A DNA stretch of 64,000 nt from an uncultured delta proteobacterium (GTDB taxonomy: Bacteria > Desulfobacterota > Binatia > UBA9968): assembly GCA_963771465.1 (NCBI GenBank), contig CAVYTU010000014.1, forward strand, positions 992,001 through 1,056,000, written 5' to 3'. This document shows positions 1-64,000 of this stretch, piece by piece (position 1 is the first letter of the stretch; each line of letters begins with the position of its first letter). Made by a program: the position numbers and the translations under genes. Below the pieces are notes generated by a model that worked only from the letters and a program-made list of their open reading frames with translations, was not told where the DNA came from and did not search any database.

Positions 1-10
1 TCCCGGAGAA

Positions 11-1090
11 TTATTTCCGTCTGATAAACAGCTGCTGCATCAGCTTGTCCCACTCGGCGTATTTTTTCTCGGCTTCTTCGACGCCGTATTTTTCGTCGAT
101 GTAGGATTTCTTAAATTTCTGCGACACCGAGCCGACGTCTTCGCGCGGCGACCATAGGCCGCCCTTCATGATCATCTGCTGGCCTTCTTTGGAATGGAGC
201 CAGTCGAGGTACAACAGAGCGGCGTGGGGATGGGGCGCTTTGAGTGTTAGCGCGGAATAAGCGACCGTGGTTACGACAGGCTCCAGAGGACGCCAATCCA
301 CCGGCGCGCCTTTTTGTTTGGCTTGGGTGATGTTGGCATCGAAGATCGTCGGCGAGAGCGGCACTTCGCCGGAAACTACCAAACCGGCCAAGGCGGCGCC
401 GGCCATATTTTGCACCTTCACATCTTGCTCGGCAATTTTTTCAAGATATTCCCGGCCAAAATTATCCAGCGTGCTGCCGATCCAACGGGTTCCCGTGGTC
501 GTGTTGACGATGGACATCTTGCCTTTCCACTTTGGATTCAACAGATCGAGCATGGTCTTGGGCGCTTCCGCCGGTGGAATTAGCGTCGTGTTGAATCCCA
601 GACTCGCATAAGTCTCGTAGTGGCCGATGAAGAAAAAACCATTCTTGCCTTTGTTCTTGACCTCTTCCGGAAAGTTGCGGGCTTCGGGAACGTGATGCTC
701 CAGAAATACCCCCTCGCGTTTCATCAGGTCCATCTGCTCGCCGGTGGTGGCAATTATGTCGGCGATATACTGGCCGGCGCGAATTTCTTCCAGCGCCCGT
801 TTAATCAAAGTTCGCCCGTCCGTTCGATATTCGGTCACTTTGACGAACGGATATTTGCCTTCGAACGCCTTGGCCATGGTGCGATACCAAGTATGCGAGC
901 CGTAGTGCGTGAAGGCGCCTTCTTTCTTGGCGCCTTCGATAAGAATTTTTTCCCGATCGGCGCCCTGATAGAGCGCGAGTTGTGAAATCGACATGGGCGC
1001 GCTGGCGGCCAACACGCTTACGCTTCTCGCTATACATAGGATCAAAGCCGCGAGAGCTGTGATTACCCATTGGCTGGGGATAAACGACAT
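11..1090 (-). CDS. Extracellular solute-binding protein, Fe3+/AfuA-like ABC family
   Basis: Signal peptide; motifs AKKEG, LGFNT..I, DLLNPKWKGK, APHPHAALLYLDW; RBS-like AAGGAG upstream. Confidence 0.85.
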   Translation of the reverse strand: MSFIPSQWVITALAALILCIARSVSVLAASAPMSISQLALYQGADREKILIEGAKKEGAFTHYGSHTWYRTMAKAFEGKYPFVKVTEYRTDGRTLIKRALEEIRAGQYIADIIATTGEQMDLMKREGVFLEHHVPEARNFPEEVKNKGKNGFFFIGHYETYASLGFNTTLIPPAEAPKTMLDLLNPKWKGKMSIVNTTTGTRWIGSTLDNFGREYLEKIAEQDVKVQNMAGAALAGLVVSGEVPLSPTIFDANITQAKQKGAPVDWRPLEPVVTTVAYSALTLKAPHPHAALLYLDWLHSKEGQQMIMKGGLWSPREDVGSVSQKFKKSYIDEKYGVEEAEKKYAEWDKLMQQLFIRRK

Positions 1091-1154
1091 GGTTTTTCTC
1101 CTTTGAAAACTCCTTGGCGGGCCAAACTGAGCAGTTGATTGGTCTCGATTTGCC

Positions 1155-2233
1155 TTAACGCTTGCGGATAAACAGCTGGCGCAGTAGCGTTTCCCACTGG
1201 CCGAGTTTCACTTCCATCTCCTCGGACGAATACTTTTCATCGAGATAGTTTTTCTTAAACTTTTGATCCAAAGAGCCAATGTCTTCGCGTGGCGACCACA
1301 GGCCGCCTTTCATGATCAGTTGCTGACCTTCCTTGGACAAGAGAAAATCGATGAACAGAAGCGCGCTGTGCGGGTTTGAAGACTTGTTTAGCAGCGCCGC
1401 GGAGCCGACCGTGGTGACCACCGGCTCCAAGGGCCGCCATTCCACCGGCGCGCCTTTCTGCTTGGCGAGGGTAACGTTGGCGTCGAAGATCGTCGGCGAT
1501 AGCGGAACCTCGCCGGACACGACCAGATTGATCAAAGCCGCGGGCGCCATGTCTTGCACGCTCACATCCTGATCGGCAAGCTTGTCTAGAAATTCGCGTC
1601 CGAGCGACTCGAGGGCGTTGCCGAGCCAACGCGCGCCGGTCGTCGTGTTGGTGATCGCCATCTTGCCTTTCCATTTGGGATCGAGCAAATCCTTGAGGCC
1701 GCGCGGCGCGCTCGCCGACGGGATCAACTGGTTGTTGAAGCCCAAGCTGTTGTAGGTTTCCCGGTTCGGCAGGTAAAAAAACCGTTCTTGCCTCTAGGTT
1801 TGAGATCGTTTGGATAGTGGCGCGCTTCGGGCGAGAAATACTCCTGGAACAATCCTTCCCGCTTCAATACGCCCAAGCCATCAGCCGTCGTTTCCACCAC
1901 GTCGGCGAGAACCCGCCCGGCTTTTACTTCCTCGATGACCTTGCGAATGACGTTTTTGGAATCGTTGCGCCACTCGGAGGCTCTGATAAACGGATATTTC
2001 TTTTCAAACTCCTTGACGAAAGTCTTGAACCAGGTGTGCGAGGTGTAAAGCGTGAATTGACCTTCGCGCTTGGCGCCTTCGATAAGAATTTTCTCCCGGT
2101 CGGCGTTTTGATAGAGCGCTACCTGGGCCGAAGTCATCGGCGCGTTGGCGGCGCGCGCGTTGTTTGCGACGAAGAGCGAAAGGAAGAAGCCGAGCGATAC
2201 GCTGACGCGCCGAAGGAATCGCAACCAAGACAT
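1155..2233 (-). pseudogene. Tandem paralog of the AfuA-like solute-binding protein, split by a 1-nt deletion in a homopolymer (probably an assembly error)
   Basis: ORFs 1724..2251 and 1155..1745 join if the A7 run at 1775-1781 is A8, giving KNGFFYLPNRETYNSLGFN, colinear with the neighbour's KNGFFFIGHYETYASLGFN. ATG 2233 has a GGAGG RBS. Confidence 0.8.
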
Positions 2234-2268
2234 AGTCACCTCCGCAGACAACTTTCCCGATAGCCGGG

Positions 2269-2297
2269 AATCTATGGATTGCGGTTCTAACTGTCAA
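2269..2297 (-). promoter_or_regulatory. Sigma70-type promoter for the solute-binding-protein pair
   Basis: TTGACA-N17-TAGATT on the minus strand. Confidence 0.6.
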
Positions 2298-2364
2298 TCA
2301 GAAACTGAACGACACGTTTGAGATACCAAAGAGCAAGATGTTGCGGGCTTTAACGCTGCGCGCG

Positions 2365-2394
2365 TTGACATAGCGTGCGTTTGTCTAATAGTCT
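2365..2394 (+). promoter_or_regulatory. Sigma70-type promoter, divergent from the previous one
   Basis: TTGACA-N18-TAGTCT upstream of the zinc-ribbon gene. Confidence 0.5.
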
Positions 2395-2441
2395 AACCAC
2401 AGCTAATTTTGTCGCTAATGGCGGGATCGCCTAACTCAATC

Positions 2442-2780
2442 ATGCCTTTATACGAATTTCGCTGTAAAAAGTGTGGATCAATAACCGAGGCGCTGATTCG
2501 GCACATCGATTCCAGTGATGAGACTGTAAATTGCGCGCATTGCGGCAGCGCGGCGATGAGCAAGGTAATTTCGCTGGTGCGCTTCAAGGTTGCGCGGCGG
2601 GCCAAGTATAGCGACGAATTTCTCGACAAGGCAACGCCCTTCCTTAAGACCCAAAGAGAAACCGCTAAGTATTTCGCCGAAGGAAAAGGCTCGGAGGATG
2701 CCAAGACGTTCAAGCTCGCGGAACAGATCGGCGAACGGATCGATCGGACGCTCGCGAGTGTGCCGGCGCGCAAAGATTAA
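2442..2780 (+). CDS. FmdB-family zinc-ribbon protein
   Basis: MPLYEFRCKKCG...CAHCGS..M.K.IS signature. Confidence 0.85.
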   Translation: MPLYEFRCKKCGSITEALIRHIDSSDETVNCAHCGSAAMSKVISLVRFKVARRAKYSDEFLDKATPFLKTQRETAKYFAEGKGSEDAKTFKLAEQIGERIDRTLASVPARKD

Positions 2781-2846
2781 GCGCGCTGTAAACTAAATTC
2801 GGCTGCGGCCGTTAAACCCATACCGAAAGATTTTCAGGAGGTAAGC

Positions 2847-3983
2847 ATGTGGAACGGATTTAAAGTTATCGACTCGGACGCGCATCACCACGAGCCCAAG
2901 GACATGTGGGATCGCTATTTAGAGCCGGCGTACAAGGACCGGGTACCCAAAGTTATCGGCATGCAGCGCAATTTTTTCGTCTATGCTCCCGACGGCAAGA
3001 TATTCCCTGCACTCGATTCGGGAGGAAATATTCCCGCCCATCACGATCAATGGATGGCCGAAAAGTACGGCACCGCCTACGATCAATGGTGGTCGCCGGA
3101 GATTCGTCTGAAAGACATGGATCATTACGGCTGGGACATTCAAGTCATCCTGTCTACTAACGGCAACCGCGTCATGGAAGCCGCGCTCAAAGATGCCGAA
3201 GTGGGTGCGGCAATGGCGCGCGCATATCACAACTGGTGCCGTGACTATGCCAGCACTAACCCCGCGCGCATCAAGTTTACCGCCACGCTGCCGGCCGGCG
3301 ATACCAATGCGATGGTTGCCGAAGCGCGCCGCGCGGTGGAGAAACTCGGCGCGGTCTCGACGCGCAATCCGCTGTTGCCCAAAGGTAAGTGGCTGCACGA
3401 ACCGGAATACGATGCTTTGTGGCAGTTGGCCAGCGATCTAGATTTTCCAATTTCGGTCCACGGCGAATCGCGTCATTTGCGCGCGGCGCCGTTCCGCGAG
3501 CTGCGCGCCGGCGGGACGTTCAGCGCGCTCGACCATATTATTGGTTTTCCGATGGATAACATGGTGACCCTGGCGCACTTCATATTCGGCGGCGTGTTGG
3601 AACGCTTCCCGAAACTTCGCCTTGGCATTTTAGAGTCAAACGCGGGCTGGGTGAATTTCTGGCTGCCGCGCATGGACGATCACTCCCATGGCCGCCGGCT
3701 CATTCTCGGGGCGGGTTTGCCGATGAAACCGAGCGAGTACGTGAAGCGCCAATGTGTAATTTCCGCGGATCCCGACGAGCCAGGTCTAGATGACATCGTC
3801 AAATTCATGGGCGACGACAATCTGGTGTGGAACACCGATTACCCGCATCCCGACGCGCCCGATCCGGATAAGGTGCTGCCCTGGTTCGGCGCGCAGCCGA
3901 TTTCGGACGATAGCAAACGCAAAATTCTCTGGGACAACGCGGTGCGGCTCTACGGGCCGCGGTTGTTGGAAAGAACCGCGTAG
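2847..3983 (+). CDS. Amidohydrolase_2 family metal-dependent hydrolase/decarboxylase
   Basis: IDSDAH, ISVH, LESNAGW and TDYPHPD motifs; GGAGG RBS. Confidence 0.85.
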   Translation: MWNGFKVIDSDAHHHEPKDMWDRYLEPAYKDRVPKVIGMQRNFFVYAPDGKIFPALDSGGNIPAHHDQWMAEKYGTAYDQWWSPEIRLKDMDHYGWDIQVILSTNGNRVMEAALKDAEVGAAMARAYHNWCRDYASTNPARIKFTATLPAGDTNAMVAEARRAVEKLGAVSTRNPLLPKGKWLHEPEYDALWQLASDLDFPISVHGESRHLRAAPFRELRAGGTFSALDHIIGFPMDNMVTLAHFIFGGVLERFPKLRLGILESNAGWVNFWLPRMDDHSHGRRLILGAGLPMKPSEYVKRQCVISADPDEPGLDDIVKFMGDDNLVWNTDYPHPDAPDPDKVLPWFGAQPISDDSKRKILWDNAVRLYGPRLLERTA

Positions 3984-4001
3984 CAGTAAGAAGTCTCACC
4001 T

Positions 4002-4943
4002 TCATAAGCGCAGGCTCGCTCGGTGGTTTTGCAGCCACTGAGCGAGCCGCGCGATGCCTTCTTCCAGATAAATCTTCGGTGTCCAGCCGAGCTCTTTTTT
4101 CGCCAGCGAAATATCCAGCGGGCTACGTAATCGGTGCGGCGCGACTTCGGCGGCGTTGGGATGCTCGCCGATTGCGAAATTTAAATCAGGCAAAGCTTTC
4201 TGGATCGCACGCTGCAAATCTTCGCTAACGTACGCTTTGTCTAAACCGATGTTGTAAGCGCGGCTGAGCGGCTTTTCCGTAAACAGCGCGCGGCTGACGG
4301 CGTCGGCGACATCGTCGATGTAAATCAAATCGTCCAGCGGGCGCGTGAGAAACGGCCGGCAAGGCTGTCCGAGGATGCCTTTCTTCAGCTCCAGCGGAAT
4401 GCTGCGATATAGTCCCGGCCCGTACACCGATGAATAGCGCAAGGCGACGAAATCGACGCCGTGTTTTTCCTTGTAGAAATTGCCCATCCATTCGGAAACT
4501 GTTTTTGCGGCGCGGTAGAAATAAGTTGGATAGATCGTCACCGCGTCGTCTTCCTTGACGAGGCTACCGTCCGGCTTGCTCAACTGGCCGTAAATGGACG
4601 CCGAGCTGGAGTAGACGACGCGCTGGATTTTTAAATCCTTGGCTGCTTCCAGAATATTTGTCATGGCGTGGTAACAGTAATTGAGCACTGTTGGCGTCTC
4701 GTCACGCGGCGGATGGGCGGCGTGAAAAATATGGGTCGGTCGTTCCTTTTCACAGAGCGCGCGAAACGCATTGGCGTCGGTGACGTTCATGATGTGGCTG
4801 GTCGATCTTATTCCTAGCAGCGAGAGGTCTGGCGAGCGCGGCACAACGTCGATGGGCACAATCTGGTGGCCAAGCGACTCCATATGTTTGCTCACATGCG
4901 AGCCGATAAAACCATTGGCGCCGGTGATGAGTATTTTGGCCAT
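4002..4943 (-). CDS. NAD-dependent epimerase/dehydratase (extended SDR)
   Basis: ITGANGFIG, SSASIYG, YRAAK (YxxxK), LRYSSVYGPG. Confidence 0.85.
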   Translation of the reverse strand: MAKILITGANGFIGSHVSKHMESLGHQIVPIDVVPRSPDLSLLGIRSTSHIMNVTDANAFRALCEKERPTHIFHAAHPPRDETPTVLNYCYHAMTNILEAAKDLKIQRVVYSSSASIYGQLSKPDGSLVKEDDAVTIYPTYFYRAAKTVSEWMGNFYKEKHGVDFVALRYSSVYGPGLYRSIPLELKKGILGQPCRPFLTRPLDDLIYIDDVADAVSRALFTEKPLSRAYNIGLDKAYVSEDLQRAIQKALPDLNFAIGEHPNAAEVAPHRLRSPLDISLAKKELGWTPKIYLEEGIARLAQWLQNHRASLRL

Positions 4944-4974
4944 TGCTTTAAGCCTCCGATCGGAGGAGTTGATA

Positions 4975-6294
4975 TCAAGCCTGCATCGCGTTAACGCAGT
5001 CGCGGATTTCCGCCTCGCTGAGAGCTCTGCGTTTGTGCTCTAACTCTTTTTGAATACGCCGCCAAAGTTGCGGCAGCCTTTCTTCCGAAACCTCGAGACC
5101 GATTTCCTTAAGACGCATTCGGAGCGTGTTGACGCCAGATTTTAAGTCGAGATGGCTCCGCCTTTGGTTGCCGACTGATTGAGGTGTGACCGGCGCGAAC
5201 AATAACGGATCGGCTTGCATGAGAAAACTGTGGGTGTCGCTGGCATCGGTGAAAGCGTAATCGCCGACCAGCGCTTTGTCCTTGGGTGTCGGCCAGCTGG
5301 ATAACTCTTCGAATAGTTTCGATAGGCCGGTCAGTTTGCTCAGGTCGATGCCCGTGGCGACGCCATAAAGCGACTCCAGTGCGACCACCACTTCCGCCAT
5401 CGTCGCGTTGCCGGCTCTCGCGCCAACTCCGTTGATCGTCACATCGACTTGCGCGGCGCCGGCCTCGACGCCGGCCAGAGCGTTGGCCGTCGCCAGGCCC
5501 AAGTCGTTGTGCGTGTGCATACCGAGGGTCAAACCGGGAGCCGCTTTTTTTGCTTCGCCGATGACGTAGCGGCAAGCGGCCGGCCCCATGCTGCCCGCGG
5601 CATCGACGAAGTTGAGCGCATAGACGCCGATTCGTTCGCAAGTGCGGGCGAGGTTGCGGAGAAAGTCGATGGACGCCAGGGAGAAGAAATTGGCGATGGG
5701 GCGCGCCTTCATGCCGCGTTTTTTGATCGCCGCCGCGGTCGCTTCGACGTAATCCATCAGCTTGGCTTCGCTGTCTGGAGCAGCTGATGATGCCGCCGCA
5801 TTGCTCATGTCAGCGCCCTTCCTCGACGCCGCGTAGATCGGTTGCCATTCCGGCAAAGGAAAAATCGTGTAGGAGATAATTTCGACGCCATGATCTCGCG
5901 CCAAATCCATCTGCGATGGTGAGCTGACGCCGTAGAGTTGTAGCTTCGCTCTGAGTTTCAGCTTATTCAGCTGGCTCAAAACTTTTATCGCCTGGCCACT
6001 TTCCTCGGTGCTCTTCGGTGCGAGAAACTGGATCACCGTGACGCCCGCTTCATCCAACGCGCGCGCTAGGGCGAGGTATTCGCGTTCGCCAAAGTAGGCC
6101 TGCGAAGCCTCGCGCAGCGTGACATCGCAAATCTCAACCCGGGCGGGTAGGTTCATCGCGCCACGCACGTCGGGCGCAAAGTTTAGCGGGCCGACGAACC
6201 ATTTGCCGGCTTGATACGCGGGCGCGACTCGAATCTTGTCCAAGGCGGCGTGCAGCGCTGCCAATTGGCCACCGGGGATCATGGATTTCGCCAT
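4975..6294 (-). CDS. DRE-TIM metallolyase (homocitrate/isopropylmalate synthase-like)
   Basis: DVTLRE, HTHNDLG.A.AN, G.GARAGN motifs; start taken at MAKSM. Confidence 0.8.
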   Translation of the reverse strand: MAKSMIPGGQLAALHAALDKIRVAPAYQAGKWFVGPLNFAPDVRGAMNLPARVEICDVTLREASQAYFGEREYLALARALDEAGVTVIQFLAPKSTEESGQAIKVLSQLNKLKLRAKLQLYGVSSPSQMDLARDHGVEIISYTIFPLPEWQPIYAASRKGADMSNAAASSAAPDSEAKLMDYVEATAAAIKKRGMKARPIANFFSLASIDFLRNLARTCERIGVYALNFVDAAGSMGPAACRYVIGEAKKAAPGLTLGMHTHNDLGLATANALAGVEAGAAQVDVTINGVGARAGNATMAEVVVALESLYGVATGIDLSKLTGLSKLFEELSSWPTPKDKALVGDYAFTDASDTHSFLMQADPLLFAPVTPQSVGNQRRSHLDLKSGVNTLRMRLKEIGLEVSEERLPQLWRRIQKELEHKRRALSEAEIRDCVNAMQA

Positions 6295-6313
6295 AACAAC
6301 CCCTTTCCTTCGG

Positions 6314-7841
6314 TTACTTTTCCGCCAGGTCGGCGTCGGCGACGTTGATGTAATCCTTCGGCGAAGGTTTCCAGATAAGGCGCCGCTTGGCTCCGTAAAT
6401 GTCGATGGGGTTATACAGCGGCACGATCGGTGCGTCATCGAGTAGAATTTTCATCGCCGCTTGGAGAACCTGCTGGCGTTTCTCGACATCGAAGATCTGG
6501 CGTTGTTGCTGCAGCAGGCGGTCGAAATTCGGATTTGAGTAGGAAAGTCGTTTGGAAACTCCGGACTCGAAATACTCGTTGAAGAAATCATCGGGATCGA
6601 CCACGGTTCCTCGGCCTCTAAAACAGATCGGACACTTGCCGGCTCGATGCAGATCGTTGAACACGCCCCATTCGGGAGTGTGCAGACGCGCTTTGATGCC
6701 GACCTTGGCCAACTGGCCGGCGATCGCTTGAGCGACTTCGCGATCCTTGGTGTAACGACCGGTGGAGGTGAGAAAGTCAATTTCAAATCCGCCGGCAAAA
6801 CCGGCTGCGGTCAGCAACTCCCGCGCCTTTTGCGGATTGTAAGAGAAAGGCTTGAACGTTAGAGTCTTCACCGAAACCATGCGGACCCAAGATACCGTCG
6901 AGACGATAGGCTTTACCGTCCAGGACGTATTTAATGATGGCATCCTTATCGAGGGCGTAGTGGATCGCTTGGCGCACCAGTTTGTTGTCGAGGGGTTTAT
7001 GCGCCGGATCGAGCAACAAGAATATAATCCGCGCGCTTCTTGCTTCTTCGCTGCGCAGCGCCGGCTGGTTTTTGAAGCGATGGGTTTCGTGCGGCGGCAC
7101 GTTGGCGATCAAATCCGCTTGACCCGATTCCAAAAGAGCCAACCGCGCCGCATCTTCGGCAACCGGTTTCCAAATGATGCGGTCGAGCTTAGGCGCGCCG
7201 CGCCAGTATTGCGGGTTTTTCTCGGCGACGACTCGGTCGCCGCGCACCCATTCGACGAACTTAAACGGCCCGGTGCCGATCGGCTTTCTACCCAAAGTTG
7301 CTTCATCGCCGGATTCTTTGGCCGCCGCTTCGCTCAAGATGTAAGCGTTGTCGAGATAGTCGAGGAACGAGACCACGGGTTTCGCCGTGGTCACGACCAC
7401 CGTGTAAGGGTCAGGCGCCTGCATGGATTGGATCGCTCTAGCGAGCGTGAGCTGGCGGCTGAACTTGGGATCCATGGATCTCTTGAGGCTGTAAATCACA
7501 TCGGCTGCGGTCATCTCGGCGCCGTTGTGAAACTTTACGTTTTTTTGCAGCTTGAACGTCCAACCTTTTTCGTTGCCGGTCCATGATTCCGCCAACACTC
7601 CCACATATTTCTTTTGGGCGAAATCATATTCGGCCAGAGGCTCGAGGAAGTGACGCCAGACGGCGTAATTTGCCGTGGTATTGTGCCAGTAGGGATTGAT
7701 CGATTCGAGATCGACGCCGTGGGCGATAAAGACTGTTTTGCCCTTGCTCTGTGCCAACACTTTGAATGCTGGGATCAAAGCGAGGCAAACAACAAAGGCG
7801 GCGAGGAGTTTAGACCAACGGATTTTTGCCAAGACCGTCAT
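6314..7841 (-). pseudogene. DppA/OppA family-5 solute-binding protein with a +1 frameshift near 6855 (probably an assembly error)
   Basis: N-part has FHNGAEMTAADV, PIGTGPFKF, VRQAI; C-part has YNPQKARELL, DAPIVPLY. Removing one base at GTTCAAG joins the frames. Confidence 0.8.
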
Positions 7842-7895
7842 CGTTAATTCTCCTTTCCGTTCGCGACCGCAGCTTCGGAGCTGACGCGATGGTTT

Positions 7896-9224
7896 CTACT
7901 TAGAGCGTGGCTGCAACGCTTCAGTAAGAGAACGCACCGAGGAAAGCTTCTCCAACTGAGCTACCATATCGACGATTGCCGAGCGCTGAGTTTTTGTTAA
8001 TTGCTCGCCGGTGCACTGATCGAACTTCGTGACGACTTGATCCCAACCGTGAAGATCAATCACCGGCAAAATCGGTTCGGAAATTTTTTCGCCGTTGCTT
8101 AATGTGACCGTCAATGATTTTGCGTCATCATGGTGGCGAACTTTGGCGATGAGGTCGACGATTCTTTCGTCGCCGGCTGGCGCTGGAGAAAAATCGTCTG
8201 GCGTGAGGCGGCCGCAAGCCACGGCAACGGCGAGACAGTAAGCCATGCTGAATCGGCCCTCGTCGCCGCTTCGAGGTGATAGTCGGAGAAGCGGGTAGGG
8301 CTTAAGGTGACATTCGATCGCCGCGATGTCTTTGGCAACGAGTGGTCGCTTGGAGAGCAAGCGTAGCATCGCCTCGACGGGAGCGTGCGTCGCAGCGGCT
8401 GCCGGATATCTTTTGACTTTGACGTCTTTACTTTCCCAGTCAAATTCTCGACCTAGTGTCTGCCCCAAATTTCCCAGCATACTTTCATCGAGCGGGCCGA
8501 GAGCGGAAAAGAGACCGTGCGCGCCTTCTAATGCTTCGGTGTCACCGGTGCAGCCATCGTGAGCGAGGAGGGCAGCGGTTACGCCCGATGCGGCGGCTTG
8601 CCCGGCTCTCAAAGGCTTCGCCATGGTGCCGCCATCGCGGCCGAGGGCGCCGCAGGACCCGGCGGCGATGCCGATAGCGTTGAGGGTCTGCCTCAAGTCC
8701 GATTTCACAAGCTTGCTGGCGGCGCAGGCGGCGGCCACGGGACCGAGAATTCCATTGGCGTGCCAGCCCCGCGCGCCCGGTCCGCTGCCTTCGAAGCGGT
8801 TCGAGAAAAGCGCGTCCATGGACATGCGCACCTCACGGCCGGCGATGAACGCTGTGAGAAGTTCCGCCCCCGAGGCGCGTTCACGTTCGGCCATCGCGGT
8901 GGCCGCGGCTAGAATAAACGTCGTGACATGACCGCCATCGTCGTAATCGAGAGCATGCGCCAGCGTTGCGTTGGCAAAGGCGGCATCGCGCGCGCTGGCT
9001 GAAATGTGCGATCCCCATACCTGACACGGGCCGCGCCACGAGTCTTGTTCGGCCAGGCGAAACAGTTTTTTTGCCAGTTCATACCGTGTCGCAAGCACCG
9101 ACACGCCCAGACAGTCGAGAATTGCCAGTTTGGCATTGGCAACGACGCGGGCTGGAATCTGATCCAGCGCCATTCCGACTGAGAACTCGGCGAGTCTTTT
9201 TGAGAATCCGTTTGTGCTAGCCAT
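7896..9224 (-). CDS. MmgE/PrpD family protein
   Basis: AILDCLG, ANATLAHALDYDD, GWH, KPLRAG, KRYP, RFSMAY. Confidence 0.85.
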   Translation of the reverse strand: MASTNGFSKRLAEFSVGMALDQIPARVVANAKLAILDCLGVSVLATRYELAKKLFRLAEQDSWRGPCQVWGSHISASARDAAFANATLAHALDYDDGGHVTTFILAAATAMAERERASGAELLTAFIAGREVRMSMDALFSNRFEGSGPGARGWHANGILGPVAAACAASKLVKSDLRQTLNAIGIAAGSCGALGRDGGTMAKPLRAGQAAASGVTAALLAHDGCTGDTEALEGAHGLFSALGPLDESMLGNLGQTLGREFDWESKDVKVKRYPAAAATHAPVEAMLRLLSKRPLVAKDIAAIECHLKPYPLLRLSPRSGDEGRFSMAYCLAVAVACGRLTPDDFSPAPAGDERIVDLIAKVRHHDDAKSLTVTLSNGEKISEPILPVIDLHGWDQVVTKFDQCTGEQLTKTQRSAIVDMVAQLEKLSSVRSLTEALQPRSK

Positions 9225-9297
9225 GCGAATGTTGATCCGGCGGCAGCGCAATTTGCCGCAAAATATTTTGATTCTATTCAGACTTCCGAAATAATCG

Positions 9298-10356
9298 CTA
9301 AGACCAGCCAAAAAGTGTTTTCGCGTTTTCCGCTAAGATTTTGTTCTTGGCTTGCTCGGAAATATCTTTGCGTCGCCGCAAATTCGCCACCGCGCCGGGC
9401 AACGGGCTGTCGGTTTCGGGATAGGCCGAGCCAAAGAAGATCTGATTCTCGCCGATGGTTTCTAAAACGTAAGCGAGCGACTGCTCGTCGTAGGTGCTGG
9501 CGAAGTACCAATTGCCGCCGCAAAGATGTCGACTCGGCGGCTTTTGCAGGAACGGTGCTTCTTCGTCGTGTTTCCCTTCGAAGTCTTTATCCATGCGCTC
9601 CATGAGAAAAGGCACCCAACCGACGCCGGCGCCAAAAACAGCGATGCGCAGCTTGGGAAATTTCTCGGGAATCCCGCCATACATCAACGCGGCGCAGGTA
9701 TGAAAAGTTTCCATTGAACCGCCCACCGTATCTTGAAAAAGGAAAGTATCGGCGCGCAGATCTTGTCCCGGACCTTGGTAGGAAAGATTGTGCACCAAAA
9801 GGGGCACGTTGAGCCGTTCCATTTCTTGATAGATCGGCCAGTAAGTCGGCGCGCCGACATGCTCGGCAAGTCCTAAGGACGAAAGCGCTATGCCGACCAA
9901 GCCAAGCTCGGTTACCGCACGCTTTGTCTCAGCGACCGCAGCCTCAACGTTTTGAAACGGAACCACAGCGGCAGCTCTAAGACGAGAATTGTCTTTGCAG
10001 AGATTTGCGGCGTAATCGTTGTAGCCGCGACAATATGCGGTCACAAGGTTTTCATCGCGGGCGCGCGCCGAATAACCCGTGGGCGAACCATGCCGTGGCA
10101 CTTGGCTCAGTAACAATGCGCGCGTTGGGAACAGGACCGAAAGGTCGACACCTTCTTGATCCATGGCCCGATGATAGCGATCGATCGTCCAATCGTCCGG
10201 CTTGATCCGGCCATATTCGCTGGGGTCCCAACCGGTGGTCGGTAGCAGCGAACCGGATTGATCGCTGTAAGGGACGCCCATGAACGGGCGCACGTCGGAG
10301 TCGTCGGTTTTTTGAATTAAATGCACATCCGCGTCGATCACTGAAAAATTCGCCAT
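9298..10356 (-). CDS. Amidohydrolase_2 family protein with degenerate active-site motifs
   Basis: IDADVH and LLVH are kept, but it has FGAGVGW instead of FLEAG.GW and SAYPETD instead of SDYPH.D. Confidence 0.8.
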   Translation of the reverse strand: MANFSVIDADVHLIQKTDDSDVRPFMGVPYSDQSGSLLPTTGWDPSEYGRIKPDDWTIDRYHRAMDQEGVDLSVLFPTRALLLSQVPRHGSPTGYSARARDENLVTAYCRGYNDYAANLCKDNSRLRAAAVVPFQNVEAAVAETKRAVTELGLVGIALSSLGLAEHVGAPTYWPIYQEMERLNVPLLVHNLSYQGPGQDLRADTFLFQDTVGGSMETFHTCAALMYGGIPEKFPKLRIAVFGAGVGWVPFLMERMDKDFEGKHDEEAPFLQKPPSRHLCGGNWYFASTYDEQSLAYVLETIGENQIFFGSAYPETDSPLPGAVANLRRRKDISEQAKNKILAENAKTLFGWS

Positions 10357-10402
10357 GTTCAATCTCCGTAAAGCTCGCTCGCTTTTTTACTGCGCCGTTC
10401 TG

Positions 10403-11446
10403 TTAGTTCCAGCCGAACAAGCGTTTGCCGTTGTCGTGCAGGATTTTGCTTTTGGCCTCCTCCGAGATGTCGGTGCGGTCGAGCAAATCGGCGGTGAAGG
10501 CCGAACCGCTATGGGGATAATCCGTGGCAAAAACAATCAAATCATCGCCGATCCTGTCAAGCACATGGGGCAGCGCTTTTTCTTCGGGCTCGGCCGAGTA
10601 GAAAAAATTTCCACCGGTCATGTAAGCGCTCGGTTTTCTTTTCAACAGCGGCGCATCGCCACGGCGTTTCTCCCATTTGGCGTCGAGAAAATCCATCCAA
10701 TAGGGCACCCAGGCGACGCGGTTTTCCAAAAATGCGACGCGCAAACGCGGGAATTTCTCGACGACTCCGCCGTAGATCAACGCCGCGCAATCGTACAAGG
10801 TAGCGACCGGCCGCCCAACCGTATGCTGCAAGAGAAAACTATCGGCGCGCCGGTCTCCCGTCGGGCCTTGAATCGAAGCATGTATCATCAATGGAACATT
10901 GAGCCGTTCCATCTCTTCGTAGATTGGCCAGAACGTCGTCGAGCCGATGTGCTCTTTGAGGCCGAATGACGAGAGCACGACGCCGCTAAGCCCAAGCTGG
11001 GTGACGGCTCGTTTAAGCTCAGCGACGGCGGCCGGGACGTCTTGAAATGGCAGCAGGGCGACGGCCTTGAGCTGTCCAGCTTCACGGCAAAGCCCGCCGA
11101 TAGAATCGTTGTAAGCGCGGCAAAACGCCCCTGCGAACTGCTTGTCCCGTTGCGTCCCGACGTCCATCGCGCGGCTGGGAAAGAGCAACGAGTAAACGAT
11201 TCCCTCGTCTTTCATCACCGATAAACGTTTCTCCAGATCGCCGGGTGCGCGCGGCCGGCGCCGCACCCGCACATGCCATTCATCCATGCCGAGCAGCGGC
11301 CCCTGTTTATTGCGAAAAGGCTCCGGCATGAGCGGGCGTAGGTCGTCGTCGGATTCGATGACGTGGGCATCCATGTCGTAAATCTGAATCTTAGCTTTGA
11401 GTGCCTGGCGTGTTTTTTCGATCGCTTGCTGGGCTTGTGTTTCCAT
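10403..11446 (-). CDS. Amidohydrolase_2 family protein
   Basis: YDMDAH, LMIH, FLEN, TDYPH; AAGGAG RBS. Confidence 0.85.
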   Translation of the reverse strand: METQAQQAIEKTRQALKAKIQIYDMDAHVIESDDDLRPLMPEPFRNKQGPLLGMDEWHVRVRRRPRAPGDLEKRLSVMKDEGIVYSLLFPSRAMDVGTQRDKQFAGAFCRAYNDSIGGLCREAGQLKAVALLPFQDVPAAVAELKRAVTQLGLSGVVLSSFGLKEHIGSTTFWPIYEEMERLNVPLMIHASIQGPTGDRRADSFLLQHTVGRPVATLYDCAALIYGGVVEKFPRLRVAFLENRVAWVPYWMDFLDAKWEKRRGDAPLLKRKPSAYMTGGNFFYSAEPEEKALPHVLDRIGDDLIVFATDYPHSGSAFTADLLDRTDISEEAKSKILHDNGKRLFGWN

Positions 11447-11492
11447 CGCCACTCCTTGTTTCAGAAGATTTGCAAATTATTATTACGCGGCG

Positions 11493-12491
11493 TCATTTAC
11501 TATAAATCTCGTTCATGATTTTTTGATATTTGTCGGCACCCGTGCGCGCTTGGGCCGACAAGAAGAGCAGTTTCTTACGATCGATGCCGTCCTTTATGGA
11601 AATGTCGTCTCGCATCACCGACTTGCCGGATTTGGCCATGACCGTTTGCCCTTCCTTGGACAAAACATAATCGACCAGGAGCCGAGCAGCGTTAGGATGT
11701 GGCGCCATTCCTAAAATCCCAATGGTTTGAATGTCCGCGTAAAGCGGATCTTCGAGACGAGCCCATTCAACTGAAAGTCCTTTCTCAGTGAAACTCTTGA
11801 TGCCGTCATGGTTCAGCGGCAAAGCGATCTCCACTTCTCCGCTGCCGAGCCACTGTTGAACCATCAATGTCGTTCCACGCCCTGGACGGGGATTGAGTCC
11901 GGCAAATTTGCGCAAAAAATCCATTCCCTTCTCAGCTCCGAAGAAATCCAGCATCGCATAGATCCATCCGTAGTTGTTCAAATTGATAGCAGCTTTGCCT
12001 TTCCACCGATCGCGCAGCAGGTCGTTGTAACGTTTGGGGACATCGGCCCCGGTGACCATGCGGCTATTATAGGCAATCGTCAGAATCGTAAAGTAAACAC
12101 CGCTGTAAAACCCGCGATCCTCGGGCGGACGTTCCGGCGAGCTATATTTTTGAAAAATGGTAGGCGTTTCCATGAGCATGAGGTCGAGAGAATCGGCGCC
12201 GGTGAGAACGAGATCGGCATTGTCCCGCTTGCCCACTCGCCGTTCCGTCAAGATCTTGGTAACCAGTGTCGAGCTTCCTTGCCGGTTTACTTCCACTCTG
12301 ATGCCGGGATATTTAGCGGAAAAAGCATCGACCAACGGTTGTGAATCTTCTAAATTGAGTGAGGTGTAAAGAACCGCTGAGCCTTCTTTTTTCGCTTCCT
12401 CGTAGCCGGCGCTTGCAGGTCCTGTGTTGCCGAGGAAGCAAACCAGCGCTCCCGCCATAATTATGATGCTTACTTGCGCCGAAGTTTTCAT
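11493..12491 (-). CDS. Extracellular solute-binding protein, AfuA-like
   Basis: Signal peptide, AKKEG, IAYNS, APHPNAARLLVD. Confidence 0.85.
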   Translation of the reverse strand: MKTSAQVSIIIMAGALVCFLGNTGPASAGYEEAKKEGSAVLYTSLNLEDSQPLVDAFSAKYPGIRVEVNRQGSSTLVTKILTERRVGKRDNADLVLTGADSLDLMLMETPTIFQKYSSPERPPEDRGFYSGVYFTILTIAYNSRMVTGADVPKRYNDLLRDRWKGKAAINLNNYGWIYAMLDFFGAEKGMDFLRKFAGLNPRPGRGTTLMVQQWLGSGEVEIALPLNHDGIKSFTEKGLSVEWARLEDPLYADIQTIGILGMAPHPNAARLLVDYVLSKEGQTVMAKSGKSVMRDDISIKDGIDRKKLLFLSAQARTGADKYQKIMNEIYSK

Positions 12492-12512
12492 GGTCGCGCC
12501 TCCTTGCTCAGC

Positions 12513-13508
12513 CTATTTGGTAAATAGATCGACCATCATCTTGTCGTATTCTTCGACCTTGGCGCGCGCTTCCGGGCCAACGATTCGAAGAGTCTTGCGA
12601 TCGATTTGCAGTTTTGTCGCTACATCATTTCGCACTGTAAATTTATCCAGACCAGCCAGTATCGTTTGGCCTTCCTTCGAGACGACGAAATCGACTAACA
12701 ACCGCGCTGCATTGGGATGTTGGGCATTTCCCAAGATGGCAATGCCGTGCACATCCGCATACACCGGGTCTTGGACCGCTGACAACGCTACCGGCGCTCC
12801 CTTGTTGATAAATGCGATTACCCCATCGTGATTGAGGGCGATGCCGACTTCCGCGTCGCCGGCGATCACGCTCTGCATGAGCTGGGTGGTGCCGCGGTAG
12901 GCGCGTGGTCCTGTCGCGGCCAATTTCTTGAGAAAGCTTATGCCGTTCTCGTTGCCGAAAAATTCCATCATGGAATAGATCCAGGTCGGATTGCCGAGGT
13001 TGACGGCAAGCTTGCCGCGCCAGCGTTCGTGGAGCAGGTCCTGATAGCGGCGCGGCGCGACGTCGGCGCCGACGAGGTTTTTGTTAAAGGCGATGCTGTG
13101 CACGCTCATATACGTGGCGGTCCAAAATTCGCCTTTCTCGGGTTTTGATTCCGGCGAGCTGTATTTCTGGAAATAGCCGCGGCCTTGCAGCAGATCGAGA
13201 TACTCGGCGCCCACCATGACGACGTCGGCGATGTCTTTGCCGGAGCGACGCTCGGTCATGACCTTTTGCAGTACGCTATTGGCGCTCTGACGATTAACCG
13301 TTACCTCGACGCCGGGATATTTCTTCGTGAACGCGGCGATAAGTTTTTCGCTATCCTCGACGTTGAGCGAGGTGTACCAGAGCGCCTGTTTTTCGCCCTT
13401 GGCTGCGTCATACCAGTTAGCGACAGCGCCATTTACATTGCCAGAGAAAAACACAATGACGAAATGACACAAAATGAAAAGAGCCGAACGATTCGAGTTC
13501 AGAGCCAT
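12513..13508 (-). CDS. Extracellular solute-binding protein, AfuA-like (tandem paralog)
   Basis: YTSLNVED, IAFNK, HPNAARLLVDF; start MALNS after GGAGG. Confidence 0.85.
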   Translation of the reverse strand: MALNSNRSALFILCHFVIVFFSGNVNGAVANWYDAAKGEKQALWYTSLNVEDSEKLIAAFTKKYPGVEVTVNRQSANSVLQKVMTERRSGKDIADVVMVGAEYLDLLQGRGYFQKYSSPESKPEKGEFWTATYMSVHSIAFNKNLVGADVAPRRYQDLLHERWRGKLAVNLGNPTWIYSMMEFFGNENGISFLKKLAATGPRAYRGTTQLMQSVIAGDAEVGIALNHDGVIAFINKGAPVALSAVQDPVYADVHGIAILGNAQHPNAARLLVDFVVSKEGQTILAGLDKFTVRNDVATKLQIDRKTLRIVGPEARAKVEEYDKMMVDLFTK

Positions 13509-13561
13509 TCTGTCCTCCGTGTTTCTCGATTCTATTATTCGTCGAGAGTCAAATCTCATGA

Positions 13562-14902
13562 TTACACAGGCCCGCCGGCTTGCAGCAACTGGGTCAACTG
13601 GCGGACGGTGGGCAGTTCTTCCAGGTGACTGACGCGGTCGACGATCTGGTCGGCCCGCGGTTGCGAGAATGCGCTGCTTACAGACTGCATGAATTTTTCG
13701 CGAACCGGCGGCCATTCGGTGAGATTGGCAATCGGTTGGAACGGTTCGGAGAATCTTTTGCCGTTTTTCAAAATCACTGTCAGTATTTCTTCATTGCTGT
13801 GACTGGTGCGTTGAATCAAGTTTTGTATGCGCGGATCTGCCAATCGTTCGTTGACAAAATCGTCCGGCTTGACCGTGCCGTGGACCAGAGTCATCGCCAG
13901 GCAGAAAGGCATGCTGAAGCGGCCTTCGTAGCCGCGGCTTGGCCGCGCGCGCACCAGCGGATAAGGGCGTAAATCGCATTCGATGGCGTCGACGTCGTCC
14001 GCGGTGATTTTTTCCCGTTGGCGCAAACGCAGCATGGCTTCCAGCCCGCTATGGGTTGCCGTGCAGGAGGCAAAGGGTTTGATCCGCAAACTGTGAGCGA
14101 GATCCCACTCGACGCCGAGGTTCTTACCGAGGGATTCGAGAATTTCATCACTCAAAGGCCCGACCGCTTCTAATAGCCCATAGCGGCCTTCGAGCACGGT
14201 GTCGTCGCTGGAAAATCCTGCCTGCGCGAGTAACGCCGTTGTCACGCCGGTAGCGGCGGCGTGGCCACAGCGAAACGGCTTGGCCATGGTGCCGCCGTCG
14301 CGGGTGAGCGCGCCGCAGGCGCCGGCCGACAGACCGATCGCCGCCAGTGTTTGCGTTGGATTTAACCGATAGATTCGGCTCGCCGAGCACGCCGCGGCAA
14401 TCGGGCCGAGTATTCCATTTGAATGCCAGCCGCGCGCGCCCGGGCCGATGCCGCTGGAGCGGGACGAGAAGATGCGATCCAAACTCGCGCGTACTTCACG
14501 GCCGATGATGAATGCTTCCAATGCTTGTCGCCCCGTGGACTCGGTGCTTTCCGCCGTCGCGATGGACGCAGCAAGGGTGTAAGTCGTCGAGTGATTTCTG
14601 TCGTCGTAATCGAGGCCATGCGCCAAGGTGCCGTTGAGAAACGCCGCGTCACGAGAGCTGGCTCTAGTTTCCATACCCCACACCGTGCAGTTGCCGGCGC
14701 CGACATTCGCCTTGGCAAATTTGTTCAAGCAATCGCCGATCTCTTGCTGGGTCGCCAAAACCGACACACCTAAACAGTCGAGTATCGCTAGCTTGGCATT
14801 GCTGATTACCGCCGTCGGCGCCTGCGTTAGCTGAAAATTTTGCGTGAACTCGGCGAGCTTTCGCGATAAACCGTCGATCGCTTTGTGCAAGGAATCGCTC
14901 AT
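13562..14902 (-). CDS. MmgE/PrpD family protein (paralog of 7896..9224)
   Basis: AILDCLG, HGLDYDD, GPGARGWH, KPFRCGH, RFSMPF. Confidence 0.85.
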   Translation of the reverse strand: MSDSLHKAIDGLSRKLAEFTQNFQLTQAPTAVISNAKLAILDCLGVSVLATQQEIGDCLNKFAKANVGAGNCTVWGMETRASSRDAAFLNGTLAHGLDYDDRNHSTTYTLAASIATAESTESTGRQALEAFIIGREVRASLDRIFSSRSSGIGPGARGWHSNGILGPIAAACSASRIYRLNPTQTLAAIGLSAGACGALTRDGGTMAKPFRCGHAAATGVTTALLAQAGFSSDDTVLEGRYGLLEAVGPLSDEILESLGKNLGVEWDLAHSLRIKPFASCTATHSGLEAMLRLRQREKITADDVDAIECDLRPYPLVRARPSRGYEGRFSMPFCLAMTLVHGTVKPDDFVNERLADPRIQNLIQRTSHSNEEILTVILKNGKRFSEPFQPIANLTEWPPVREKFMQSVSSAFSQPRADQIVDRVSHLEELPTVRQLTQLLQAGGPV

Positions 14903-14923
14903 GAATAACCTCGAAAAAATGTC

Positions 14924-15955
14924 TTAGCGCTTGCCGTAGAGCGCGTCGATATAACCGCTCTCGTCGAGCTTGCGAACGAAACGGTTGTCGATAAGATCGT
15001 CGACTTTGACGCGGCTCACATTGGCATTCAAGCTGCCCATCATGCGCTGGATATTGCGCAGCCCTTCGGCGCTACCGTAGGGTTTTCTCTCGAAGCCGAC
15101 GAGCAGATCCTGATAGCCCTCTTCCAGCGTGATTGGATCGTTGAGTTTCATTTGCTGCATCATGGTTTTCAGCACGATGTTTCGGTTGGTGGGAAGCGAA
15201 ATGAACGCTTGCGCTTCGAGCAAACCCTTGAGCATTGCCTCGACGACATCCGGCCGATCGCGCAGGTAGTTGCCGTTGACCACGAGACTGGTGTTGACGA
15301 ACGGAATCTTGGCGTGCTGGAGCTCGACGAGAACCGCCAGCCCCTTCTGTTTCATCCGGCGGCTGAGGAAGGGATCGAGCAGTGTGGCATCGATGTTACC
15401 GGCCTCGATGGCTTGCGCAAGAATCGTCTGATTGCCAATGGCGTTGATGCGAACATGATCGCGGTTGGCATCCAAGCCGAGATGTTCGAGGGCGAGTATC
15501 GCCGCCATCCAAGTCGTGCCGCCGATGTTGGTGACGCCGAAGCGTTTGCCGCGTAGATCTTTCGCTTCCTTAATCTCGGGACGGACGACGACATCGTAGG
15601 AAAGTCGATTGCTCGGGCTGGCGACGATTTTCAAATCCTGTCCGCCCGACACCGCCGAGAGCACCGGCGCGCCGCCGCTGCTGCCAAACTGCACATCGCC
15701 GGTGGCCATGGCGGTCATCTGCAAGTTACTGCTGCGCAAATAAATCGTCTCGACGTCGAGGCCATGTCTGGCGAAAAATCCTTGGCCCTTGGCAATCCAC
15801 AGCACCGCGGAACGGGTGTTTACCGCGGACTGACTCATGCGCAGTTTGGTCAACGACGGTTTGGCGGTTGTCGACGACGCGGCGGCGAAGCCATCGAAAG
15901 CGCCGAGCAACAGCAATAAAAGCGCGGATAGTTTTATAAATACACGTATGCTCAC
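14924..15955 (-). CDS. NMT1/SsuA/TauA-type ABC substrate-binding protein
   Basis: WIAKGQGFFARHGLDVE, DLRGKRFGVT, C-terminal D.RFVRKLDESGYID. Confidence 0.85.
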   Translation of the reverse strand: MSIRVFIKLSALLLLLLGAFDGFAAASSTTAKPSLTKLRMSQSAVNTRSAVLWIAKGQGFFARHGLDVETIYLRSSNLQMTAMATGDVQFGSSGGAPVLSAVSGGQDLKIVASPSNRLSYDVVVRPEIKEAKDLRGKRFGVTNIGGTTWMAAILALEHLGLDANRDHVRINAIGNQTILAQAIEAGNIDATLLDPFLSRRMKQKGLAVLVELQHAKIPFVNTSLVVNGNYLRDRPDVVEAMLKGLLEAQAFISLPTNRNIVLKTMMQQMKLNDPITLEEGYQDLLVGFERKPYGSAEGLRNIQRMMGSLNANVSRVKVDDLIDNRFVRKLDESGYIDALYGKR

Positions 15956-15997
15956 GAGAGCGCCTGTTCGAGACTGCCGAAGAGCCCGCCAATCGTC

Positions 15998-17140
15998 CTA
16001 CGCTACATTATAGAACTTGGCGCAGTTGTCCCAGATCAGCTTCTGTTTAATCTGGTTTGGAACTCCTTTGAACTGGCTCTCTATCACTTCCGGTGAGTGC
16101 GGCCAGGTGGAACCGCCATGAGGATAGTCGCTTGCCCACATATAATTGTCGGCCATGTCGAAGACTTCGGTACCAAGCACGCCAATGCGATCGTCTTGGA
16201 ATGTGATGTACAATTGCCGCCGAATGAGTTCACTGGGAAGCAAAGAGACGGTTTTACCATCCGGCACTTCCGAGCGAGCTCTTTGCAGGGTGCCGTCCAT
16301 TTTGCTGATGAACGGATGGAGCCAGGAGAGATCGTACTCAGCGAGCACAACGCGGAGCTTGGGAAATCGTTCCAACACGCCACCGAACACCAGGTCGGTG
16401 GTGAGTTTCAGCGGCTCGAGAATCGCGCGATTAACGGCGTTGCGGCCCTGTTGCACCGGAGTAATAACTTTAAGCCGCGCCGCCATGCGATCGCGGCCTT
16501 GGACGATGTTAACATGATAGTGAATCGGAAAATTCATGTCCTGAGCCAGCGTCCACAGTGGATCGAACTCTGGATCACAATAACTCATGCCTTCAGGCAA
16601 CGCCGACGGCAACACTACGCCCTTATGGCCGCGCTTGGCGCAGCGTTTCATTTCCTCTAAGGACCATTCGACATCGAGCGCAGAGAGCAAACCCAAAGCG
16701 AGTAAGCGCTTGGGTGCTACGGCGCAATAATCCAGCAGCCAATCGTTATAGGCGATGAGTCCAGCTTTTTGCAGCGGCGTTTCTTCGCCTTTGAGGCTAT
16801 AAAAATTGCGCGCCATGCTCGGATAGAGCACTTCCATTTTGACGCCGTCTAGATCCATATCTCCCAGGCGCGCATGGGCGTCCCACGGTCCGCGCCAATC
16901 TTCCCAAGTGAAATTCTCAATGACCTTGCGAATCGCGCCGCCGCTTTTGTCTTTGCCTGCAGTAAACGTCATTCCCACCGGGTCGGGCTCGTGGCCGTCG
17001 AAAACCATGTAGAGGCCTTTCTTTCCGGGCGGATCTTGGACAAAACGCGGCCCATGCTCGCGCAGATTCTTCGGGATTCGTTCCCAAGCTTCAGGTGGTT
17101 CGTTGACGTGGGAATCCGATGAGAAAAATGTTGGTTCCAC
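15998..17140 (-). CDS. Amidohydrolase_2 family protein
   Basis: SSDSHVNEP, IHYH, LAE, WASDYPH; GTG start after GGAGG. Confidence 0.85.
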   Translation of the reverse strand: MEPTFFSSDSHVNEPPEAWERIPKNLREHGPRFVQDPPGKKGLYMVFDGHEPDPVGMTFTAGKDKSGGAIRKVIENFTWEDWRGPWDAHARLGDMDLDGVKMEVLYPSMARNFYSLKGEETPLQKAGLIAYNDWLLDYCAVAPKRLLALGLLSALDVEWSLEEMKRCAKRGHKGVVLPSALPEGMSYCDPEFDPLWTLAQDMNFPIHYHVNIVQGRDRMAARLKVITPVQQGRNAVNRAILEPLKLTTDLVFGGVLERFPKLRVVLAEYDLSWLHPFISKMDGTLQRARSEVPDGKTVSLLPSELIRRQLYITFQDDRIGVLGTEVFDMADNYMWASDYPHGGSTWPHSPEVIESQFKGVPNQIKQKLIWDNCAKFYNVA

Positions 17141-17252
17141 TTGTTTACCTCCAGCGAGTTACTGACTTATACAATTCGTTAATTAAAATTTTCTGGTCAT
17201 TTTAATACTTGATGAATTTCTCAACGCACAATCGGTTATTCCACAAAAGTCG

Positions 17253-18305
17253 CTACCGGTACAAACGGTCGATAAATTGGCTCTCTTCTAGTTTGCGATA
17301 AATGCGCTCGTCGACGAGCTCTTCGGCTTTCACTTTGGTGACGCCCGGGTTGTAGCGCATTACCCGCTGAATATTTTTCAGTCCAGCCACGTCCGGGTAT
17401 GGCTTCTTGGCGATCAATTTGTCGAGATCCTGAAAGGTTTCCTTAGCGGTAATCGGGTCGGTGATTTTTAAGCGCTCGGCCAAAAACCTGAGCACAATAT
17501 CTCGGTTAGCAGGTTTATACAGAAACGCGGTGGATTCGATCATGACCTTTAAAACATTCTCGACGACATCCGGCTGCTGCTGCAGGTAACTGCGGGACAC
17601 CACTAGACCGGAGCTGGCGAACGGTAGTTTGGCGCTCGACAGCTCGGCCAGGACGCGAAATCCTTTTCGCTTGAGCTCTCTGGAGAGCGCGGGTTCGACT
17701 AAGATCGCGTCGACTCTGCCGGAATTAAGTGATTGGACAAGCACCGTTTGATCGCCGATGCCTTGCAGTCGAATGCGATCCCGCTCGGGACTGAGACCGA
17801 AATGCTCCAAACCTAAGATCGCGCCGATCCAAGTGGTGCCGCCGATGTTGGTAACGCCAAGGTCTCGGCCGCGCAACTCCTCAATGCTTTTTATTTCTGG
17901 TTTGGCGACGATGTCCCAATAAACACCCTGGCCGAAGGTGGCGACGATTTTCAGATCATGTCCCGCGGCCGCAGCGCTCAGTGTTGGCGCGCCGCCGGTA
18001 TGGCTTAGCTGCACTTCATTGGTGGTGAGCGCCATCATCTGAATGGTGCTGTTACGCACATAGACTGGCTCGAGATCGAGATTGTACTTCTTGAACAAAC
18101 CTTGGCTCGTGGCGATCCACAGGGGCGCGGCGGTGACGCCGACGTTAGATTGGCTCAAGCGAATCCTTGCCGCGGCGCCAAGATTCTGTGTCATGATTAT
18201 CGGTAGCAATGAAGCGATCAGGACCGCGATCCTGGCGAGTTTGTATCGGTGTCTCGACGAGAGGAGGCGAAGGCAAGTTGTATTCGGCCACAGTTGCGTT
18301 TTCAT
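17253..18305 (-). CDS. NMT1/SsuA/TauA-type ABC substrate-binding protein
   Basis: PLWIA..QGLFKKYNLD; GVTNIGGTTW is shared with 14924..15955. Confidence 0.85.
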   Translation of the reverse strand: MKTQLWPNTTCLRLLSSRHRYKLARIAVLIASLLPIIMTQNLGAAARIRLSQSNVGVTAAPLWIATSQGLFKKYNLDLEPVYVRNSTIQMMALTTNEVQLSHTGGAPTLSAAAAGHDLKIVATFGQGVYWDIVAKPEIKSIEELRGRDLGVTNIGGTTWIGAILGLEHFGLSPERDRIRLQGIGDQTVLVQSLNSGRVDAILVEPALSRELKRKGFRVLAELSSAKLPFASSGLVVSRSYLQQQPDVVENVLKVMIESTAFLYKPANRDIVLRFLAERLKITDPITAKETFQDLDKLIAKKPYPDVAGLKNIQRVMRYNPGVTKVKAEELVDERIYRKLEESQFIDRLYR

Positions 18306-18314
18306 AATCTCCCG

Positions 18315-19397
18315 TCAGCGCTTGCTGATGAACAGCCGGCGCTTGTATCCTTCCCATTCATTAAATTTCTTCTCCATTTCGTCCGGCGGGTAGCGACTTT
18401 CGATATAAACCTTTTTGAACTTTTGCTCTTGCGAACCGATGTCGCTGCGCGCCGAACTTAAACCGCCCTTTAAAACCGTCTGTTGTCCTTCTTTGGAGTG
18501 GAGAAAGTCGAGGAAGAGCAGCGCGGCGTGAGGATTAGGCGCTCTAACAACCATTCCCGAAGTGCCGGTGGTCGCGATCACGGGATCGATGGGGCGCCAC
18601 TCCACAGGCGCGCCTTTTTGCTTGGCGACGGCGATGTTCGAATTGAAAATCGTCGGTGACAAAGGCACCTCGCCAGAAGCCACGAGTTGCGCCAACGCCG
18701 CGCCGGAGATGTTCTGCACGTTTATTTCCTGCCCGGCAATTTTTTCGAGAAACTCACGGCCAAAAGTTTCCACCAGGGCGCCGATCCACTGAGTGCCGGT
18801 GGTTGTGCCCGCGATGGACATCTTGCCTTTCCATTTAGGATCGAGCAGATCCTTCATCGTCTTGGGCGCGTCGGCCGGCGGAATGATTTTGCTGTTGAAA
18901 CCCAAACTGATGTAAAGCTCGCGACTAGTCCAATGAAGATAACCATTCTTGCCTTTGAACTTGACGTGGTCGTCGTAGGGACCGAGCTCGGGAGAAAACA
19001 CTTCTTGAAATCCATTGGCAGCGACCAAGAGCGCCATATAGTCAGGACTGGTTTCGACCACGTCGGCGATGAAGCGGCCGGCCGCCATCTCATCGGTTAA
19101 ACGTTTGAGCAGCTCTTTGGAGTCGCTGCGCCAGACGTTGGTTTTGATGAACGGATATTTCTTACCAAACTCCTCGGACACGTGACCCGCCATCCAGGTG
19201 TTGGAGGTGTAAAAAGTTACCTGCCCTTCCTTCTTCGCGCCGTCGAGCAAAATTTGACCGCGATCTTTGCCTTGATAAAGCGCCAGCTCTGCGCCGGCGA
19301 GGGTTTTAGTTTGCGCCGCGTTCAGTGCTGCCAACGGCCAATGCGCGGCCGTTATGATGATCGCGAGTAGAATACCGTTGAGAGTTCTAAGCGTCAT
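18315..19397 (-). CDS. Extracellular solute-binding protein, AfuA-like
   Basis: Close paralog of 11..1090 (GEVPLSPTIF, KQKGAPV.WRP); start MTLRT after AGGAGG. Confidence 0.85.
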   Translation of the reverse strand: MTLRTLNGILLAIIITAAHWPLAALNAAQTKTLAGAELALYQGKDRGQILLDGAKKEGQVTFYTSNTWMAGHVSEEFGKKYPFIKTNVWRSDSKELLKRLTDEMAAGRFIADVVETSPDYMALLVAANGFQEVFSPELGPYDDHVKFKGKNGYLHWTSRELYISLGFNSKIIPPADAPKTMKDLLDPKWKGKMSIAGTTTGTQWIGALVETFGREFLEKIAGQEINVQNISGAALAQLVASGEVPLSPTIFNSNIAVAKQKGAPVEWRPIDPVIATTGTSGMVVRAPNPHAALLFLDFLHSKEGQQTVLKGGLSSARSDIGSQEQKFKKVYIESRYPPDEMEKKFNEWEGYKRRLFISKR

Positions 19398-19426
19398 TGA
19401 TAATTCCTCCTGGAGGCGACACGAGT

Positions 19427-20608
19427 TTAATCGAAGTAACCTGCTTTGTAGGCCCACAACCATAGATAGGCGATTTTTTCGTTGTGGAGCTCAGCATAGC
19501 CGACATGGCCATAACGTGGGATCAAGACGACATGAGCGCCGCGCGTGGCCGCGGCGTACTTGGCGCCCATAAACATCTCGCGCTTATTTTCCAGCGGCGC
19601 GCCGCCGTTGACCCAATGGCCTTTGTCGTTCTCGCCGGCGACGAGCAGCACGCGAATGGTTTTCAGCCAACTCGCGTCAGGTTCTTGTAGATGGTCGAAA
19701 TATTCTTCCCGGGGCAGGCCGGTACGCTTGGGATACTCTTCCAATATTCCCAGTGCCGCGTTGTGCTGATTGTCGCACAGACTGGTTTTCATCTGTGAAC
19801 GGAGCGGTGTGGCCAGCCGGATGTAGTCGTCGGCGCCGCCCCAGGGCGTCAGGTCTTCGGGGTCGACGTAACCCGAATTCTTGAACGAATCCGGAGAACG
19901 GCGCGAGACATGGTCAACCGGTTTCTCGCCATATTTTTCTGCGCTGGTCTGGTTACGCCACTCCAAGCGCCAACCGTCGGGGCCGCCGCTGCCGAAGCCG
20001 ACGATGCCGATCACTTTGGTTTTCTGAGAGAAGCGTGTCAGGTGCGCCGCCATCGGCCCGCCCGTCGAGTGACCGAAACCGATAATTTCGCGTCCGGCGA
20101 GATGTTGATCGGTGAGCAGGCCGGCGCCCTGAAGAATGACGTTGAAGGTACATTTGAGATTGCGATCGAGAATTTCCTCCCTCGGCAATTCTCGATCGAG
20201 CAGATAAATCGGCATGCGTTCGGCGACGGGAATATCCCAAATCCCGCCCGGCGGATAATGGCCGGGATAGGTGAGCGATAAAACTTTGAAGCCTTGGGCG
20301 GCGAGCACGCGCGCAAGCCCAGGCCGGCCATCGGGCGTGAAGTCCATGATCTTTTCGCTGGCGGCGCCGCCGTGAAAAAAAACGAAGCCGCGTATGCCGT
20401 CGAGCTCCCGCTCCGGCGCGTAAAGAGTGCCGTGCATGTCCCAGTCATAGCCGTTGCGCCGGTAGCGGGTAGTAACATCTTGGGTGCTGAAATTTCCAAC
20501 TGGATACGGCGGCGCAATGGCGAGCCAATCCTCCCAGCTGAGTTTCAAGAGTAACTGTTTTGAGTTAAGGCCGTTTAGATAGGTTTCGATGACTTCAGTG
20601 GCTGCCAT
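19427..20608 (-). CDS. Uncharacterised alpha/beta-hydrolase-fold protein
   Basis: FFHGG oxyanion loop, GHSTGG nucleophile elbow, GEND, RYGH. Confidence 0.7.
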   Translation of the reverse strand: MAATEVIETYLNGLNSKQLLLKLSWEDWLAIAPPYPVGNFSTQDVTTRYRRNGYDWDMHGTLYAPERELDGIRGFVFFHGGAASEKIMDFTPDGRPGLARVLAAQGFKVLSLTYPGHYPPGGIWDIPVAERMPIYLLDRELPREEILDRNLKCTFNVILQGAGLLTDQHLAGREIIGFGHSTGGPMAAHLTRFSQKTKVIGIVGFGSGGPDGWRLEWRNQTSAEKYGEKPVDHVSRRSPDSFKNSGYVDPEDLTPWGGADDYIRLATPLRSQMKTSLCDNQHNAALGILEEYPKRTGLPREEYFDHLQEPDASWLKTIRVLLVAGENDKGHWVNGGAPLENKREMFMGAKYAAATRGAHVVLIPRYGHVGYAELHNEKIAYLWLWAYKAGYFD

Positions 20609-20621
20609 AATTGCCTCTCGC

Positions 20622-21452
20622 TTAGGATTGACTAACGTAGTGGTCGAGATAGTGCTTGGCGATCTCACCTTTGGTGGCGAACCAAACTTCCGGAAAGCCC
20701 TTGGCGTAGCGGATACATTGTTCAAACACGCCGATGATGTTGGGTCGGCCGCCGATATGGGCGTGGACCAGACAATCGATGAGCTTGGGCGCGCCGGCTT
20801 GGCCTTCGGCGTAAAGACAATCGAAAGCCGCCTTGAAGCTTTCGAAGTAAACCGTCGGCGGATTTTTGTGCGTAAACAGCAGGCTCAAATCATTGGCATA
20901 GTCGAGCCGCGGCATGATGACCAGCGGCTTGCTATTGACTATGCGATGCTGCGGGATATCGGGGCCGGGCAAATCGCCAGTCCAGAAAATTCCTTCGTCA
21001 ACGAAATTCCTCAATGTGTAGTCGTTGATTCTATGCCCTGGGCTGACCCAACCGACCGGCCGCTTGCCGGTTACCGCTGCCAGGCTGTCGAGAGTTCGCC
21101 GGATGAGTGCTCGCTCCGAGTCGGCATCCAATGCAGATAGAGCCGTGTCATTGACCCAACCGTGACCGACGATTTCGTGTCCGCCCGCGTGAAGTTCTTT
21201 CAGCGCGTCGGGAAAGTCCTCGGCGATACGGCCGTTGGTGTCGATGGTGCCCTTGACGCGGTTGCGCGCCAAGACATCCATGATGCGCCAGATGCCGGCT
21301 TTACCGCCGTATTCACCGTATGCGAGCGATGCGTAGTCGGGTTTATCGCCGCCTTGACGGTATTGCGAATACTTTTCAAAGGCTTCAAACGCGACAAAAA
21401 AGCTGACGGCGATCTTGGCATCATTCGGCCATCGGATTGACGCAGGTCTCAT
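20622..21452 (-). CDS. Polysaccharide deacetylase (CE4), PuuE/allantoinase-like
   Basis: WPNDAKIAVS, EYGGKAGIWR, HEIVGHG, GWVSPG, HAHIGGRP. Confidence 0.85.
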   Translation of the reverse strand: MRPASIRWPNDAKIAVSFFVAFEAFEKYSQYRQGGDKPDYASLAYGEYGGKAGIWRIMDVLARNRVKGTIDTNGRIAEDFPDALKELHAGGHEIVGHGWVNDTALSALDADSERALIRRTLDSLAAVTGKRPVGWVSPGHRINDYTLRNFVDEGIFWTGDLPGPDIPQHRIVNSKPLVIMPRLDYANDLSLLFTHKNPPTVYFESFKAAFDCLYAEGQAGAPKLIDCLVHAHIGGRPNIIGVFEQCIRYAKGFPEVWFATKGEIAKHYLDHYVSQS

Positions 21453-21549
21453 GATTTTATCTCCTTAGGATTTTCGCCGCGCCGGGTCGTCATGCGGCCG
21501 AAGGTTGTGATGCCTTCTTCTTTGTACCTCGATCGGCGAATCGAACTGG

Positions 21550-21579
21550 ATACTATCAATGCGGAATCGAAAGGGTCAA
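21550..21579 (-). promoter_or_regulatory. Sigma70-type promoter heading the minus-strand catabolic run
   Basis: TTGACC-N18-TAGTAT with a TG extension. Confidence 0.5.
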
Positions 21580-21591
21580 CCTAAGAGCGTG

Positions 21592-21625
21592 AAAATAAAA
21601 AAGGGCTGTCCCGTGACATCCCTTT
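21592..21625 (-). terminator. Intrinsic terminator after the nuoF-like gene
   Basis: Minus strand AAAGGGATGTC-ACGG-GACAGCCCTTT followed by TTTATTTT. Confidence 0.75.
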
Positions 21626-21649
21626 GGAATCGATCGGCCTTTTGCCGAT

Positions 21650-22909
21650 TCAATTGACCGGACATTTGCCAGTCGTGAGATGGGCTTCGAAATCGGCTGG
21701 GAAGAGTTTGAGCGCGCTTTCGATTGGCGGACCGGGCATGGCGATCAAATTGCAAAAACCTTTACCTTTATTAAACGCGAGAATCTTGCCGAACTGTTCG
21801 AGGATCGGCTGTCCGCCCTGGCCTGATTGGACCTTTTTCATCATCATCGACAGCGCATTGGTTTCCATGCGGCAAGCCGGACACTGGCCGCAGGATTCCG
21901 CGGTGAAAAAGTCGGCGATGCGGAGAACTTCTTCGACAATGCACGTTCCTTGGCTGATGAGTTTGACGACGCCGCAGCCTAAAGCGGAACCTGCGTCGCG
22001 CATGGAGTTATGATCGAGTGGCGTGTCGATTTTATCCGGCGGCAAAAACGCCGACGACGGCGCGGCTGGCATAATCGCTTTGAGCGGCTTGCCGCTCTTA
22101 AGTCCGCCGCCGCATTCTTCGATTAAATACCGCAGCGGCGTGCCGAACGGCAGTTCGTAAACGCCCGGACGATTGACGTCGTCGTCGAGGGAAAAAATCA
22201 TCGTGCCGGGACTCTCAATCGTGCCGAATTGCCGGTACCACTCGGCGCCTTTGAGCAAGATCGGCGCGACGTTGGCAAGGGTTTCGACATTATTTACCGA
22301 GGTCGGTTTGCCAAACAGGCCGACCGTCACGGGGAACGGCGGTTTTTGCCGTGGCCACGGCTTGCGACCCTCAATCACTTCCAGCACCGCGGTGTCTTCA
22401 CCGGCGACATAATTATGCGGCGCAGAAATGATTTCTATATCGAGATTAAAATCGCTGCCGAGAACTTTTTCTCCCCAGTAAGCTGCGGCTTTTGCTTCAG
22501 CGAGCGCATCGGTAATGCTTTTGATGGCGACGTCGTATCTTGCGTTAATGTAAAGGTAAGCTTTATTTGCGCCGATGGCGTAGGCCGAAAGAATCGTGCC
22601 TTCAACTACTAAGTGCGGTAAGTTCTCTAGCAGCACGCGGTCTTTCTTGCTGCCGGGTTCGTCCTCGCCGCCATTCAAGACAAGATAGCGCGGCGTTTCC
22701 GCCGCTTCCCGGGTAAATTGCCATTTTTTTCCGGTTGGGAATCCCGCGCCGCCGCGGCCGCGCAGGCCGGCATCCGAGACGATTTTTACAATTTCTTCGG
22801 GCGCGCCTTTAATCGCTTTGGCGAGCGCATCGTAACCGCCGCGGGCGCGGTATTCCTTCAATCCCTCGTGCCCTTCAGGAACCGCGTGGGGGAAAAGGAT
22901 CCCTTCCAT
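21650..22909 (-). CDS. Stand-alone NuoF/HoxF-like FMN, [4Fe-4S] flavoprotein (NAD(P)H oxidoreductase)
   Basis: GLRGRGGAGFPTGKKW, EPG..KDR, GE.TA, NNVETLAN, SLBB-like VYELPFG, ESCGQCPAC...C. Confidence 0.9.
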   Translation of the reverse strand: MEGILFPHAVPEGHEGLKEYRARGGYDALAKAIKGAPEEIVKIVSDAGLRGRGGAGFPTGKKWQFTREAAETPRYLVLNGGEDEPGSKKDRVLLENLPHLVVEGTILSAYAIGANKAYLYINARYDVAIKSITDALAEAKAAAYWGEKVLGSDFNLDIEIISAPHNYVAGEDTAVLEVIEGRKPWPRQKPPFPVTVGLFGKPTSVNNVETLANVAPILLKGAEWYRQFGTIESPGTMIFSLDDDVNRPGVYELPFGTPLRYLIEECGGGLKSGKPLKAIMPAAPSSAFLPPDKIDTPLDHNSMRDAGSALGCGVVKLISQGTCIVEEVLRIADFFTAESCGQCPACRMETNALSMMMKKVQSGQGGQPILEQFGKILAFNKGKGFCNLIAMPGPPIESALKLFPADFEAHLTTGKCPVN

Positions 22910-22912
22910 GAA

Positions 22913-23236
22913 TTAGAAAACCCCCGTGTCGAGCAGTTGGTAGATCAGCTCCTTGAGCGATGAATCGATGGTGTCCAAACGTTTGACATGGGGTCCGCCG
23001 GCGAGGTGTTCGACGATCTCGTCGAGATCTTCCGGCTTCACGTGAGCGTACCAGTTCTTTTCCGGGTAGATCACGATGTTGGGGCCTTCCTGGCAGGCGC
23101 CGAAGCACATGTAGGATTTCACTTCGACATCGGTCAGCCCTTTGGCGGCAAGTTTTTCTTGCAGCGCCGCCATCAACGGCTCCGACCCACGCGCTTTACA
23201 ATCGATGTTCTGACATACGAGACAAGCTTGGCTCAC
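22913..23236 (-). CDS. Thioredoxin-like [2Fe-2S] ferredoxin (NuoE C-terminal domain-like)
   Basis: VCQNIDC..RGS ... CFGACQEGP..VIYP..WY. Confidence 0.88.
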   Translation of the reverse strand: MSQACLVCQNIDCKARGSEPLMAALQEKLAAKGLTDVEVKSYMCFGACQEGPNIVIYPEKNWYAHVKPEDLDEIVEHLAGGPHVKRLDTIDSSLKELIYQLLDTGVF

Positions 23237-23297
23237 GGTTTCTCCTTAAACGCTACATATTAGTCTCCATACTATATGCAACATATCTGCGCCGAGC

Positions 23298-24404
23298 TCA
23301 ATTCACCTGCATTTGAGACACCCAGTCTTTGCCTTTGATGATGTCGGCTAAAATCTGTTCGTCTTCGGGCGTCGGCAACGCTTCGAGCAAGTGTTGCTTG
23401 TAAGCCTCCGGCGACAGTGGCTCGCCGGTAACGCTGTGGTTCTTGCCGATATGCTCGCCGATGGAGCGGTTGAACTTCAAGTCGGGCGCTTTGAGTTTGG
23501 CTTGCCCTTCTGGAATGAGTTGGTTGAGCTGATCGATTAGTTTCTGCGATTCGGCCATGTAATGTTCACGAGCGAGATCATTGAGTCTTTCTTTCTGAGC
23601 TGGAACCTTGGCGTCATGTTCGTCATAGCGTCCCTTCAAACCCCAGGTGTAGGCCCAGTGGGCCGAGGAGGAATGATCGGTGCCAAACAGATCATAGGCG
23701 GTCGAAAGCCATTTATTAAAATACTTCTGCACGATTGGAATAGGAATCTTGCCGGCTCGCATGATCCGCGTCAGTCCGGTGTGACCGGTGAACATATGGA
23801 AAAATTCTTCCTTGAGCATCGCCGTCACGCTTTCAGCAAGCGGCGCAAACGCCGAGTGCGAGAGCATCGTTAGCTGGTATTTGCCGTCGCGGTCGACGAA
23901 CTCTGTATAGGTGAAAAAGTCGAGCCAGTTATTCACAGGTGCATTGAATGAGCCGAGCAAGCGGTCGCCGCGGAAAGCGCGGCGCTCTAACATTTTGCGC
24001 GCCTCGAGTTTTCCCGAATCGCCAAAATAATTCACCAGCAGATAACACATCTGCCAGCCGTGGCGCATTTCTTCGCTATTGACCCGGATCAACGCCTGGC
24101 GGTCATATTCCGTCGGCGCGGTGTCGAGCAGGTTTTTCTGCTGTTCGACTGACGCGAATTCCGTATCGCCTTGATAGACGATCAGGTTCATCAACGCATC
24201 GCGGATGGACTGATTGGGGATTTGGCTGACCCGTTGCCACTTTTGTTGCCCGGTGAAATCGCCGAACTCGATTTCCGGCGCATGAATCTCACCGAGTTTG
24301 GTCTCGAATTGGTAGTCGCCCAACAGAGTGGGATCGTAGCCGATATCTTTTTGCCACTGGCGGAAATAATCAACCCAGTCATCAAAAGTAGAAATCTTGA
24401 TCAT
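23298..24404 (-). CDS. BoxB/PaaA-like diiron (aryl-CoA epoxidase-like) protein, 368 aa
   Basis: QGDTEFASVEQQ, EEMRH, DRDGKYQL, EEFFH, DLFG, GLKGR; these follow the BoxB ligand pattern E, ExxH, D, ExxH. Confidence 0.82.
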   Translation of the reverse strand: MIKISTFDDWVDYFRQWQKDIGYDPTLLGDYQFETKLGEIHAPEIEFGDFTGQQKWQRVSQIPNQSIRDALMNLIVYQGDTEFASVEQQKNLLDTAPTEYDRQALIRVNSEEMRHGWQMCYLLVNYFGDSGKLEARKMLERRAFRGDRLLGSFNAPVNNWLDFFTYTEFVDRDGKYQLTMLSHSAFAPLAESVTAMLKEEFFHMFTGHTGLTRIMRAGKIPIPIVQKYFNKWLSTAYDLFGTDHSSSAHWAYTWGLKGRYDEHDAKVPAQKERLNDLAREHYMAESQKLIDQLNQLIPEGQAKLKAPDLKFNRSIGEHIGKNHSVTGEPLSPEAYKQHLLEALPTPEDEQILADIIKGKDWVSQMQVN

Positions 24405-24421
24405 AAGAAACCCTTTCGCTA

Positions 24422-24443
24422 AATTCGAACGATCGTTCGAATT
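24422..24443. promoter_or_regulatory. Perfect 22-bp palindromic operator, likely bound by a TetR/PaaR-type repressor
   Basis: AATTCGAACGATCGTTCGAATT lies immediately downstream of the -10 box of the boxB-like gene. Confidence 0.7.
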
Positions 24444-24444
24444 A

Positions 24445-24473
24445 TTTATAACCTTTTGGATTTCCGAAATCAA
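24445..24473 (-). promoter_or_regulatory. Sigma70-type promoter of the boxB-like operon
   Basis: TTGATT-N17-TATAAA on the minus strand. Confidence 0.6.
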
Positions 24474-24533
24474 GGCCCTGGCAAAGGGGCAGGAGCATGA
24501 CGGGGCGATAGGTTTCCTCGTCGGTTTTGCGGA

Positions 24534-26933
24534 TCAGCGATACATCTCCAAGATCTCGACCATGCCGAGTTGGCGAATCTGGTCGAACAGGTAGCGCTTA
24601 ATTTCGCCCACAGTGTCCATCTCGAGAACAATCCGCGCGGCGGTTTTAGCGGCCTGGTAACTGGTCGAGCGCAACGCCTTTTTGATCACCGGGATATAAA
24701 GCGAGCCCATGCTGAACTCTTCCAGTCCCATGCCCAAAAGCACCAGCGCGCAAAGGGGATCGGCGGCCATTTCACCGCACATGCCAACGCGTTTTCCTTC
24801 TCTCCTACCGGCTTCGATGGTGGAGTTCAACGCCGATAAAACCGCCGGATGAAGGGGTTCGTATAGACTGGCCACTTTGCGATTGCTGCGGTCGACCGCC
24901 AGTAAATATTGGATCAGGTCATTGGTCCCGATGCTGAGAAAGTCAACTTCGCGCAAAAAACGATCGGCCAATTGAACCGCCGAGGGAACTTCTACCATGA
25001 TCCCCAATTCCATTTGCCGGTCGAAAGGCGTGCCATCGCGAGTCAGCTCGTATTTAGCTTCACCGAGCAGCTCTTTTACCTTTTGAATTTCCTCGAGGCT
25101 GGAAATCATCGGCACGAGCATTCTGACTCGGCCTAAATCGCCGACCCGGAGAATCGCCCGCAACTGGGTTTTGAAAATCTCTTCGACCTCAAGGGAAATT
25201 CGAATGGAACGCCAGCCCAAGAAGGGGTTTGGCTCGGTGGCCACGCTGCGCATGTAGGTCGGATACTTGTCCGCACCGATATCCAGAGTGCGGATCGTCA
25301 CGGGTTTTTCGCCCATACCCTCAACAACGCGTTTGTACAGTGCGTACTGTTCCTCTTCGCTGGGAAAGTCGCGATGGGATAGGAACGGAATCTCGGTTCG
25401 GTAAAGGCCAATTCCCTGCGCTCCATGCAGATTGGCGAAGGCAACATCGCCTAACAGGCCGATATTGGCGTAGAGCGAAACGCGGTGGCCATCGGTGGTT
25501 TCCGCCGGCAAGTCTTTGAGCGCGCCCAACTCGCGGTTCAGGTCGGCATAATCGTGTTCTAACCGATCGTACTCGCGAATGACTTCGGGATTCGGATTCA
25601 CATGCACGCCGCCCGAATTGCCGTCGACGATCAACAGATCGCCTTGATGGACATTTTCCATCAAGCCTTCGACGGCGACCACGCTGGGAATTTCAAACGA
25701 TTTTGCCAGGATCGACGCATGCGAGGTCACGCCGCCGGTGGATAATACGATGCCTTTGAATTTGTCGCCTTCGAGCATGCTCAAATCCGCCGGCGATAGA
25801 TCCTGAGCGACCAAAACGGCGTCGTCGGGAATATCGTATTGCTGGTCGACGCCACCGGAAAGGTTTTCCAACAATCGCTGCGCGGCGTCTTTGACGTCGG
25901 TGCTGCGTTCGCGCAGATAGGGATCGTCGATCTTTGCAATCGAAGCCAAATAGCGTTCGAAGACGGCGCGCACCGCATACTCGGCGATAAAGCCTTCGCG
26001 CAAGATCTGGTGCTCGATCTGCTGAATGATCTTGGGGTCTTCAAGGATCAAACGGTAGACGTCGAAGATCGCTCCTTCCTCAGCGGAAATCATATGGCTC
26101 ATACGGTTTTTGACGACGGCGATTTGATCGATGCCGCGCTCTACCGCGCCGCGAAAGCGCTCTATTTCATGGCGCGGCTTGCGCGATTTTTTCTTTCGTA
26201 TCGCACTCAAGTCCATGCGCGGTTCGAGCACGAACGCCTTGCCGCGGCCAAAACCCGGCGATGCCGCCAGTCCGTCGAGCCGTCCATGCCAGTGTTGTTT
26301 GGTTTTTGCCGTGCGCCCGCGCCGACTGCCTTCGTAGGAACGCAGCTTGCGCATCGCTTGATTCATGCGTTTCTGAAACTCTTTTTGCTCCTCCTCTTTG
26401 TTTTTGAGCGTTTCGGCGAGGCGCGCTTGCACGATGATGCTCGCTGCCTGCGTCGAGATTGTCGTCAGCAGACGAATCTCATCGCGGGAAAATTCCCGCC
26501 GCCGGGAAGTTTGCACGACCAAAACTCCGAGGGGTTGTTTCTTTTCGATCAGTGGCACGCCGAGGAAAGAATGGAAATGCTCTTCGTGGGTTTCCGGAAA
26601 ATATTTGTATCGTGGATGTTTGAGCGCGTCGAGGACCATGACGGGTTTCATTCGTTCGAGCACCATACCCGTGAGCCCTTCGCCGGTCGCCATCGTGACT
26701 TTGCCGACAGACTCCGGATCGAGGCCCTTCGTGGCGCACAAAGTCAGGCGGTTTTTCTTTTGATCGAAGATGTAAAGCGAGCAAACTTCGGTCTCCATCC
26801 GTTCGGACACCGTGGCGACGATATTGTCGAGGGTCTCCTGCAAATCATGCGAATGGCTGATCAGCGTGCTGATGTCGGCCAGGATGCCGAGATGGGGATG
26901 AGTCGTGCGCGCGATTTTTCTTGTCTTAGCCAT
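24534..26933 (-). CDS. ptsP: GAF-domain phosphoenolpyruvate-protein phosphotransferase (enzyme I-Ntr)
   Basis: N-terminal GAF domain; TSHASILA phospho-His, GLYRTE, IRTLDIGADK, NPFLGWR, SIGTNDL, CGEMA. Confidence 0.93.
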   Translation of the reverse strand: MAKTRKIARTTHPHLGILADISTLISHSHDLQETLDNIVATVSERMETEVCSLYIFDQKKNRLTLCATKGLDPESVGKVTMATGEGLTGMVLERMKPVMVLDALKHPRYKYFPETHEEHFHSFLGVPLIEKKQPLGVLVVQTSRRREFSRDEIRLLTTISTQAASIIVQARLAETLKNKEEEQKEFQKRMNQAMRKLRSYEGSRRGRTAKTKQHWHGRLDGLAASPGFGRGKAFVLEPRMDLSAIRKKKSRKPRHEIERFRGAVERGIDQIAVVKNRMSHMISAEEGAIFDVYRLILEDPKIIQQIEHQILREGFIAEYAVRAVFERYLASIAKIDDPYLRERSTDVKDAAQRLLENLSGGVDQQYDIPDDAVLVAQDLSPADLSMLEGDKFKGIVLSTGGVTSHASILAKSFEIPSVVAVEGLMENVHQGDLLIVDGNSGGVHVNPNPEVIREYDRLEHDYADLNRELGALKDLPAETTDGHRVSLYANIGLLGDVAFANLHGAQGIGLYRTEIPFLSHRDFPSEEEQYALYKRVVEGMGEKPVTIRTLDIGADKYPTYMRSVATEPNPFLGWRSIRISLEVEEIFKTQLRAILRVGDLGRVRMLVPMISSLEEIQKVKELLGEAKYELTRDGTPFDRQMELGIMVEVPSAVQLADRFLREVDFLSIGTNDLIQYLLAVDRSNRKVASLYEPLHPAVLSALNSTIEAGRREGKRVGMCGEMAADPLCALVLLGMGLEEFSMGSLYIPVIKKALRSTSYQAAKTAARIVLEMDTVGEIKRYLFDQIRQLGMVEILEMYR

Positions 26934-27114
26934 GGCTGTCCATCGAATTGAACGCTATCTATAAAACATATATCGCCGTGATTCGCCAGGGAGAACGCGC
27001 AGCGCTGGTTAGCGTACCGTCACGAAATATCGCATTTGCGCGGTGGGACGCCGGCGTTGTAACTGCATGGCCGCGTTGAAGAACAATTGGCCGGCACTAT
27101 GCTATAGTGCGGTT

Positions 27115-27525
27115 ATGAGCCGGATCGCTGGACTAATGGGTATGCGCCACATTGCGCTTAAAGTGCGCGATCTGGCGCGCGCGAAGAAATTCTATCGAGA
27201 GATACTTGGCATGGAGATCGTCTGGGAGCCGGATGCGCAGAACGTTTATCTGTCATCCGGCTGCGACAATATTGCGCTGCATGAAATCACCGAACCTTTC
27301 GTTGCTACGGCGGTCGAGAAACAACTCGATCATTTAGGTTTTGTCGTCGAAACCGTGGAGCGCGTGAAGGAATTGGAAAGCGAATTTATTGCGCGTGGGG
27401 TTACCATCGTCCATCCATTCAAGATTCACCGCGACGGCAGCGCGTCGTTCTATTGCGCCGATCCGGACGGCATCGTCATTCAACTCCTCTACGAACCGAC
27501 GCTAAGCCGGCAAAACATTATCTGA
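27115..27525 (+). CDS. VOC/glyoxalase family protein
   Basis: MRHIALKV.D, DHLGF, FY..DPDG. Confidence 0.85.
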   Translation: MSRIAGLMGMRHIALKVRDLARAKKFYREILGMEIVWEPDAQNVYLSSGCDNIALHEITEPFVATAVEKQLDHLGFVVETVERVKELESEFIARGVTIVHPFKIHRDGSASFYCADPDGIVIQLLYEPTLSRQNII

Positions 27526-27532
27526 GGATCCT

Positions 27533-28897
27533 ATGCTCTACGAATCCGAGCAGGGCAATTTTTCCATGATGTTGCTGGGCGACGTGATGCCGACGCGTCG
27601 ATTGGCGATCTTCGGCGAGGAGCGTTACTTGAAACTGCGCGAACTTTGCAGCGGCGCCGACGCTACTTTCGCCAACCTGGAAACCGCCGTGCATCAATAC
27701 CTCGAAGGGCACCAGAACATCACTGGCGGCACCTACATGACGACGGAGCCGCATCTGCTTGAAGACTTGAAATGGTTGGGGGTCAATTTAGTTTCGACAG
27801 CCAACAATCACGCCTTCGATTACGGCGAAGAAGGCATCATGGCCACTTGCGGTTATTTGGATGCCGCGAGCATCGCTCACGCGGGCACCGGCAGACATTT
27901 GCGCGAGGCGCGCGCCCCAGCCTATCTCGATACCCAACGTGGCCGGGTCGGGTTGATCGGCGTGACGGCGACCATGCCCGGCCATGCCATCGCCGGCGCG
28001 CAGCGGCCGGATACGCCGGGACGATCCGGCGTCAATCCTCTACGCCACAGTTTAACTCACGTCGTCGACCAACGCGGCTTCGATGAACTAGCTCGTTTGG
28101 GCGCGGCGCTGGGTTACGACGCGGCGCGCACGCGGCGCGAGAATTTAGGCGACGCGCGCTCGCGCCTTGGCGCTCAAAGCGCGAGCGAATACAGTTTAGG
28201 CAACATGCGCTTTGAAAAAGGCGACAGCTTCGCGCTACGCACCGTTGGCCATAAGCGCGATGTTGAAGAAAATCTCCAGCAGATCCAAGAAGCGCGGCGC
28301 ATGTCCGATTGGGTGGTGGTCAGTTTGCACTGCCACGAGCTTGGCGGGGACAAATTGTTGACTGCGACACATCGGAGCGAGATCGACGAGTTGGCCGATT
28401 TTGCCGTCGACTTCGCCCATCGAGCGATCGAAGCGGGCGCGGATATTTTTGTCGCGCACGGACCCCAGGAGCCTTTTGGCATCGAGATTTATCGAGGACG
28501 GCCGATTTTTTACAGCTTGGGCACGACGATCTTCGAGCTCGAAACGCCGCGCTTTCTCGCTGAAGAAGCCTATGCGCGCTACGGCCTCGGCGGCGCCGCG
28601 GGTCCGGCCGACTTCGCCGATGTACGTTATCAAAACGATCGTGTTGGCCACCCGGCCGATCCGAACTATTGGAGGCAGATGGTCGGCAAGTGTGAATTCC
28701 AGGAGCGTAAACTGGCGCGGGTTGAGCTCTATCCGTTGGATCTTGGTTTTGGCAAAGCGCGCTGGCAGCGCGGCCGGCCCTTGTTGGCGGATGAAGAACT
28801 CGGACGAGAGATCATCGACAAAGTCGCTAGCCTGTCGCGGCGGCGCGGCACTGAGGTCAAGTGGCAGGACGGGCGCGGCGTGATTCTAGTCGATTGA
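27533..28897 (+). CDS. CapA/PgsA-like metallophosphatase-fold protein
   Basis: GDVM, ANLE, ANNHAFDYG, SLH.HE, AHGP, FYSLG. Confidence 0.88.
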   Translation: MLYESEQGNFSMMLLGDVMPTRRLAIFGEERYLKLRELCSGADATFANLETAVHQYLEGHQNITGGTYMTTEPHLLEDLKWLGVNLVSTANNHAFDYGEEGIMATCGYLDAASIAHAGTGRHLREARAPAYLDTQRGRVGLIGVTATMPGHAIAGAQRPDTPGRSGVNPLRHSLTHVVDQRGFDELARLGAALGYDAARTRRENLGDARSRLGAQSASEYSLGNMRFEKGDSFALRTVGHKRDVEENLQQIQEARRMSDWVVVSLHCHELGGDKLLTATHRSEIDELADFAVDFAHRAIEAGADIFVAHGPQEPFGIEIYRGRPIFYSLGTTIFELETPRFLAEEAYARYGLGGAAGPADFADVRYQNDRVGHPADPNYWRQMVGKCEFQERKLARVELYPLDLGFGKARWQRGRPLLADEELGREIIDKVASLSRRRGTEVKWQDGRGVILVD

Positions 28898-29017
28898 TAC
28901 TTCAAAGTTGCGTTGGCTGACGATCACTCTTTTCCCATCTTTGGATTGAGCATGTCGCTATCGTCAGGCCGATTACGGATCGAACGAAATTCCGGTGGTA
29001 GTGCGGTAGCAGCCAAA

Positions 29018-30022
29018 TTATTTGCCGCCAAAAATCTCACCGAATAGTTTCTGGTAGTCGCCGAACTTATCGCCGATCTCGGGATCGTTAATATGGAGCT
29101 TCAGATTCTTCGGTACCCAAGCGGGGGCTAGGCCTCGCCGCGCCGGCTGCATGTTTTCACCCAAATAAATCCGCTGGCCTTCCTCGGAAATCAAAAAGTC
29201 CATAAATAACTTGGAGGCGTTGGGATGCGGCGCGTTACGGTTAATTCCGGCCGTTACAGTGTGCACGATGGCGGGTTCCAGGGCTACCCAGTCTAAGGGC
29301 GCCCCGGACTTCTTAGTACGCTCAACATTGTACGCGTACAGATCGATCGCCAGCGGAAGCTCTCCCGCCGCAACCAAATTGCCCAGCAGCGTGGTGCCTG
29401 AGCGCAAGCTGACATTTTGGCGCGCCAGACGCCGCATGTAATCCATGCCCTGTTTCTCGCCTTTGATTTTTATCAGGTTGACGAACCAGACATAGGCGGC
29501 GTCTTCGAGACCGAGCTTGTCTTTCCACTTTGGATTGAGCAGGTCGTCGTAGGAACGCGGCAGATCGCTCTTGGGCACCATTCGAGTGTTGTAAGCGGTC
29601 ACATGAAGAAACATGTAGAGCGCGGTATAAAAACCGTCCCGGTCCTTGAGCTCGTCGGGAATTTGTTTGCGTTCCGGCGAGTCGTATTTCAGCAGCAAGT
29701 TTTTTTTCTTAAAAATATCGATATACCAGTCGGTGGTTCGGAGGATGTCCGCCGAGTGCTTGCCGGCGCGGCTCTCGGTCTCGAAGCGCACTAAGAGCCG
29801 CTGGCTCTGAATGCGAAATTTCTTGGCTTGAATGAAGGGATACTTTTTCGTGAAGCCGCGATTGATATCCTCATCGATCTCGCTGGAGCCGCCGCCGTAC
29901 CAGTTGATTTCTCCCTCTTTCCTGGCGCCTTCGATAACGTCGGCGCTGGCCGCCTCGCTAGTGACCGTGCGCAGTAAGCAGATAAAAAGAGCGGCAAACG
30001 GGATGAAACGATTAATAGGCAT
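29018..30022 (-). CDS. Extracellular solute-binding protein, AfuA-like
   Basis: GARKEG, AYNTRMV, DLLNPKWK, APHPNA. Confidence 0.85.
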   Translation of the reverse strand: MPINRFIPFAALFICLLRTVTSEAASADVIEGARKEGEINWYGGGSSEIDEDINRGFTKKYPFIQAKKFRIQSQRLLVRFETESRAGKHSADILRTTDWYIDIFKKKNLLLKYDSPERKQIPDELKDRDGFYTALYMFLHVTAYNTRMVPKSDLPRSYDDLLNPKWKDKLGLEDAAYVWFVNLIKIKGEKQGMDYMRRLARQNVSLRSGTTLLGNLVAAGELPLAIDLYAYNVERTKKSGAPLDWVALEPAIVHTVTAGINRNAPHPNASKLFMDFLISEEGQRIYLGENMQPARRGLAPAWVPKNLKLHINDPEIGDKFGDYQKLFGEIFGGK

Positions 30023-30088
30023 AGACTGACGTCTCCATGATTTTAAAATTTGACGGCATTCGATTTGTACTCTTATACCGGGAGTGAC

Positions 30089-31093
30089 TTACTTTTTGCC
30101 AAACACCTCAGCGAACAGTTTCTGATACTCGCCAACTTTGTCGCCGATGTCGGGATCGTTTACGTGTAATTTAACGTTTTTCGGCAGCCATGGCGCGCTG
30201 ATGCCGCGACGAGTCGGCTGCATGTTTTGGCTCTGATAAATGCGCTGGCCATCTTCCGAAAGCAAAAAATCCATAAACAGTTTGGCCGCGTTGGGGTGCG
30301 GCGCGTTCTTGTTAATGCCCCCGGCGATGGTGTGGACGATCATCGGATCGAAGGCGACCCAGTCGAGCGGCGCGCCGGCTTTCTTTAGCCGCTCGATATC
30401 ATCGGTGTAGAGATCGATGGCGAATGGAATTTCGCCGGCGGCGACCAAGTTGGTAAGTAAACTCGTGCTGGCGCGTAAACTCACGTCTTGGCGCGCTAGC
30501 CGGCGCATGTATTCGATGCCCGGTTTCTCGCCTTTCATCTTGAGCACGTTGACGAACCAGACATAGGCCGCGTCCTCGAGACCGAGCTTGCCTTTCCACT
30601 TGGGATCGAGCAGGTCGTCGTAAGAGCGCGGCAACTCGTTCTTGGGCACCATGCGAGTGTTGTAGGCGAGCGCATGCACTGCCAGATAGAGCGAGGTGTA
30701 GAAGCCGTCCCGGTCCTTCATTTCGTCAGGGATATTTTTTCGCTCCGGCGGATCATATTGGAGTAGCAAGCCTTTTTTCTTGAAGATATCGATATACCAA
30801 TCGGTGGTGCGGACAATGTCGGCGGTGTGTTTGCCGGCGCGGCTCTCGGTTTCGAAACGCACCAGAAGCCGCTGACTTTGTACCCGGGTTTTTCTTGCTT
30901 GGACGAATGGGTATTTCTTCATAAAGCCGCGGTTGATCAGTTCGTCGACCTCGGCTGAACCGCCGCCCATCCAATCCATCGCGCCTTCTTTTTTCGCCCC
31001 TTCTATAAGATCAACGCTGGCGGCGAAACTGGTAGCCGCGCTCGACAAACAAAGCGCCATTGCAGCAAGTAAGAGGTAACGGCGAAACGACAT
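30089..31093 (-). CDS. Extracellular solute-binding protein, AfuA-like (recent tandem duplicate of the previous gene)
   Basis: Same length (334 aa) and long identical blocks such as QSQRLLVRFETESRAGKH and LGLEDAAYVWFVN. Confidence 0.85.
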   Translation of the reverse strand: MSFRRYLLLAAMALCLSSAATSFAASVDLIEGAKKEGAMDWMGGGSAEVDELINRGFMKKYPFVQARKTRVQSQRLLVRFETESRAGKHTADIVRTTDWYIDIFKKKGLLLQYDPPERKNIPDEMKDRDGFYTSLYLAVHALAYNTRMVPKNELPRSYDDLLDPKWKGKLGLEDAAYVWFVNVLKMKGEKPGIEYMRRLARQDVSLRASTSLLTNLVAAGEIPFAIDLYTDDIERLKKAGAPLDWVAFDPMIVHTIAGGINKNAPHPNAAKLFMDFLLSEDGQRIYQSQNMQPTRRGISAPWLPKNVKLHVNDPDIGDKVGEYQKLFAEVFGKK

Positions 31094-31274
31094 AAAGATA
31101 AGCCTCCTTAATGACCGATTAGATCCGGCTAAAACATAGCACAGACAATGGTGGCGATTCCAAATGAAACTTGTGTTGTCAATGTTCTTTTGAAGAGGTA
31201 AACCAACGCTTGACCGGTTGAACAGTCTTCAATAACGTCGTCGGCAGGATTCACGCAAGGACAAAGGAGCTGTC

Positions 31275-32963
31275 ATGTACGATCTCTTACTTAGAGGCGG
31301 ACGCATCTATGATGGTTCGGGGATGCCGAGTTACAACGGCGATATAGGCATTGCCGATGGCAAGATTGCTGACATGGGCCGATTAAGCAGCAGCGCCAAG
31401 CGCACGCTCAACGTCGATGGCCTGGCGGTTTCGCCGGGCTTCATCGATCCGCATACCCATTTGGACGCCCAACTGTTCTGGGACCCGCTGGGCACATCGT
31501 CTTGTTTTCACGGCGTCACGTCTGTGGTCGTCGGCAATTGCGGTTTGAGTCTGGCGCCGGCGAAAGTGGCGGATCGCGAAGCGGTGATCAAAAGCTTCGT
31601 GCGCGTCGAGGCGATCAGCCGGCGCGTGCTTGAAGAAGGCATTCAATGGCGCTGGACTTCCACCGCAGAGTATTTGAATGCCCTCGGGTCAAGTCTCGGC
31701 ATCAATGCCGCGGCGTTGGTCGGTCATATCGCCGTGCGCCACTATGTGATGGGTGAAGATGCCGTCGAGCGCCAAGCGACGCCGGAAGAAATCGCCCAGA
31801 TGAAACAGCTCGTGCGCCAAGGGATGGAGGCCGGCGCGGTGGGCTTCTCCACCAATCAGAATCCGCGCCATATCCGTGAAGACAAAAAACCGGTGGCGAG
31901 CCGGCTCGCATCCGACGAAGAGTTGGGTTCATTGTTAGACGTATTGGGCGAGATGAATGCCGGTGTGGTTCAACTGAGCGGCGGCGGCGCGGATTCCCGC
32001 GGGCGCATCGCTTACGCGGCGCAAATGGCGCGGCGCACGGGACGCCCGGTGTTGTGGCAAAGCATCAGCCATAGCTGGAGCCGGCCGCACCACTGGCGCG
32101 AGATGCTCGCCAATACCGAGCAGGTTTTCAAAGAAGAGGGATTGCCCATTTACGCGATGACCCAAGCCAAACCGTTCCAGAATCGTTACACCTTGCGCGA
32201 CGCCCAGTGCTTCGATGAATTCCCGACCTGGAAGACGGCACTTTTTAGCCCACTGGAAGCACGCAAACAGATGTTCGCCAATGGCGATTGCCGCAAAAAA
32301 CTCCGCGCCGAAGCGATCGAGGATCAGTCCCCTTCGGTCTTTCCGCGCCGTTGGGATGTGATTTTCGTCGATGCGGTGAAGCTCGCCAAAAATAAATTGC
32401 TAGAGAAAAAATCCATTGAAGAGATCGCTAACGCGCAAGGCAAAGACGGTCTGGATTGCTTTTTGGATCTCTCCCTCGAAGAAGATCTCGAAACCCGATT
32501 CGTTCATACTAACACCCAAGGCGACCCTGAGGCCGTTTGCGAGATACTCAAGCATCCCGCGGTAATGATCGGCCAGTCCGACGCCGGCGCGCATATGGGC
32601 TACGACGCACGGTTCGGCTACTCCACGGCTTTTCTCGGCTGCTGGGTGCGCGACCATGGCATCATGGGTTTGGAAGAAGCGGTGGCGAAACTAACTTTCC
32701 GGGTGGCGTCGGTATTCGGCCTCAACGATCGCGGTTTGCTGCGGCCCGGCATGGCCGCTGACATCGCGGTGTTCGATGCGGCGACCGTCAACACGCAGGA
32801 GCCGGAGTACGTCAACGACTTGCCGGCCAACGAGACGCGCATGATTCAAAAAGCCACCGGCGTGCCCTACACGGTGGTGAACGGCGCCGTGGTGATCGAA
32901 AACGGCGCAGCGACCGGCGCGCGGCCGGGAAAGATTCTCAGGCCGACGGCGTGGAAGAATTAG
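31275..32963 (+). CDS. N-acyl-D-amino-acid deacylase-like amidohydrolase
   Basis: PGFIDPHTH.D, HGVT.VV.GNCG, SDAGAH, DRG.L.PG..AD. Confidence 0.88.
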   Translation: MYDLLLRGGRIYDGSGMPSYNGDIGIADGKIADMGRLSSSAKRTLNVDGLAVSPGFIDPHTHLDAQLFWDPLGTSSCFHGVTSVVVGNCGLSLAPAKVADREAVIKSFVRVEAISRRVLEEGIQWRWTSTAEYLNALGSSLGINAAALVGHIAVRHYVMGEDAVERQATPEEIAQMKQLVRQGMEAGAVGFSTNQNPRHIREDKKPVASRLASDEELGSLLDVLGEMNAGVVQLSGGGADSRGRIAYAAQMARRTGRPVLWQSISHSWSRPHHWREMLANTEQVFKEEGLPIYAMTQAKPFQNRYTLRDAQCFDEFPTWKTALFSPLEARKQMFANGDCRKKLRAEAIEDQSPSVFPRRWDVIFVDAVKLAKNKLLEKKSIEEIANAQGKDGLDCFLDLSLEEDLETRFVHTNTQGDPEAVCEILKHPAVMIGQSDAGAHMGYDARFGYSTAFLGCWVRDHGIMGLEEAVAKLTFRVASVFGLNDRGLLRPGMAADIAVFDAATVNTQEPEYVNDLPANETRMIQKATGVPYTVVNGAVVIENGAATGARPGKILRPTAWKN

Positions 32964-32987
32964 CCCGGATTCTTCGTCGTGCAAAGG

Positions 32988-33158
32988 CGATCGAGGCGAA
33001 ACCCTTCCGGAGCGAAGGCAAAGCGATCTGCTTAAGGGCAAGGGGCGATCTGCTGTGAAACTGACTGTGAGAAGGTCAAGTATAGTGCCGAACACCGTGC
33101 ATGACGATGAAACCTTTGGCGCTGATGCCTTCGCTCCTCCAGGGTTCCACCTCGATCG
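32988..33158. repeat. 171-nt long imperfect hairpin / inverted-repeat element (structured ncRNA or MITE/REPIN-like)
   Basis: Paired arms CGATCGAGG/CCTCGATCG, AACCCT/AGGGTT, GGAGCGAAGGCA/TGCCTTCGCTCC and AGCG/CGCT. Confidence 0.7.
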
Positions 33159-33227
33159 ACACTCTATCCCAGGCTTTCTTAGTCGTACGAATAAATCCGG
33201 AGTTAGCAAGATTGGAGTGTGCAAGTC

Positions 33228-34298
33228 ATGGGTGATCGGATTGCTCGGAGCATGATACGGGTGGCGCGCGGAATCGGCTCGGCTGTCGCGTTGATTTTTC
33301 TTTTCGGCGTCAATGCCGATAGCTTAGCCCAAACGAATTTCTACAGTGGCAAGACCGTCACTGTCGTCGTCGGCTCCGCGCCGGGCGGGCTTTACGATTT
33401 GTGGGCGCGACTCTTGGCTCGGACGATGGGGAAATACATTCCTGGCAATCCGACGATGCTGGTGCAAAACATGCCCGGCGGCGGTTCGATCGTAGCGGCG
33501 AATTATCTTTACGGTATCGCCAAGCCGGACGGGCTGACCATCGGCATGTTTCAAACTCACTTATATCTTGAGCAATTGGTCAGCCGGCCCGAAGTCAAGT
33601 TCGACATGCGCCGGTTTAACTGGCTCGGTTCGCAGGAAAAAGGCCAGATGATGCTCTATATCCGCGCCGACTCGCCGTACAAATCCATCGACGACATCAT
33701 CAAAGCCAAAGAGCCGCCCAAATGCGGCGGTTCGGGTACGGCGGATCAGTCGTCTCTGCTGACCCGACTGCTCGAAGAAACCATCGGCGCCAAGTTTATT
33801 CGCGTGCTCGGTTACAAAGGCGGCGGCGAAGTTGATTTGGCGATGGAGCGCGGCGAGGTGATTTGCCGGGCGACTCGGATCACGGTTCATTTCAGTCGCG
33901 AGCCGTTTCTGTCCTGGGAGAAAAAGGGCTTTGACCGTCATTTAATCCAAGCCGGCAAGAAACGTGATCAACGCTTGCCGGACCTGCCGACGATTTACGA
34001 GCTGATGGATAAATACAAAACCTCGGAGGTCGGCCGCCGATTGACGCAGATATTTCTTGCCGGCGACGAATTGGGCCGTCCGATGGTGGCGCCGCCTGGT
34101 GTGACGGCGGACCGGGTGAAAATTTTACGTGAGGCTTATGCGAGAGCACTGAAAGATCCTGATCTGATCGCCGAGGTCGACCGCCAGCGGCTGGACATGG
34201 ATCCGTCCAGCGGTGAAGAGATTCAAACTCTGATCAAAGAACTGATGGAGCAAAAGGGCGAAGTGATCGAGCGGGTGAAAAAACTCATGGAGAATTAA
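33228..34298 (+). CDS. Tripartite tricarboxylate transporter substrate-binding protein (TctC/Bug-like)
   Basis: FYSGKTV.VVVG..PGG.YD, YIPGNP...VQNMPGGG, KPDGLT, GY.GG.E..LAMERGEV. Confidence 0.88.
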   Translation: MGDRIARSMIRVARGIGSAVALIFLFGVNADSLAQTNFYSGKTVTVVVGSAPGGLYDLWARLLARTMGKYIPGNPTMLVQNMPGGGSIVAANYLYGIAKPDGLTIGMFQTHLYLEQLVSRPEVKFDMRRFNWLGSQEKGQMMLYIRADSPYKSIDDIIKAKEPPKCGGSGTADQSSLLTRLLEETIGAKFIRVLGYKGGGEVDLAMERGEVICRATRITVHFSREPFLSWEKKGFDRHLIQAGKKRDQRLPDLPTIYELMDKYKTSEVGRRLTQIFLAGDELGRPMVAPPGVTADRVKILREAYARALKDPDLIAEVDRQRLDMDPSSGEEIQTLIKELMEQKGEVIERVKKLMEN

Positions 34299-34319
34299 TC
34301 AAGAGGCTGCGAACGGACC

Positions 34320-35309
34320 TCACTGTGTTTTTGCCTTCTCCGCGAAGCTCCAGTCGCGCACGAGCTGCGGCTTGGCGATGATTTTTTCCTTGGCGCGAAA
34401 AGTTCCCACAGCGATCCATTCCTCGGTGACCGCATCAGGGACTGACAGCTCTGGGTTATACTGATCGCGGTAGATCGCATAAAATTTTTCCGCGGCTGGG
34501 CGGTCGAGCTTCAATAATTTTTCTAAAAGACCGACGCCAACCTCGCGCTGGCTCTGCAAAAACAAGATGGCATTGCGCAGCGCGCGCAGATAACGGACGA
34601 TCTCGTCGGGCTCCCGCTCAATCTTTCTCTGGGTAGTGCTCAAGCCGACGATAGGTATCTTGACGAACTCCGCGGTCTCCTTCACCGATAAGAGCGTCTT
34701 AAAACCTTTTTGCTCGGCGCGGTATTCGAATGGGCTATTGACCACGGTGGCATCGACGGCGCCGCTGAGCAGAGCGGCAAAGCGCGCGTCCGGGCTGCCG
34801 GCGACCGCTTGCAAGGTGACATCCTTGTTGGGATCGAGGCCGTTGCGGCTGAGCAGTTGATAGATCGCGAAGTCGGCGGAGCTGCCAAAAGTGTTGATGG
34901 CGATTCTTTTTCCCTTGAGCGCTTTAACGCTATCGATATCGGGCCGCGAGACAATGGCGTAGCCGCTGGTTTTGACGGTGGCCGCAACGATCTTCACCGG
35001 CAGACCGCGAGTTGCTGCGCCGGCGATGAACGGCAGGATCGTCACGTAATCGAGCTCGTTGGCCATCAAGGCACTGAGCATCAGGTTGGTTCCCTGGAAC
35101 TGGATGTAACGAACCCGCAAACCTTCTTTATCGAAAAAGCCGCGCTCCATGGCGACGCGATCCGGCAGAGCGGTCCAGGCGGTGCCGCCGGTCCAGCCGA
35201 TGTTAAGGATTTTCGGCTCGGCGCCGTTGGTCGTGGTTGCCAATAGAGTGGCGCAAAGCACCAGCAGGATGAATAGCGATGCGCGCAATTTCTCCGTCGA
35301 ACCGATCAC
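34320..35309 (-). CDS. NMT1/SsuA-type ABC substrate-binding protein
   Basis: GFFDKEGL, LKGKRIA...GS, GLDPNKDV. Confidence 0.85.
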   Translation of the reverse strand: MIGSTEKLRASLFILLVLCATLLATTTNGAEPKILNIGWTGGTAWTALPDRVAMERGFFDKEGLRVRYIQFQGTNLMLSALMANELDYVTILPFIAGAATRGLPVKIVAATVKTSGYAIVSRPDIDSVKALKGKRIAINTFGSSADFAIYQLLSRNGLDPNKDVTLQAVAGSPDARFAALLSGAVDATVVNSPFEYRAEQKGFKTLLSVKETAEFVKIPIVGLSTTQRKIEREPDEIVRYLRALRNAILFLQSQREVGVGLLEKLLKLDRPAAEKFYAIYRDQYNPELSVPDAVTEEWIAVGTFRAKEKIIAKPQLVRDWSFAEKAKTQ

Positions 35310-36046
35310 GCGCTAGCAGCTTTTTTCTGTGCCGACGGCGCCAGGTGGGTGGCGAAGAATTCCAACGTCCGTTGCCACGAAGTCTTGTCGGCTTCCGGAC
35401 GATAGCTCTTCCTGCCGGCGCAATTGAAACCATGGGGCGCGTTATCGTAATAAAAAAATTCATGCTGTTTGCCGAGGCGATTCAGTTCGGCGTCGAGCTT
35501 GTGCATTTCCTCCGGCGACGGGCTGGTATCGAGCATGCCGAAATGTCCTTGAATCGGACAGGAGACATTGGCCGCAAGCGTCGACGGTGCGGGCCGGTCG
35601 CTGCCCCATTTCGAGTAGACGCCGCCGCCGTAATAATCCACCGCGGCAATGAACGATGGGGTTGCCGCGGCGGCGAGAAAAGCAACCCGCCCGCCCATGC
35701 AGAAACCGACGATGCCAAGCCTTGATGTGTCGGTCTTGGCGCAGCCTTTCAAGAAATTTATCGTCCCGTTCAAATCGTTGATCACGTTGGTGTCGCTGCG
35801 GGCGGGCCGAATCTTTTCGATTTCTTCCTCACTGTTCGGCTCGCCGGTGCGGTGATAGAGCAGCGGCGCGATACCAACGTAGCCGGCTTCAGCGACGCGG
35901 CGGGTCATCTCTTGGGTAAATTCTTTGACGCCGTACTTGTTCTGGATGACGATGATGGCTGGAAACGGTCCAGGCCCGTCCGGTTGGCTCAAATATAGCT
36001 TCATTGGGCTGTTATCGACGGTGACGGTTTCCCAAGTGTTCTGCAT
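35306..36046 (-). CDS. Dienelactone hydrolase family protein
   Basis: GFCMGG nucleophile, YYG, HFG..D, A.HGF; GGAGG RBS before MQNTW. Confidence 0.9.
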   Translation of the reverse strand: MQNTWETVTVDNSPMKLYLSQPDGPGPFPAIIVIQNKYGVKEFTQEMTRRVAEAGYVGIAPLLYHRTGEPNSEEEIEKIRPARSDTNVINDLNGTINFLKGCAKTDTSRLGIVGFCMGGRVAFLAAAATPSFIAAVDYYGGGVYSKWGSDRPAPSTLAANVSCPIQGHFGMLDTSPSPEEMHKLDAELNRLGKQHEFFYYDNAPHGFNCAGRKSYRPEADKTSWQRTLEFFATHLAPSAQKKAASA

Positions 36047-36188
36047 GAAAATCCTCCAATGGTTCGGCACACAGTATTGACCCTTCCAATAATCTGTTAA
36101 TGTAGTGCTGTCAAACGCGCACGGCGCAAGCGTTGCGCGGCGGCTAGTGTAATTTCCTTGTGGTGCGCGATGATGCTAGAAATAAGCG

Positions 36189-37700
36189 ATGTGGTGTGAC
36201 TTTAAAATGATGCGAACGGGATCGCATGGAAGGCACGCGGCAAGCGCGATTGCCGCCGTTTTGGCTTTATCTTTTTTTCTCGGCGCCGTCGCTCTCGACG
36301 CGGCGCAGACGCAAGCCGTCAAACGGCGCAACCCGCCAGCGAAAGCGGCTGACGGCGCAAAAGCTCAAGCGACCAAGAAACCGACCGAAACACTTGCGGC
36401 AGCTAAAGCGGAGCAAAGCGCCAAGTCATTCGCCATCGACTTCAAAGAATTCAAACTCAAAAATGGCTTGCGTGTCCTGCTCGCCGAGGATCACCGCGCG
36501 CCGACCTTTTCGATTTGCATGACTTACAATGTCGGTTCCCGCGACGAGCGTCCAGGGCGCACCGGTTTTGCCCATCTGTTCGAGCATATGTTGTTTCAAG
36601 GCTCGGAAAACGTCGGCAAGGGCGAGCATTTCATTTTAATCCAACAAAACGGCGGCAGCGCCAACGGCACGACCAACGCCGACCGTACCAATTATTTCGA
36701 AACCTTGCCGGCGAATCAGTTGGAGCTGGCGATCTTTCTCGAAGCCGACCGCATGCGCGCGCCGGCGATCACCCAGGCCAACTTCGACAACCAGCGCGCC
36801 ACCGTGCAAGAAGAGCGGCGGCAGAACTACGACAACCGCGCCTATGGCAAAAGCTACGAGGCGACCATCGACCTCGTCTACGACACGTTTCCTTACAAGC
36901 ACTCGACCATCGGTTCCATGGAGGACTTGAACGCAGCGACCATTCAGGACGCCGAGGCCTTCTTCCAAACTTATTACGCGCCGAATAACGCGGTGCTCTC
37001 TCTGGTCGGCAACTTTCAGAGCGAGGCCGCGCTGGCGCTGATCAAGAAGTATTTCGAAAACATCCCGGCGCAGACGCCGCCGCCGGTACCGGACGTGCGC
37101 GAGCCGGAGCAAAAAGGCGAAAGGCGCAAAGTGTTGGAAGACAACTTCGCGCAAACGCCGCGGCTCGATGTGGTATTCAAGATACCGCCGGGAAACACGC
37201 CCGACTGGTATGCACTGGAAGTGCTGGGAAATGTATTATCCAACGGAGTCTCGTCGCGGCTGTACCAGAAATTCGTCAAAGAAAAAGAACTCGCGGTGAG
37301 CGTCAGCGCCGACGCCAGCGAGCAACGCGGCCCGGCGCTATTTTGGTTCAGCGTGATGGCGCGGCCAACCACCGATCTCGCCGAACTGGAAAAGTTGTTG
37401 CTGGAAGAAATTCGCCGCGCCCAGGAAATCCCGGTGAGCGATGCTGAGCTCAGCAAAGTGCGCATGCAGCTACGCCGCCAGCGCGCCCAGCAGCTTTATA
37501 GCACGCGCTCGCGCGCCAATTCGCTCGGTCACTTTGCCGTCTATTACAACGATGCCGGCTTGATCAACAGTGTTTGGGACCAATACGATCGCATCACTAA
37601 AGCCGATTTGCAGAATGTCGCGCGGCGATATTTTACCGAGGCCAATCGGTCGGTGGTGACGACGATGCCGAAAGCCGCGGCCGCCACGGGGACGCGTTAG
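36189..37700 (+). CDS. M16 (pitrilysin-like) zinc peptidase, catalytic subunit
   Basis: GFAHLFEH (HxxEH), NGTT..DRTNYF, EERR, YYAPNNA; exact start uncertain. Confidence 0.9.
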   Translation: MWCDFKMMRTGSHGRHAASAIAAVLALSFFLGAVALDAAQTQAVKRRNPPAKAADGAKAQATKKPTETLAAAKAEQSAKSFAIDFKEFKLKNGLRVLLAEDHRAPTFSICMTYNVGSRDERPGRTGFAHLFEHMLFQGSENVGKGEHFILIQQNGGSANGTTNADRTNYFETLPANQLELAIFLEADRMRAPAITQANFDNQRATVQEERRQNYDNRAYGKSYEATIDLVYDTFPYKHSTIGSMEDLNAATIQDAEAFFQTYYAPNNAVLSLVGNFQSEAALALIKKYFENIPAQTPPPVPDVREPEQKGERRKVLEDNFAQTPRLDVVFKIPPGNTPDWYALEVLGNVLSNGVSSRLYQKFVKEKELAVSVSADASEQRGPALFWFSVMARPTTDLAELEKLLLEEIRRAQEIPVSDAELSKVRMQLRRQRAQQLYSTRSRANSLGHFAVYYNDAGLINSVWDQYDRITKADLQNVARRYFTEANRSVVTTMPKAAAATGTR

Positions 37701-37750
37701 CATTAACCGCAATCACAGCGCCGGCAAGACGAGACTTTGGACAAGTGAGT

Positions 37751-39250
37751 ATGCCTAGACAATTTTCTTTTCGACAACGACTCATGAGCGTTTTCTCGTT
37801 GATTGCGCTGCTCGGCTGGCTCGTGCCGGTAGCGCCTCTGGCTCAGGACGCGGCGGTTGCGCCGAGCAAGGTCGAGCGCAAAGACCGCGCGCCGGTGTCG
37901 CGCGAAATACTCCAGGTCAAACTGCCCAAACCCGTGGAGGCAAAACTCAAGAACGGGCTGACCGTGCTGATTGTCGAGGATCGCCGTGCGCCGTACATCT
38001 CGATGCAGCTTCATATCGGCGGCGCCGGAGCGCTGTTTGAACCGGTCGGGATGGCCGGCTTGGCGAGTATCACGGCGCAGATGCTGCGCGAAGGGACGAA
38101 CTCTAAAACGAGTCTCCAGATCGCCGAAGACATCGACCGCCTCGGCGCATCGATTAATACCGGAGCATCGTTCGGTTCCCCGGATGTCGTGCTCAGCGCG
38201 GCCGGCTTGAGTGATAACTTCGATGTTTGGTTTGCCATCGCCACCGATATGTTGTTTCAGCCAAGTTTTCCCGCCGACGAGTTGGAGAAGCTCAAGCAGC
38301 GCTTGCGCGTGCAACTGCGCGAGCAGCGCTCGGGAGCGAACTTTTTGTTGAACGAGCGCTTCAATCGCGCCGTCTACGGCGACCATCCGGCGGCGAAAGT
38401 GTCAGCGACGGCGGCATCCCTCGACGCCCTCAAGCGCGAGACCTTGGTCCAGTGGCATCGACAACGGTTCGTACCGCAAAACGCTATCCTCGGCATCGCC
38501 GGGGATGTGAGCGCGAAAGATTTGCTCGCTAAACTGGAGAAGCGTTTGGCCGGCTGGAAGAAAACCGAGCTGCAGCCCACTTGGCCGGCCAATCCGGTGG
38601 CGGCAAACGCGCGCCATGTTTTACTCGTGCACCGGCCCAATTCGGTTCAGACCACGGTGGCGCTCGGCAATATCGCCATCGACCGGCGCAGTGCAGATTA
38701 TCCGGCGATGATCGTGATGAACGATGTCATCGGCGGCGGCGCTTCGGCGCGGCTATTTTTAAATCTCCGCGAGGAGAAAGGTTACACCTACGGCGTCTAT
38801 AGCGACTTCTCCGCGCTGCGCTATCCCGGCCCGTGGCGCGCCGGCGGCAACATGCGGACGGATGTAACTGATGGCGCGCTGGTAGAATTTTTCAAAGAGA
38901 TTCGGCGCATCCGCGACGAAAGCGTGCCGAGCAAGGAGTTGGATGAGAGCAAGCGTTCCATCGTCGCCAGCTTCGCGCTCTCGCTGGAGCAGCCGTCGCG
39001 GGTGCTGAACTTCGCCATCACGCGCAAACTCTACGGCCTGCCTGCCGACTACTGGGATACTTATTCCAGCAAAATCGCCGCGGTCACGGCCGAAGACGTC
39101 CAAAGAGTCGCGCGCAAATATTTAAATCCCGAGACGCTGCAACTGGTCGCCGTCGGCGACGCGACGAAGATAAAAACCATTCTGGAAAAGTACGGCACCG
39201 TGGATGTCTACGATACCAACGGCGCTTCAGTGGCCGCCGACAAGTTTTAG
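37751..39250 (+). CDS. M16 peptidase, non-catalytic partner subunit
   Basis: No HxxEH; SARLFLNLREEKGYTY (R/Y motif); signal peptide. Confidence 0.88.
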   Translation: MPRQFSFRQRLMSVFSLIALLGWLVPVAPLAQDAAVAPSKVERKDRAPVSREILQVKLPKPVEAKLKNGLTVLIVEDRRAPYISMQLHIGGAGALFEPVGMAGLASITAQMLREGTNSKTSLQIAEDIDRLGASINTGASFGSPDVVLSAAGLSDNFDVWFAIATDMLFQPSFPADELEKLKQRLRVQLREQRSGANFLLNERFNRAVYGDHPAAKVSATAASLDALKRETLVQWHRQRFVPQNAILGIAGDVSAKDLLAKLEKRLAGWKKTELQPTWPANPVAANARHVLLVHRPNSVQTTVALGNIAIDRRSADYPAMIVMNDVIGGGASARLFLNLREEKGYTYGVYSDFSALRYPGPWRAGGNMRTDVTDGALVEFFKEIRRIRDESVPSKELDESKRSIVASFALSLEQPSRVLNFAITRKLYGLPADYWDTYSSKIAAVTAEDVQRVARKYLNPETLQLVAVGDATKIKTILEKYGTVDVYDTNGASVAADKF

Positions 39251-39429
39251 CTTCATTGCCAATCGATCCGGCTTTTAAATCATGGCTGCCGCGCGTGATG
39301 GCGGTAAGGGATGATGCTTGGACCCTTCTCCTTGGCTCCTTAAAATAATTTCTCTCGGATCCCATCTCTTGTTTCTGGTGGCGGTATGCAAATATACTCC
39401 GGCCACTTTAACGATCATGGAGTCGGCAT

Positions 39430-41838
39430 ATGGCGGATGAAACGAATAGTTCCACCGGTGCGTTATCCGGTTTGCGCGTGTTGGACTTGACCGGACGGTT
39501 GGGCGGTTATTGCGGGCTTTTGCTGGCGAACCTGGGCGCAGAGGTGGTCCTTATTGAACCGGTTGACGGCGACCCGATGCGGCGTGAGGGACCGTTTAAG
39601 AACGCTATCGCCGATTCCGAAGCGAGTTTGTCTTTCGCGGCCTATCACACCAACAAGCAGGGCATCACGCTTAACTTGGCGGAGCAACGAGGCCGCGAGA
39701 CGCTACGCCAACTTGCCCGCCACGCCGATGTTTTGATCGAAGACAAACCGGTCGGTTATCTCGAGCAGAATGGACTTGGCTATGCGGCGCTGCACGATCT
39801 CAATCCGGCACTGATCGTGACCTCGATTACCGGTTTTGGATTGAGCGGCCCCTATCGCGATTTCAAAGCGCCGAGCATCGTTGCCTTCGCCATGGGTGGG
39901 TTGATGAATCTGTGCGGCCATCCGGGGCGCGCGCCGCTCATGGGACCATGCGACGTGGCGGATCATTTAGGATCCGTGCACGCAGCCTTCGCGACTTTGG
40001 TTGCGCTCTTCAATCGGCGCGCCACGGGACAGGGTGAGCATGTCGACGTGTCGCTGCAAGATGTTTTGGTCGCCGATCCATTCTTGCGTATCCTCACGCG
40101 CTACAGCGTTACCGGCGAAGTACCGGAGCGCACTGGTCACAGCCAGTCGACCACGGTGGCCGAGACCTATCAATGCCGCGACGGCTATGCGCGTATCTTC
40201 GTCAATCAGACCGACCATTGGAAAAGGTTTGTCGAATGGCTCGGCCGTCCGCCGGAACTGCTCGATCCGAAATATGAAACCGTTCAGAACCGCTTTCCGC
40301 TGCGCCAGATCATTGACCGGCTGGTCGAAGCGCGCACGCTCAATTATGACGTGAAGAAATTTTTCGACGAGTTTCAAGGACTGCGGTTGGCGGCGGCGCC
40401 GATCAATCCACCGAGTGGTTTTCTCGCCGACGAGCAAACCCGGCACCGTGGTTTTGTCACCGAAGTCGACCACGCCAAGCTTGGCCGCCATCGTTTCCCC
40501 GGCGATCCTTATAAATTTTCCGAAAGCCCGTGGCACATCGCCCGAGGCGCGCCGCTACTCGACGAGCATCAGGCCGGGGTCGATCGAGAATGGTCACAGC
40601 CGTCGGCTTGGCTCGCAGAGTCGAACTCGGCGCGGCCAGCGGCGGCGCGCCGGCCGTTCGAAGGGATTCGCGTCATCAGTTTTCCCACCGGCATCGTCGG
40701 TCCGGCGCTGGCCGGCCTGCTCGCCGAACAGGGCGCGGAGGTGATCAGCATCGAAGCCGGTCGGGTGCCGCGCAGCCCGCAGCGCGGACAACGTTTTCAG
40801 ATCGCTTCGGATTTGGAGGCCAATCGGAACCGCAAGCGTATCGCCGTCGATATGAAAAATCCCGACGGCGTGGCGCTGGTAAAAAAACTCATCGCCAAGT
40901 CGGACGCGGTGGCCGAGAATTTTTCCGCCCGGGTGATGGGCAGTTGGGGATTGGACTATCCGCGGCTAAAAGAAATTCGTGCCGATATTATTCTGGCGAG
41001 CTTGCAGGCTTTCGGCCAGACCGGACCGCGGCGCGACTATGTCAGTTTCGGGCCGATTCTCATGTCCTTTTCCGGCATGGCTTATTTATGGCGCGATCCT
41101 GAAATCGAACGGCCCGGAGCTGGTTGTCAGACGGCGTTTCCCGACTACATCGCGCCCTCATACGGCGCGCTGGCGATACTTGCCGCGCTGCATTATCGCC
41201 AGCGCACGGGCCGAGGGCAATATATCGATATTTCCCAAGCCGAAACTGCGGCGGCGATGATCGGGCCAGCGTATTTGGATTACCTGATCCATGGCCGCGA
41301 ACCCGCGCCCCAGGGAAATTTTAGCGCCCATGCAGCGCCCCATGGCTGCTATCGCTGCAAAGGCGACGACCGCTGGTGCGTCATCGCCGTCGCCACACAG
41401 GAAGAGTGGGTGCGTTTTTGCGAGATCGTCGGCCATCGCGAATGGCTCGCCGATGCGCGCTTCGCCGATCGCGATGCACGGGTCGCCAATCGCGCGGCGC
41501 TCGACGCCGCCGTCGAGGCATGGACCGCGAAGTATACGCCGCATCAGGTGATGGTGATCTTGCAGCGCGACGGCATCGCCGCCGGCGTCGTCCAGACCGC
41601 GGAAGATCTCTATCGCGATCCCCATCTGCGTGAGCGCGGCTTCGCCCGGGAAGTGTTTCATCCCGAAGTCGGCTGGGCCACCCGCGCTGGTCCGTCAGCG
41701 CGCTTGACCGAGCATGGTTTCGAGCCGAGCGGGTATGCCCACGTCGCCGGCGAAGATAATGAGACGGTGCTCGGCGAGTTGTTGGGACTATCGAGCGACG
41801 CGATTCGCGACCTCGCCGAGCGCAAAGTGCTGCGCTGA
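39430..41838 (+). CDS. Fused double-domain family III (CaiB/BaiF) CoA-transferase
   Basis: Two repeats: LSGLRVLDL..LGAEV..IEP and FEGIRV..GAEVI.IE..NRNRK..ENF, GQYIDISQ.E. Confidence 0.9.
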   Translation: MADETNSSTGALSGLRVLDLTGRLGGYCGLLLANLGAEVVLIEPVDGDPMRREGPFKNAIADSEASLSFAAYHTNKQGITLNLAEQRGRETLRQLARHADVLIEDKPVGYLEQNGLGYAALHDLNPALIVTSITGFGLSGPYRDFKAPSIVAFAMGGLMNLCGHPGRAPLMGPCDVADHLGSVHAAFATLVALFNRRATGQGEHVDVSLQDVLVADPFLRILTRYSVTGEVPERTGHSQSTTVAETYQCRDGYARIFVNQTDHWKRFVEWLGRPPELLDPKYETVQNRFPLRQIIDRLVEARTLNYDVKKFFDEFQGLRLAAAPINPPSGFLADEQTRHRGFVTEVDHAKLGRHRFPGDPYKFSESPWHIARGAPLLDEHQAGVDREWSQPSAWLAESNSARPAAARRPFEGIRVISFPTGIVGPALAGLLAEQGAEVISIEAGRVPRSPQRGQRFQIASDLEANRNRKRIAVDMKNPDGVALVKKLIAKSDAVAENFSARVMGSWGLDYPRLKEIRADIILASLQAFGQTGPRRDYVSFGPILMSFSGMAYLWRDPEIERPGAGCQTAFPDYIAPSYGALAILAALHYRQRTGRGQYIDISQAETAAAMIGPAYLDYLIHGREPAPQGNFSAHAAPHGCYRCKGDDRWCVIAVATQEEWVRFCEIVGHREWLADARFADRDARVANRAALDAAVEAWTAKYTPHQVMVILQRDGIAAGVVQTAEDLYRDPHLRERGFAREVFHPEVGWATRAGPSARLTEHGFEPSGYAHVAGEDNETVLGELLGLSSDAIRDLAERKVLR

Positions 41839-41968
41839 AGAGACTAGCGTAAAGAGCGCAAGCAGAATCGCAATACTGAACTTCGCGTCTCGGCGTCCCT
41901 TCGACTTGGCGCGATAAACTCGCAACTTTGTTTGCGCAAACTGTCGTCATCGATCGACGGAGCTTACG

Positions 41969-43108
41969 ATGCTGCAAGGTTATCGCCTGTTTGATGCCGA
42001 TGCTCACGCGATGATGAGCCCGCGCATGTGGGCGACGCTGCCGCACGAGTATATCGCGCGCCGGCCGCGGCCGACCCGCGTGCACGACGTCAGCGACATG
42101 GGACGTTGGACCAACGGTTGGCTCGTCGAAGGGCAAATCATTCCCCATGCGCTTGGCCCCGGCAGCCAGCCGGGCAATGAACCGGCCCGCGTACTCGAAG
42201 AGTTTGGCGCCGAGAGCCATAGCGCCGAATTTCCTCTGAGTGGCTTCGATCTATCGGATACCGACGCGCGCTTGCGCGGTCTCGATTACATGGGCATCGA
42301 TCATCAGATGCTCTATCCCACCACACTCTACGCGCGCATGACCAGCGATCCGGGTTTCGAAGCCGCGCTGATGCGTTCGTACAACCGTTACGTCGGTACG
42401 CAGTGCGCACATGCCCCAAAGCGGCTCAAATGGGCTGGCTTGTTGCCGCTTCGCGATAGCCGACAGGGATGTGAAGCCATCGACGAAATGAAGAAACTCG
42501 GTGCCAGCGCCGCGGTGGTTTACGGTACCGCGGGCGACAAATTGCTGTGCCATCCGAGTTTCACGCCGGTGTGGGACGAACTCGATCGTTCGCGTCTACC
42601 GTTGTGCGTGCACATGGGCATGAGCTTTCCGCCTTTCGCTGAAGTGTGCAACGGTTTGCTCGATGCCCACGGCATCGGCATGAGCCTACCGGCGCAAATG
42701 GCGTTCGTCGCCATCGTCGGCCACGGAATGCTCGACCGTTATCCAAATTTGAAAGTTGGCTTTCTCGAATTCGGCGCAGAGTGGATTCTCTACATGGTGC
42801 CGCGCCTCGACCACTACCTGCCCATCGACCGCAGCCAGATGCCGATCAAGACCGAACTACCGCAAAGGACCATCGAAGAGTACGCCAAGTCAGGACGAAT
42901 CTTTCTCGCCGGCGAAGCCGACGACAAGATGTTGCCGCAGGAAATTGACTTACTTGGCGAAGATCAGATTCTCTACTCCTCCGATTTGCCTCACGGCGAA
43001 GGGCGTCACAATGCGGCCAAAGAAATTCTCGCGCGCACTGACATTACGAACACTCAAAAGCGCAAGATTCTCTACGACAACGCGGTGCGGTTTTTCGGTG
43101 AGCCGTGA
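41969..43108 (+). CDS. Amidohydrolase_2 family protein
   Basis: FDADAH, LCVH, FLEFG..W, SSDLPH.E. Confidence 0.85.
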   Translation: MLQGYRLFDADAHAMMSPRMWATLPHEYIARRPRPTRVHDVSDMGRWTNGWLVEGQIIPHALGPGSQPGNEPARVLEEFGAESHSAEFPLSGFDLSDTDARLRGLDYMGIDHQMLYPTTLYARMTSDPGFEAALMRSYNRYVGTQCAHAPKRLKWAGLLPLRDSRQGCEAIDEMKKLGASAAVVYGTAGDKLLCHPSFTPVWDELDRSRLPLCVHMGMSFPPFAEVCNGLLDAHGIGMSLPAQMAFVAIVGHGMLDRYPNLKVGFLEFGAEWILYMVPRLDHYLPIDRSQMPIKTELPQRTIEEYAKSGRIFLAGEADDKMLPQEIDLLGEDQILYSSDLPHGEGRHNAAKEILARTDITNTQKRKILYDNAVRFFGEP

Positions 43109-43148
43109 ACGTGACGACACCTCAGCCAACATCGATCACGCCTCTTCA

Positions 43149-43990
43149 TTGGAACGATCCGTGGTCGGCGCCGCGATTCGGCAAGCTGAAAGGTATTTGG
43201 CGAAAGTCGATCCGATCATGAAGCGCTTGATCGCCAAGCACGGCCACTGCCTGCTTGCCGAGCGCGAGTTCGAGCCGTTTCACATGCTCGCCAATTCGAT
43301 TATCAGCCAGCAGCTTTCGACTAAAGCCGCCGCGACGATCAAGCAACGTGTCGGGGTGCTCGTCGGTTTGCCGTTCGAAACGAGCAGGGTGCTGTCGCTC
43401 TCAATTGAAGAGTTGCGCGGCGCCGGGCTGTCGCAGGCAAAGACCCGCTACATTCGAGAATTGGCAACACATGTGAGCGATAACCGGTTGGAGTTCAGTG
43501 GGCTCGTCTTACTCGACGATGAACTCGTGATTGAAAAACTCGTTGTCGTCCCTGGCATCGGCCGTTGGACCGCGGAGATGTTTTTGCTGTTCGGTCTTAA
43601 ACGATTGGACGTGCTCGCGGTCGGCGATGCCGGTTTGCAGCGCGCAGTACGGATTCTTTACGGGAAGAAGCGGATCTCGGCAACGTTACTACCGCGCGTC
43701 GCCGAAGCGTGGCGGCCGTATCGGTCGATCGCTCTGACTCGACGATGAACTCGTGATTGAAAAACTCGTTGTCGTCCCTGGCATCGGCCGTTGGACCGCG
43801 GAGATGTTTTGCTGTTCGGTCTTAAACGATTGGACGTGCTCGCGGTCGGCGATGCCGGTTTGCAGCGCGCGGCGCGAATTCTTTACGGGAAGAAGCGGGA
43901 TTCGGAAACCCTCTTGCCGCGTATCGCTGAAAATTGGCGGCCCTATCGGTCGATCGCTTCGTGGTATTTGTGGCGGTCGCTGGAGGCGTA
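43149..43990 (+). pseudogene. AlkA/MpgII-type DNA-3-methyladenine glycosylase disrupted by an internal tandem duplication
   Basis: SIISQQLS.KAA, GLS..K, HhH motif VPGIGRWTAEMFL, D.GL, WRPYRS.ASWYLW; the C-terminus lies only in the second copy; start approximate. Confidence 0.75.
43511..43958 (+). repeat. Tandem duplication with a period of about 226 bp; 5' part near-identical, 3' part diverged
   Basis: ACTCGACGATGAACTCGTGATTG begins at both 43511 and 43737. Confidence 0.9.
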
Positions 43991-44076
43991 GTATTTTGTG
44001 ATGATATGCCGGGTTGCTAGGTGGACGGCCGACACTTTACCAGCAATCATAGCGTACGGTTGTGGCTAACGGCGAT

Positions 44077-44868
44077 TTAAGTGAAAAAATCGGAGAGCGA
44101 GGTTTCCATCAGGTTTTCTTCGGATCCAAATAGTGAGAAAGCGTTGAGATTGAATCGATCGAGTACGAGTAGGACCTTTAGCCTTTCCGCTGTGGGAATG
44201 TTAAATTTCCATATAACGTCTTGTTCAGAATCGCCTTTACAAAATACATCCTCGTGGCATGCGTAGCTCCATTGATTGTCACTGCGCTTGAAACAGATCG
44301 TATATTCAGATTGCTGCAAAACGTGACGGGCATGGCTTCGAACTGTCGGCCCGAGGCCAATGAATGCGGGGTGCATTAGTGAGCCTGATGTTCCTTTCCT
44401 GACGCGTTCGATGTGAGCATAGATCGAAACTTTATCGGATATTGTCGCGTCATTAAAGGCGAAGAATGCTGCGACGAAAGGTGATTGTGACCAGTCCAAT
44501 AAAGGCGATGGAAATCCATGGTGTCGAAGGTGAATTATGTAAGCATAAGCATCATTGAGGTTTCCAAATCCACGGATAAAGTCCTGCTTGGAATGCCAGC
44601 GATTGTATTCCTTCGGAGTTGGTATGTTCCAAGTACGATCGGTAAGGCTTTCGATCTGATAATTTTGCTTCATGAATTACTTGGTAGTACTTGTGTGCTT
44701 TCAGTGAGTCAGGTGCATATCTCTCAAGAGTTGTTTTGAGCTGCCAACCGGAGTTCGACTGCCCCCGGAACAACAATCTTGATCGGCGCGCTTTCCCTGC
44801 CAATCCGCGAGTAGACGTTTTACTTTTTTCTCAAATCCTTCCCAGCTCGAAAGCTCACAAACGATCAT
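44077..44868 (-). pseudogene. FRG-domain protein, low GC, with about three frameshifts
   Basis: MIVCELSSWEGFE / LLFRGQSNSGW.L.TTLER / LRHHGFPSPLLDWS.SP.VAAFFAF fall in different frames. Confidence 0.78.
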
Positions 44869-44892
44869 TTCAGTCCATCAAGAGCATTGCGG

Positions 44893-45708
44893 CTAATTTT
44901 TCCGGTCCTCCGGCTTCACATACTTCACCGATGCGCCGCCTTTTTGGGAGTGCAGATAGCCTTCCACGTCACTCAGTGGGTTGGTGTAGTAGCGCAGGCG
45001 GTGTTGGACCAGGTCGTCGGCGCGCAGCGCCATGTCGAAGGGCAGGTCTTTCTGCATATACGCGGCGATTTTGGCGTGCTCCAATGTCGCGCCGTTGCGG
45101 CTGGCGAGTTCTTTCGCCAACGTGTCGACGTAGCTGTCCAAATCTTTCTCCGGCACGACGTCGGAGACGAGACCGACGCGCTCGGCTTCGACGCCGGTTA
45201 GGTTTCTTCCCGTGAGCGAGATGAAGAAAGCTTTCTTGAATGGAATGCCCGCGTGGAAAAGCGATGGCGTCGCGGTGGCGCCGTAGCTGCCGCGAATGAC
45301 TTCGGGCATGCCGAATTTCGCGGTGTCGGCACTGATCACCAAATCGTGGCCGTTGATCATCGCCAATCCGCCGCCCAAGCACCAGCCGCGCACTTTGGCG
45401 ACGGTAACTTGCGGCAACTTGCGCATGATGTCGACGATCTCGGCGACGCCGCCCAAGCCGCGCGTGCGCCGCCGGTTATCCTGGCCGCGCATGTCGTAGA
45501 GGTCGCGACCCGATGAGTAAGAGTCGCCGGCGCCGGTGGAGACGATGCAGCGAATCTTGTCGTTTTCAGCGAGGGAGCGCAGCGTGCTGGATATCTCGGC
45601 GAGCAGAGCAATGCTTAAAGCATTTTTCTTTTCGGGACGGCTGAGGGTTAGCCACGCGATGCCGGCGTTTTCGTCGATGTTAGCGGTGATGAATTTCAAT
45701 TCTGCCAT
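44893..45708 (-). CDS. Enoyl-CoA hydratase/isomerase (crotonase) family protein
   Basis: RPEKKNALS, SSG.DL, GWCLGGG, FGMPEV, EAERVGLV. Confidence 0.9.
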   Translation of the reverse strand: MAELKFITANIDENAGIAWLTLSRPEKKNALSIALLAEISSTLRSLAENDKIRCIVSTGAGDSYSSGRDLYDMRGQDNRRRTRGLGGVAEIVDIMRKLPQVTVAKVRGWCLGGGLAMINGHDLVISADTAKFGMPEVIRGSYGATATPSLFHAGIPFKKAFFISLTGRNLTGVEAERVGLVSDVVPEKDLDSYVDTLAKELASRNGATLEHAKIAAYMQKDLPFDMALRADDLVQHRLRYYTNPLSDVEGYLHSQKGGASVKYVKPEDRKN

Positions 45709-45760
45709 GTGGATTCTCCGTGGGGTTAGTTTCGTTCAAATCGTTTCTCGGATTCTGTTC

Positions 45761-45823
45761 TGTCATTTCGAGGCCGAGCCGAGAAATCTTTCGGAAAGAT
45801 CTCTCACTTCGTTCGAGATGACA
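45761..45823. repeat. REP-like palindromic intergenic element
   Basis: TGTCATTTCGA..GAGAAATCTT-TCGG-AAAGATCTCTC..TCGAGATGACA. Confidence 0.7.
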
Positions 45824-45846
45824 ACATTAGCAACGATGACTGTCGA

Positions 45847-46854
45847 CTAAGCAAACCGGTAGAAAGCCTTAGCGTTATCGGCAAGAATCTTTTGCTTGGT
45901 CGTATCCGAAATATCCTTGCGGCGGACGACTTGGCTAACGCTGTGCGGCCATTCCATATCCCAGTGCGGATAGTCGGATGCGTACATCATGCACTCGTCG
46001 CCGAACTGCTCGATCACCAGCGGCAGCGCCGACTCCTCGCCTTCGCAAGTAAAGTAGCAGCGGTGCGCTTTGATATATTCGCTCGGCAGCATCTTGAGCG
46101 GCTCCATCTCGGACTTTCTGATCAGATATTTTTCGTCGAAGCGCTCCATCCAGTAGGGCAAGAAACCGACGCCGGCTTCGAGAAAGCCGACTTTGAGTTT
46201 GGGAAATCGGTCGAGCACGCCGTTGGAAATGATCGAGACGACCGACAGCATCTGCTCGAACGGATGGGACGTCATGTGCACGCCGATATATTTATGAAAG
46301 CGCGTGTTGCCCACGGCGACTTGCGCAGTGGCGTGAAAGCCGACGGGTACGCCGAGCTCCTGCGCCTCGGCGTAGATCGGATCGAATTGCGGCTGGCCCA
46401 AATCCAATCCTTGCTGCACGTAGGTCGGCATCATCACGCCGACGGCGCCTTTTGTCGTTACCGCGCGTCGCACTTCTTTGACCGCTTCCGCTACGACCTG
46501 CGGCGCGATGACGGCGGCGTACTTGACGCGATTGCCGCTTTGTTTGCAGAAGTCATAAGCCCAATCGTTGTAAGCTTTCGCCAACTCGGTGGCGAGATCG
46601 AGTTCGCGCACGAGACCGATAGCTAGCGCGTTGCTCGGATAGGCGACGGCGTCGCGGATCTTCTCAACGTCCAAGTCTTTGCAGTATTCGTCTGGATTGG
46701 CCGGCTTTCTTCCCGTGCTACCGTTGAGAAAAATATCCCAGCCGAAGGACGGGAAGTACGGCCCGCTGCGAGCGCGAAATTTTTCCGGCAAGTAGTCCTT
46801 ATAGGCCGGGCCATCCAAGTGATGGGCGTCGGCGTCGATGATGGTAAATTCCAC
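45847..46854 (-). CDS. Amidohydrolase_2 family protein
   Basis: IDADAH, VGFH, FLEAGVG, ASDYPHWD; GTG start after GGAGG. Confidence 0.88.
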   Translation of the reverse strand: MEFTIIDADAHHLDGPAYKDYLPEKFRARSGPYFPSFGWDIFLNGSTGRKPANPDEYCKDLDVEKIRDAVAYPSNALAIGLVRELDLATELAKAYNDWAYDFCKQSGNRVKYAAVIAPQVVAEAVKEVRRAVTTKGAVGVMMPTYVQQGLDLGQPQFDPIYAEAQELGVPVGFHATAQVAVGNTRFHKYIGVHMTSHPFEQMLSVVSIISNGVLDRFPKLKVGFLEAGVGFLPYWMERFDEKYLIRKSEMEPLKMLPSEYIKAHRCYFTCEGEESALPLVIEQFGDECMMYASDYPHWDMEWPHSVSQVVRRKDISDTTKQKILADNAKAFYRFA

Positions 46855-46949
46855 GATAAAGCCTCCAAAATCTAACCGGCGATCATTGAACCCTTGAATC
46901 TTTGAACGATGCCAGTCGCTCAAAGTTCAACCGGAGCATGCTAGTGCAA

Positions 46950-48644
46950 TTAGTCCTGCAAGCCGTGGCGTTGCGCGAGTTTGAGAAAGATCGAGCCCAC
47001 GACCACCGTACCCATGGCAATGATGAGACTAAACGCGGCGAGTTCGCCCACATGGCCGTTATCCCACAGTTCCCAAATCTTGACCGCGACCACCTGTGAG
47101 CCCGGCGAGTAGAGCAGCAGCGCAATGGAAAGCTCTCTGAACGTGATTAGAAAAATATAAATCCAGCCGGCGAGCAATGCCGGCAAGATCAGCGGCACGA
47201 CCACGTGGCGCACCATCTGGAACCAGCTGGCGCCACTGGCCATGGCGCCTTCCTCGAGCTCTTTGTGCAGACTCAATAGCGCCGAGTGGCTGAAGCGAAT
47301 GCCATAGGGCAAATAGCGCGCGATGAACGCAAGCACGAGAATCCAGATCGTGCCGTACACCGGGATCGGCAGTATGAGATACATTTTTAGGATCGCGATA
47401 CCCATGACGATGCCGGGAAAGACCAATGGCAACATGGCCATCTGATCGAGCGCCCAGCGCGCTTTAATGGACGCGCGCACGACCAACCAGGCGGCGAAGA
47501 ATGTGAGTATGATAGCGATGGTTGCCGACGTGACGCTTACCGTCAAACTATTCATCACCGAGCCGACGATGCTGCTGTCGGCAAAGGCCGTGCGATAATT
47601 ATTGAAACTCAGCATCGATACCGCTTTCCACGACGGCGCCTGCGCGAAAGGCAAAAACGACGACCAGGTGATCGCCATGATCGGAAAAAACTGCAACGCC
47701 GGTAAAACCAACATCAAGCAGCCGCCCAGCCAACGCCACTTGCCCAGGTCGAAACGGTGCGGCCGGTAAGCCTTGCCGCTGATGGTGGTGAACTTATAGG
47801 TCTTGCTGGTAACGCGATAATAAGGAATGAGGCCGAGGGCGACTATTACTATGAGAATTATCGAGTATGCGCTGGCTTCGCCATACTTGGGAATCAGGCC
47901 GCCTTTGATCTGCAAATAGATTTTGGTCGTGAAGACTTCCACGCCGGCGGGAATGCCGATCAAGGCGGGAATTTCGAAAGCTTCGAGGGATCGAATGAAG
48001 GTTAAGATCAAAACCGCCAGCACGCTCGGCAGCGCCAGCGGAAAGGTGACCTTTCTAAAAACCTGCCAACCCGTACTTCCAGCGGTGGTGGCGGCTTCCT
48101 CTAGGGAAGGATCCATGGAGCGAAAGGGCGTCGACATCAAAAGAAAGACAATCGGTATCCAGAGAAAACTCTCGACCAAAATCATCCCTTGCATGGAAAA
48201 GATATTGAGCAGCGGCGCGCCCGTGATCGGAATGACGAAGGAATTGAGAATACCGGCCTTGGGGCCGAGTAACATGATCCAGCCGACGACTTTGATGATC
48301 CCCGGGATGGCGAATGACACATAGGCCGTGATGTAAGCTACGGTGCGAAACGGCGCGTTGGACCGTTCGGCGAGCCAGGCGAGGAGCGTGCCGTAACCGA
48401 TCGCGATGCCCGCGCTGCCGATGGAAAAAATCATCGAGTTAGTGAACAAGACTCTAACATCGCCGAGGGAATCGACGATGTTCAAGAAATGCTTGATCGT
48501 GAAGGTGCCGGCCTGAAGCCCGCGGTCGGTCACCAAGCTGGTATGCAGGATGAAGAAAAACGGCGGCAGGACCAAATAGGCCAATGCGGCGCTGGTCAAT
48601 ACAAACATCACTTGCGCGGGGTTTCGCATCAGCATCGCGTACAT
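46950..48644 (-). CDS. Fe3+-type (FbpB/AfuB) two-domain ABC permease, orphan
   Basis: Two EAA-like loops (DPSLEEAA, ELEEGA..SGA) and many TM segments. Confidence 0.88.
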   Translation of the reverse strand: MYAMLMRNPAQVMFVLTSAALAYLVLPPFFFILHTSLVTDRGLQAGTFTIKHFLNIVDSLGDVRVLFTNSMIFSIGSAGIAIGYGTLLAWLAERSNAPFRTVAYITAYVSFAIPGIIKVVGWIMLLGPKAGILNSFVIPITGAPLLNIFSMQGMILVESFLWIPIVFLLMSTPFRSMDPSLEEAATTAGSTGWQVFRKVTFPLALPSVLAVLILTFIRSLEAFEIPALIGIPAGVEVFTTKIYLQIKGGLIPKYGEASAYSIILIVIVALGLIPYYRVTSKTYKFTTISGKAYRPHRFDLGKWRWLGGCLMLVLPALQFFPIMAITWSSFLPFAQAPSWKAVSMLSFNNYRTAFADSSIVGSVMNSLTVSVTSATIAIILTFFAAWLVVRASIKARWALDQMAMLPLVFPGIVMGIAILKMYLILPIPVYGTIWILVLAFIARYLPYGIRFSHSALLSLHKELEEGAMASGASWFQMVRHVVVPLILPALLAGWIYIFLITFRELSIALLLYSPGSQVVAVKIWELWDNGHVGELAAFSLIIAMGTVVVGSIFLKLAQRHGLQD

Positions 48645-48866
48645 AATTTTTCCTCCGGTATTCGCAGCTTCGAGTTAGCGTAAGAGTTGCAACTCAACTG
48701 ATGACCAGAAACGCGAAACCAACTAGCGCCAGCTATATAACAAAACTGGCGGGCAAGACAATTAGGGAATCAGTTAGCGGGAAAACGTAAGTGGTGAGGG
48801 TGAGACGAATGGGAGGGAAGGGGGTTGAGCGGACGTCTTATCCCCTCCCCTTCACCCCTTGCCGCC

Positions 48867-50063
48867 TCAAGCCCACGGGCCGATGAAAGGTTCGCCGCTG
48901 TAAGTGTCGGATAGCGGTTCGAGCATCTCTGGCCAATTCGTTGGGTCGACTTTACGGCGCAGCTCTTTGGGCCGAGGCTTGCCGTCCCAGCCGAGCTGTT
49001 CCATGTAGTAGTAAAGCTCGATGCAGTGGCCGTCGGGATCGAAGGCGTAGGCGGCGTAGTCGATGCCCGGATGAAGCTCCGGCGGGATGATGTCGGTCTC
49101 GACACGCACGCCGTTGTCGCGGAGAAATTTTACCGCGTCTTTGAGTTGCTGATAATTGGCGAGCTGCAAGCCGAAGGACATATTCGACGTCATTTCGCTG
49201 AGGCCCAATTTTTTGCGCCACGATTTGGGGAAAATCCCAAGCGAGTGATGCTCGTTGTCGCAGCGCAGAAACGCGCCGCATTCGCCCTGCCACTCGACTT
49301 CCTCGGTCAGGCTAAAGCCCAAGACTTCCATGTGCCAGCGCTTCAACTTTTCATAATCGTCGACAAACAGTTTCACCGGGCCGACGCGGGTTATTTTAAA
49401 CGGCTGCGCCAATAGCACGCCGTCGACGTTGTACTTCAAGGGCAGCTCGCTCACGCAACGACGGCCGTCGAGCACGCTGATGCCTTTCTTGATGTCGTTG
49501 GTGATGAGCTCGAAATCGGGTAACTGAGGCTCGCTGGGAGCGACGGCATTGCCGTGACGCATGGCGACTGGGCGCGCATAGCCGTTCCAACTGATCTGTT
49601 CGATGCCATAGTACAGTTCAAAAATCTGTTCATCCGGCGCCCAAACGTAAAGATGAAACTGCGAGCCGCCGCCGCCCGCGCGGCCTTGACGCATAACCTC
49701 GACGCCGAGATCGTGAAAATATTTGGTCGCTTCCGCCATCTCGGCGACGCTTTGCACCTGCCAGGTGATCTGGTTGATGTCATTCTCATCGCGAAAATGT
49801 TTGGCATTGTCGCCGGCGTATTGGCGTTGATTGAATTTCTTCTTGTCGAATAAAGCAAAGGAATGATGATCGCCGGCGTGCCGCCCGAAAAAACCGGCGC
49901 CGGCCGGCTCGGTGACAAAAAAGCCGAGCAGGTCGAAATAAAAACGCCGGCTCGCTTCGAAATCCGCAGCGTTGAAGCCAAAGTGGCCGAGGCGGCGAAT
50001 TTTAAAAGGTCGATCGAGAGCGACGCCGCCGACGTTGTATTTAGATGTAGATTTTCCGCTCAT
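48867..50063 (-). CDS. Two-domain VOC protein, extradiol-dioxygenase-like
   Basis: Internal repeat KYNV.GV.L..PFKI.R; RLGH, DHHS, EHHSLG, DPDGH.IELY. Confidence 0.82.
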   Translation of the reverse strand: MSGKSTSKYNVGGVALDRPFKIRRLGHFGFNAADFEASRRFYFDLLGFFVTEPAGAGFFGRHAGDHHSFALFDKKKFNQRQYAGDNAKHFRDENDINQITWQVQSVAEMAEATKYFHDLGVEVMRQGRAGGGGSQFHLYVWAPDEQIFELYYGIEQISWNGYARPVAMRHGNAVAPSEPQLPDFELITNDIKKGISVLDGRRCVSELPLKYNVDGVLLAQPFKITRVGPVKLFVDDYEKLKRWHMEVLGFSLTEEVEWQGECGAFLRCDNEHHSLGIFPKSWRKKLGLSEMTSNMSFGLQLANYQQLKDAVKFLRDNGVRVETDIIPPELHPGIDYAAYAFDPDGHCIELYYYMEQLGWDGKPRPKELRRKVDPTNWPEMLEPLSDTYSGEPFIGPWA

Positions 50064-50274
50064 GGCATTTTCTCCATTGATCCCACAACTTTCGTGACAA
50101 GTTAGTCTAGTCTAAATGCGCGGTTCAATTCAACGCTGAGCCACGTTCGATGCCGAGACCGCAGCCAGGAGCATGGCCGCCAGAACGACAAGGATGTTCA
50201 GAAATCTGCCGTTAGGTTGTAATTTGATTCCTACGGTTGTAATCGATTCTGAACTTTCGGTGAAGGGCGGCGTA

Positions 50275-52014
50275 ATGGCACAAGCGGCAAATGGCAACTG
50301 GGATCTGGTAGCGGATGTTATCGTGATTGGTTCGGGAGCGGCGGGGTTGCCGGCGGCGATCAAAGCCGTAGAAGGCGGGGCGTCGGTGATCGTTGTCGAG
50401 GCGAATTACGATGTCGGGGGACATGCAATCCTTAGCGGCGGTCATATGGCTTTGGGCGGCGGCACGAGCGCGCAGAAAAAATTTAATATTCCAGACTCGC
50501 CGGACACGGTTTTTTCCGATCTCACCGACTGGTCCATCGTCCAACCGAACGGCGCGCCAGATTTCCGCTACAACGACCGCGCGGTGATGCGCGCGTTTGC
50601 CGATCATTGCGCCCAGACTTTTGAATTTTTGCTTGCCAACGGTGTCGAATTTACCGACAAGGCGCCGGACAATCACGGCGCGTCGACGACAGGCAATTCG
50701 GCGCCACGAGAGAATCACGCGTTCTGGACCAAAGGCGCGGGACTGGAAAGCCCCAACGCCGCCGCGGGCACGGGCGTGATTAGGCCCCTGGAAGCGAGCG
50801 CGCGCAAAAAGGGCGTCAAGTTTCTACTGAACTACAAGATGACGGGTATTATTCGCGCGCCTTCGACGGAAAAAGGCGCCGGGCACGTGATCGGGATCGA
50901 TGCACAGTACACTCCGCGCATCATGCCCGGTTCATCCACGCCGCTCAAAAGCTTTCGCGCGGATGGCAATATCGAGAGCACGCAGCCGACGATGAAACTG
51001 CGCGCGCACAAAGCCGTGATCGTCGCCACCGGCGGCAGCACCAGCCATATCGAATTTCGCCGCATGTTCGATCCGCGCTTGACCCCAGTTATTCAAGTCG
51101 GCGGCGAGCCTTATACTTATCAAGATGCCAGCGGCGAGCTCGCGGCGATGGCGGTCGGCGCGGCATTATGGGGCCTTGCCAATCAGACGCTGGAAAACGG
51201 CGCGACCATGCGCACGCAACGCGCCCTGGCGACTAAGTATAATTACACGACCTGGAAATTGGAGAGCCCGATTTTTCCATTGGTGAAGGCGACCGGTTTC
51301 AACGTCAAAGATTGGCAAGACGTGATTCTCGTCAATCAGGTCGGCAAGCGCTTTTACGACGAGACCAAGGGCGACGTACCTCACGGCAATCTGGGCGGCC
51401 AAATCACGCCATGCACGCCCAACGATTATCGTAACGCGGAGAACGTCAAGTTTAACCCGACGCGATACAATTTTACCCACGCCGCATTGGCGATGAACGA
51501 ATACTCGGAGCCGCCGGACTATTGTGCCGGGCCGCAGTGGGCTATTTTCGACGCCGACGCGGTGGAGCGGGAAGGTTGGAAAGTGGTGCCGCCGTACGTC
51601 GATCCAGACGGCTATTTTTTTAGCGCCAACACACTCGTCGAACTTGCCGCGGCGATTAAGAATGAATATCAGGCGAAACCGATGAAGGGCGAGATTTTGC
51701 AAGCGACCGTGGAGCGCTACAACTCCTTCGTCGACTCCGGTGTGGATACGGATTTCGGCAAACCGGCGCCGAAACATAAAATTCAAAGAGCGCCGTTTTA
51801 CGCGGCGTGGGGAACGGTGATCGTGCACGATACGCGCGCCGGTTTAAGAATCAATGCCAGGTGCCAGGTGATCGACATGAACGGCCAGGTGATTCCCGGT
51901 TTATATTGCGCCGGGGAGTCCGCCGGCGGTTTCAATCAACACGGCATGGGTCGCTGTGCGACGCAGGGCTATATTTGCGGGGTTGACGCGGCGAAGTTGC
52001 CGCGGCGCGAATAG
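50275..52014 (+). CDS. FAD-binding oxidoreductase (fumarate reductase/TcuA/3-ketosteroid dehydrogenase superfamily)
   Basis: DVIVIGSGAAG, SGG, VATGG, VN..GKRF.DE, IPGLY.AGE. Confidence 0.85.
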   Translation: MAQAANGNWDLVADVIVIGSGAAGLPAAIKAVEGGASVIVVEANYDVGGHAILSGGHMALGGGTSAQKKFNIPDSPDTVFSDLTDWSIVQPNGAPDFRYNDRAVMRAFADHCAQTFEFLLANGVEFTDKAPDNHGASTTGNSAPRENHAFWTKGAGLESPNAAAGTGVIRPLEASARKKGVKFLLNYKMTGIIRAPSTEKGAGHVIGIDAQYTPRIMPGSSTPLKSFRADGNIESTQPTMKLRAHKAVIVATGGSTSHIEFRRMFDPRLTPVIQVGGEPYTYQDASGELAAMAVGAALWGLANQTLENGATMRTQRALATKYNYTTWKLESPIFPLVKATGFNVKDWQDVILVNQVGKRFYDETKGDVPHGNLGGQITPCTPNDYRNAENVKFNPTRYNFTHAALAMNEYSEPPDYCAGPQWAIFDADAVEREGWKVVPPYVDPDGYFFSANTLVELAAAIKNEYQAKPMKGEILQATVERYNSFVDSGVDTDFGKPAPKHKIQRAPFYAAWGTVIVHDTRAGLRINARCQVIDMNGQVIPGLYCAGESAGGFNQHGMGRCATQGYICGVDAAKLPRRE

Positions 52015-52109
52015 GCATGCTCGCCTCGCGGCGTAGAAGTGCGAGCGAAGCAAGTTGCAGCGCGGCGCGCATGGACGACTGCGATCTTAAAATTCGTCGC
52101 GCGCGCGAG

Positions 52110-52766
52110 CTAATCTTTTTTGCCGGGACGATTTTTAGGGCGCGAGAGGTATTCTTTCAACAGCGGCGAATCGTAATCGGCTTTACCGATTCCGTTGAGA
52201 TGGCCGTAGTATTTCCCCATGGATTTTCCCTGCTCGTCATACTTGGTTCCCATATAGAGTAACGGATTGGCGTCTTCACGGTAGAGCTCGCCTTCCATGA
52301 CGCCTTTGCGGATATGGGTCGCGAGCACTTCGCCGACGAATAGGTCCATGCCGTCGTCGAAGGGGATTTGGCGCACGACTTTGTATTCCACGTTGCCGAT
52401 CGCTTCTCCGATCAGCGGCACGGAGATTTTCGATGGCTTGACCGCGGTGAGCTTGGCGGCTTGCCATTTATCCACGTCGTGGCCGGAGATGTAGCCGGCG
52501 AAGACGACCACGTCCATCATCTTATCCGTCGGCGCGCTCATGACGAATTCGCCGCGCTCGAGCAGAAAATCGTAAGTCAAAGTTTTTTTCTGGATCGCCA
52601 CCACCATGCGCGACGGCTCGGCGCCGGTGGGCGTAAACCACATCGCCGTGAGAAAATTTAGCCGGTCGTTTTTTCCTCGGGTGACGACTAGCGACGGTAC
52701 GCGGATCGCGAACGGTTTGTTGCCGTGGTTGCCGGCTTCGAAATCAATCGGGTCTTGCCAGTTCAT
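52110..52766 (-). CDS. Flavin reductase family protein (DIM6/NTAB)
   Basis: GEFV, SG..VDK, VPLI.E, LFVGEV. Confidence 0.8.
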   Translation of the reverse strand: MNWQDPIDFEAGNHGNKPFAIRVPSLVVTRGKNDRLNFLTAMWFTPTGAEPSRMVVAIQKKTLTYDFLLERGEFVMSAPTDKMMDVVVFAGYISGHDVDKWQAAKLTAVKPSKISVPLIGEAIGNVEYKVVRQIPFDDGMDLFVGEVLATHIRKGVMEGELYREDANPLLYMGTKYDEQGKSMGKYYGHLNGIGKADYDSPLLKEYLSRPKNRPGKKD

Positions 52767-52924
52767 AGTCCTACGTTTTTATCGAATCGGCGATTCAATT
52801 CAACCGTAACGCCTTGGCGGAGGTTCGCGATGGGGCGCGAAGCCGCTAGCGTTACGAAAGCCGAATTCCCAGATCGCAACGGCGGGGTTGCTCCGACACC
52901 CGACAACATCGTAAAGAATCAGTC

Positions 52925-53923
52925 ATGCTCTACCTTTCACACGCCGATACCCAACGTCTCGATATCCGTATGACCGACGTGGTGCCTGCCATCGAAGAAG
53001 CTTTTCGCCGCGTCGGCAATGGTCAGGCTGTGGTCGCGCCGCGCGTGCGCGTGCTCCACCCGCCGCTGGAGAAAAACAGCATGGGCAAAGGCCGGCCGTG
53101 GGTGCGTGACCTGCGCATCATTCCCGGCGCTGTTGAAGACATCGGCTACGGCGTCCGTTTGGGAGCTTCGCTGCGCCGCCAAGGCGGCGGCGTGATTTTG
53201 GTTCTCTTCGACTGGCTGACCATGGAACTCGCAGCGTTGATCTCCGATCATTTAGTGCACGCGGTGCGCAGCACGGCGCCCTGCGGCGTGATGGCGAAAT
53301 ATCTCGCGCTGGAAAACGCTTCCACTTTGGCGCTCATCGGTTCCGGCCGTTTGGCTCGCTGGGCGGCTGAAGCGGTCTGCGCCGTGCGGCCGATCCGCGA
53401 CCTACGCGTGTGGAGCCCGACTCCGGGACACCGACTCGAATGTATCGAATATTTGCAAAGCCGTCTTGGCGCTTCGATTCAAGTTCGCGAAGCTGAAAAT
53501 AGTGAGACAGCGATCCGCGGCGCCGAGATCGTCGCCACGGCGACGAAATCGCTTGAGCCGGTGATGAAAGGCGAATGGCTCTCGCCGGGCTGCACCGTGC
53601 TCTGCAACACGCCGGAAGAGCTGGATCAGGAGACTTTTCTGCGCGGCAGAATCATTACGACTTACAACGATGGCATTCTTACCCATGTGCCGCCGTACCA
53701 TTCGCTGGTTGAATTGGTCGAAGCCGGCAAGTTGAGCGAGGCGGATTTTTCAACTGAGTTGGGCGACATCGTCGCCGGCAAAATTCCGGGCCGAGTATGG
53801 AAGGATCAAATAATCGTCGGCTTGAATCCCGCGTTCGGCATTCTCGACGCGGCGACCGCGGAGTTCGTATATCCGGAGAGCAAAGCAGATGGGGATTGGA
53901 ACGGAGTTGGAACCGTAGGATAG
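52925..53923 (+). CDS. Ornithine cyclodeaminase/mu-crystallin family protein; extreme C-terminus probably frameshifted near 53873
   Basis: IGSG..A, IVATAT, WL.PG, ELGDIVAGK.PGR; removing one base gives the typical YRRAKQMGIGTEL ending. Confidence 0.8.
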   Translation: MLYLSHADTQRLDIRMTDVVPAIEEAFRRVGNGQAVVAPRVRVLHPPLEKNSMGKGRPWVRDLRIIPGAVEDIGYGVRLGASLRRQGGGVILVLFDWLTMELAALISDHLVHAVRSTAPCGVMAKYLALENASTLALIGSGRLARWAAEAVCAVRPIRDLRVWSPTPGHRLECIEYLQSRLGASIQVREAENSETAIRGAEIVATATKSLEPVMKGEWLSPGCTVLCNTPEELDQETFLRGRIITTYNDGILTHVPPYHSLVELVEAGKLSEADFSTELGDIVAGKIPGRVWKDQIIVGLNPAFGILDAATAEFVYPESKADGDWNGVGTVG

Positions 53924-53950
53924 TATCGCTTCGCTCCATCCAATCTTACG
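53914..53950. repeat. GTAG-type REP-like palindrome
   Basis: CGTAGGATAG TATCGCTTCGCTCCATC CAATCTTACG. Confidence 0.5.
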
Positions 53951-54014
53951 GTGATGCCTTACAGCCCGCCGCGTCGTATTGTCTCTAAATACGCCACGTT
54001 CAACAAGCGATGCG

Positions 54015-54190
54015 ATGCTGAATGCTTTGTTCGAATTGATCTTAGAATTCGTCATCGAGTTTGTTTTCCAAATCCTGGTTGAGTTGGGATTTGAAAGCTT
54101 TGCTGAATGATGGCGACTTTCTGGAGTGGTGCGCTGTTCGCGTTTAGTATGTCGTGGGTGCGCTGGCTGCGGGTGGGCAGAGTGGTTTAA
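54015..54190 (+). pseudogene. Remnant of a small membrane-protein gene (N- and C-termini only)
   Basis: MLNALFELILEFVIEFVFQILVELGFESFAE* is immediately followed by ATFWSGALFAFSMSWVRW..*. Confidence 0.45.
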
Positions 54191-54310
54191 CAACCCACAG
54201 GCGCAAGCGCCGCGGTTTTCCGCGTTCCATTGATGTCATCCAATACCGCAATGCCGAGGAGTTTTACGGATTCAGATTTGACTAAGGCAGGCAGCTGCGG
54301 CGAACGAAAT

Positions 54311-54350
54311 GGTTGCCAGCTGCCGCGCTAGCGGGCAGGAGCTGGCAACC
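54311..54350. terminator. GC-rich hairpin downstream of the secreted-protein gene
   Basis: GGTTGCCAGCT...AGCTGGCAACC inverted repeat. Confidence 0.45.
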
Positions 54351-54373
54351 GCAATCGTTATTGCCGAATCGGA

Positions 54374-54901
54374 CTAATCGAACTTGACGATGCCGGCGGC
54401 GAACCAGTTGCCGCTGCCCGCGGTACGGATAAGCAGCATCGGGCTCGCGCATGTGGCCGGCGGTAACGGGACGAGGACATCGTCGATTTTGAAATCGCCA
54501 TTGTCGGCGAGCGGCACGCCCGTAGATGTGGTACTGCGCTCGGTAAATGGCGCCGCAGCTTCACAAATCAGTGTGGCAAACACGCTTTGTCCCGTCGCTC
54601 TGCCGGCGTTATTGCCGCCACCCAAAACTAGCCCTCGCCCTTCGACCTTAATATCTCCATTCATCTTCACCTCTGCCTTGAGGTCGGCGATCACCCAGAT
54701 CTGACCCGGCGGTTGAACGCCGCGGACAATATTCCGGTTCACGACCTCGGCGGTGGCAGCCGTGCCCACGCCGCTCGAGACCGGGATAGCGCCGATTCCG
54801 CCTTTAAATTTCGCCAGGATGCCTTCATCCGCAAGTACCGCCGACGCAAAAGAAACTCCGATGAAAAACACGAAAGTTGCGACGAAATAATTCTTTTTCA
54901 T
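54374..54901 (-). CDS. Secreted hypothetical protein
   Basis: Signal peptide, GGAGG RBS, two Cys residues, beta-rich. Confidence 0.7.
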   Translation of the reverse strand: MKKNYFVATFVFFIGVSFASAVLADEGILAKFKGGIGAIPVSSGVGTAATAEVVNRNIVRGVQPPGQIWVIADLKAEVKMNGDIKVEGRGLVLGGGNNAGRATGQSVFATLICEAAAPFTERSTTSTGVPLADNGDFKIDDVLVPLPPATCASPMLLIRTAGSGNWFAAGIVKFD

Positions 54902-55256
54902 AAAGGCACCTCCATGGGTTATTTTTTTACTTCTTTAGAACCGGCTTCAATTGTCAGTTGCTGATGAACCTCAGTCAGGCAGTGATTCTACTTGAGATGC
55001 CACTAGTGCTGTCAAACCCCAATCGGGGGAATTATGGTGTTCCCGATTGAGACCTGTTCCGAAGATCTAGAATCGAGTTCTCTTGCGATGCAGAGTATGA
55101 ATGACCGGGGCCGTTGCGGTTCCGAGCTTTGATTTTATAGCCGCAGATAATAAGTCGCAGGGAGAACCCGGCTACTGGGGATTCTTTCAGCAGGAAGAAA
55201 CACGCCGGACTAAAAGATTACCCGCCACGTCGTTGCGAGTAGGTTCCGGCTCCAGT

Positions 55257-55925
55257 CTATTTCGGCGCGAACACGAGGAAGTATTGATGCGGCAGGAACG
55301 TGTGTTCTTTGCTCAGTTTAAACCCATTGGCGTCCATTTGCTTGATGAGATCCTCGCGGGCGATTTTCATTTGCATGGGCGGGCCGAACGGCAATTCTTT
55401 TTTATGAAAGTCGATCATGACGATCTCGCCGCCGGGTTTGAGCATCTTCTTCATCGACGAAAGATATTGGGTCTGGTTCTCGACGTGATGCCAGACGTCG
55501 CAGATGAAAAAGCGATTGACCGATCGATCCGGCAGCAGTGGGTCGTCGGGATCGGCGAGGACCGTGACGACATTCGTGGTCTTCGTCTCGCGGATGCGCC
55601 GGGTGACGTGGCGCACCATGTCGGGGCTCACGTCGACGGCGTAGATTTTGCCTTTGTCGCCGACGTGATGTGACAGACGGAACGTAAAGTAGCCGGAACC
55701 GGCGCCGATGTCGGCGATCACCTCGCCTGGTTTGATATTCAGCGCCGTTAAAACTTCGTGCGGTTTCTGGTAAGCGTCGCGCTTGGGATCATCCAGCGCG
55801 CCGATGTATGATTTCGGATCATTATGCAGCTCATGCATCTTATGTTGATCGCGTTTGACGGCGTCCTGGCCGCTAACTGAGAGCGGGAGCATAAGAAAGG
55901 TTAGAACAAACCACACAAGTTTCAT
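55257..55925 (-). CDS. Class I SAM-dependent methyltransferase with signal peptide
   Basis: RDAYQKP..V, ADIGAGSGYF, YAVD, LKPGG. Confidence 0.88.
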   Translation of the reverse strand: MKLVWFVLTFLMLPLSVSGQDAVKRDQHKMHELHNDPKSYIGALDDPKRDAYQKPHEVLTALNIKPGEVIADIGAGSGYFTFRLSHHVGDKGKIYAVDVSPDMVRHVTRRIRETKTTNVVTVLADPDDPLLPDRSVNRFFICDVWHHVENQTQYLSSMKKMLKPGGEIVMIDFHKKELPFGPPMQMKIAREDLIKQMDANGFKLSKEHTFLPHQYFLVFAPK

Positions 55926-55947
55926 TGGTATCTCCTTGGATGCGTAC

Positions 55948-55973
55948 GTAGGAAGGTCGCGACCGTTCCCTAC
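55948..55973. repeat. GTAG-type REP palindrome
   Basis: GTAGGAAGGTCGCGACCGTTCCCTAC. Confidence 0.6.
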
Positions 55974-56060
55974 GTTAGCACTTCAGGAATGCGCGATTAA
56001 TAGCCACCATGGGCGAAAATTATTTGCCTGTTTTGCCGTTTCCCTGTATTCCTAATCGCT

Positions 56061-57428
56061 ATGGCACAGACTGAACTGAAACGACAACTGAGCTTGTTTG
56101 ACGCCGTGATGTTGATCGCCGGTGACATGATCGGTACGGGGATTTTTATTTCTACCGGGGCGATCGCCGAAACTCTGCCGACTCCCGGCGGCGTCTTGCT
56201 CGTGTGGCTGTTCGGCGGCCTGCTCGCGCTCGCGGGCGCGCTCACTTGCGCCGAGTTGTCGGCGAGTTTGCCCTACGCCGGCGGCGATTACATTTACATC
56301 CGCGAAGCCTACGGCAGGCTGATGGGTTTCTTGTCAGGCTGGTCGTCGTTTCTCGTGACGTTCTCCGGGGCGATCGCTTTTCTTGCCGTAATTTTGAATG
56401 GCTTTGCGTCGTTTTTCTTTCCGGTGCTCGGTTCTCAAGACTTGCTGTTCTCGATCCCGCTGCCGCTGATTCCGATCAGCGCGACGGTGGGCACGTTGTT
56501 TTCCATGGCTGTGGTTTTACTCCTGTCGGGACTGCACTGCTTGGGCGTCAGGCAAGGAACGCTGACGCAAAATATTTTGACTACGCTGAAGATCGGCGCG
56601 CTGTTGGCAATCATCGTCTTCGGCGTTCTGTTCGGCGACGGCAACACGAGCCATTTTGAACCGCTCTTCGATTGGCAGAAGATCGGCAACTTCAGTTTGT
56701 TCGGCGCGGCCTTTATTCCGGTGATCTTCGCTTACTCAGGATGGAATGCGGTGACCTATATCGCCGGCGAAGTGAAAGATCCGGAGCGCAATCTTCCGCG
56801 CGCTCTGATGTACGGCGTGCTGATCGTGATGGCGCTCTATTTGGCGATCAACGCGGTCTATATTTACGCTGTTCCAGTCACTGAGATGAAAGGGGCGCTG
56901 CGCATGTCGGAGGTCGCCACGACGGCGCTGTTCGGCCTTAAAACCTCGGCTTGGATCACCGGCATCATCACGATCTCGATTCTCGGCGCGCTCAACGTCG
57001 TAACGATGATCGGGCCGCGCATTTACTACGCGATGGCCAAGGACGGAGTCTTTTTCAAGCAACTCACCTATGTTCATCCCAAATTCGGCACTCCCACCAA
57101 GGCCATCATGCTTCAAGCGCTGTGGAGCTGTTTGCTGATACTCACCAACACTTGGGGAACCTTGTTTACTTATGTCAGCGTCGCGATCACGCTGTTCTCG
57201 GCGTTCACCGTCGCCTCAGTCATCGTGCTGCGTTACAAGCGGCCCGAACTCAAGCGGCCCTATCGGCTCTGGGGTTATCCGCTCGTGCCGATCCTTTTTG
57301 TCCTCGTTCATCTCTGGATCGTCTGGGGCTCGGTGACGGAAAAGCCGACGGAATCGCTCATTGGGCTCTTCATCGTCTGTCTGGGGATTCCGGTGTATTG
57401 GATTTGGCGAAGACAGCCGAGCCGCTGA
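56061..57428 (+). CDS. APC-family amino acid permease
   Basis: MIGTGIF, AEL...P.AGG.Y, FAYSGWN, GEVKDPERNLPRA, RPYR.WGYP. Confidence 0.92.
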   Translation: MAQTELKRQLSLFDAVMLIAGDMIGTGIFISTGAIAETLPTPGGVLLVWLFGGLLALAGALTCAELSASLPYAGGDYIYIREAYGRLMGFLSGWSSFLVTFSGAIAFLAVILNGFASFFFPVLGSQDLLFSIPLPLIPISATVGTLFSMAVVLLLSGLHCLGVRQGTLTQNILTTLKIGALLAIIVFGVLFGDGNTSHFEPLFDWQKIGNFSLFGAAFIPVIFAYSGWNAVTYIAGEVKDPERNLPRALMYGVLIVMALYLAINAVYIYAVPVTEMKGALRMSEVATTALFGLKTSAWITGIITISILGALNVVTMIGPRIYYAMAKDGVFFKQLTYVHPKFGTPTKAIMLQALWSCLLILTNTWGTLFTYVSVAITLFSAFTVASVIVLRYKRPELKRPYRLWGYPLVPILFVLVHLWIVWGSVTEKPTESLIGLFIVCLGIPVYWIWRRQPSR

Positions 57429-57433
57429 AGGCG

Positions 57434-57524
57434 GAATTGAGAATGGATAATGGATAATTGATAATGTCGGAAACGCCCTATTTTTAGTCTTTAATTATCC
57501 ATTTTCAATTATCATTATCCATTT
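57434..57524. repeat. Inverted pair of heptamer tandem repeats, (T/G)AAT(G/T)GA
   Basis: GAATTGA GAATGGA TAATGGA TAATTGA ... TTAATTA TCCATTT TCAATTA. Confidence 0.75.
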
Positions 57525-57527
57525 GAT

Positions 57528-58136
57528 ATGGTTCGCATCACCAAAGTTTACACGCGCACCGGCGACCGCGGCGAGACCGGGTTGGTCGGCGGCAAACGTG
57601 TGGCGAAAGACTCGCTTCGGGTGGAAGCCTACGGCGCCATCGACGAGCTCAACTCCATCGTCGGACTGGCGCGGGTGTTCAATGAAGAGGACCGCGCCGC
57701 TGGCGCAGCGCATGAGTTCTTGGACGAAGTGTTGTGCCAGATACAAGACGAGCTGTTCGACGTGGGCAGTGAGCTGGCCACACCGCCGGAATTTTTCACC
57801 GAGGGTATGTATCGAGTGGCCGACGATGAAGTCAAACGGCTCGAAAAACTGATGGATCGCTGTCAGAAAGACCTCGAACCGCTCAAGTCCTTCGTGCTGC
57901 CCGGCGGCGGGCGCATCGGCGCTTACTTGCATCAATGCCGCACCGTGTGCCGGCGCGCCGAGCGCGATATTCTCCGCCTGTCGCGCAGCGAAGAAGTAAA
58001 TCCGACACTGCTTAAATATGTTAACCGGCTGAGCGATTTATTTTTCGTCCTGGCGCGCTGGATCAGCAAGCAGATGGGCGAGCAGGAATATTTGTGGCAG
58101 CGCGGCTTAAAGAATCAAGGCAAAAGGAAAAAGTAA
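57528..58136 (+). CDS. pduO: PduO-type cob(I)alamin adenosyltransferase
   Basis: KVYTRTGD.GET, EAYG.IDELNS, FVLPGG, RTVCRRAER, YVNRLSDLFF. Confidence 0.92.
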   Translation: MVRITKVYTRTGDRGETGLVGGKRVAKDSLRVEAYGAIDELNSIVGLARVFNEEDRAAGAAHEFLDEVLCQIQDELFDVGSELATPPEFFTEGMYRVADDEVKRLEKLMDRCQKDLEPLKSFVLPGGGRIGAYLHQCRTVCRRAERDILRLSRSEEVNPTLLKYVNRLSDLFFVLARWISKQMGEQEYLWQRGLKNQGKRKK

Positions 58137-58176
58137 AAAGAAAAGAAAACCGCAGAAGAGCTAAAATTGGCTGGGT

Positions 58177-59166
58177 ATGAAACACATCATCGGACTACTG
58201 GTGATCTTTGCGACTCTGGTGGTCTGTGTGGCTGTGGCGGAGGCGCAGCAGCCGAAGAAAGTTGCGCGCATATGTTATCTAGGGAACACCGTTTCGGTCC
58301 ACAGCGATTAATGATAAAGCCATTTCGTCAACGTTTACGTGAGCTCGGCTATGTCGAGGGGCAGAACATCACAATCGAGTACCGGTATTTTGAGGGAAAA
58401 GTTGAGCGCCTTCCAGATCTTGCCGCTGAGTTAGTCCGTCTCAACTGTGATGTCATCGTTACCCAAGGAACTGAAGCGGCGGAGGCTGCTAAAAACGCGA
58501 CCAAGACGATCCCCGTTGTCATGGCATTCGGCGCGGATGCCGTAAAGCGTGGCATCGTCGCGGACCTCGCGCGCCCCGGTGGAAACATCACCGGGACTGA
58601 CCAATATGGGCGCCGAGCTATACGGAAAACGGCTCGAACTATTAAAAGAAACGGTTCCCAAGCTCTCGCGGGTGGCTTTTCTCTGGAGTCCGACCAATCC
58701 CAGACGCGGCCGATGACGTTGAAAGAGATGGAGACTGTGGCGCGGTTTTTACGGGTAGGGCTTCAATCCTTAGAGGTGAAAGGGCCTGATGACTTCGAAG
58801 GGGCATTTCAAGCCGCAACCAAAAAGCGTGCTCAGGCGCTTATTGCTGGGAGGCGGCGGGTTCTTCGGCTGCTCACGAAAAACGGATCATAGAGCTAGCG
58901 GCAAAGAACCGGCTTCCAGCAATGTATATTGTCGACATCGGTATGTCGAGGCAGGTGGACTGATGTCTTACGGAGAGGATCGTGCAGAGATGTTCCGGCG
59001 CGCCGCTGAGATCGTGGATAAGATTCTCAAGGGGACAAAACCCGCTGACATACCTGTGGAGCGGCCCAAGAAGTTCGATTTCGTCATCAATCTCAAGGCG
59101 GCGAAGCAGATCGGCCTGACGGTTCCGCCCGAAGTGTTGGCGCGGGCGAGTAGAATCATTCGATAA
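58177..59166 (+). pseudogene. PF04392-type (AQQP.KV.RI) ABC substrate-binding protein with several frameshifts
   Basis: MKHII..AEAQQPKKVARI / LRELGYVEGQNI.IEYR / LARPGGNITG / KRLELLKE..P / GGLMSYG..KILKG.KPAD.PVE.P lie in shifting frames. Confidence 0.82.
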
Positions 59167-59284
59167 TTGCGGAGAAAGGCAAAAGTAAAAGGGTAAAAGT
59201 AAAAGAAAAGCCGAGTGATTGTCTGGATTCTCTTTCAGAGATCGGACGTCCGAACTCTGAATTCCGATCTCGGGAGGTCTACTG

Positions 59285-60055
59285 ATGGGTTTATTGGACG
59301 GTAAAAAGGCGGCGATCTTTGGCGTGGCCAATGAGCGGAGCATCGCTTGGGCGATCTCGGAGGCGTTTCACGCCGAGGGCGCGGAGATGGCGTTTACTTT
59401 CGCCGGTGAGATTTTGGAAAAGCGCGTGCGGCCGCTGGCCGAAGGGATCGGCTCGAAGATAATTCTGCCCTGCGACGTGACCAAGGACGAAGAGATCGAC
59501 AAAGTCTTTGCAGCGCTCAAGCAAGAATGGGGCGGGCTCGATATTCTGATCCACGCGATCGCCTTCGCCAACAAAGAGGACTTGTCCAATCCCTACGTGC
59601 AGACGAGCCGAGCCGGCTTTCAACTGGCGATGGACGTGAGCGCCTATTCCTTCGTTGCGTTGGCCCAACGCGCGGCGCCGCTGATGGAAGGCCGGAGCGG
59701 CGCGATTCTCACGTTGACTTACATGGGCTCGGAGAAAGTCATTCCGAATTATAATGTCATGGGCGTCGCCAAGGCGGCGCTGGAGGCGAGCGTGCGTTAT
59801 ATGGCGCATGATCTCGGACCCAAAGGGATTCGCGTCAACGCGATCTCCGCTGGGCCGCTGCGCACGCTGGCCGCGGCGGGCATTTCCGATTTCAAAACCA
59901 TGCTGCACCATGTCGCCGAGCGCGCGCCACTGAAAAGAAACATCGACGCCGAAGAAGTCGGCAAGTCCGCGCTCTATCTGTGCAGCGATTGGGGCAGCGC
60001 GGTGACCGGCGAAGTGGTGCATGTCGACGCCGGCTATAATATTATGGGGATGTGA
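59285..60055 (+). CDS. fabI: Enoyl-ACP reductase
   Basis: GVANERSIAW, HAIAFA, YNVMGVAKAALE, NAISAGP.RTLA. Confidence 0.95.
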   Translation: MGLLDGKKAAIFGVANERSIAWAISEAFHAEGAEMAFTFAGEILEKRVRPLAEGIGSKIILPCDVTKDEEIDKVFAALKQEWGGLDILIHAIAFANKEDLSNPYVQTSRAGFQLAMDVSAYSFVALAQRAAPLMEGRSGAILTLTYMGSEKVIPNYNVMGVAKAALEASVRYMAHDLGPKGIRVNAISAGPLRTLAAAGISDFKTMLHHVAERAPLKRNIDAEEVGKSALYLCSDWGSAVTGEVVHVDAGYNIMGM

Positions 60056-60067
60056 GTAGATTGGGGA

Positions 60068-60129
60068 ATGGAGTGATGGAGAACGAAGTGGAGTCGTTGG
60101 GCTGATTTACCCAAACTCCATCACTCCAT
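60068..60129. repeat. 14-bp perfect inverted repeat built from an octamer unit
   Basis: ATGGAGTGATGGAG (60068-60081) pairs with CTCCATCACTCCAT (60116-60129). Confidence 0.7.
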
Positions 60130-60151
60130 CTCAACATTCCGGAGGGGTTTT

Positions 60152-60592
60152 ATGGCAATCAAAGAAATCACACCGCAAGAGGCAAATGCTACTCTCACTG
60201 CCGATTCGACCGTCGTTTACCTCGACGTGCGCACGGAGCGGGAGTTTGCCAATGGCCATCCGGCAGGCGCGGTCAACATTCCTATCGCCTTTCCCGATCC
60301 GGCGCGCGGCATGATGGCGAATCCGGATTTCGTCAGCGTCGTCGAGAAAAACTTTTCCAAAGACAAGAAAATTATCGTTGGTTGCCAGGCCGGTCCGCGA
60401 TCGACCGCCGCATCACGGATGCTTGAGCAGGCGGGTTTTCAAGACGTTTCCAACATGCTCGGCGGCTTCGGCGGCATGCGCGATCAGATGGGCACGGTGG
60501 TGGCGCCGGGATGGGCGGCTTCGGGGTTGCCGGTGAGTAGCGATAATGGCGAGGGCGTTAGCTACGCTTCGCTTTCAGCAAGGGCGCGCTGA
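60152..60592 (+). CDS. Single-domain rhodanese (sulfurtransferase)
   Basis: YLDVRT..EF..GH..GA.NIP, CQAGPRS active loop. Confidence 0.9.
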   Translation: MAIKEITPQEANATLTADSTVVYLDVRTEREFANGHPAGAVNIPIAFPDPARGMMANPDFVSVVEKNFSKDKKIIVGCQAGPRSTAASRMLEQAGFQDVSNMLGGFGGMRDQMGTVVAPGWAASGLPVSSDNGEGVSYASLSARAR

Positions 60593-60639
60593 AAGCGAAT
60601 TTCAAATTCCAGATTTCAGATTCCAAAACTAGATTGCCG

Positions 60640-61314
60640 ATGAGTCCAGCGCTATATTTTAAGCAGCTCGAAATCGGTCCGATGCAAAACTATGTCTATC
60701 TGATCGGTTCGACCGAGACGCGCAAGGTCGCGGTGGTCGATGCGGCTTGGGAGATCGATACGATTCTCAAGATCGCGGCGCAGGACGAGATGGAAATCAC
60801 CCATGCGTTCGTCACCCACACTCATCCCGATCACGTCGGTGGCGCGTTCGGCGGCGTCGAGATTGCGGGTATCACAGAGCTGCTGGAAAAGTGCAAAGCC
60901 AAAGTGGTGGTGCATAAGGCGGAAGCCGAAGTGCTAAAGGGGTTGGCTTCCTCCGATATCATCAAAACCGACAATGGCGACAAGATCGACGTCGGCGGCG
61001 TGGAAATTCAACTCATGCACACGCCCGGCCACACGCCGGGCTCGCAGTGCTTTCTCGTCGACGGGCGGGTGGTTTCGGGCGACACGATGTTTATCGACGC
61101 CTGCGGCCGAGTGGATTTTCCCGGGGGTAATCCGGAGCAGATGTACTATAGTCTCACGCAAAAATTGATGGCGCTACCCGATGATACGATTCTTTTCCCC
61201 GGCCACAACTACGCGCCAGTCAAGCAGGCCACAATCGGCGAGCAGAAGAAGACTAATCCCTACTTAAAATTCTCGTCGTTGAAACAATTTCTAGCCGCAA
61301 TGGGCTATCGCTGA
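60640..61314 (+). CDS. MBL-fold hydrolase, glyoxalase II/ETHE1-like
   Basis: THTHPDH, HTPGHTPG, SGDT.F, PGHNY. Confidence 0.9.
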   Translation: MSPALYFKQLEIGPMQNYVYLIGSTETRKVAVVDAAWEIDTILKIAAQDEMEITHAFVTHTHPDHVGGAFGGVEIAGITELLEKCKAKVVVHKAEAEVLKGLASSDIIKTDNGDKIDVGGVEIQLMHTPGHTPGSQCFLVDGRVVSGDTMFIDACGRVDFPGGNPEQMYYSLTQKLMALPDDTILFPGHNYAPVKQATIGEQKKTNPYLKFSSLKQFLAAMGYR

Positions 61315-61418
61315 GCACATAACGCTCAGCGAATTAATATTCCAAATTTCATAACTCTGAAATCCGGATTCATTTTGTAATTTGGAATCTGCAATTTTTA
61401 ATACCGAGCCCAGTGAGG

Positions 61419-62474
61419 CTACGGCTTGCCGACGTATTTATTCGTCCAGAGCACGCCCTCTTTATTCGACGGCGCTTGGGACATATCTTTGACGATGCCT
61501 GCGCCGGTGGCAAAATTTATCACCTTTTGCCATCCCGCGTCGCTCATGGTTCCCCAGGCTGGCATGGCGCCGGCGACCATGTTGTAAGAGAGCTCGAAGA
61601 CGTCGTCGGCTAATTTGTCCTTGGTGGACAGCCGATGGCTGCGCAGCGCCGCTTTCGCCTCTTCGGGTTTACTGCGGAACAGCGCGCCGCCGCGCGAGAT
61701 CGCGCGCGCCACCGCCATGGCGATCTTTGGGTTCGCTTCAACGTAGTCAGGGCGCACCATCAAAACCTCGTAGGGGTAATCGGTCAATTCCGGAATTTCT
61801 CCTTTTCCGAGTGGGATCAAGACGTAGCCCTTGCCGCTGGGTTCGGTGATTTCGGCGGAAGGAGGAGAGAGCGCGTAGGCGTCGATCACGTTGTTCATCA
61901 GCGAGGGGGGAAGTTCGGGCGCGCCGATGTAAACGAACTTGAGTACGGTACCACCCGCGCCGGCTTTTTTCACCAGAAATTTAAAAATCTGCTCTGAGGC
62001 CGCGCCCGGTCCGGTGGCGCCGATGGTGCCCAACTGTGTCAGCGCTTTCAGCCGCGCGCCGATTGGGCTTTCACGTGTCACCCCAAGCTTATCGACCAGC
62101 GCCTTGCGCAAGACGACGCTCAAGGTCATCGCGCGGTTGTGCGCTTGAATCGCTATCGCCGGCGCCCCTTCAAGGCGCGCCAGGATGAGTCCCTCTGAAG
62201 TGGACGCACAAAAATTGGTCGAGCGGCCGACCACTGCGTTCAAACAGACCGAGCCGCTGGGCGCGGGCGTGATTTTGACCCGCACGCCCTCCTGCTCGAA
62301 ATATTTCAACTGCTCGGCCACCCAGATCGCTGCAAAAGCGAAATTGGGCACGGCGGTGAGCATGGAGACCTCGGGGAGATCCTTTTGTTGGGCCCTGGTT
62401 TCGGATGTTCCCGCGAAAAGTAAAAAAACGGTCGAAGCGATAATTCCGATGGTGAATCCGGCTCGTTTTTGCAT
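61419..62474 (-). CDS. NitT/TauT-family ABC substrate-binding protein
   Basis: Signal peptide, WVA..LKYFEQEG; sits in an operon with a permease and an ATPase. Confidence 0.85.
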   Translation of the reverse strand: MQKRAGFTIGIIASTVFLLFAGTSETRAQQKDLPEVSMLTAVPNFAFAAIWVAEQLKYFEQEGVRVKITPAPSGSVCLNAVVGRSTNFCASTSEGLILARLEGAPAIAIQAHNRAMTLSVVLRKALVDKLGVTRESPIGARLKALTQLGTIGATGPGAASEQIFKFLVKKAGAGGTVLKFVYIGAPELPPSLMNNVIDAYALSPPSAEITEPSGKGYVLIPLGKGEIPELTDYPYEVLMVRPDYVEANPKIAMAVARAISRGGALFRSKPEEAKAALRSHRLSTKDKLADDVFELSYNMVAGAMPAWGTMSDAGWQKVINFATGAGIVKDMSQAPSNKEGVLWTNKYVGKP

Positions 62475-62492
62475 CGCAAAATCTCCCTTCAT

Positions 62493-63329
62493 CTACGCTT
62501 GGATTTGAATATGTTCCGTTTGGGTCTGCCAGCGCAACGCTCTGCGCTCAATCATTTCCGCGATTCTATCTATGATAATGACCATGATCATCAGCACGAT
62601 GATGCCGACGAACACATCGGCGGTCTTGAATATTCCCGCCGACATTCGAATGAAATATCCAAGACCTTCGGTTGACGCAACAAATTCACCGACGATGGCG
62701 CCGATGACGGCGAATGGGATGCTGGTGCGAATTCCCGTGAAGACGTAGGGAGAAATAGCCGGAAAAATTACCTTGAACGTGAGCTTCCACCCTTTCACGC
62801 CCATCAGTCTCGCCAAGTCTACATACTCCTGGTCCATCTGGCGCATGCCCGTGTAGGTGTTAAAAAAATTGAGAAAGAATGTCAGGAGAAAAACCACGCC
62901 GACTTTGGACCACAGGCCGATGCCCAACCAAACGATGAAAAGCGGCGCCAGCGCTGTGCGCGGGATACCGTTGAGCGCAATAATGATCGGCTCGAAAATT
63001 TCCGCCAGCAGCTTGCTGCGTCCGAAGGCATAGCCAAGAGAGATACCGGCAATCGCCCCGACGGGAAAACCGATGGCGATCTCCACGAAAGTTACCCAGG
63101 TATGTTGCAATAGGTCGCCCGTCTGGAAACCGGCGATCAGTGAGGAAAAGATGCGACTCGGGCTGCTAATCAGAAAGGGCTCGATCCACGGTCCCGAAGC
63201 GATTTGCCAGAGCAGCAGAAAGCCGCCGATGATAGCGAAACGGACTACGATGACGCCCACCGCACGCTTCGAACGGCCGGCACTCCTGGAAGGCGTCCGT
63301 CGAGATTGCTCTTCGCTTAGGTCCGGCAT
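62493..63329 (-). CDS. NitT/TauT-family ABC permease
   Basis: IPRTALAPLF..W.G.G, GAIVGEF...EGLG. Confidence 0.92.
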   Translation of the reverse strand: MPDLSEEQSRRTPSRSAGRSKRAVGVIVVRFAIIGGFLLLWQIASGPWIEPFLISSPSRIFSSLIAGFQTGDLLQHTWVTFVEIAIGFPVGAIAGISLGYAFGRSKLLAEIFEPIIIALNGIPRTALAPLFIVWLGIGLWSKVGVVFLLTFFLNFFNTYTGMRQMDQEYVDLARLMGVKGWKLTFKVIFPAISPYVFTGIRTSIPFAVIGAIVGEFVASTEGLGYFIRMSAGIFKTADVFVGIIVLMIMVIIIDRIAEMIERRALRWQTQTEHIQIQA

Positions 63330-63341
63330 AAGGCTGGTTTC

Positions 63342-64000
63342 TTAACGCGCGCTGAGATTAAGCTCATGGCGAAAAATATTCCATAAGCGGCTGTAGGCTT
63401 CGTCGAAACCTTCTTGGCGGTGAATCTCAAAAATATTTCGCGGCCGGGCCATCGGCACCTGGATGATGTCTTTGATTTTTCCGGGGCGGTGAGTCATCAC
63501 GACCACCCGGTCGGCGAGCGCAACCGCTTCGACGAGATCGTGCGTGACGAAGACGATGGTCTGGCGCTTCTGCTCCCATATTTTTAAAAGCTCGTCCTGC
63601 AGCACCATGCGGGTCTGTGCGTCCAACGGACCGAATGGCTCATCCATCAAAATGACCGGCGGCTCGTAGGCTAATGCGCGGACAATGGAGGCGCGCTTGC
63701 TCATACCGCCCGACAATTGCGCCGGGTAATATTTTTCAAATCCGGCGAGGCCCGCCAGCTTGATGAATTGACTGACTTGCCGCTCTCGGTCTGCGCGCGA
63801 ATATCGTTTGGAATCGAGGCCGAAGCCGACGTTTTCTTCCACGGTGAGCCAGGGAAAGAGCTTGCTTTCCTGGGGCACGTACCCGACTCGAGTATTGAGG
63901 CCGCGCACCTCATCGCCTTGAAAGAGAATGCGACCGGCGGAAGGCGGCGAAAATCCGGCGATGAGCTTGAGCAGTGTCGATTTGCCGCAACCGCTGGGGC
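63342..64000 (-). CDS. NitT/TauT-family ABC ATPase (5' end lies outside the window)
   Basis: PSGCGKST Walker A at the window edge, LSGGM, LMDEPF, FVTHD. Confidence 0.92.
   Translation of the reverse strand, partial: PSGCGKSTLLKLIAGFSPPSAGRILFQGDEVRGLNTRVGYVPQESKLFPWLTVEENVGFGLDSKRYSRADRERQVSQFIKLAGLAGFEKYYPAQLSGGMSKRASIVRALAYEPPVILMDEPFGPLDAQTRMVLQDELLKIWEQKRQTIVFVTHDLVEAVALADRVVVMTHRPGKIKDIIQVPMARPRNIFEIHRQEGFDEAYSRLWNIFRHELNLSAR

Follow-up and report, generated by a model that had tools for sequence, protein, structure and literature searches.

A Compact BoxB-Family Diiron Protein Encoded with a Ferredoxin and a NuoF-Type Flavoprotein: A Candidate Aryl-CoA Oxygenase of Binatia-Like Bacteria

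A minus-strand operon located within the 64,000-nucleotide stretch of DNA analyzed here (the window), from an uncultured soil bacterium, encodes a diiron protein of the BoxB family, a thioredoxin-like [2Fe-2S] ferredoxin and a NuoF-type flavoprotein, and this trio is conserved throughout one Binatia-like order. We propose that the three proteins compose an NADH- and O2-dependent aryl-CoA oxygenase of the benzoyl-CoA type, equipped with a lineage-specific NuoF-type reductase, and we give this proposal an even chance of being correct. As parts of the proposal, we infer which way and by what route electrons travel, what the substrate is, and which components make physical contact.

The original prediction, made from the DNA letters alone, described three co-oriented genes separated by 61 nt (diiron to ferredoxin) and 3 nt (ferredoxin to NuoF-like) and bounded by their own promoter, operator and intrinsic terminator. 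Each element of this description was borne out: the two gaps match exactly, the bounding signals were recovered by direct reading, by the palindrome and by RNA folding, and conserved loci, upstream alignment and spacing all favor a single unit. In order of transcription, the features are:

24445..24473, minus strand: promoter, read directly from the sequence, with -35 TTGATT (24473-24468), a 17-nt spacer and -10 TATAAA (24450-24445)
24422..24443, no strand assigned: predicted operator, the perfect 22-bp palindrome AATTCGAACGATCGTTCGAATT (11+11 nt, 100% complementary)
24411..24416, minus strand: ribosome-binding site AAAGGG, 6 nt ahead of the ATG (17-locus consensus GAAAGGA)
23298..24404, minus strand: compact BoxB-family diiron protein, 368 aa, 'type II' clade, assigned by profiles, ligands and fold
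22913..23236, minus strand: stand-alone thioredoxin-like [2Fe-2S] ferredoxin, 107 aa, GTG start, assigned by profiles, cysteines and model
21650..22909, minus strand: NuoF-type flavoprotein, 419 aa, with FMN/NADH and one [4Fe-4S] site, assigned by profiles and motifs
21589..21625, minus strand: intrinsic terminator, assigned by RNA folding, with a hairpin (21625-21600) followed by a U-run

The length of the diiron protein is counted from the ATG at 24404; the stop-to-stop reading frame, which begins with a TTG at 24473, comprises 391 aa.

When 17 upstream regions are aligned, the sole conserved blocks are the -35 and -10 elements, the palindrome and the ribosome-binding site. Specifically, the TTG of the -35 element is nearly invariant, a TATA-like -10 is kept, and the columns of the operator core are invariant. 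A sigma-70 consensus scan did not report the promoter ahead of the diiron gene because its -10 hexamer ends in A, and the terminator, which folds with a minimum free energy of -25.7 kcal/mol (z -2.2 relative to shuffles), was missed by a consensus scan because its stem contains one mismatch. The palindrome begins 2 nt past the -10 element and occurs only once in the 6.9-Mb genome. Its 18-bp core (≤3 mismatches) precedes the diiron gene at 24 of 30 close loci, and at 20 of 50 distant loci from other phyla it lies close to where the operon begins. At the level of sequence, these data support the view that the trio is a single conserved transcription unit with one promoter, one operator and one terminator, and we propose that the predicted operator is of the TetR type and that the operon is repressor-controlled.

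Comparison of the first gene product with both BoxB and PaaA upheld its predicted likeness to BoxB. The protein matches PF05138 (43.7 bits; cut-off 28.5), the BoxB profile TIGR03225 (240.9 bits, below the equivalog cut-off of 499.1) and the sequence of the BoxB structure 3PER (E 1e-51). TIGR03225 gives 672 and 908 bits for P0152 and P0156, which represent true BoxB, and 150-249 bits for all nine other relatives tested, of which eight are short (351-383 aa). The ten best Foldseek matches of the AF2 model (pLDDT 91.1) are BoxB chains aligned over the whole length (TMq 0.86-0.89), while PaaA reaches only about 0.5; four BoxB insertions are missing from the compact protein, which is ~100 residues shorter. 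An assignment to PaaA was rejected, the score against the PaaA model being 43.4 bits (cut-off 280) and the structural match being as poor as just noted.

One study gives the iron ligands of BoxB as Glu120, Glu150, His153, Asp211, Glu240 and His243, and the residues orienting benzoyl-CoA as Gln116, Thr119, Ser123, Phe193, Phe203/206 and Thr210 (PMC5489048). Residues E82, E112, H115, D171, E200 and H203 of the diiron protein align to the six ligands and are invariant in 36 sequences. Five of the seven substrate-shell residues are likewise kept (Gln116, Thr119, Ser123, Phe193 and Phe203 in BoxB numbering), while throughout the compact family Phe206 is replaced by Tyr and Thr210 by Val or Ile; positions 201 and 205 are Phe in the NuoF-linked clade as opposed to small residues in the other clade. 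Because these pocket residues differ, the substrate may differ from that of BoxB; we infer that the compact BoxB most likely epoxidizes the ring of benzoyl-CoA or of a very close analog.

The prediction of a NuoE-like partner stood in part, in that the second gene does encode a thioredoxin-like [2Fe-2S] ferredoxin, but profile coverage equates it with the C-terminal domain of NuoE only. It covers just positions 68-144 of 145 in PF01257 (40 bits; cut-off 24.8) and 73-147 of 148 in the NuoE profile TIGR01958 (38.8 bits; cut-off 142.4), and models of stand-alone ferredoxins give it better scores than NuoE does; a full two-domain NuoE was thus rejected. Cysteines C8, C13, C44 and C48 are invariant in 28 sequences, the alignment of which also reveals a conserved extra C-terminal helix (residues 92-103 in the model), and the AF2 model (pLDDT 93.4) is thioredoxin-like with a predicted topology of beta-alpha-beta...beta-beta-alpha. 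Elsewhere in the genome, a 66%-identical ferredoxin paralog lies beside unrelated genes.

The family assignment of the third gene product as NuoF-like was confirmed: PF01512 (146 bits), PF10531 and PF10589 (58 bits) all exceed their cut-offs, and the GRGGAGF motif and C340, C343, C346 and C386 are invariant in 25 sequences. The protein carries no extra N- or C-terminal domains, and its best solved relatives are NfnB, HydB and Nqo1 (334-351 bits). Identity as the NuoF of complex I was rejected, since its score against nuoF_fam (TIGR01959) is 417.3 bits, below the cut-off of 558.65, and no nuo neighbors were present among the ORFs scanned. As a check for a separate nuoF and for other diaphorase partners, the genome was found to encode a bona fide NuoF (628.9 bits) on the same contig 245 kb away and a second NuoF, fused to NuoE, which adjoins its own partner, a formate dehydrogenase (FDH)-type molybdoenzyme; a whole-genome search found no NiFe hydrogenase. 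From this gene content we argue that the reductase module of the trio is probably competent and otherwise unemployed.

The window had been predicted to contain no other nuo genes, no hydrogenase or FDH catalytic subunit, no boxA/boxC and no paaBCDE. For several of these the claim holds across the whole genome: the best matches to BoxA (30 bits; cut-off 459), BoxC (72; cut-off 712) and PaaE (48; cut-off 421) fall far short, PaaB has no match, and NiFe hydrogenase is absent as noted. For nuo genes it holds insofar as the other NuoF homologs of the genome all lie outside the window; the Pfam scan within the window spanned ORFs 9298-37700. In the same genome, none of true BoxB, BcrB and Oah reaches its cut-off, while a benzoate-CoA ligase (800 bits; cut-off 375) adjoins an ABC transporter. 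We therefore argue that the genome is likely to make benzoyl-CoA and to have no other known route for its dearomatization. A PaaF/G/H/J-like cluster in this genome includes a TetR_C_24 regulator. The enzymes presumed to act after the oxygenase are not linked to the trio, and no copy of the operator was found near them.

Conservation of the trio was assessed in 30 close genome loci (diiron identity at least 71%), of which 28 contain all three genes and the remaining two are cut by contig ends. In metagenome loci retrieved by means of the NuoF-like protein, the ferredoxin gene is present wherever there is room for it (67/67) as is the diiron gene (63/63), and at 55 of 76 loci precisely 3 nt separate the ferredoxin and NuoF-like genes. 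In at least three relatives, the same-order genomes L201-L203, the adjacent diiron gene has been deleted, leaving a decaying 3' remnant, while the ferredoxin and NuoF-like genes are intact and kept under purifying selection (dN/dS 0.04-0.19 at dS 0.4-0.6); in two further genomes the NuoF-like gene and the only diiron match lie on different contigs. The module therefore has a use without an adjacent diiron gene and is not strictly dependent upon it. Every diiron-deletion genome, however, keeps a second BoxB-like paralog elsewhere, in the clade nearest to the ferredoxin-linked ones, so a module serving a BoxB-type enzyme in trans would account for the same observations.

Beyond this order the diiron family travels largely in other company. 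The NuoF-like gene is present at none of 50 distant loci, and the best NuoF match in five other-phyla genomes is just 41% identical. Of 201 Acidobacteriota genomes, 11 encode the diiron protein and three a NuoF-like protein (at least 50% identity), with only the seed genome encoding both. At locus L046, from an Acidobacteriota genome, the gene directly 3' of the diiron gene encodes a ferredoxin that is 45% identical and shares the C-terminal helix. The diiron protein there falls in the clade that is sister to the NuoF-linked one (support 94/87), and that genome also encodes a stand-alone NuoF-like protein (54% identity). The anticipated linkage of diiron and NuoE/F-like genes is thus fixed in one order but is no property of the whole diiron family, and the diiron/NuoF pairing appears to be confined to that order, possibly with the addition of one Acidobacteriota genome.

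The genes that do accompany the family in other phyla hint at its pathway. Among the 50 distant loci, same-strand crotonase genes lie upstream in 35 and a 3-hydroxyacyl-CoA dehydrogenase (3HCDH) gene downstream in 21, and the nine loci with an aldehyde dehydrogenase (ALDH) gene, of 80 searched, all belong to this set; in one Gemmatimonadales operon the order is TetR-crotonase-ALDH-thiolase-crotonase-diiron-GDPD-3HCDH. At eight of the 50, the alpha subunit of 4-hydroxybenzoyl-CoA reductase is encoded 1-3 kb downstream (810 bits to 1RM6_A; next match 308 bits). BoxC was found in none of 41 relatives, in a search in which the control also matched nowhere, and BoxA exceeded its cut-off in none of five other-phyla carriers of the diiron gene. 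On balance, the pathway context of the family points to benzoyl-CoA.

Were the proposed oxygenase to operate as envisioned, the ferredoxin and NuoF-type flavoprotein would take over the role of BoxA. The flavoprotein would accept hydride from NAD(P)H at FMN and pass single electrons to its own [4Fe-4S] cluster, the ferredoxin would carry them to the diiron center, and the diiron enzyme would convert benzoyl-CoA, or a very close analog, to its ring epoxide. The epoxide would then be opened and oxidized by enzymes encoded elsewhere, namely crotonases, an aldehyde dehydrogenase and the PaaFGHJ-like beta-oxidation set. Of the initial idea of an aryl- or acyl-CoA oxygenase drawing on a repurposed complex-I module, kinship with BoxB and organization as one unit survive; strict dependence of the module on the adjacent diiron gene does not, and the electron path stands as a proposal.

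Several other readings of the trio must be weighed against this one. The ferredoxin and flavoprotein may be a general NADH:ferredoxin (or NADH:acceptor) oxidoreductase that in this lineage is merely co-transcribed with the diiron gene, serving another acceptor or several, such as the second BoxB-like paralog or other iron enzymes, and not dedicated to reducing its neighbor. The persistence of the pair in the three deletion genomes under the selection described above, the ferredoxin paralog beside unrelated genes, and the lack of the module in most other-phyla members of the diiron family are all consistent with such a role. We nonetheless consider it rather unlikely, as adjacency is invariant where both genes exist and contigs allow, the pair is under the promoter and operator of what looks to be a specialized regulon, with an operator unique in the genome, and retention of a BoxB-like paralog in all deletion genomes makes service in trans fit equally well. 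Scavenging of O2 or peroxide is also a known activity of ferritin-like diiron proteins that receive electrons from NADH-linked iron-sulfur flavoproteins, and by this rubrerythrin-type precedent the trio could be an NADH-dependent scavenger with no organic substrate. We regard that as highly improbable, given that homology and fold are specific to BoxB, including the residues that hold benzoyl-CoA, and that the family sits in acyl-CoA operons under a TetR-type operator.

It is also conceivable, if distinctly improbable, that the substrate of the diiron protein is another CoA thioester or that its chemistry is not that of BoxB, in which case, whichever reductase serves it, the pathway would not proceed through a benzoyl-CoA epoxide; candidates include turnover of substituted benzoyl-CoA, hydroxylation or desaturation of a non-aromatic acyl-CoA, and epoxide deoxygenation, a proposed deoxygenase activity of BoxB being mentioned in PMC5489048. 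The score beneath the BoxB equivalog cut-off, the altered pocket (Tyr for Phe206, Val for Thr210, clade-specific Phe201/Phe205), the BoxC result with its silent control, and the fact that crotonase, 3HCDH and thiolase are also generic beta-oxidation enzymes lend themselves to this reading. Yet most benzoyl-ring-orienting residues persist, among them the Gln hydrogen-bonded to the substrate; 4-hydroxybenzoyl-CoA reductase, which yields benzoyl-CoA, shares the cluster at eight loci; and the genome carries an orphan benzoate-CoA ligase and transporter.

In a wider reading, which we advance tentatively as somewhat short of an even chance, the compact BoxBs would represent an unrecognized aerobic benzoyl-CoA pathway spread over several phyla (Binatia-like bacteria, Acidobacteriota, Gemmatimonadota, Chloroflexota and others), controlled through a single, deeply conserved operator of the TetR type and with both classical partners replaced by unrelated proteins: BoxC by small crotonases and, in one order, BoxA by an NADH flavoprotein of the complex-I type together with a thioredoxin-like ferredoxin. 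Lignin and plant phenolics release aromatic acids that are among the main sources of carbon in soil, where the phyla carrying compact BoxB are abundant and mostly uncultured. Should the family prove to be a working benzoyl-CoA epoxidase, aerobic cleavage of aromatic rings by CoA-dependent routes would be far commoner in soil than its markers (BoxA, BoxC and full-length BoxB) suggest, and 'boxB' annotations of partnerless genes, the names being those of the source records, would have the enzyme right and the pathway wrong. The cross-phylum operator offers a direct handle on the regulator, its inducer and hence the substrate.

Despite its unusual partners, the trio resembles several characterized systems. 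With PaaABC(D)E phenylacetyl-CoA epoxidase it shares the PF05138 superfamily and, under our proposal, the order of events, in which the ring of a CoA ester is epoxidized and then processed by crotonase, dehydrogenase and thiolase; it differs in the distance of the diiron protein from PaaA (43 versus 280 bits, TMq about 0.5) and in a genome devoid of PaaB and PaaE. The ferredoxin is like those of NF041612 and NF041613 (Clostridium and Azotobacter types) in size, in its C-x4-C...C-x3-C pattern and in its predicted thioredoxin-like fold, but scores far below their cut-offs (50 versus 150 bits) and bears the extra C-terminal helix (92-103).

Another such system is the BoxAB benzoyl-CoA 2,3-epoxidase of the aerobic Box pathway (3PER, 3PM5, 3Q1G), with which the diiron protein shares a ferritin-like fold over its whole length (TMq 0.86-0.89), six identical iron ligands and most substrate-shell residues, and the compact family a context of CoA-ester enzymes and aldehyde dehydrogenase. 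BoxA is an FNR-type iron-sulfur flavoprotein. In contrast, the genome of the window lacks BoxA and BoxC, and the reductase proposed here is not of the FNR type but combines a NuoF-type flavoprotein with a thioredoxin-like ferredoxin. To our knowledge, no pairing of a NuoF-type module with an O2-activating diiron protein has been described, and a literature search for a NuoF-type module paired with a diiron oxygenase found none. The flavoprotein has the core, FMN/NADH motif, SLBB domain and N3-type [4Fe-4S] cysteines of complex I Nqo1/2, HydB/HydC, HoxF/E, FdsB/G and NfnB, but has no adjacent NuoG-like or catalytic hydrogenase/FDH partner, and its iron-sulfur companion is without the N-terminal helical domain of NuoE. 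Its neighbor is instead a predicted O2-activating diiron protein; as the electron arm of a diiron oxygenase, the flavoprotein and ferredoxin would be a new combination, the first known case of a NuoF-type reductase feeding such an enzyme, and would add to the roles known for the NADH-input module of complex I.

The diiron, ferredoxin and NuoF-like genes lie close together on the minus strand, between signals and flanking genes as follows:

24404..23298, minus strand: diiron gene, 368 aa (ORF)
23236..22913, minus strand: ferredoxin gene, 107 aa, GTG start (ORF)
22909..21650, minus strand: NuoF-type flavoprotein gene, 419 aa (ORF)
upstream of the diiron gene, minus strand: promoter TTGATT, 17-nt spacer, TATAAA (read from the sequence)
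24443-24422: perfect 22-bp palindrome (operator), 2 nt past TATAAA
downstream of the palindrome, minus strand: ribosome-binding site AAAGGG
21625-21600, downstream of the NuoF-like gene: terminator hairpin followed by a U-run (folding, -25.7 kcal/mol, z -2.2)
24534-26933, minus strand: GAF-domain PtsP-like enzyme I gene, directly upstream of the operon
downstream flank of the operon: polysaccharide-deacetylase-family gene

The gene spacing given in the original prediction (61 nt, then 3 nt) matches the gene calls exactly, and its view that the trio possesses its own promoter, operator and intrinsic terminator is borne out by signals at both ends. Specifically, when 17 upstream regions of related loci are aligned, the -35 and -10 elements, the palindrome and the ribosome-binding site are the sole conserved blocks, separated by unalignable DNA; the promoter is absent from the list of a consensus scanner. 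The position of the PtsP-like gene is kept in most close loci (48 of 80 metagenome loci), despite the operon's own promoter. Elsewhere in the window (9298-21452 and 29018-35309), genes for solute-binding proteins (SBP_bac, NMT1/THI5-like) are unusually dense, with ten in the stretch scanned, and this run also includes a TctC-family receptor gene and interleaved Amidohydro_2 genes. Each of the three operon genes is partly covered by short, near-identical contigs from four soil RNA libraries. These were rejected as proof of expression or co-transcription: in the best RNA run the flanking genes are covered equally well (28/30 bins), DNA carry-over is possible, and no contig among those listed spans a junction between trio genes with 31 letters on each side.

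Surveys of related genomes demonstrate that the trio is a real, conserved feature. At least 594 relatives of the diiron protein were found in species-representative genomes, and 80 loci were kept and grouped by identity to the query: 30 close loci (at least 71%) and 50 distant loci from other phyla (at most 64%). All three genes occur in the same order in 28 of the 30 close loci, the other two ending at contig edges. A reverse test, begun from the NuoF-like protein in metagenomes (80 loci, 76-100% identity), recovered the ferredoxin gene in 67/67 loci with at least 340 nt upstream and the diiron gene in 63/63 with at least 700 nt; in 55 of the 76 complete loci, exactly 3 nt separate the ferredoxin and NuoF genes. 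These counts rule out chance adjacency. In a set of 41 relatives that includes the window's genome and the unpublished genome G260, the diiron protein and the NuoF-like protein are each present in 39, and the diiron protein occurs in 4 of 251 sampled genomes of the same phylum. Depositors label the close loci variously as Binatia, 'delta proteobacterium', Eisenbacteria and others, and the group is termed Binatia-like here. The conserved neighbourhood anticipated by the original prediction is thus retained within this order, but does not extend to the distant loci, in which the NuoF-like gene is found in 0/50 and the ferredoxin in 1/50 (locus L046).

Several lines of evidence place the diiron protein beside BoxB, the diiron subunit of benzoyl-CoA epoxidase. 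The protein matches PF05138 and scores 240.9 bits with the BoxB model versus 43.4 bits with the PaaA model, under the curated BoxB cut-off of 499.1 bits. With the same model, two length-matched representatives exceed the cut-off (672 and 908 bits), while nine other relatives, eight of them short, score 150-249 bits. Among solved structures BoxB is the top match (E 1e-51), and the AlphaFold2 model (pLDDT 91.1) gives a TMq of 0.86-0.89 to BoxB chains and about 0.5 to PaaA. The two proteins align end to end, the approximately 100 missing residues corresponding to four insertions with no domain lost. Measured against the six iron ligands and benzoyl-CoA-orienting residues of BoxB described in PMC5489048, all six ligands are present (E82, E112, H115, D171, E200, H203) and invariant among 36 aligned family members; BoxB Gln116, Thr119, Ser123, Phe193 and Phe203 are likewise retained, while throughout the compact family Phe206 is replaced by Tyr and Thr210 by Val or Ile. 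Source annotations of the family read 'benzoyl-CoA 2,3-epoxidase subunit B' or 'phenylacetic acid catabolic protein'.

In a maximum-likelihood tree of 36 rows, selected from a pool of over 120 sequences, the type II (NuoF-linked) proteins are recovered as one clade (support 99/96), whose sister (94/87) comprises L046, an Acidobacteriota locus with an adjacent ferredoxin, and a second paralogue (type I, approximately 59% identity) present in many genomes of the same order. The tree gives true BoxB no firm place owing to long branches, and no claim is therefore made on whether the compact form arose from the long one or vice versa. Three orphan PaaA/PaaC-like proteins of the window's genome (238-262 aa; PF05138, 79-82 bits; C15:554657-555445, C14:164959-165681 and C17:176171-176887, loci L105, L106 and L194) branch in the tree as a distant outgroup of the BoxB-like proteins; they lack Paa partners and neighbour, one each, a UDG-superfamily gene, ETF genes and NamZ.

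Beyond this order, the type I gene is part of acyl-CoA operons. Among the 50 distant loci, same-strand crotonases are found upstream in 35, a 3-hydroxyacyl-CoA dehydrogenase downstream in 21, a TetR regulator in 21, a UDG-superfamily protein in 25 and an ArsC/Spx-like protein in approximately 18, and all nine loci with an aldehyde dehydrogenase, out of 80 searched, belong to this set. One Gemmatimonadales operon, for example, reads operator-TetR-crotonase-ALDH-thiolase-crotonase-diiron-GDPD-3HCDH. Furthermore, in 8/50 distant loci a gene 1-3 kb downstream shows a full-length match (810 bits; next family 308) to the alpha subunit of 4-hydroxybenzoyl-CoA reductase, an enzyme whose product is benzoyl-CoA. 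The UDG-superfamily gene sits within the acyl-CoA/diiron operon at L038:4531-5061, L047:4551-5060 and L055:4154-4702, and rhodanese, ArsC/Spx-like, macro-domain and NUDIX genes also recur in type I operons.

A shared regulatory element connects these foreign operons with the trio. The 18-bp core of the palindrome, present as a single copy in the window's genome, is found with up to three mismatches upstream of the diiron gene in 24/30 close loci; in 20/50 distant loci it lies close to the start of the operon, mostly beside TetR, and two Gemmatimonadales loci carry a perfect match. By our own calculation, chance would account for less than one match of this kind over all 80 loci. This indicates that the same type of regulator controls the diiron gene in several phyla, and that the ferredoxin and flavoprotein have been brought under it in the lineage of the window. 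As the cognate repressor, the TetR_C_24 protein encoded on contig C13 was considered and rejected: it is the sole homologue of the operon-encoded TetR in the window's genome (39% identity) and its gene adjoins a PaaF/G/H/J-like cluster, the intergenic region holding no related palindrome.

The remainder of the assembly (6.9 Mb, 19 contigs, 99.4% complete) bears on both the substrate and the reductase. A benzoate-CoA ligase (800 bits, cut-off 375) is encoded beside an ABC uptake system of five genes, and another ligase (594 bits) beside an aldehyde dehydrogenase; given these genes, benzoyl-CoA is very probably made. The separate nuo operon, boxA and paaE, for which a check had been proposed, resolve into a bona fide nuoF (629 bits) 245 kb from the trio and no hit at or above the cut-off for BoxA or PaaE, nor for BoxC, true BoxB, PaaB, class-I benzoyl-CoA reductase subunit B or Oah. 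Judged from gene content, the compact BoxB would be the only recognisable enzyme able to dearomatise benzoyl-CoA in this genome. Candidate downstream enzymes are dispersed, and include a C17 crotonase orthologous to the foreign-operon crotonase (61% identity) and adjoining an aldehyde dehydrogenase, and a TetR-PaaF-PaaG-3HCDH-thiolase cluster on C13. The genome also encodes approximately 27 paralogues of the xanthine-dehydrogenase-family large subunit, none above 38% identity to the type I-linked 4-hydroxybenzoyl-CoA reductase, and automated '4-hydroxybenzoyl-CoA reductase' counts in such genomes may consequently be inflated.

With respect to the proposed NuoE/NuoF-like module, the NuoF-type flavoprotein stands, while the full NuoE does not: the small protein consists of the thioredoxin-like [2Fe-2S] domain only (PF01257 profile positions 68-144 of 145). 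Stand-alone ferredoxin models outscore NuoE, yet every curated NCBIfam cut-off is missed; four cysteines are invariant and a C-terminal helix (residues 92-103) is conserved. The flavoprotein combines the GRGGAGF motif with the three domains of NuoF; its four cluster cysteines are invariant, and it scores 417 bits versus the NuoF cut-off of 559 bits. Prediction of the three-protein complex, with an own alignment for each protein and the diiron protein as partner, returned a score of 0.00 (mark 0.32), which has no bearing on binding in either direction. At C14:468536-468853 (L193:6536-6853) the genome encodes another thioredoxin-like ferredoxin, which shares 66% identity and the C-terminal helix with that of the operon; its neighbours are a glyoxalase-family gene, a GNAT gene and an ECF sigma/anti-sigma pair.

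Whether the flavoprotein and ferredoxin serve the diiron protein or some other partner was weighed against both gene content and gene loss. A third NuoF in the window's genome, fused to NuoE, is encoded next to a molybdopterin oxidoreductase and a NuoG-like ferredoxin, indicating that it has its own FDH-type partner; at C16:81009-88464 (L104) this set, which may be an NAD-linked FDH, lies approximately 1 kb from an aldehyde:ferredoxin-oxidoreductase-family gene. NiFe hydrogenase was not found in the genome. Counting against strict coupling are three examined genomes of one genus within the order (G293, G292 and G287; loci L201:6686-7009, L202 and L203), in which a common deletion has removed the type II diiron gene, leaving only its last 56 codons as a progressively decayed 3' remnant; just one of the three still has the operator, and there the remnant lies directly behind promoter and operator. 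Both partner genes, for the ferredoxin and the NuoF-like protein, are intact in these genomes (dN/dS 0.04-0.19 at dS 0.4-0.6). In two more genomes of the genus the NuoF-like gene and the only diiron match lie on different contigs, and all five retain the type I paralogue, so that the remaining pair could possibly serve that paralogue in trans; an independent role is also possible. At G275:C8:88816-89918, likewise within this genus, the match to the type II diiron gene falls into three collinear pieces (78-90% identity) next to a NuoF-like gene that is intact, reflecting either a frameshift or an assembly error.

Evidence from other phyla bears on the same question. Five carrier genomes there have no NuoF above 41% identity and no BoxA. 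Of 201 Acidobacteriota genomes, 11 encode the diiron protein (among them the unpublished G320) and three a NuoF-like protein of 50% identity or more (among them the unpublished G448), and the two co-occur in the seed genome G296 only, which contains L046 with its diiron-ferredoxin pair and, on a separate contig, a stand-alone NuoF-like protein (54% identity). Among solved structures, no relatives turned up for the genes beside the stand-alone NuoF-like gene of the Sulfopaludibacter genome.

Taken together, residues, fold, foreign operon context and gene content make a benzoyl-CoA-type ring epoxidase, from a compact and previously undescribed branch of the BoxB family, the likely identity of the diiron protein. 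If so, it is more likely than not, with somewhat lower confidence, that the NuoF-type flavoprotein and ferredoxin were recruited in this order as an NADH-dependent reductase replacing BoxA, a reading favoured by the invariant operon structure, the cofactor competence of both proteins and the lack of any other partner, and weakened by the diiron-deletion lineage; for epoxidase and recruited reductase jointly, the chances are about even. The substrate, electron path and contacts of the trio are what we infer. Neither the compact BoxB family nor the pairing of a diiron BoxB with a NuoF-type reductase was found described in print, and benzoyl-CoA pathway genes are, according to a preprint, abundant in Binatota and Acidobacteriota MAGs. 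The trio is of moderate to high interest for soil aromatic-compound catabolism and diiron enzymology, and its flavoprotein stands about equally far from each of the solved proteins NfnB, HydB and Nqo1.
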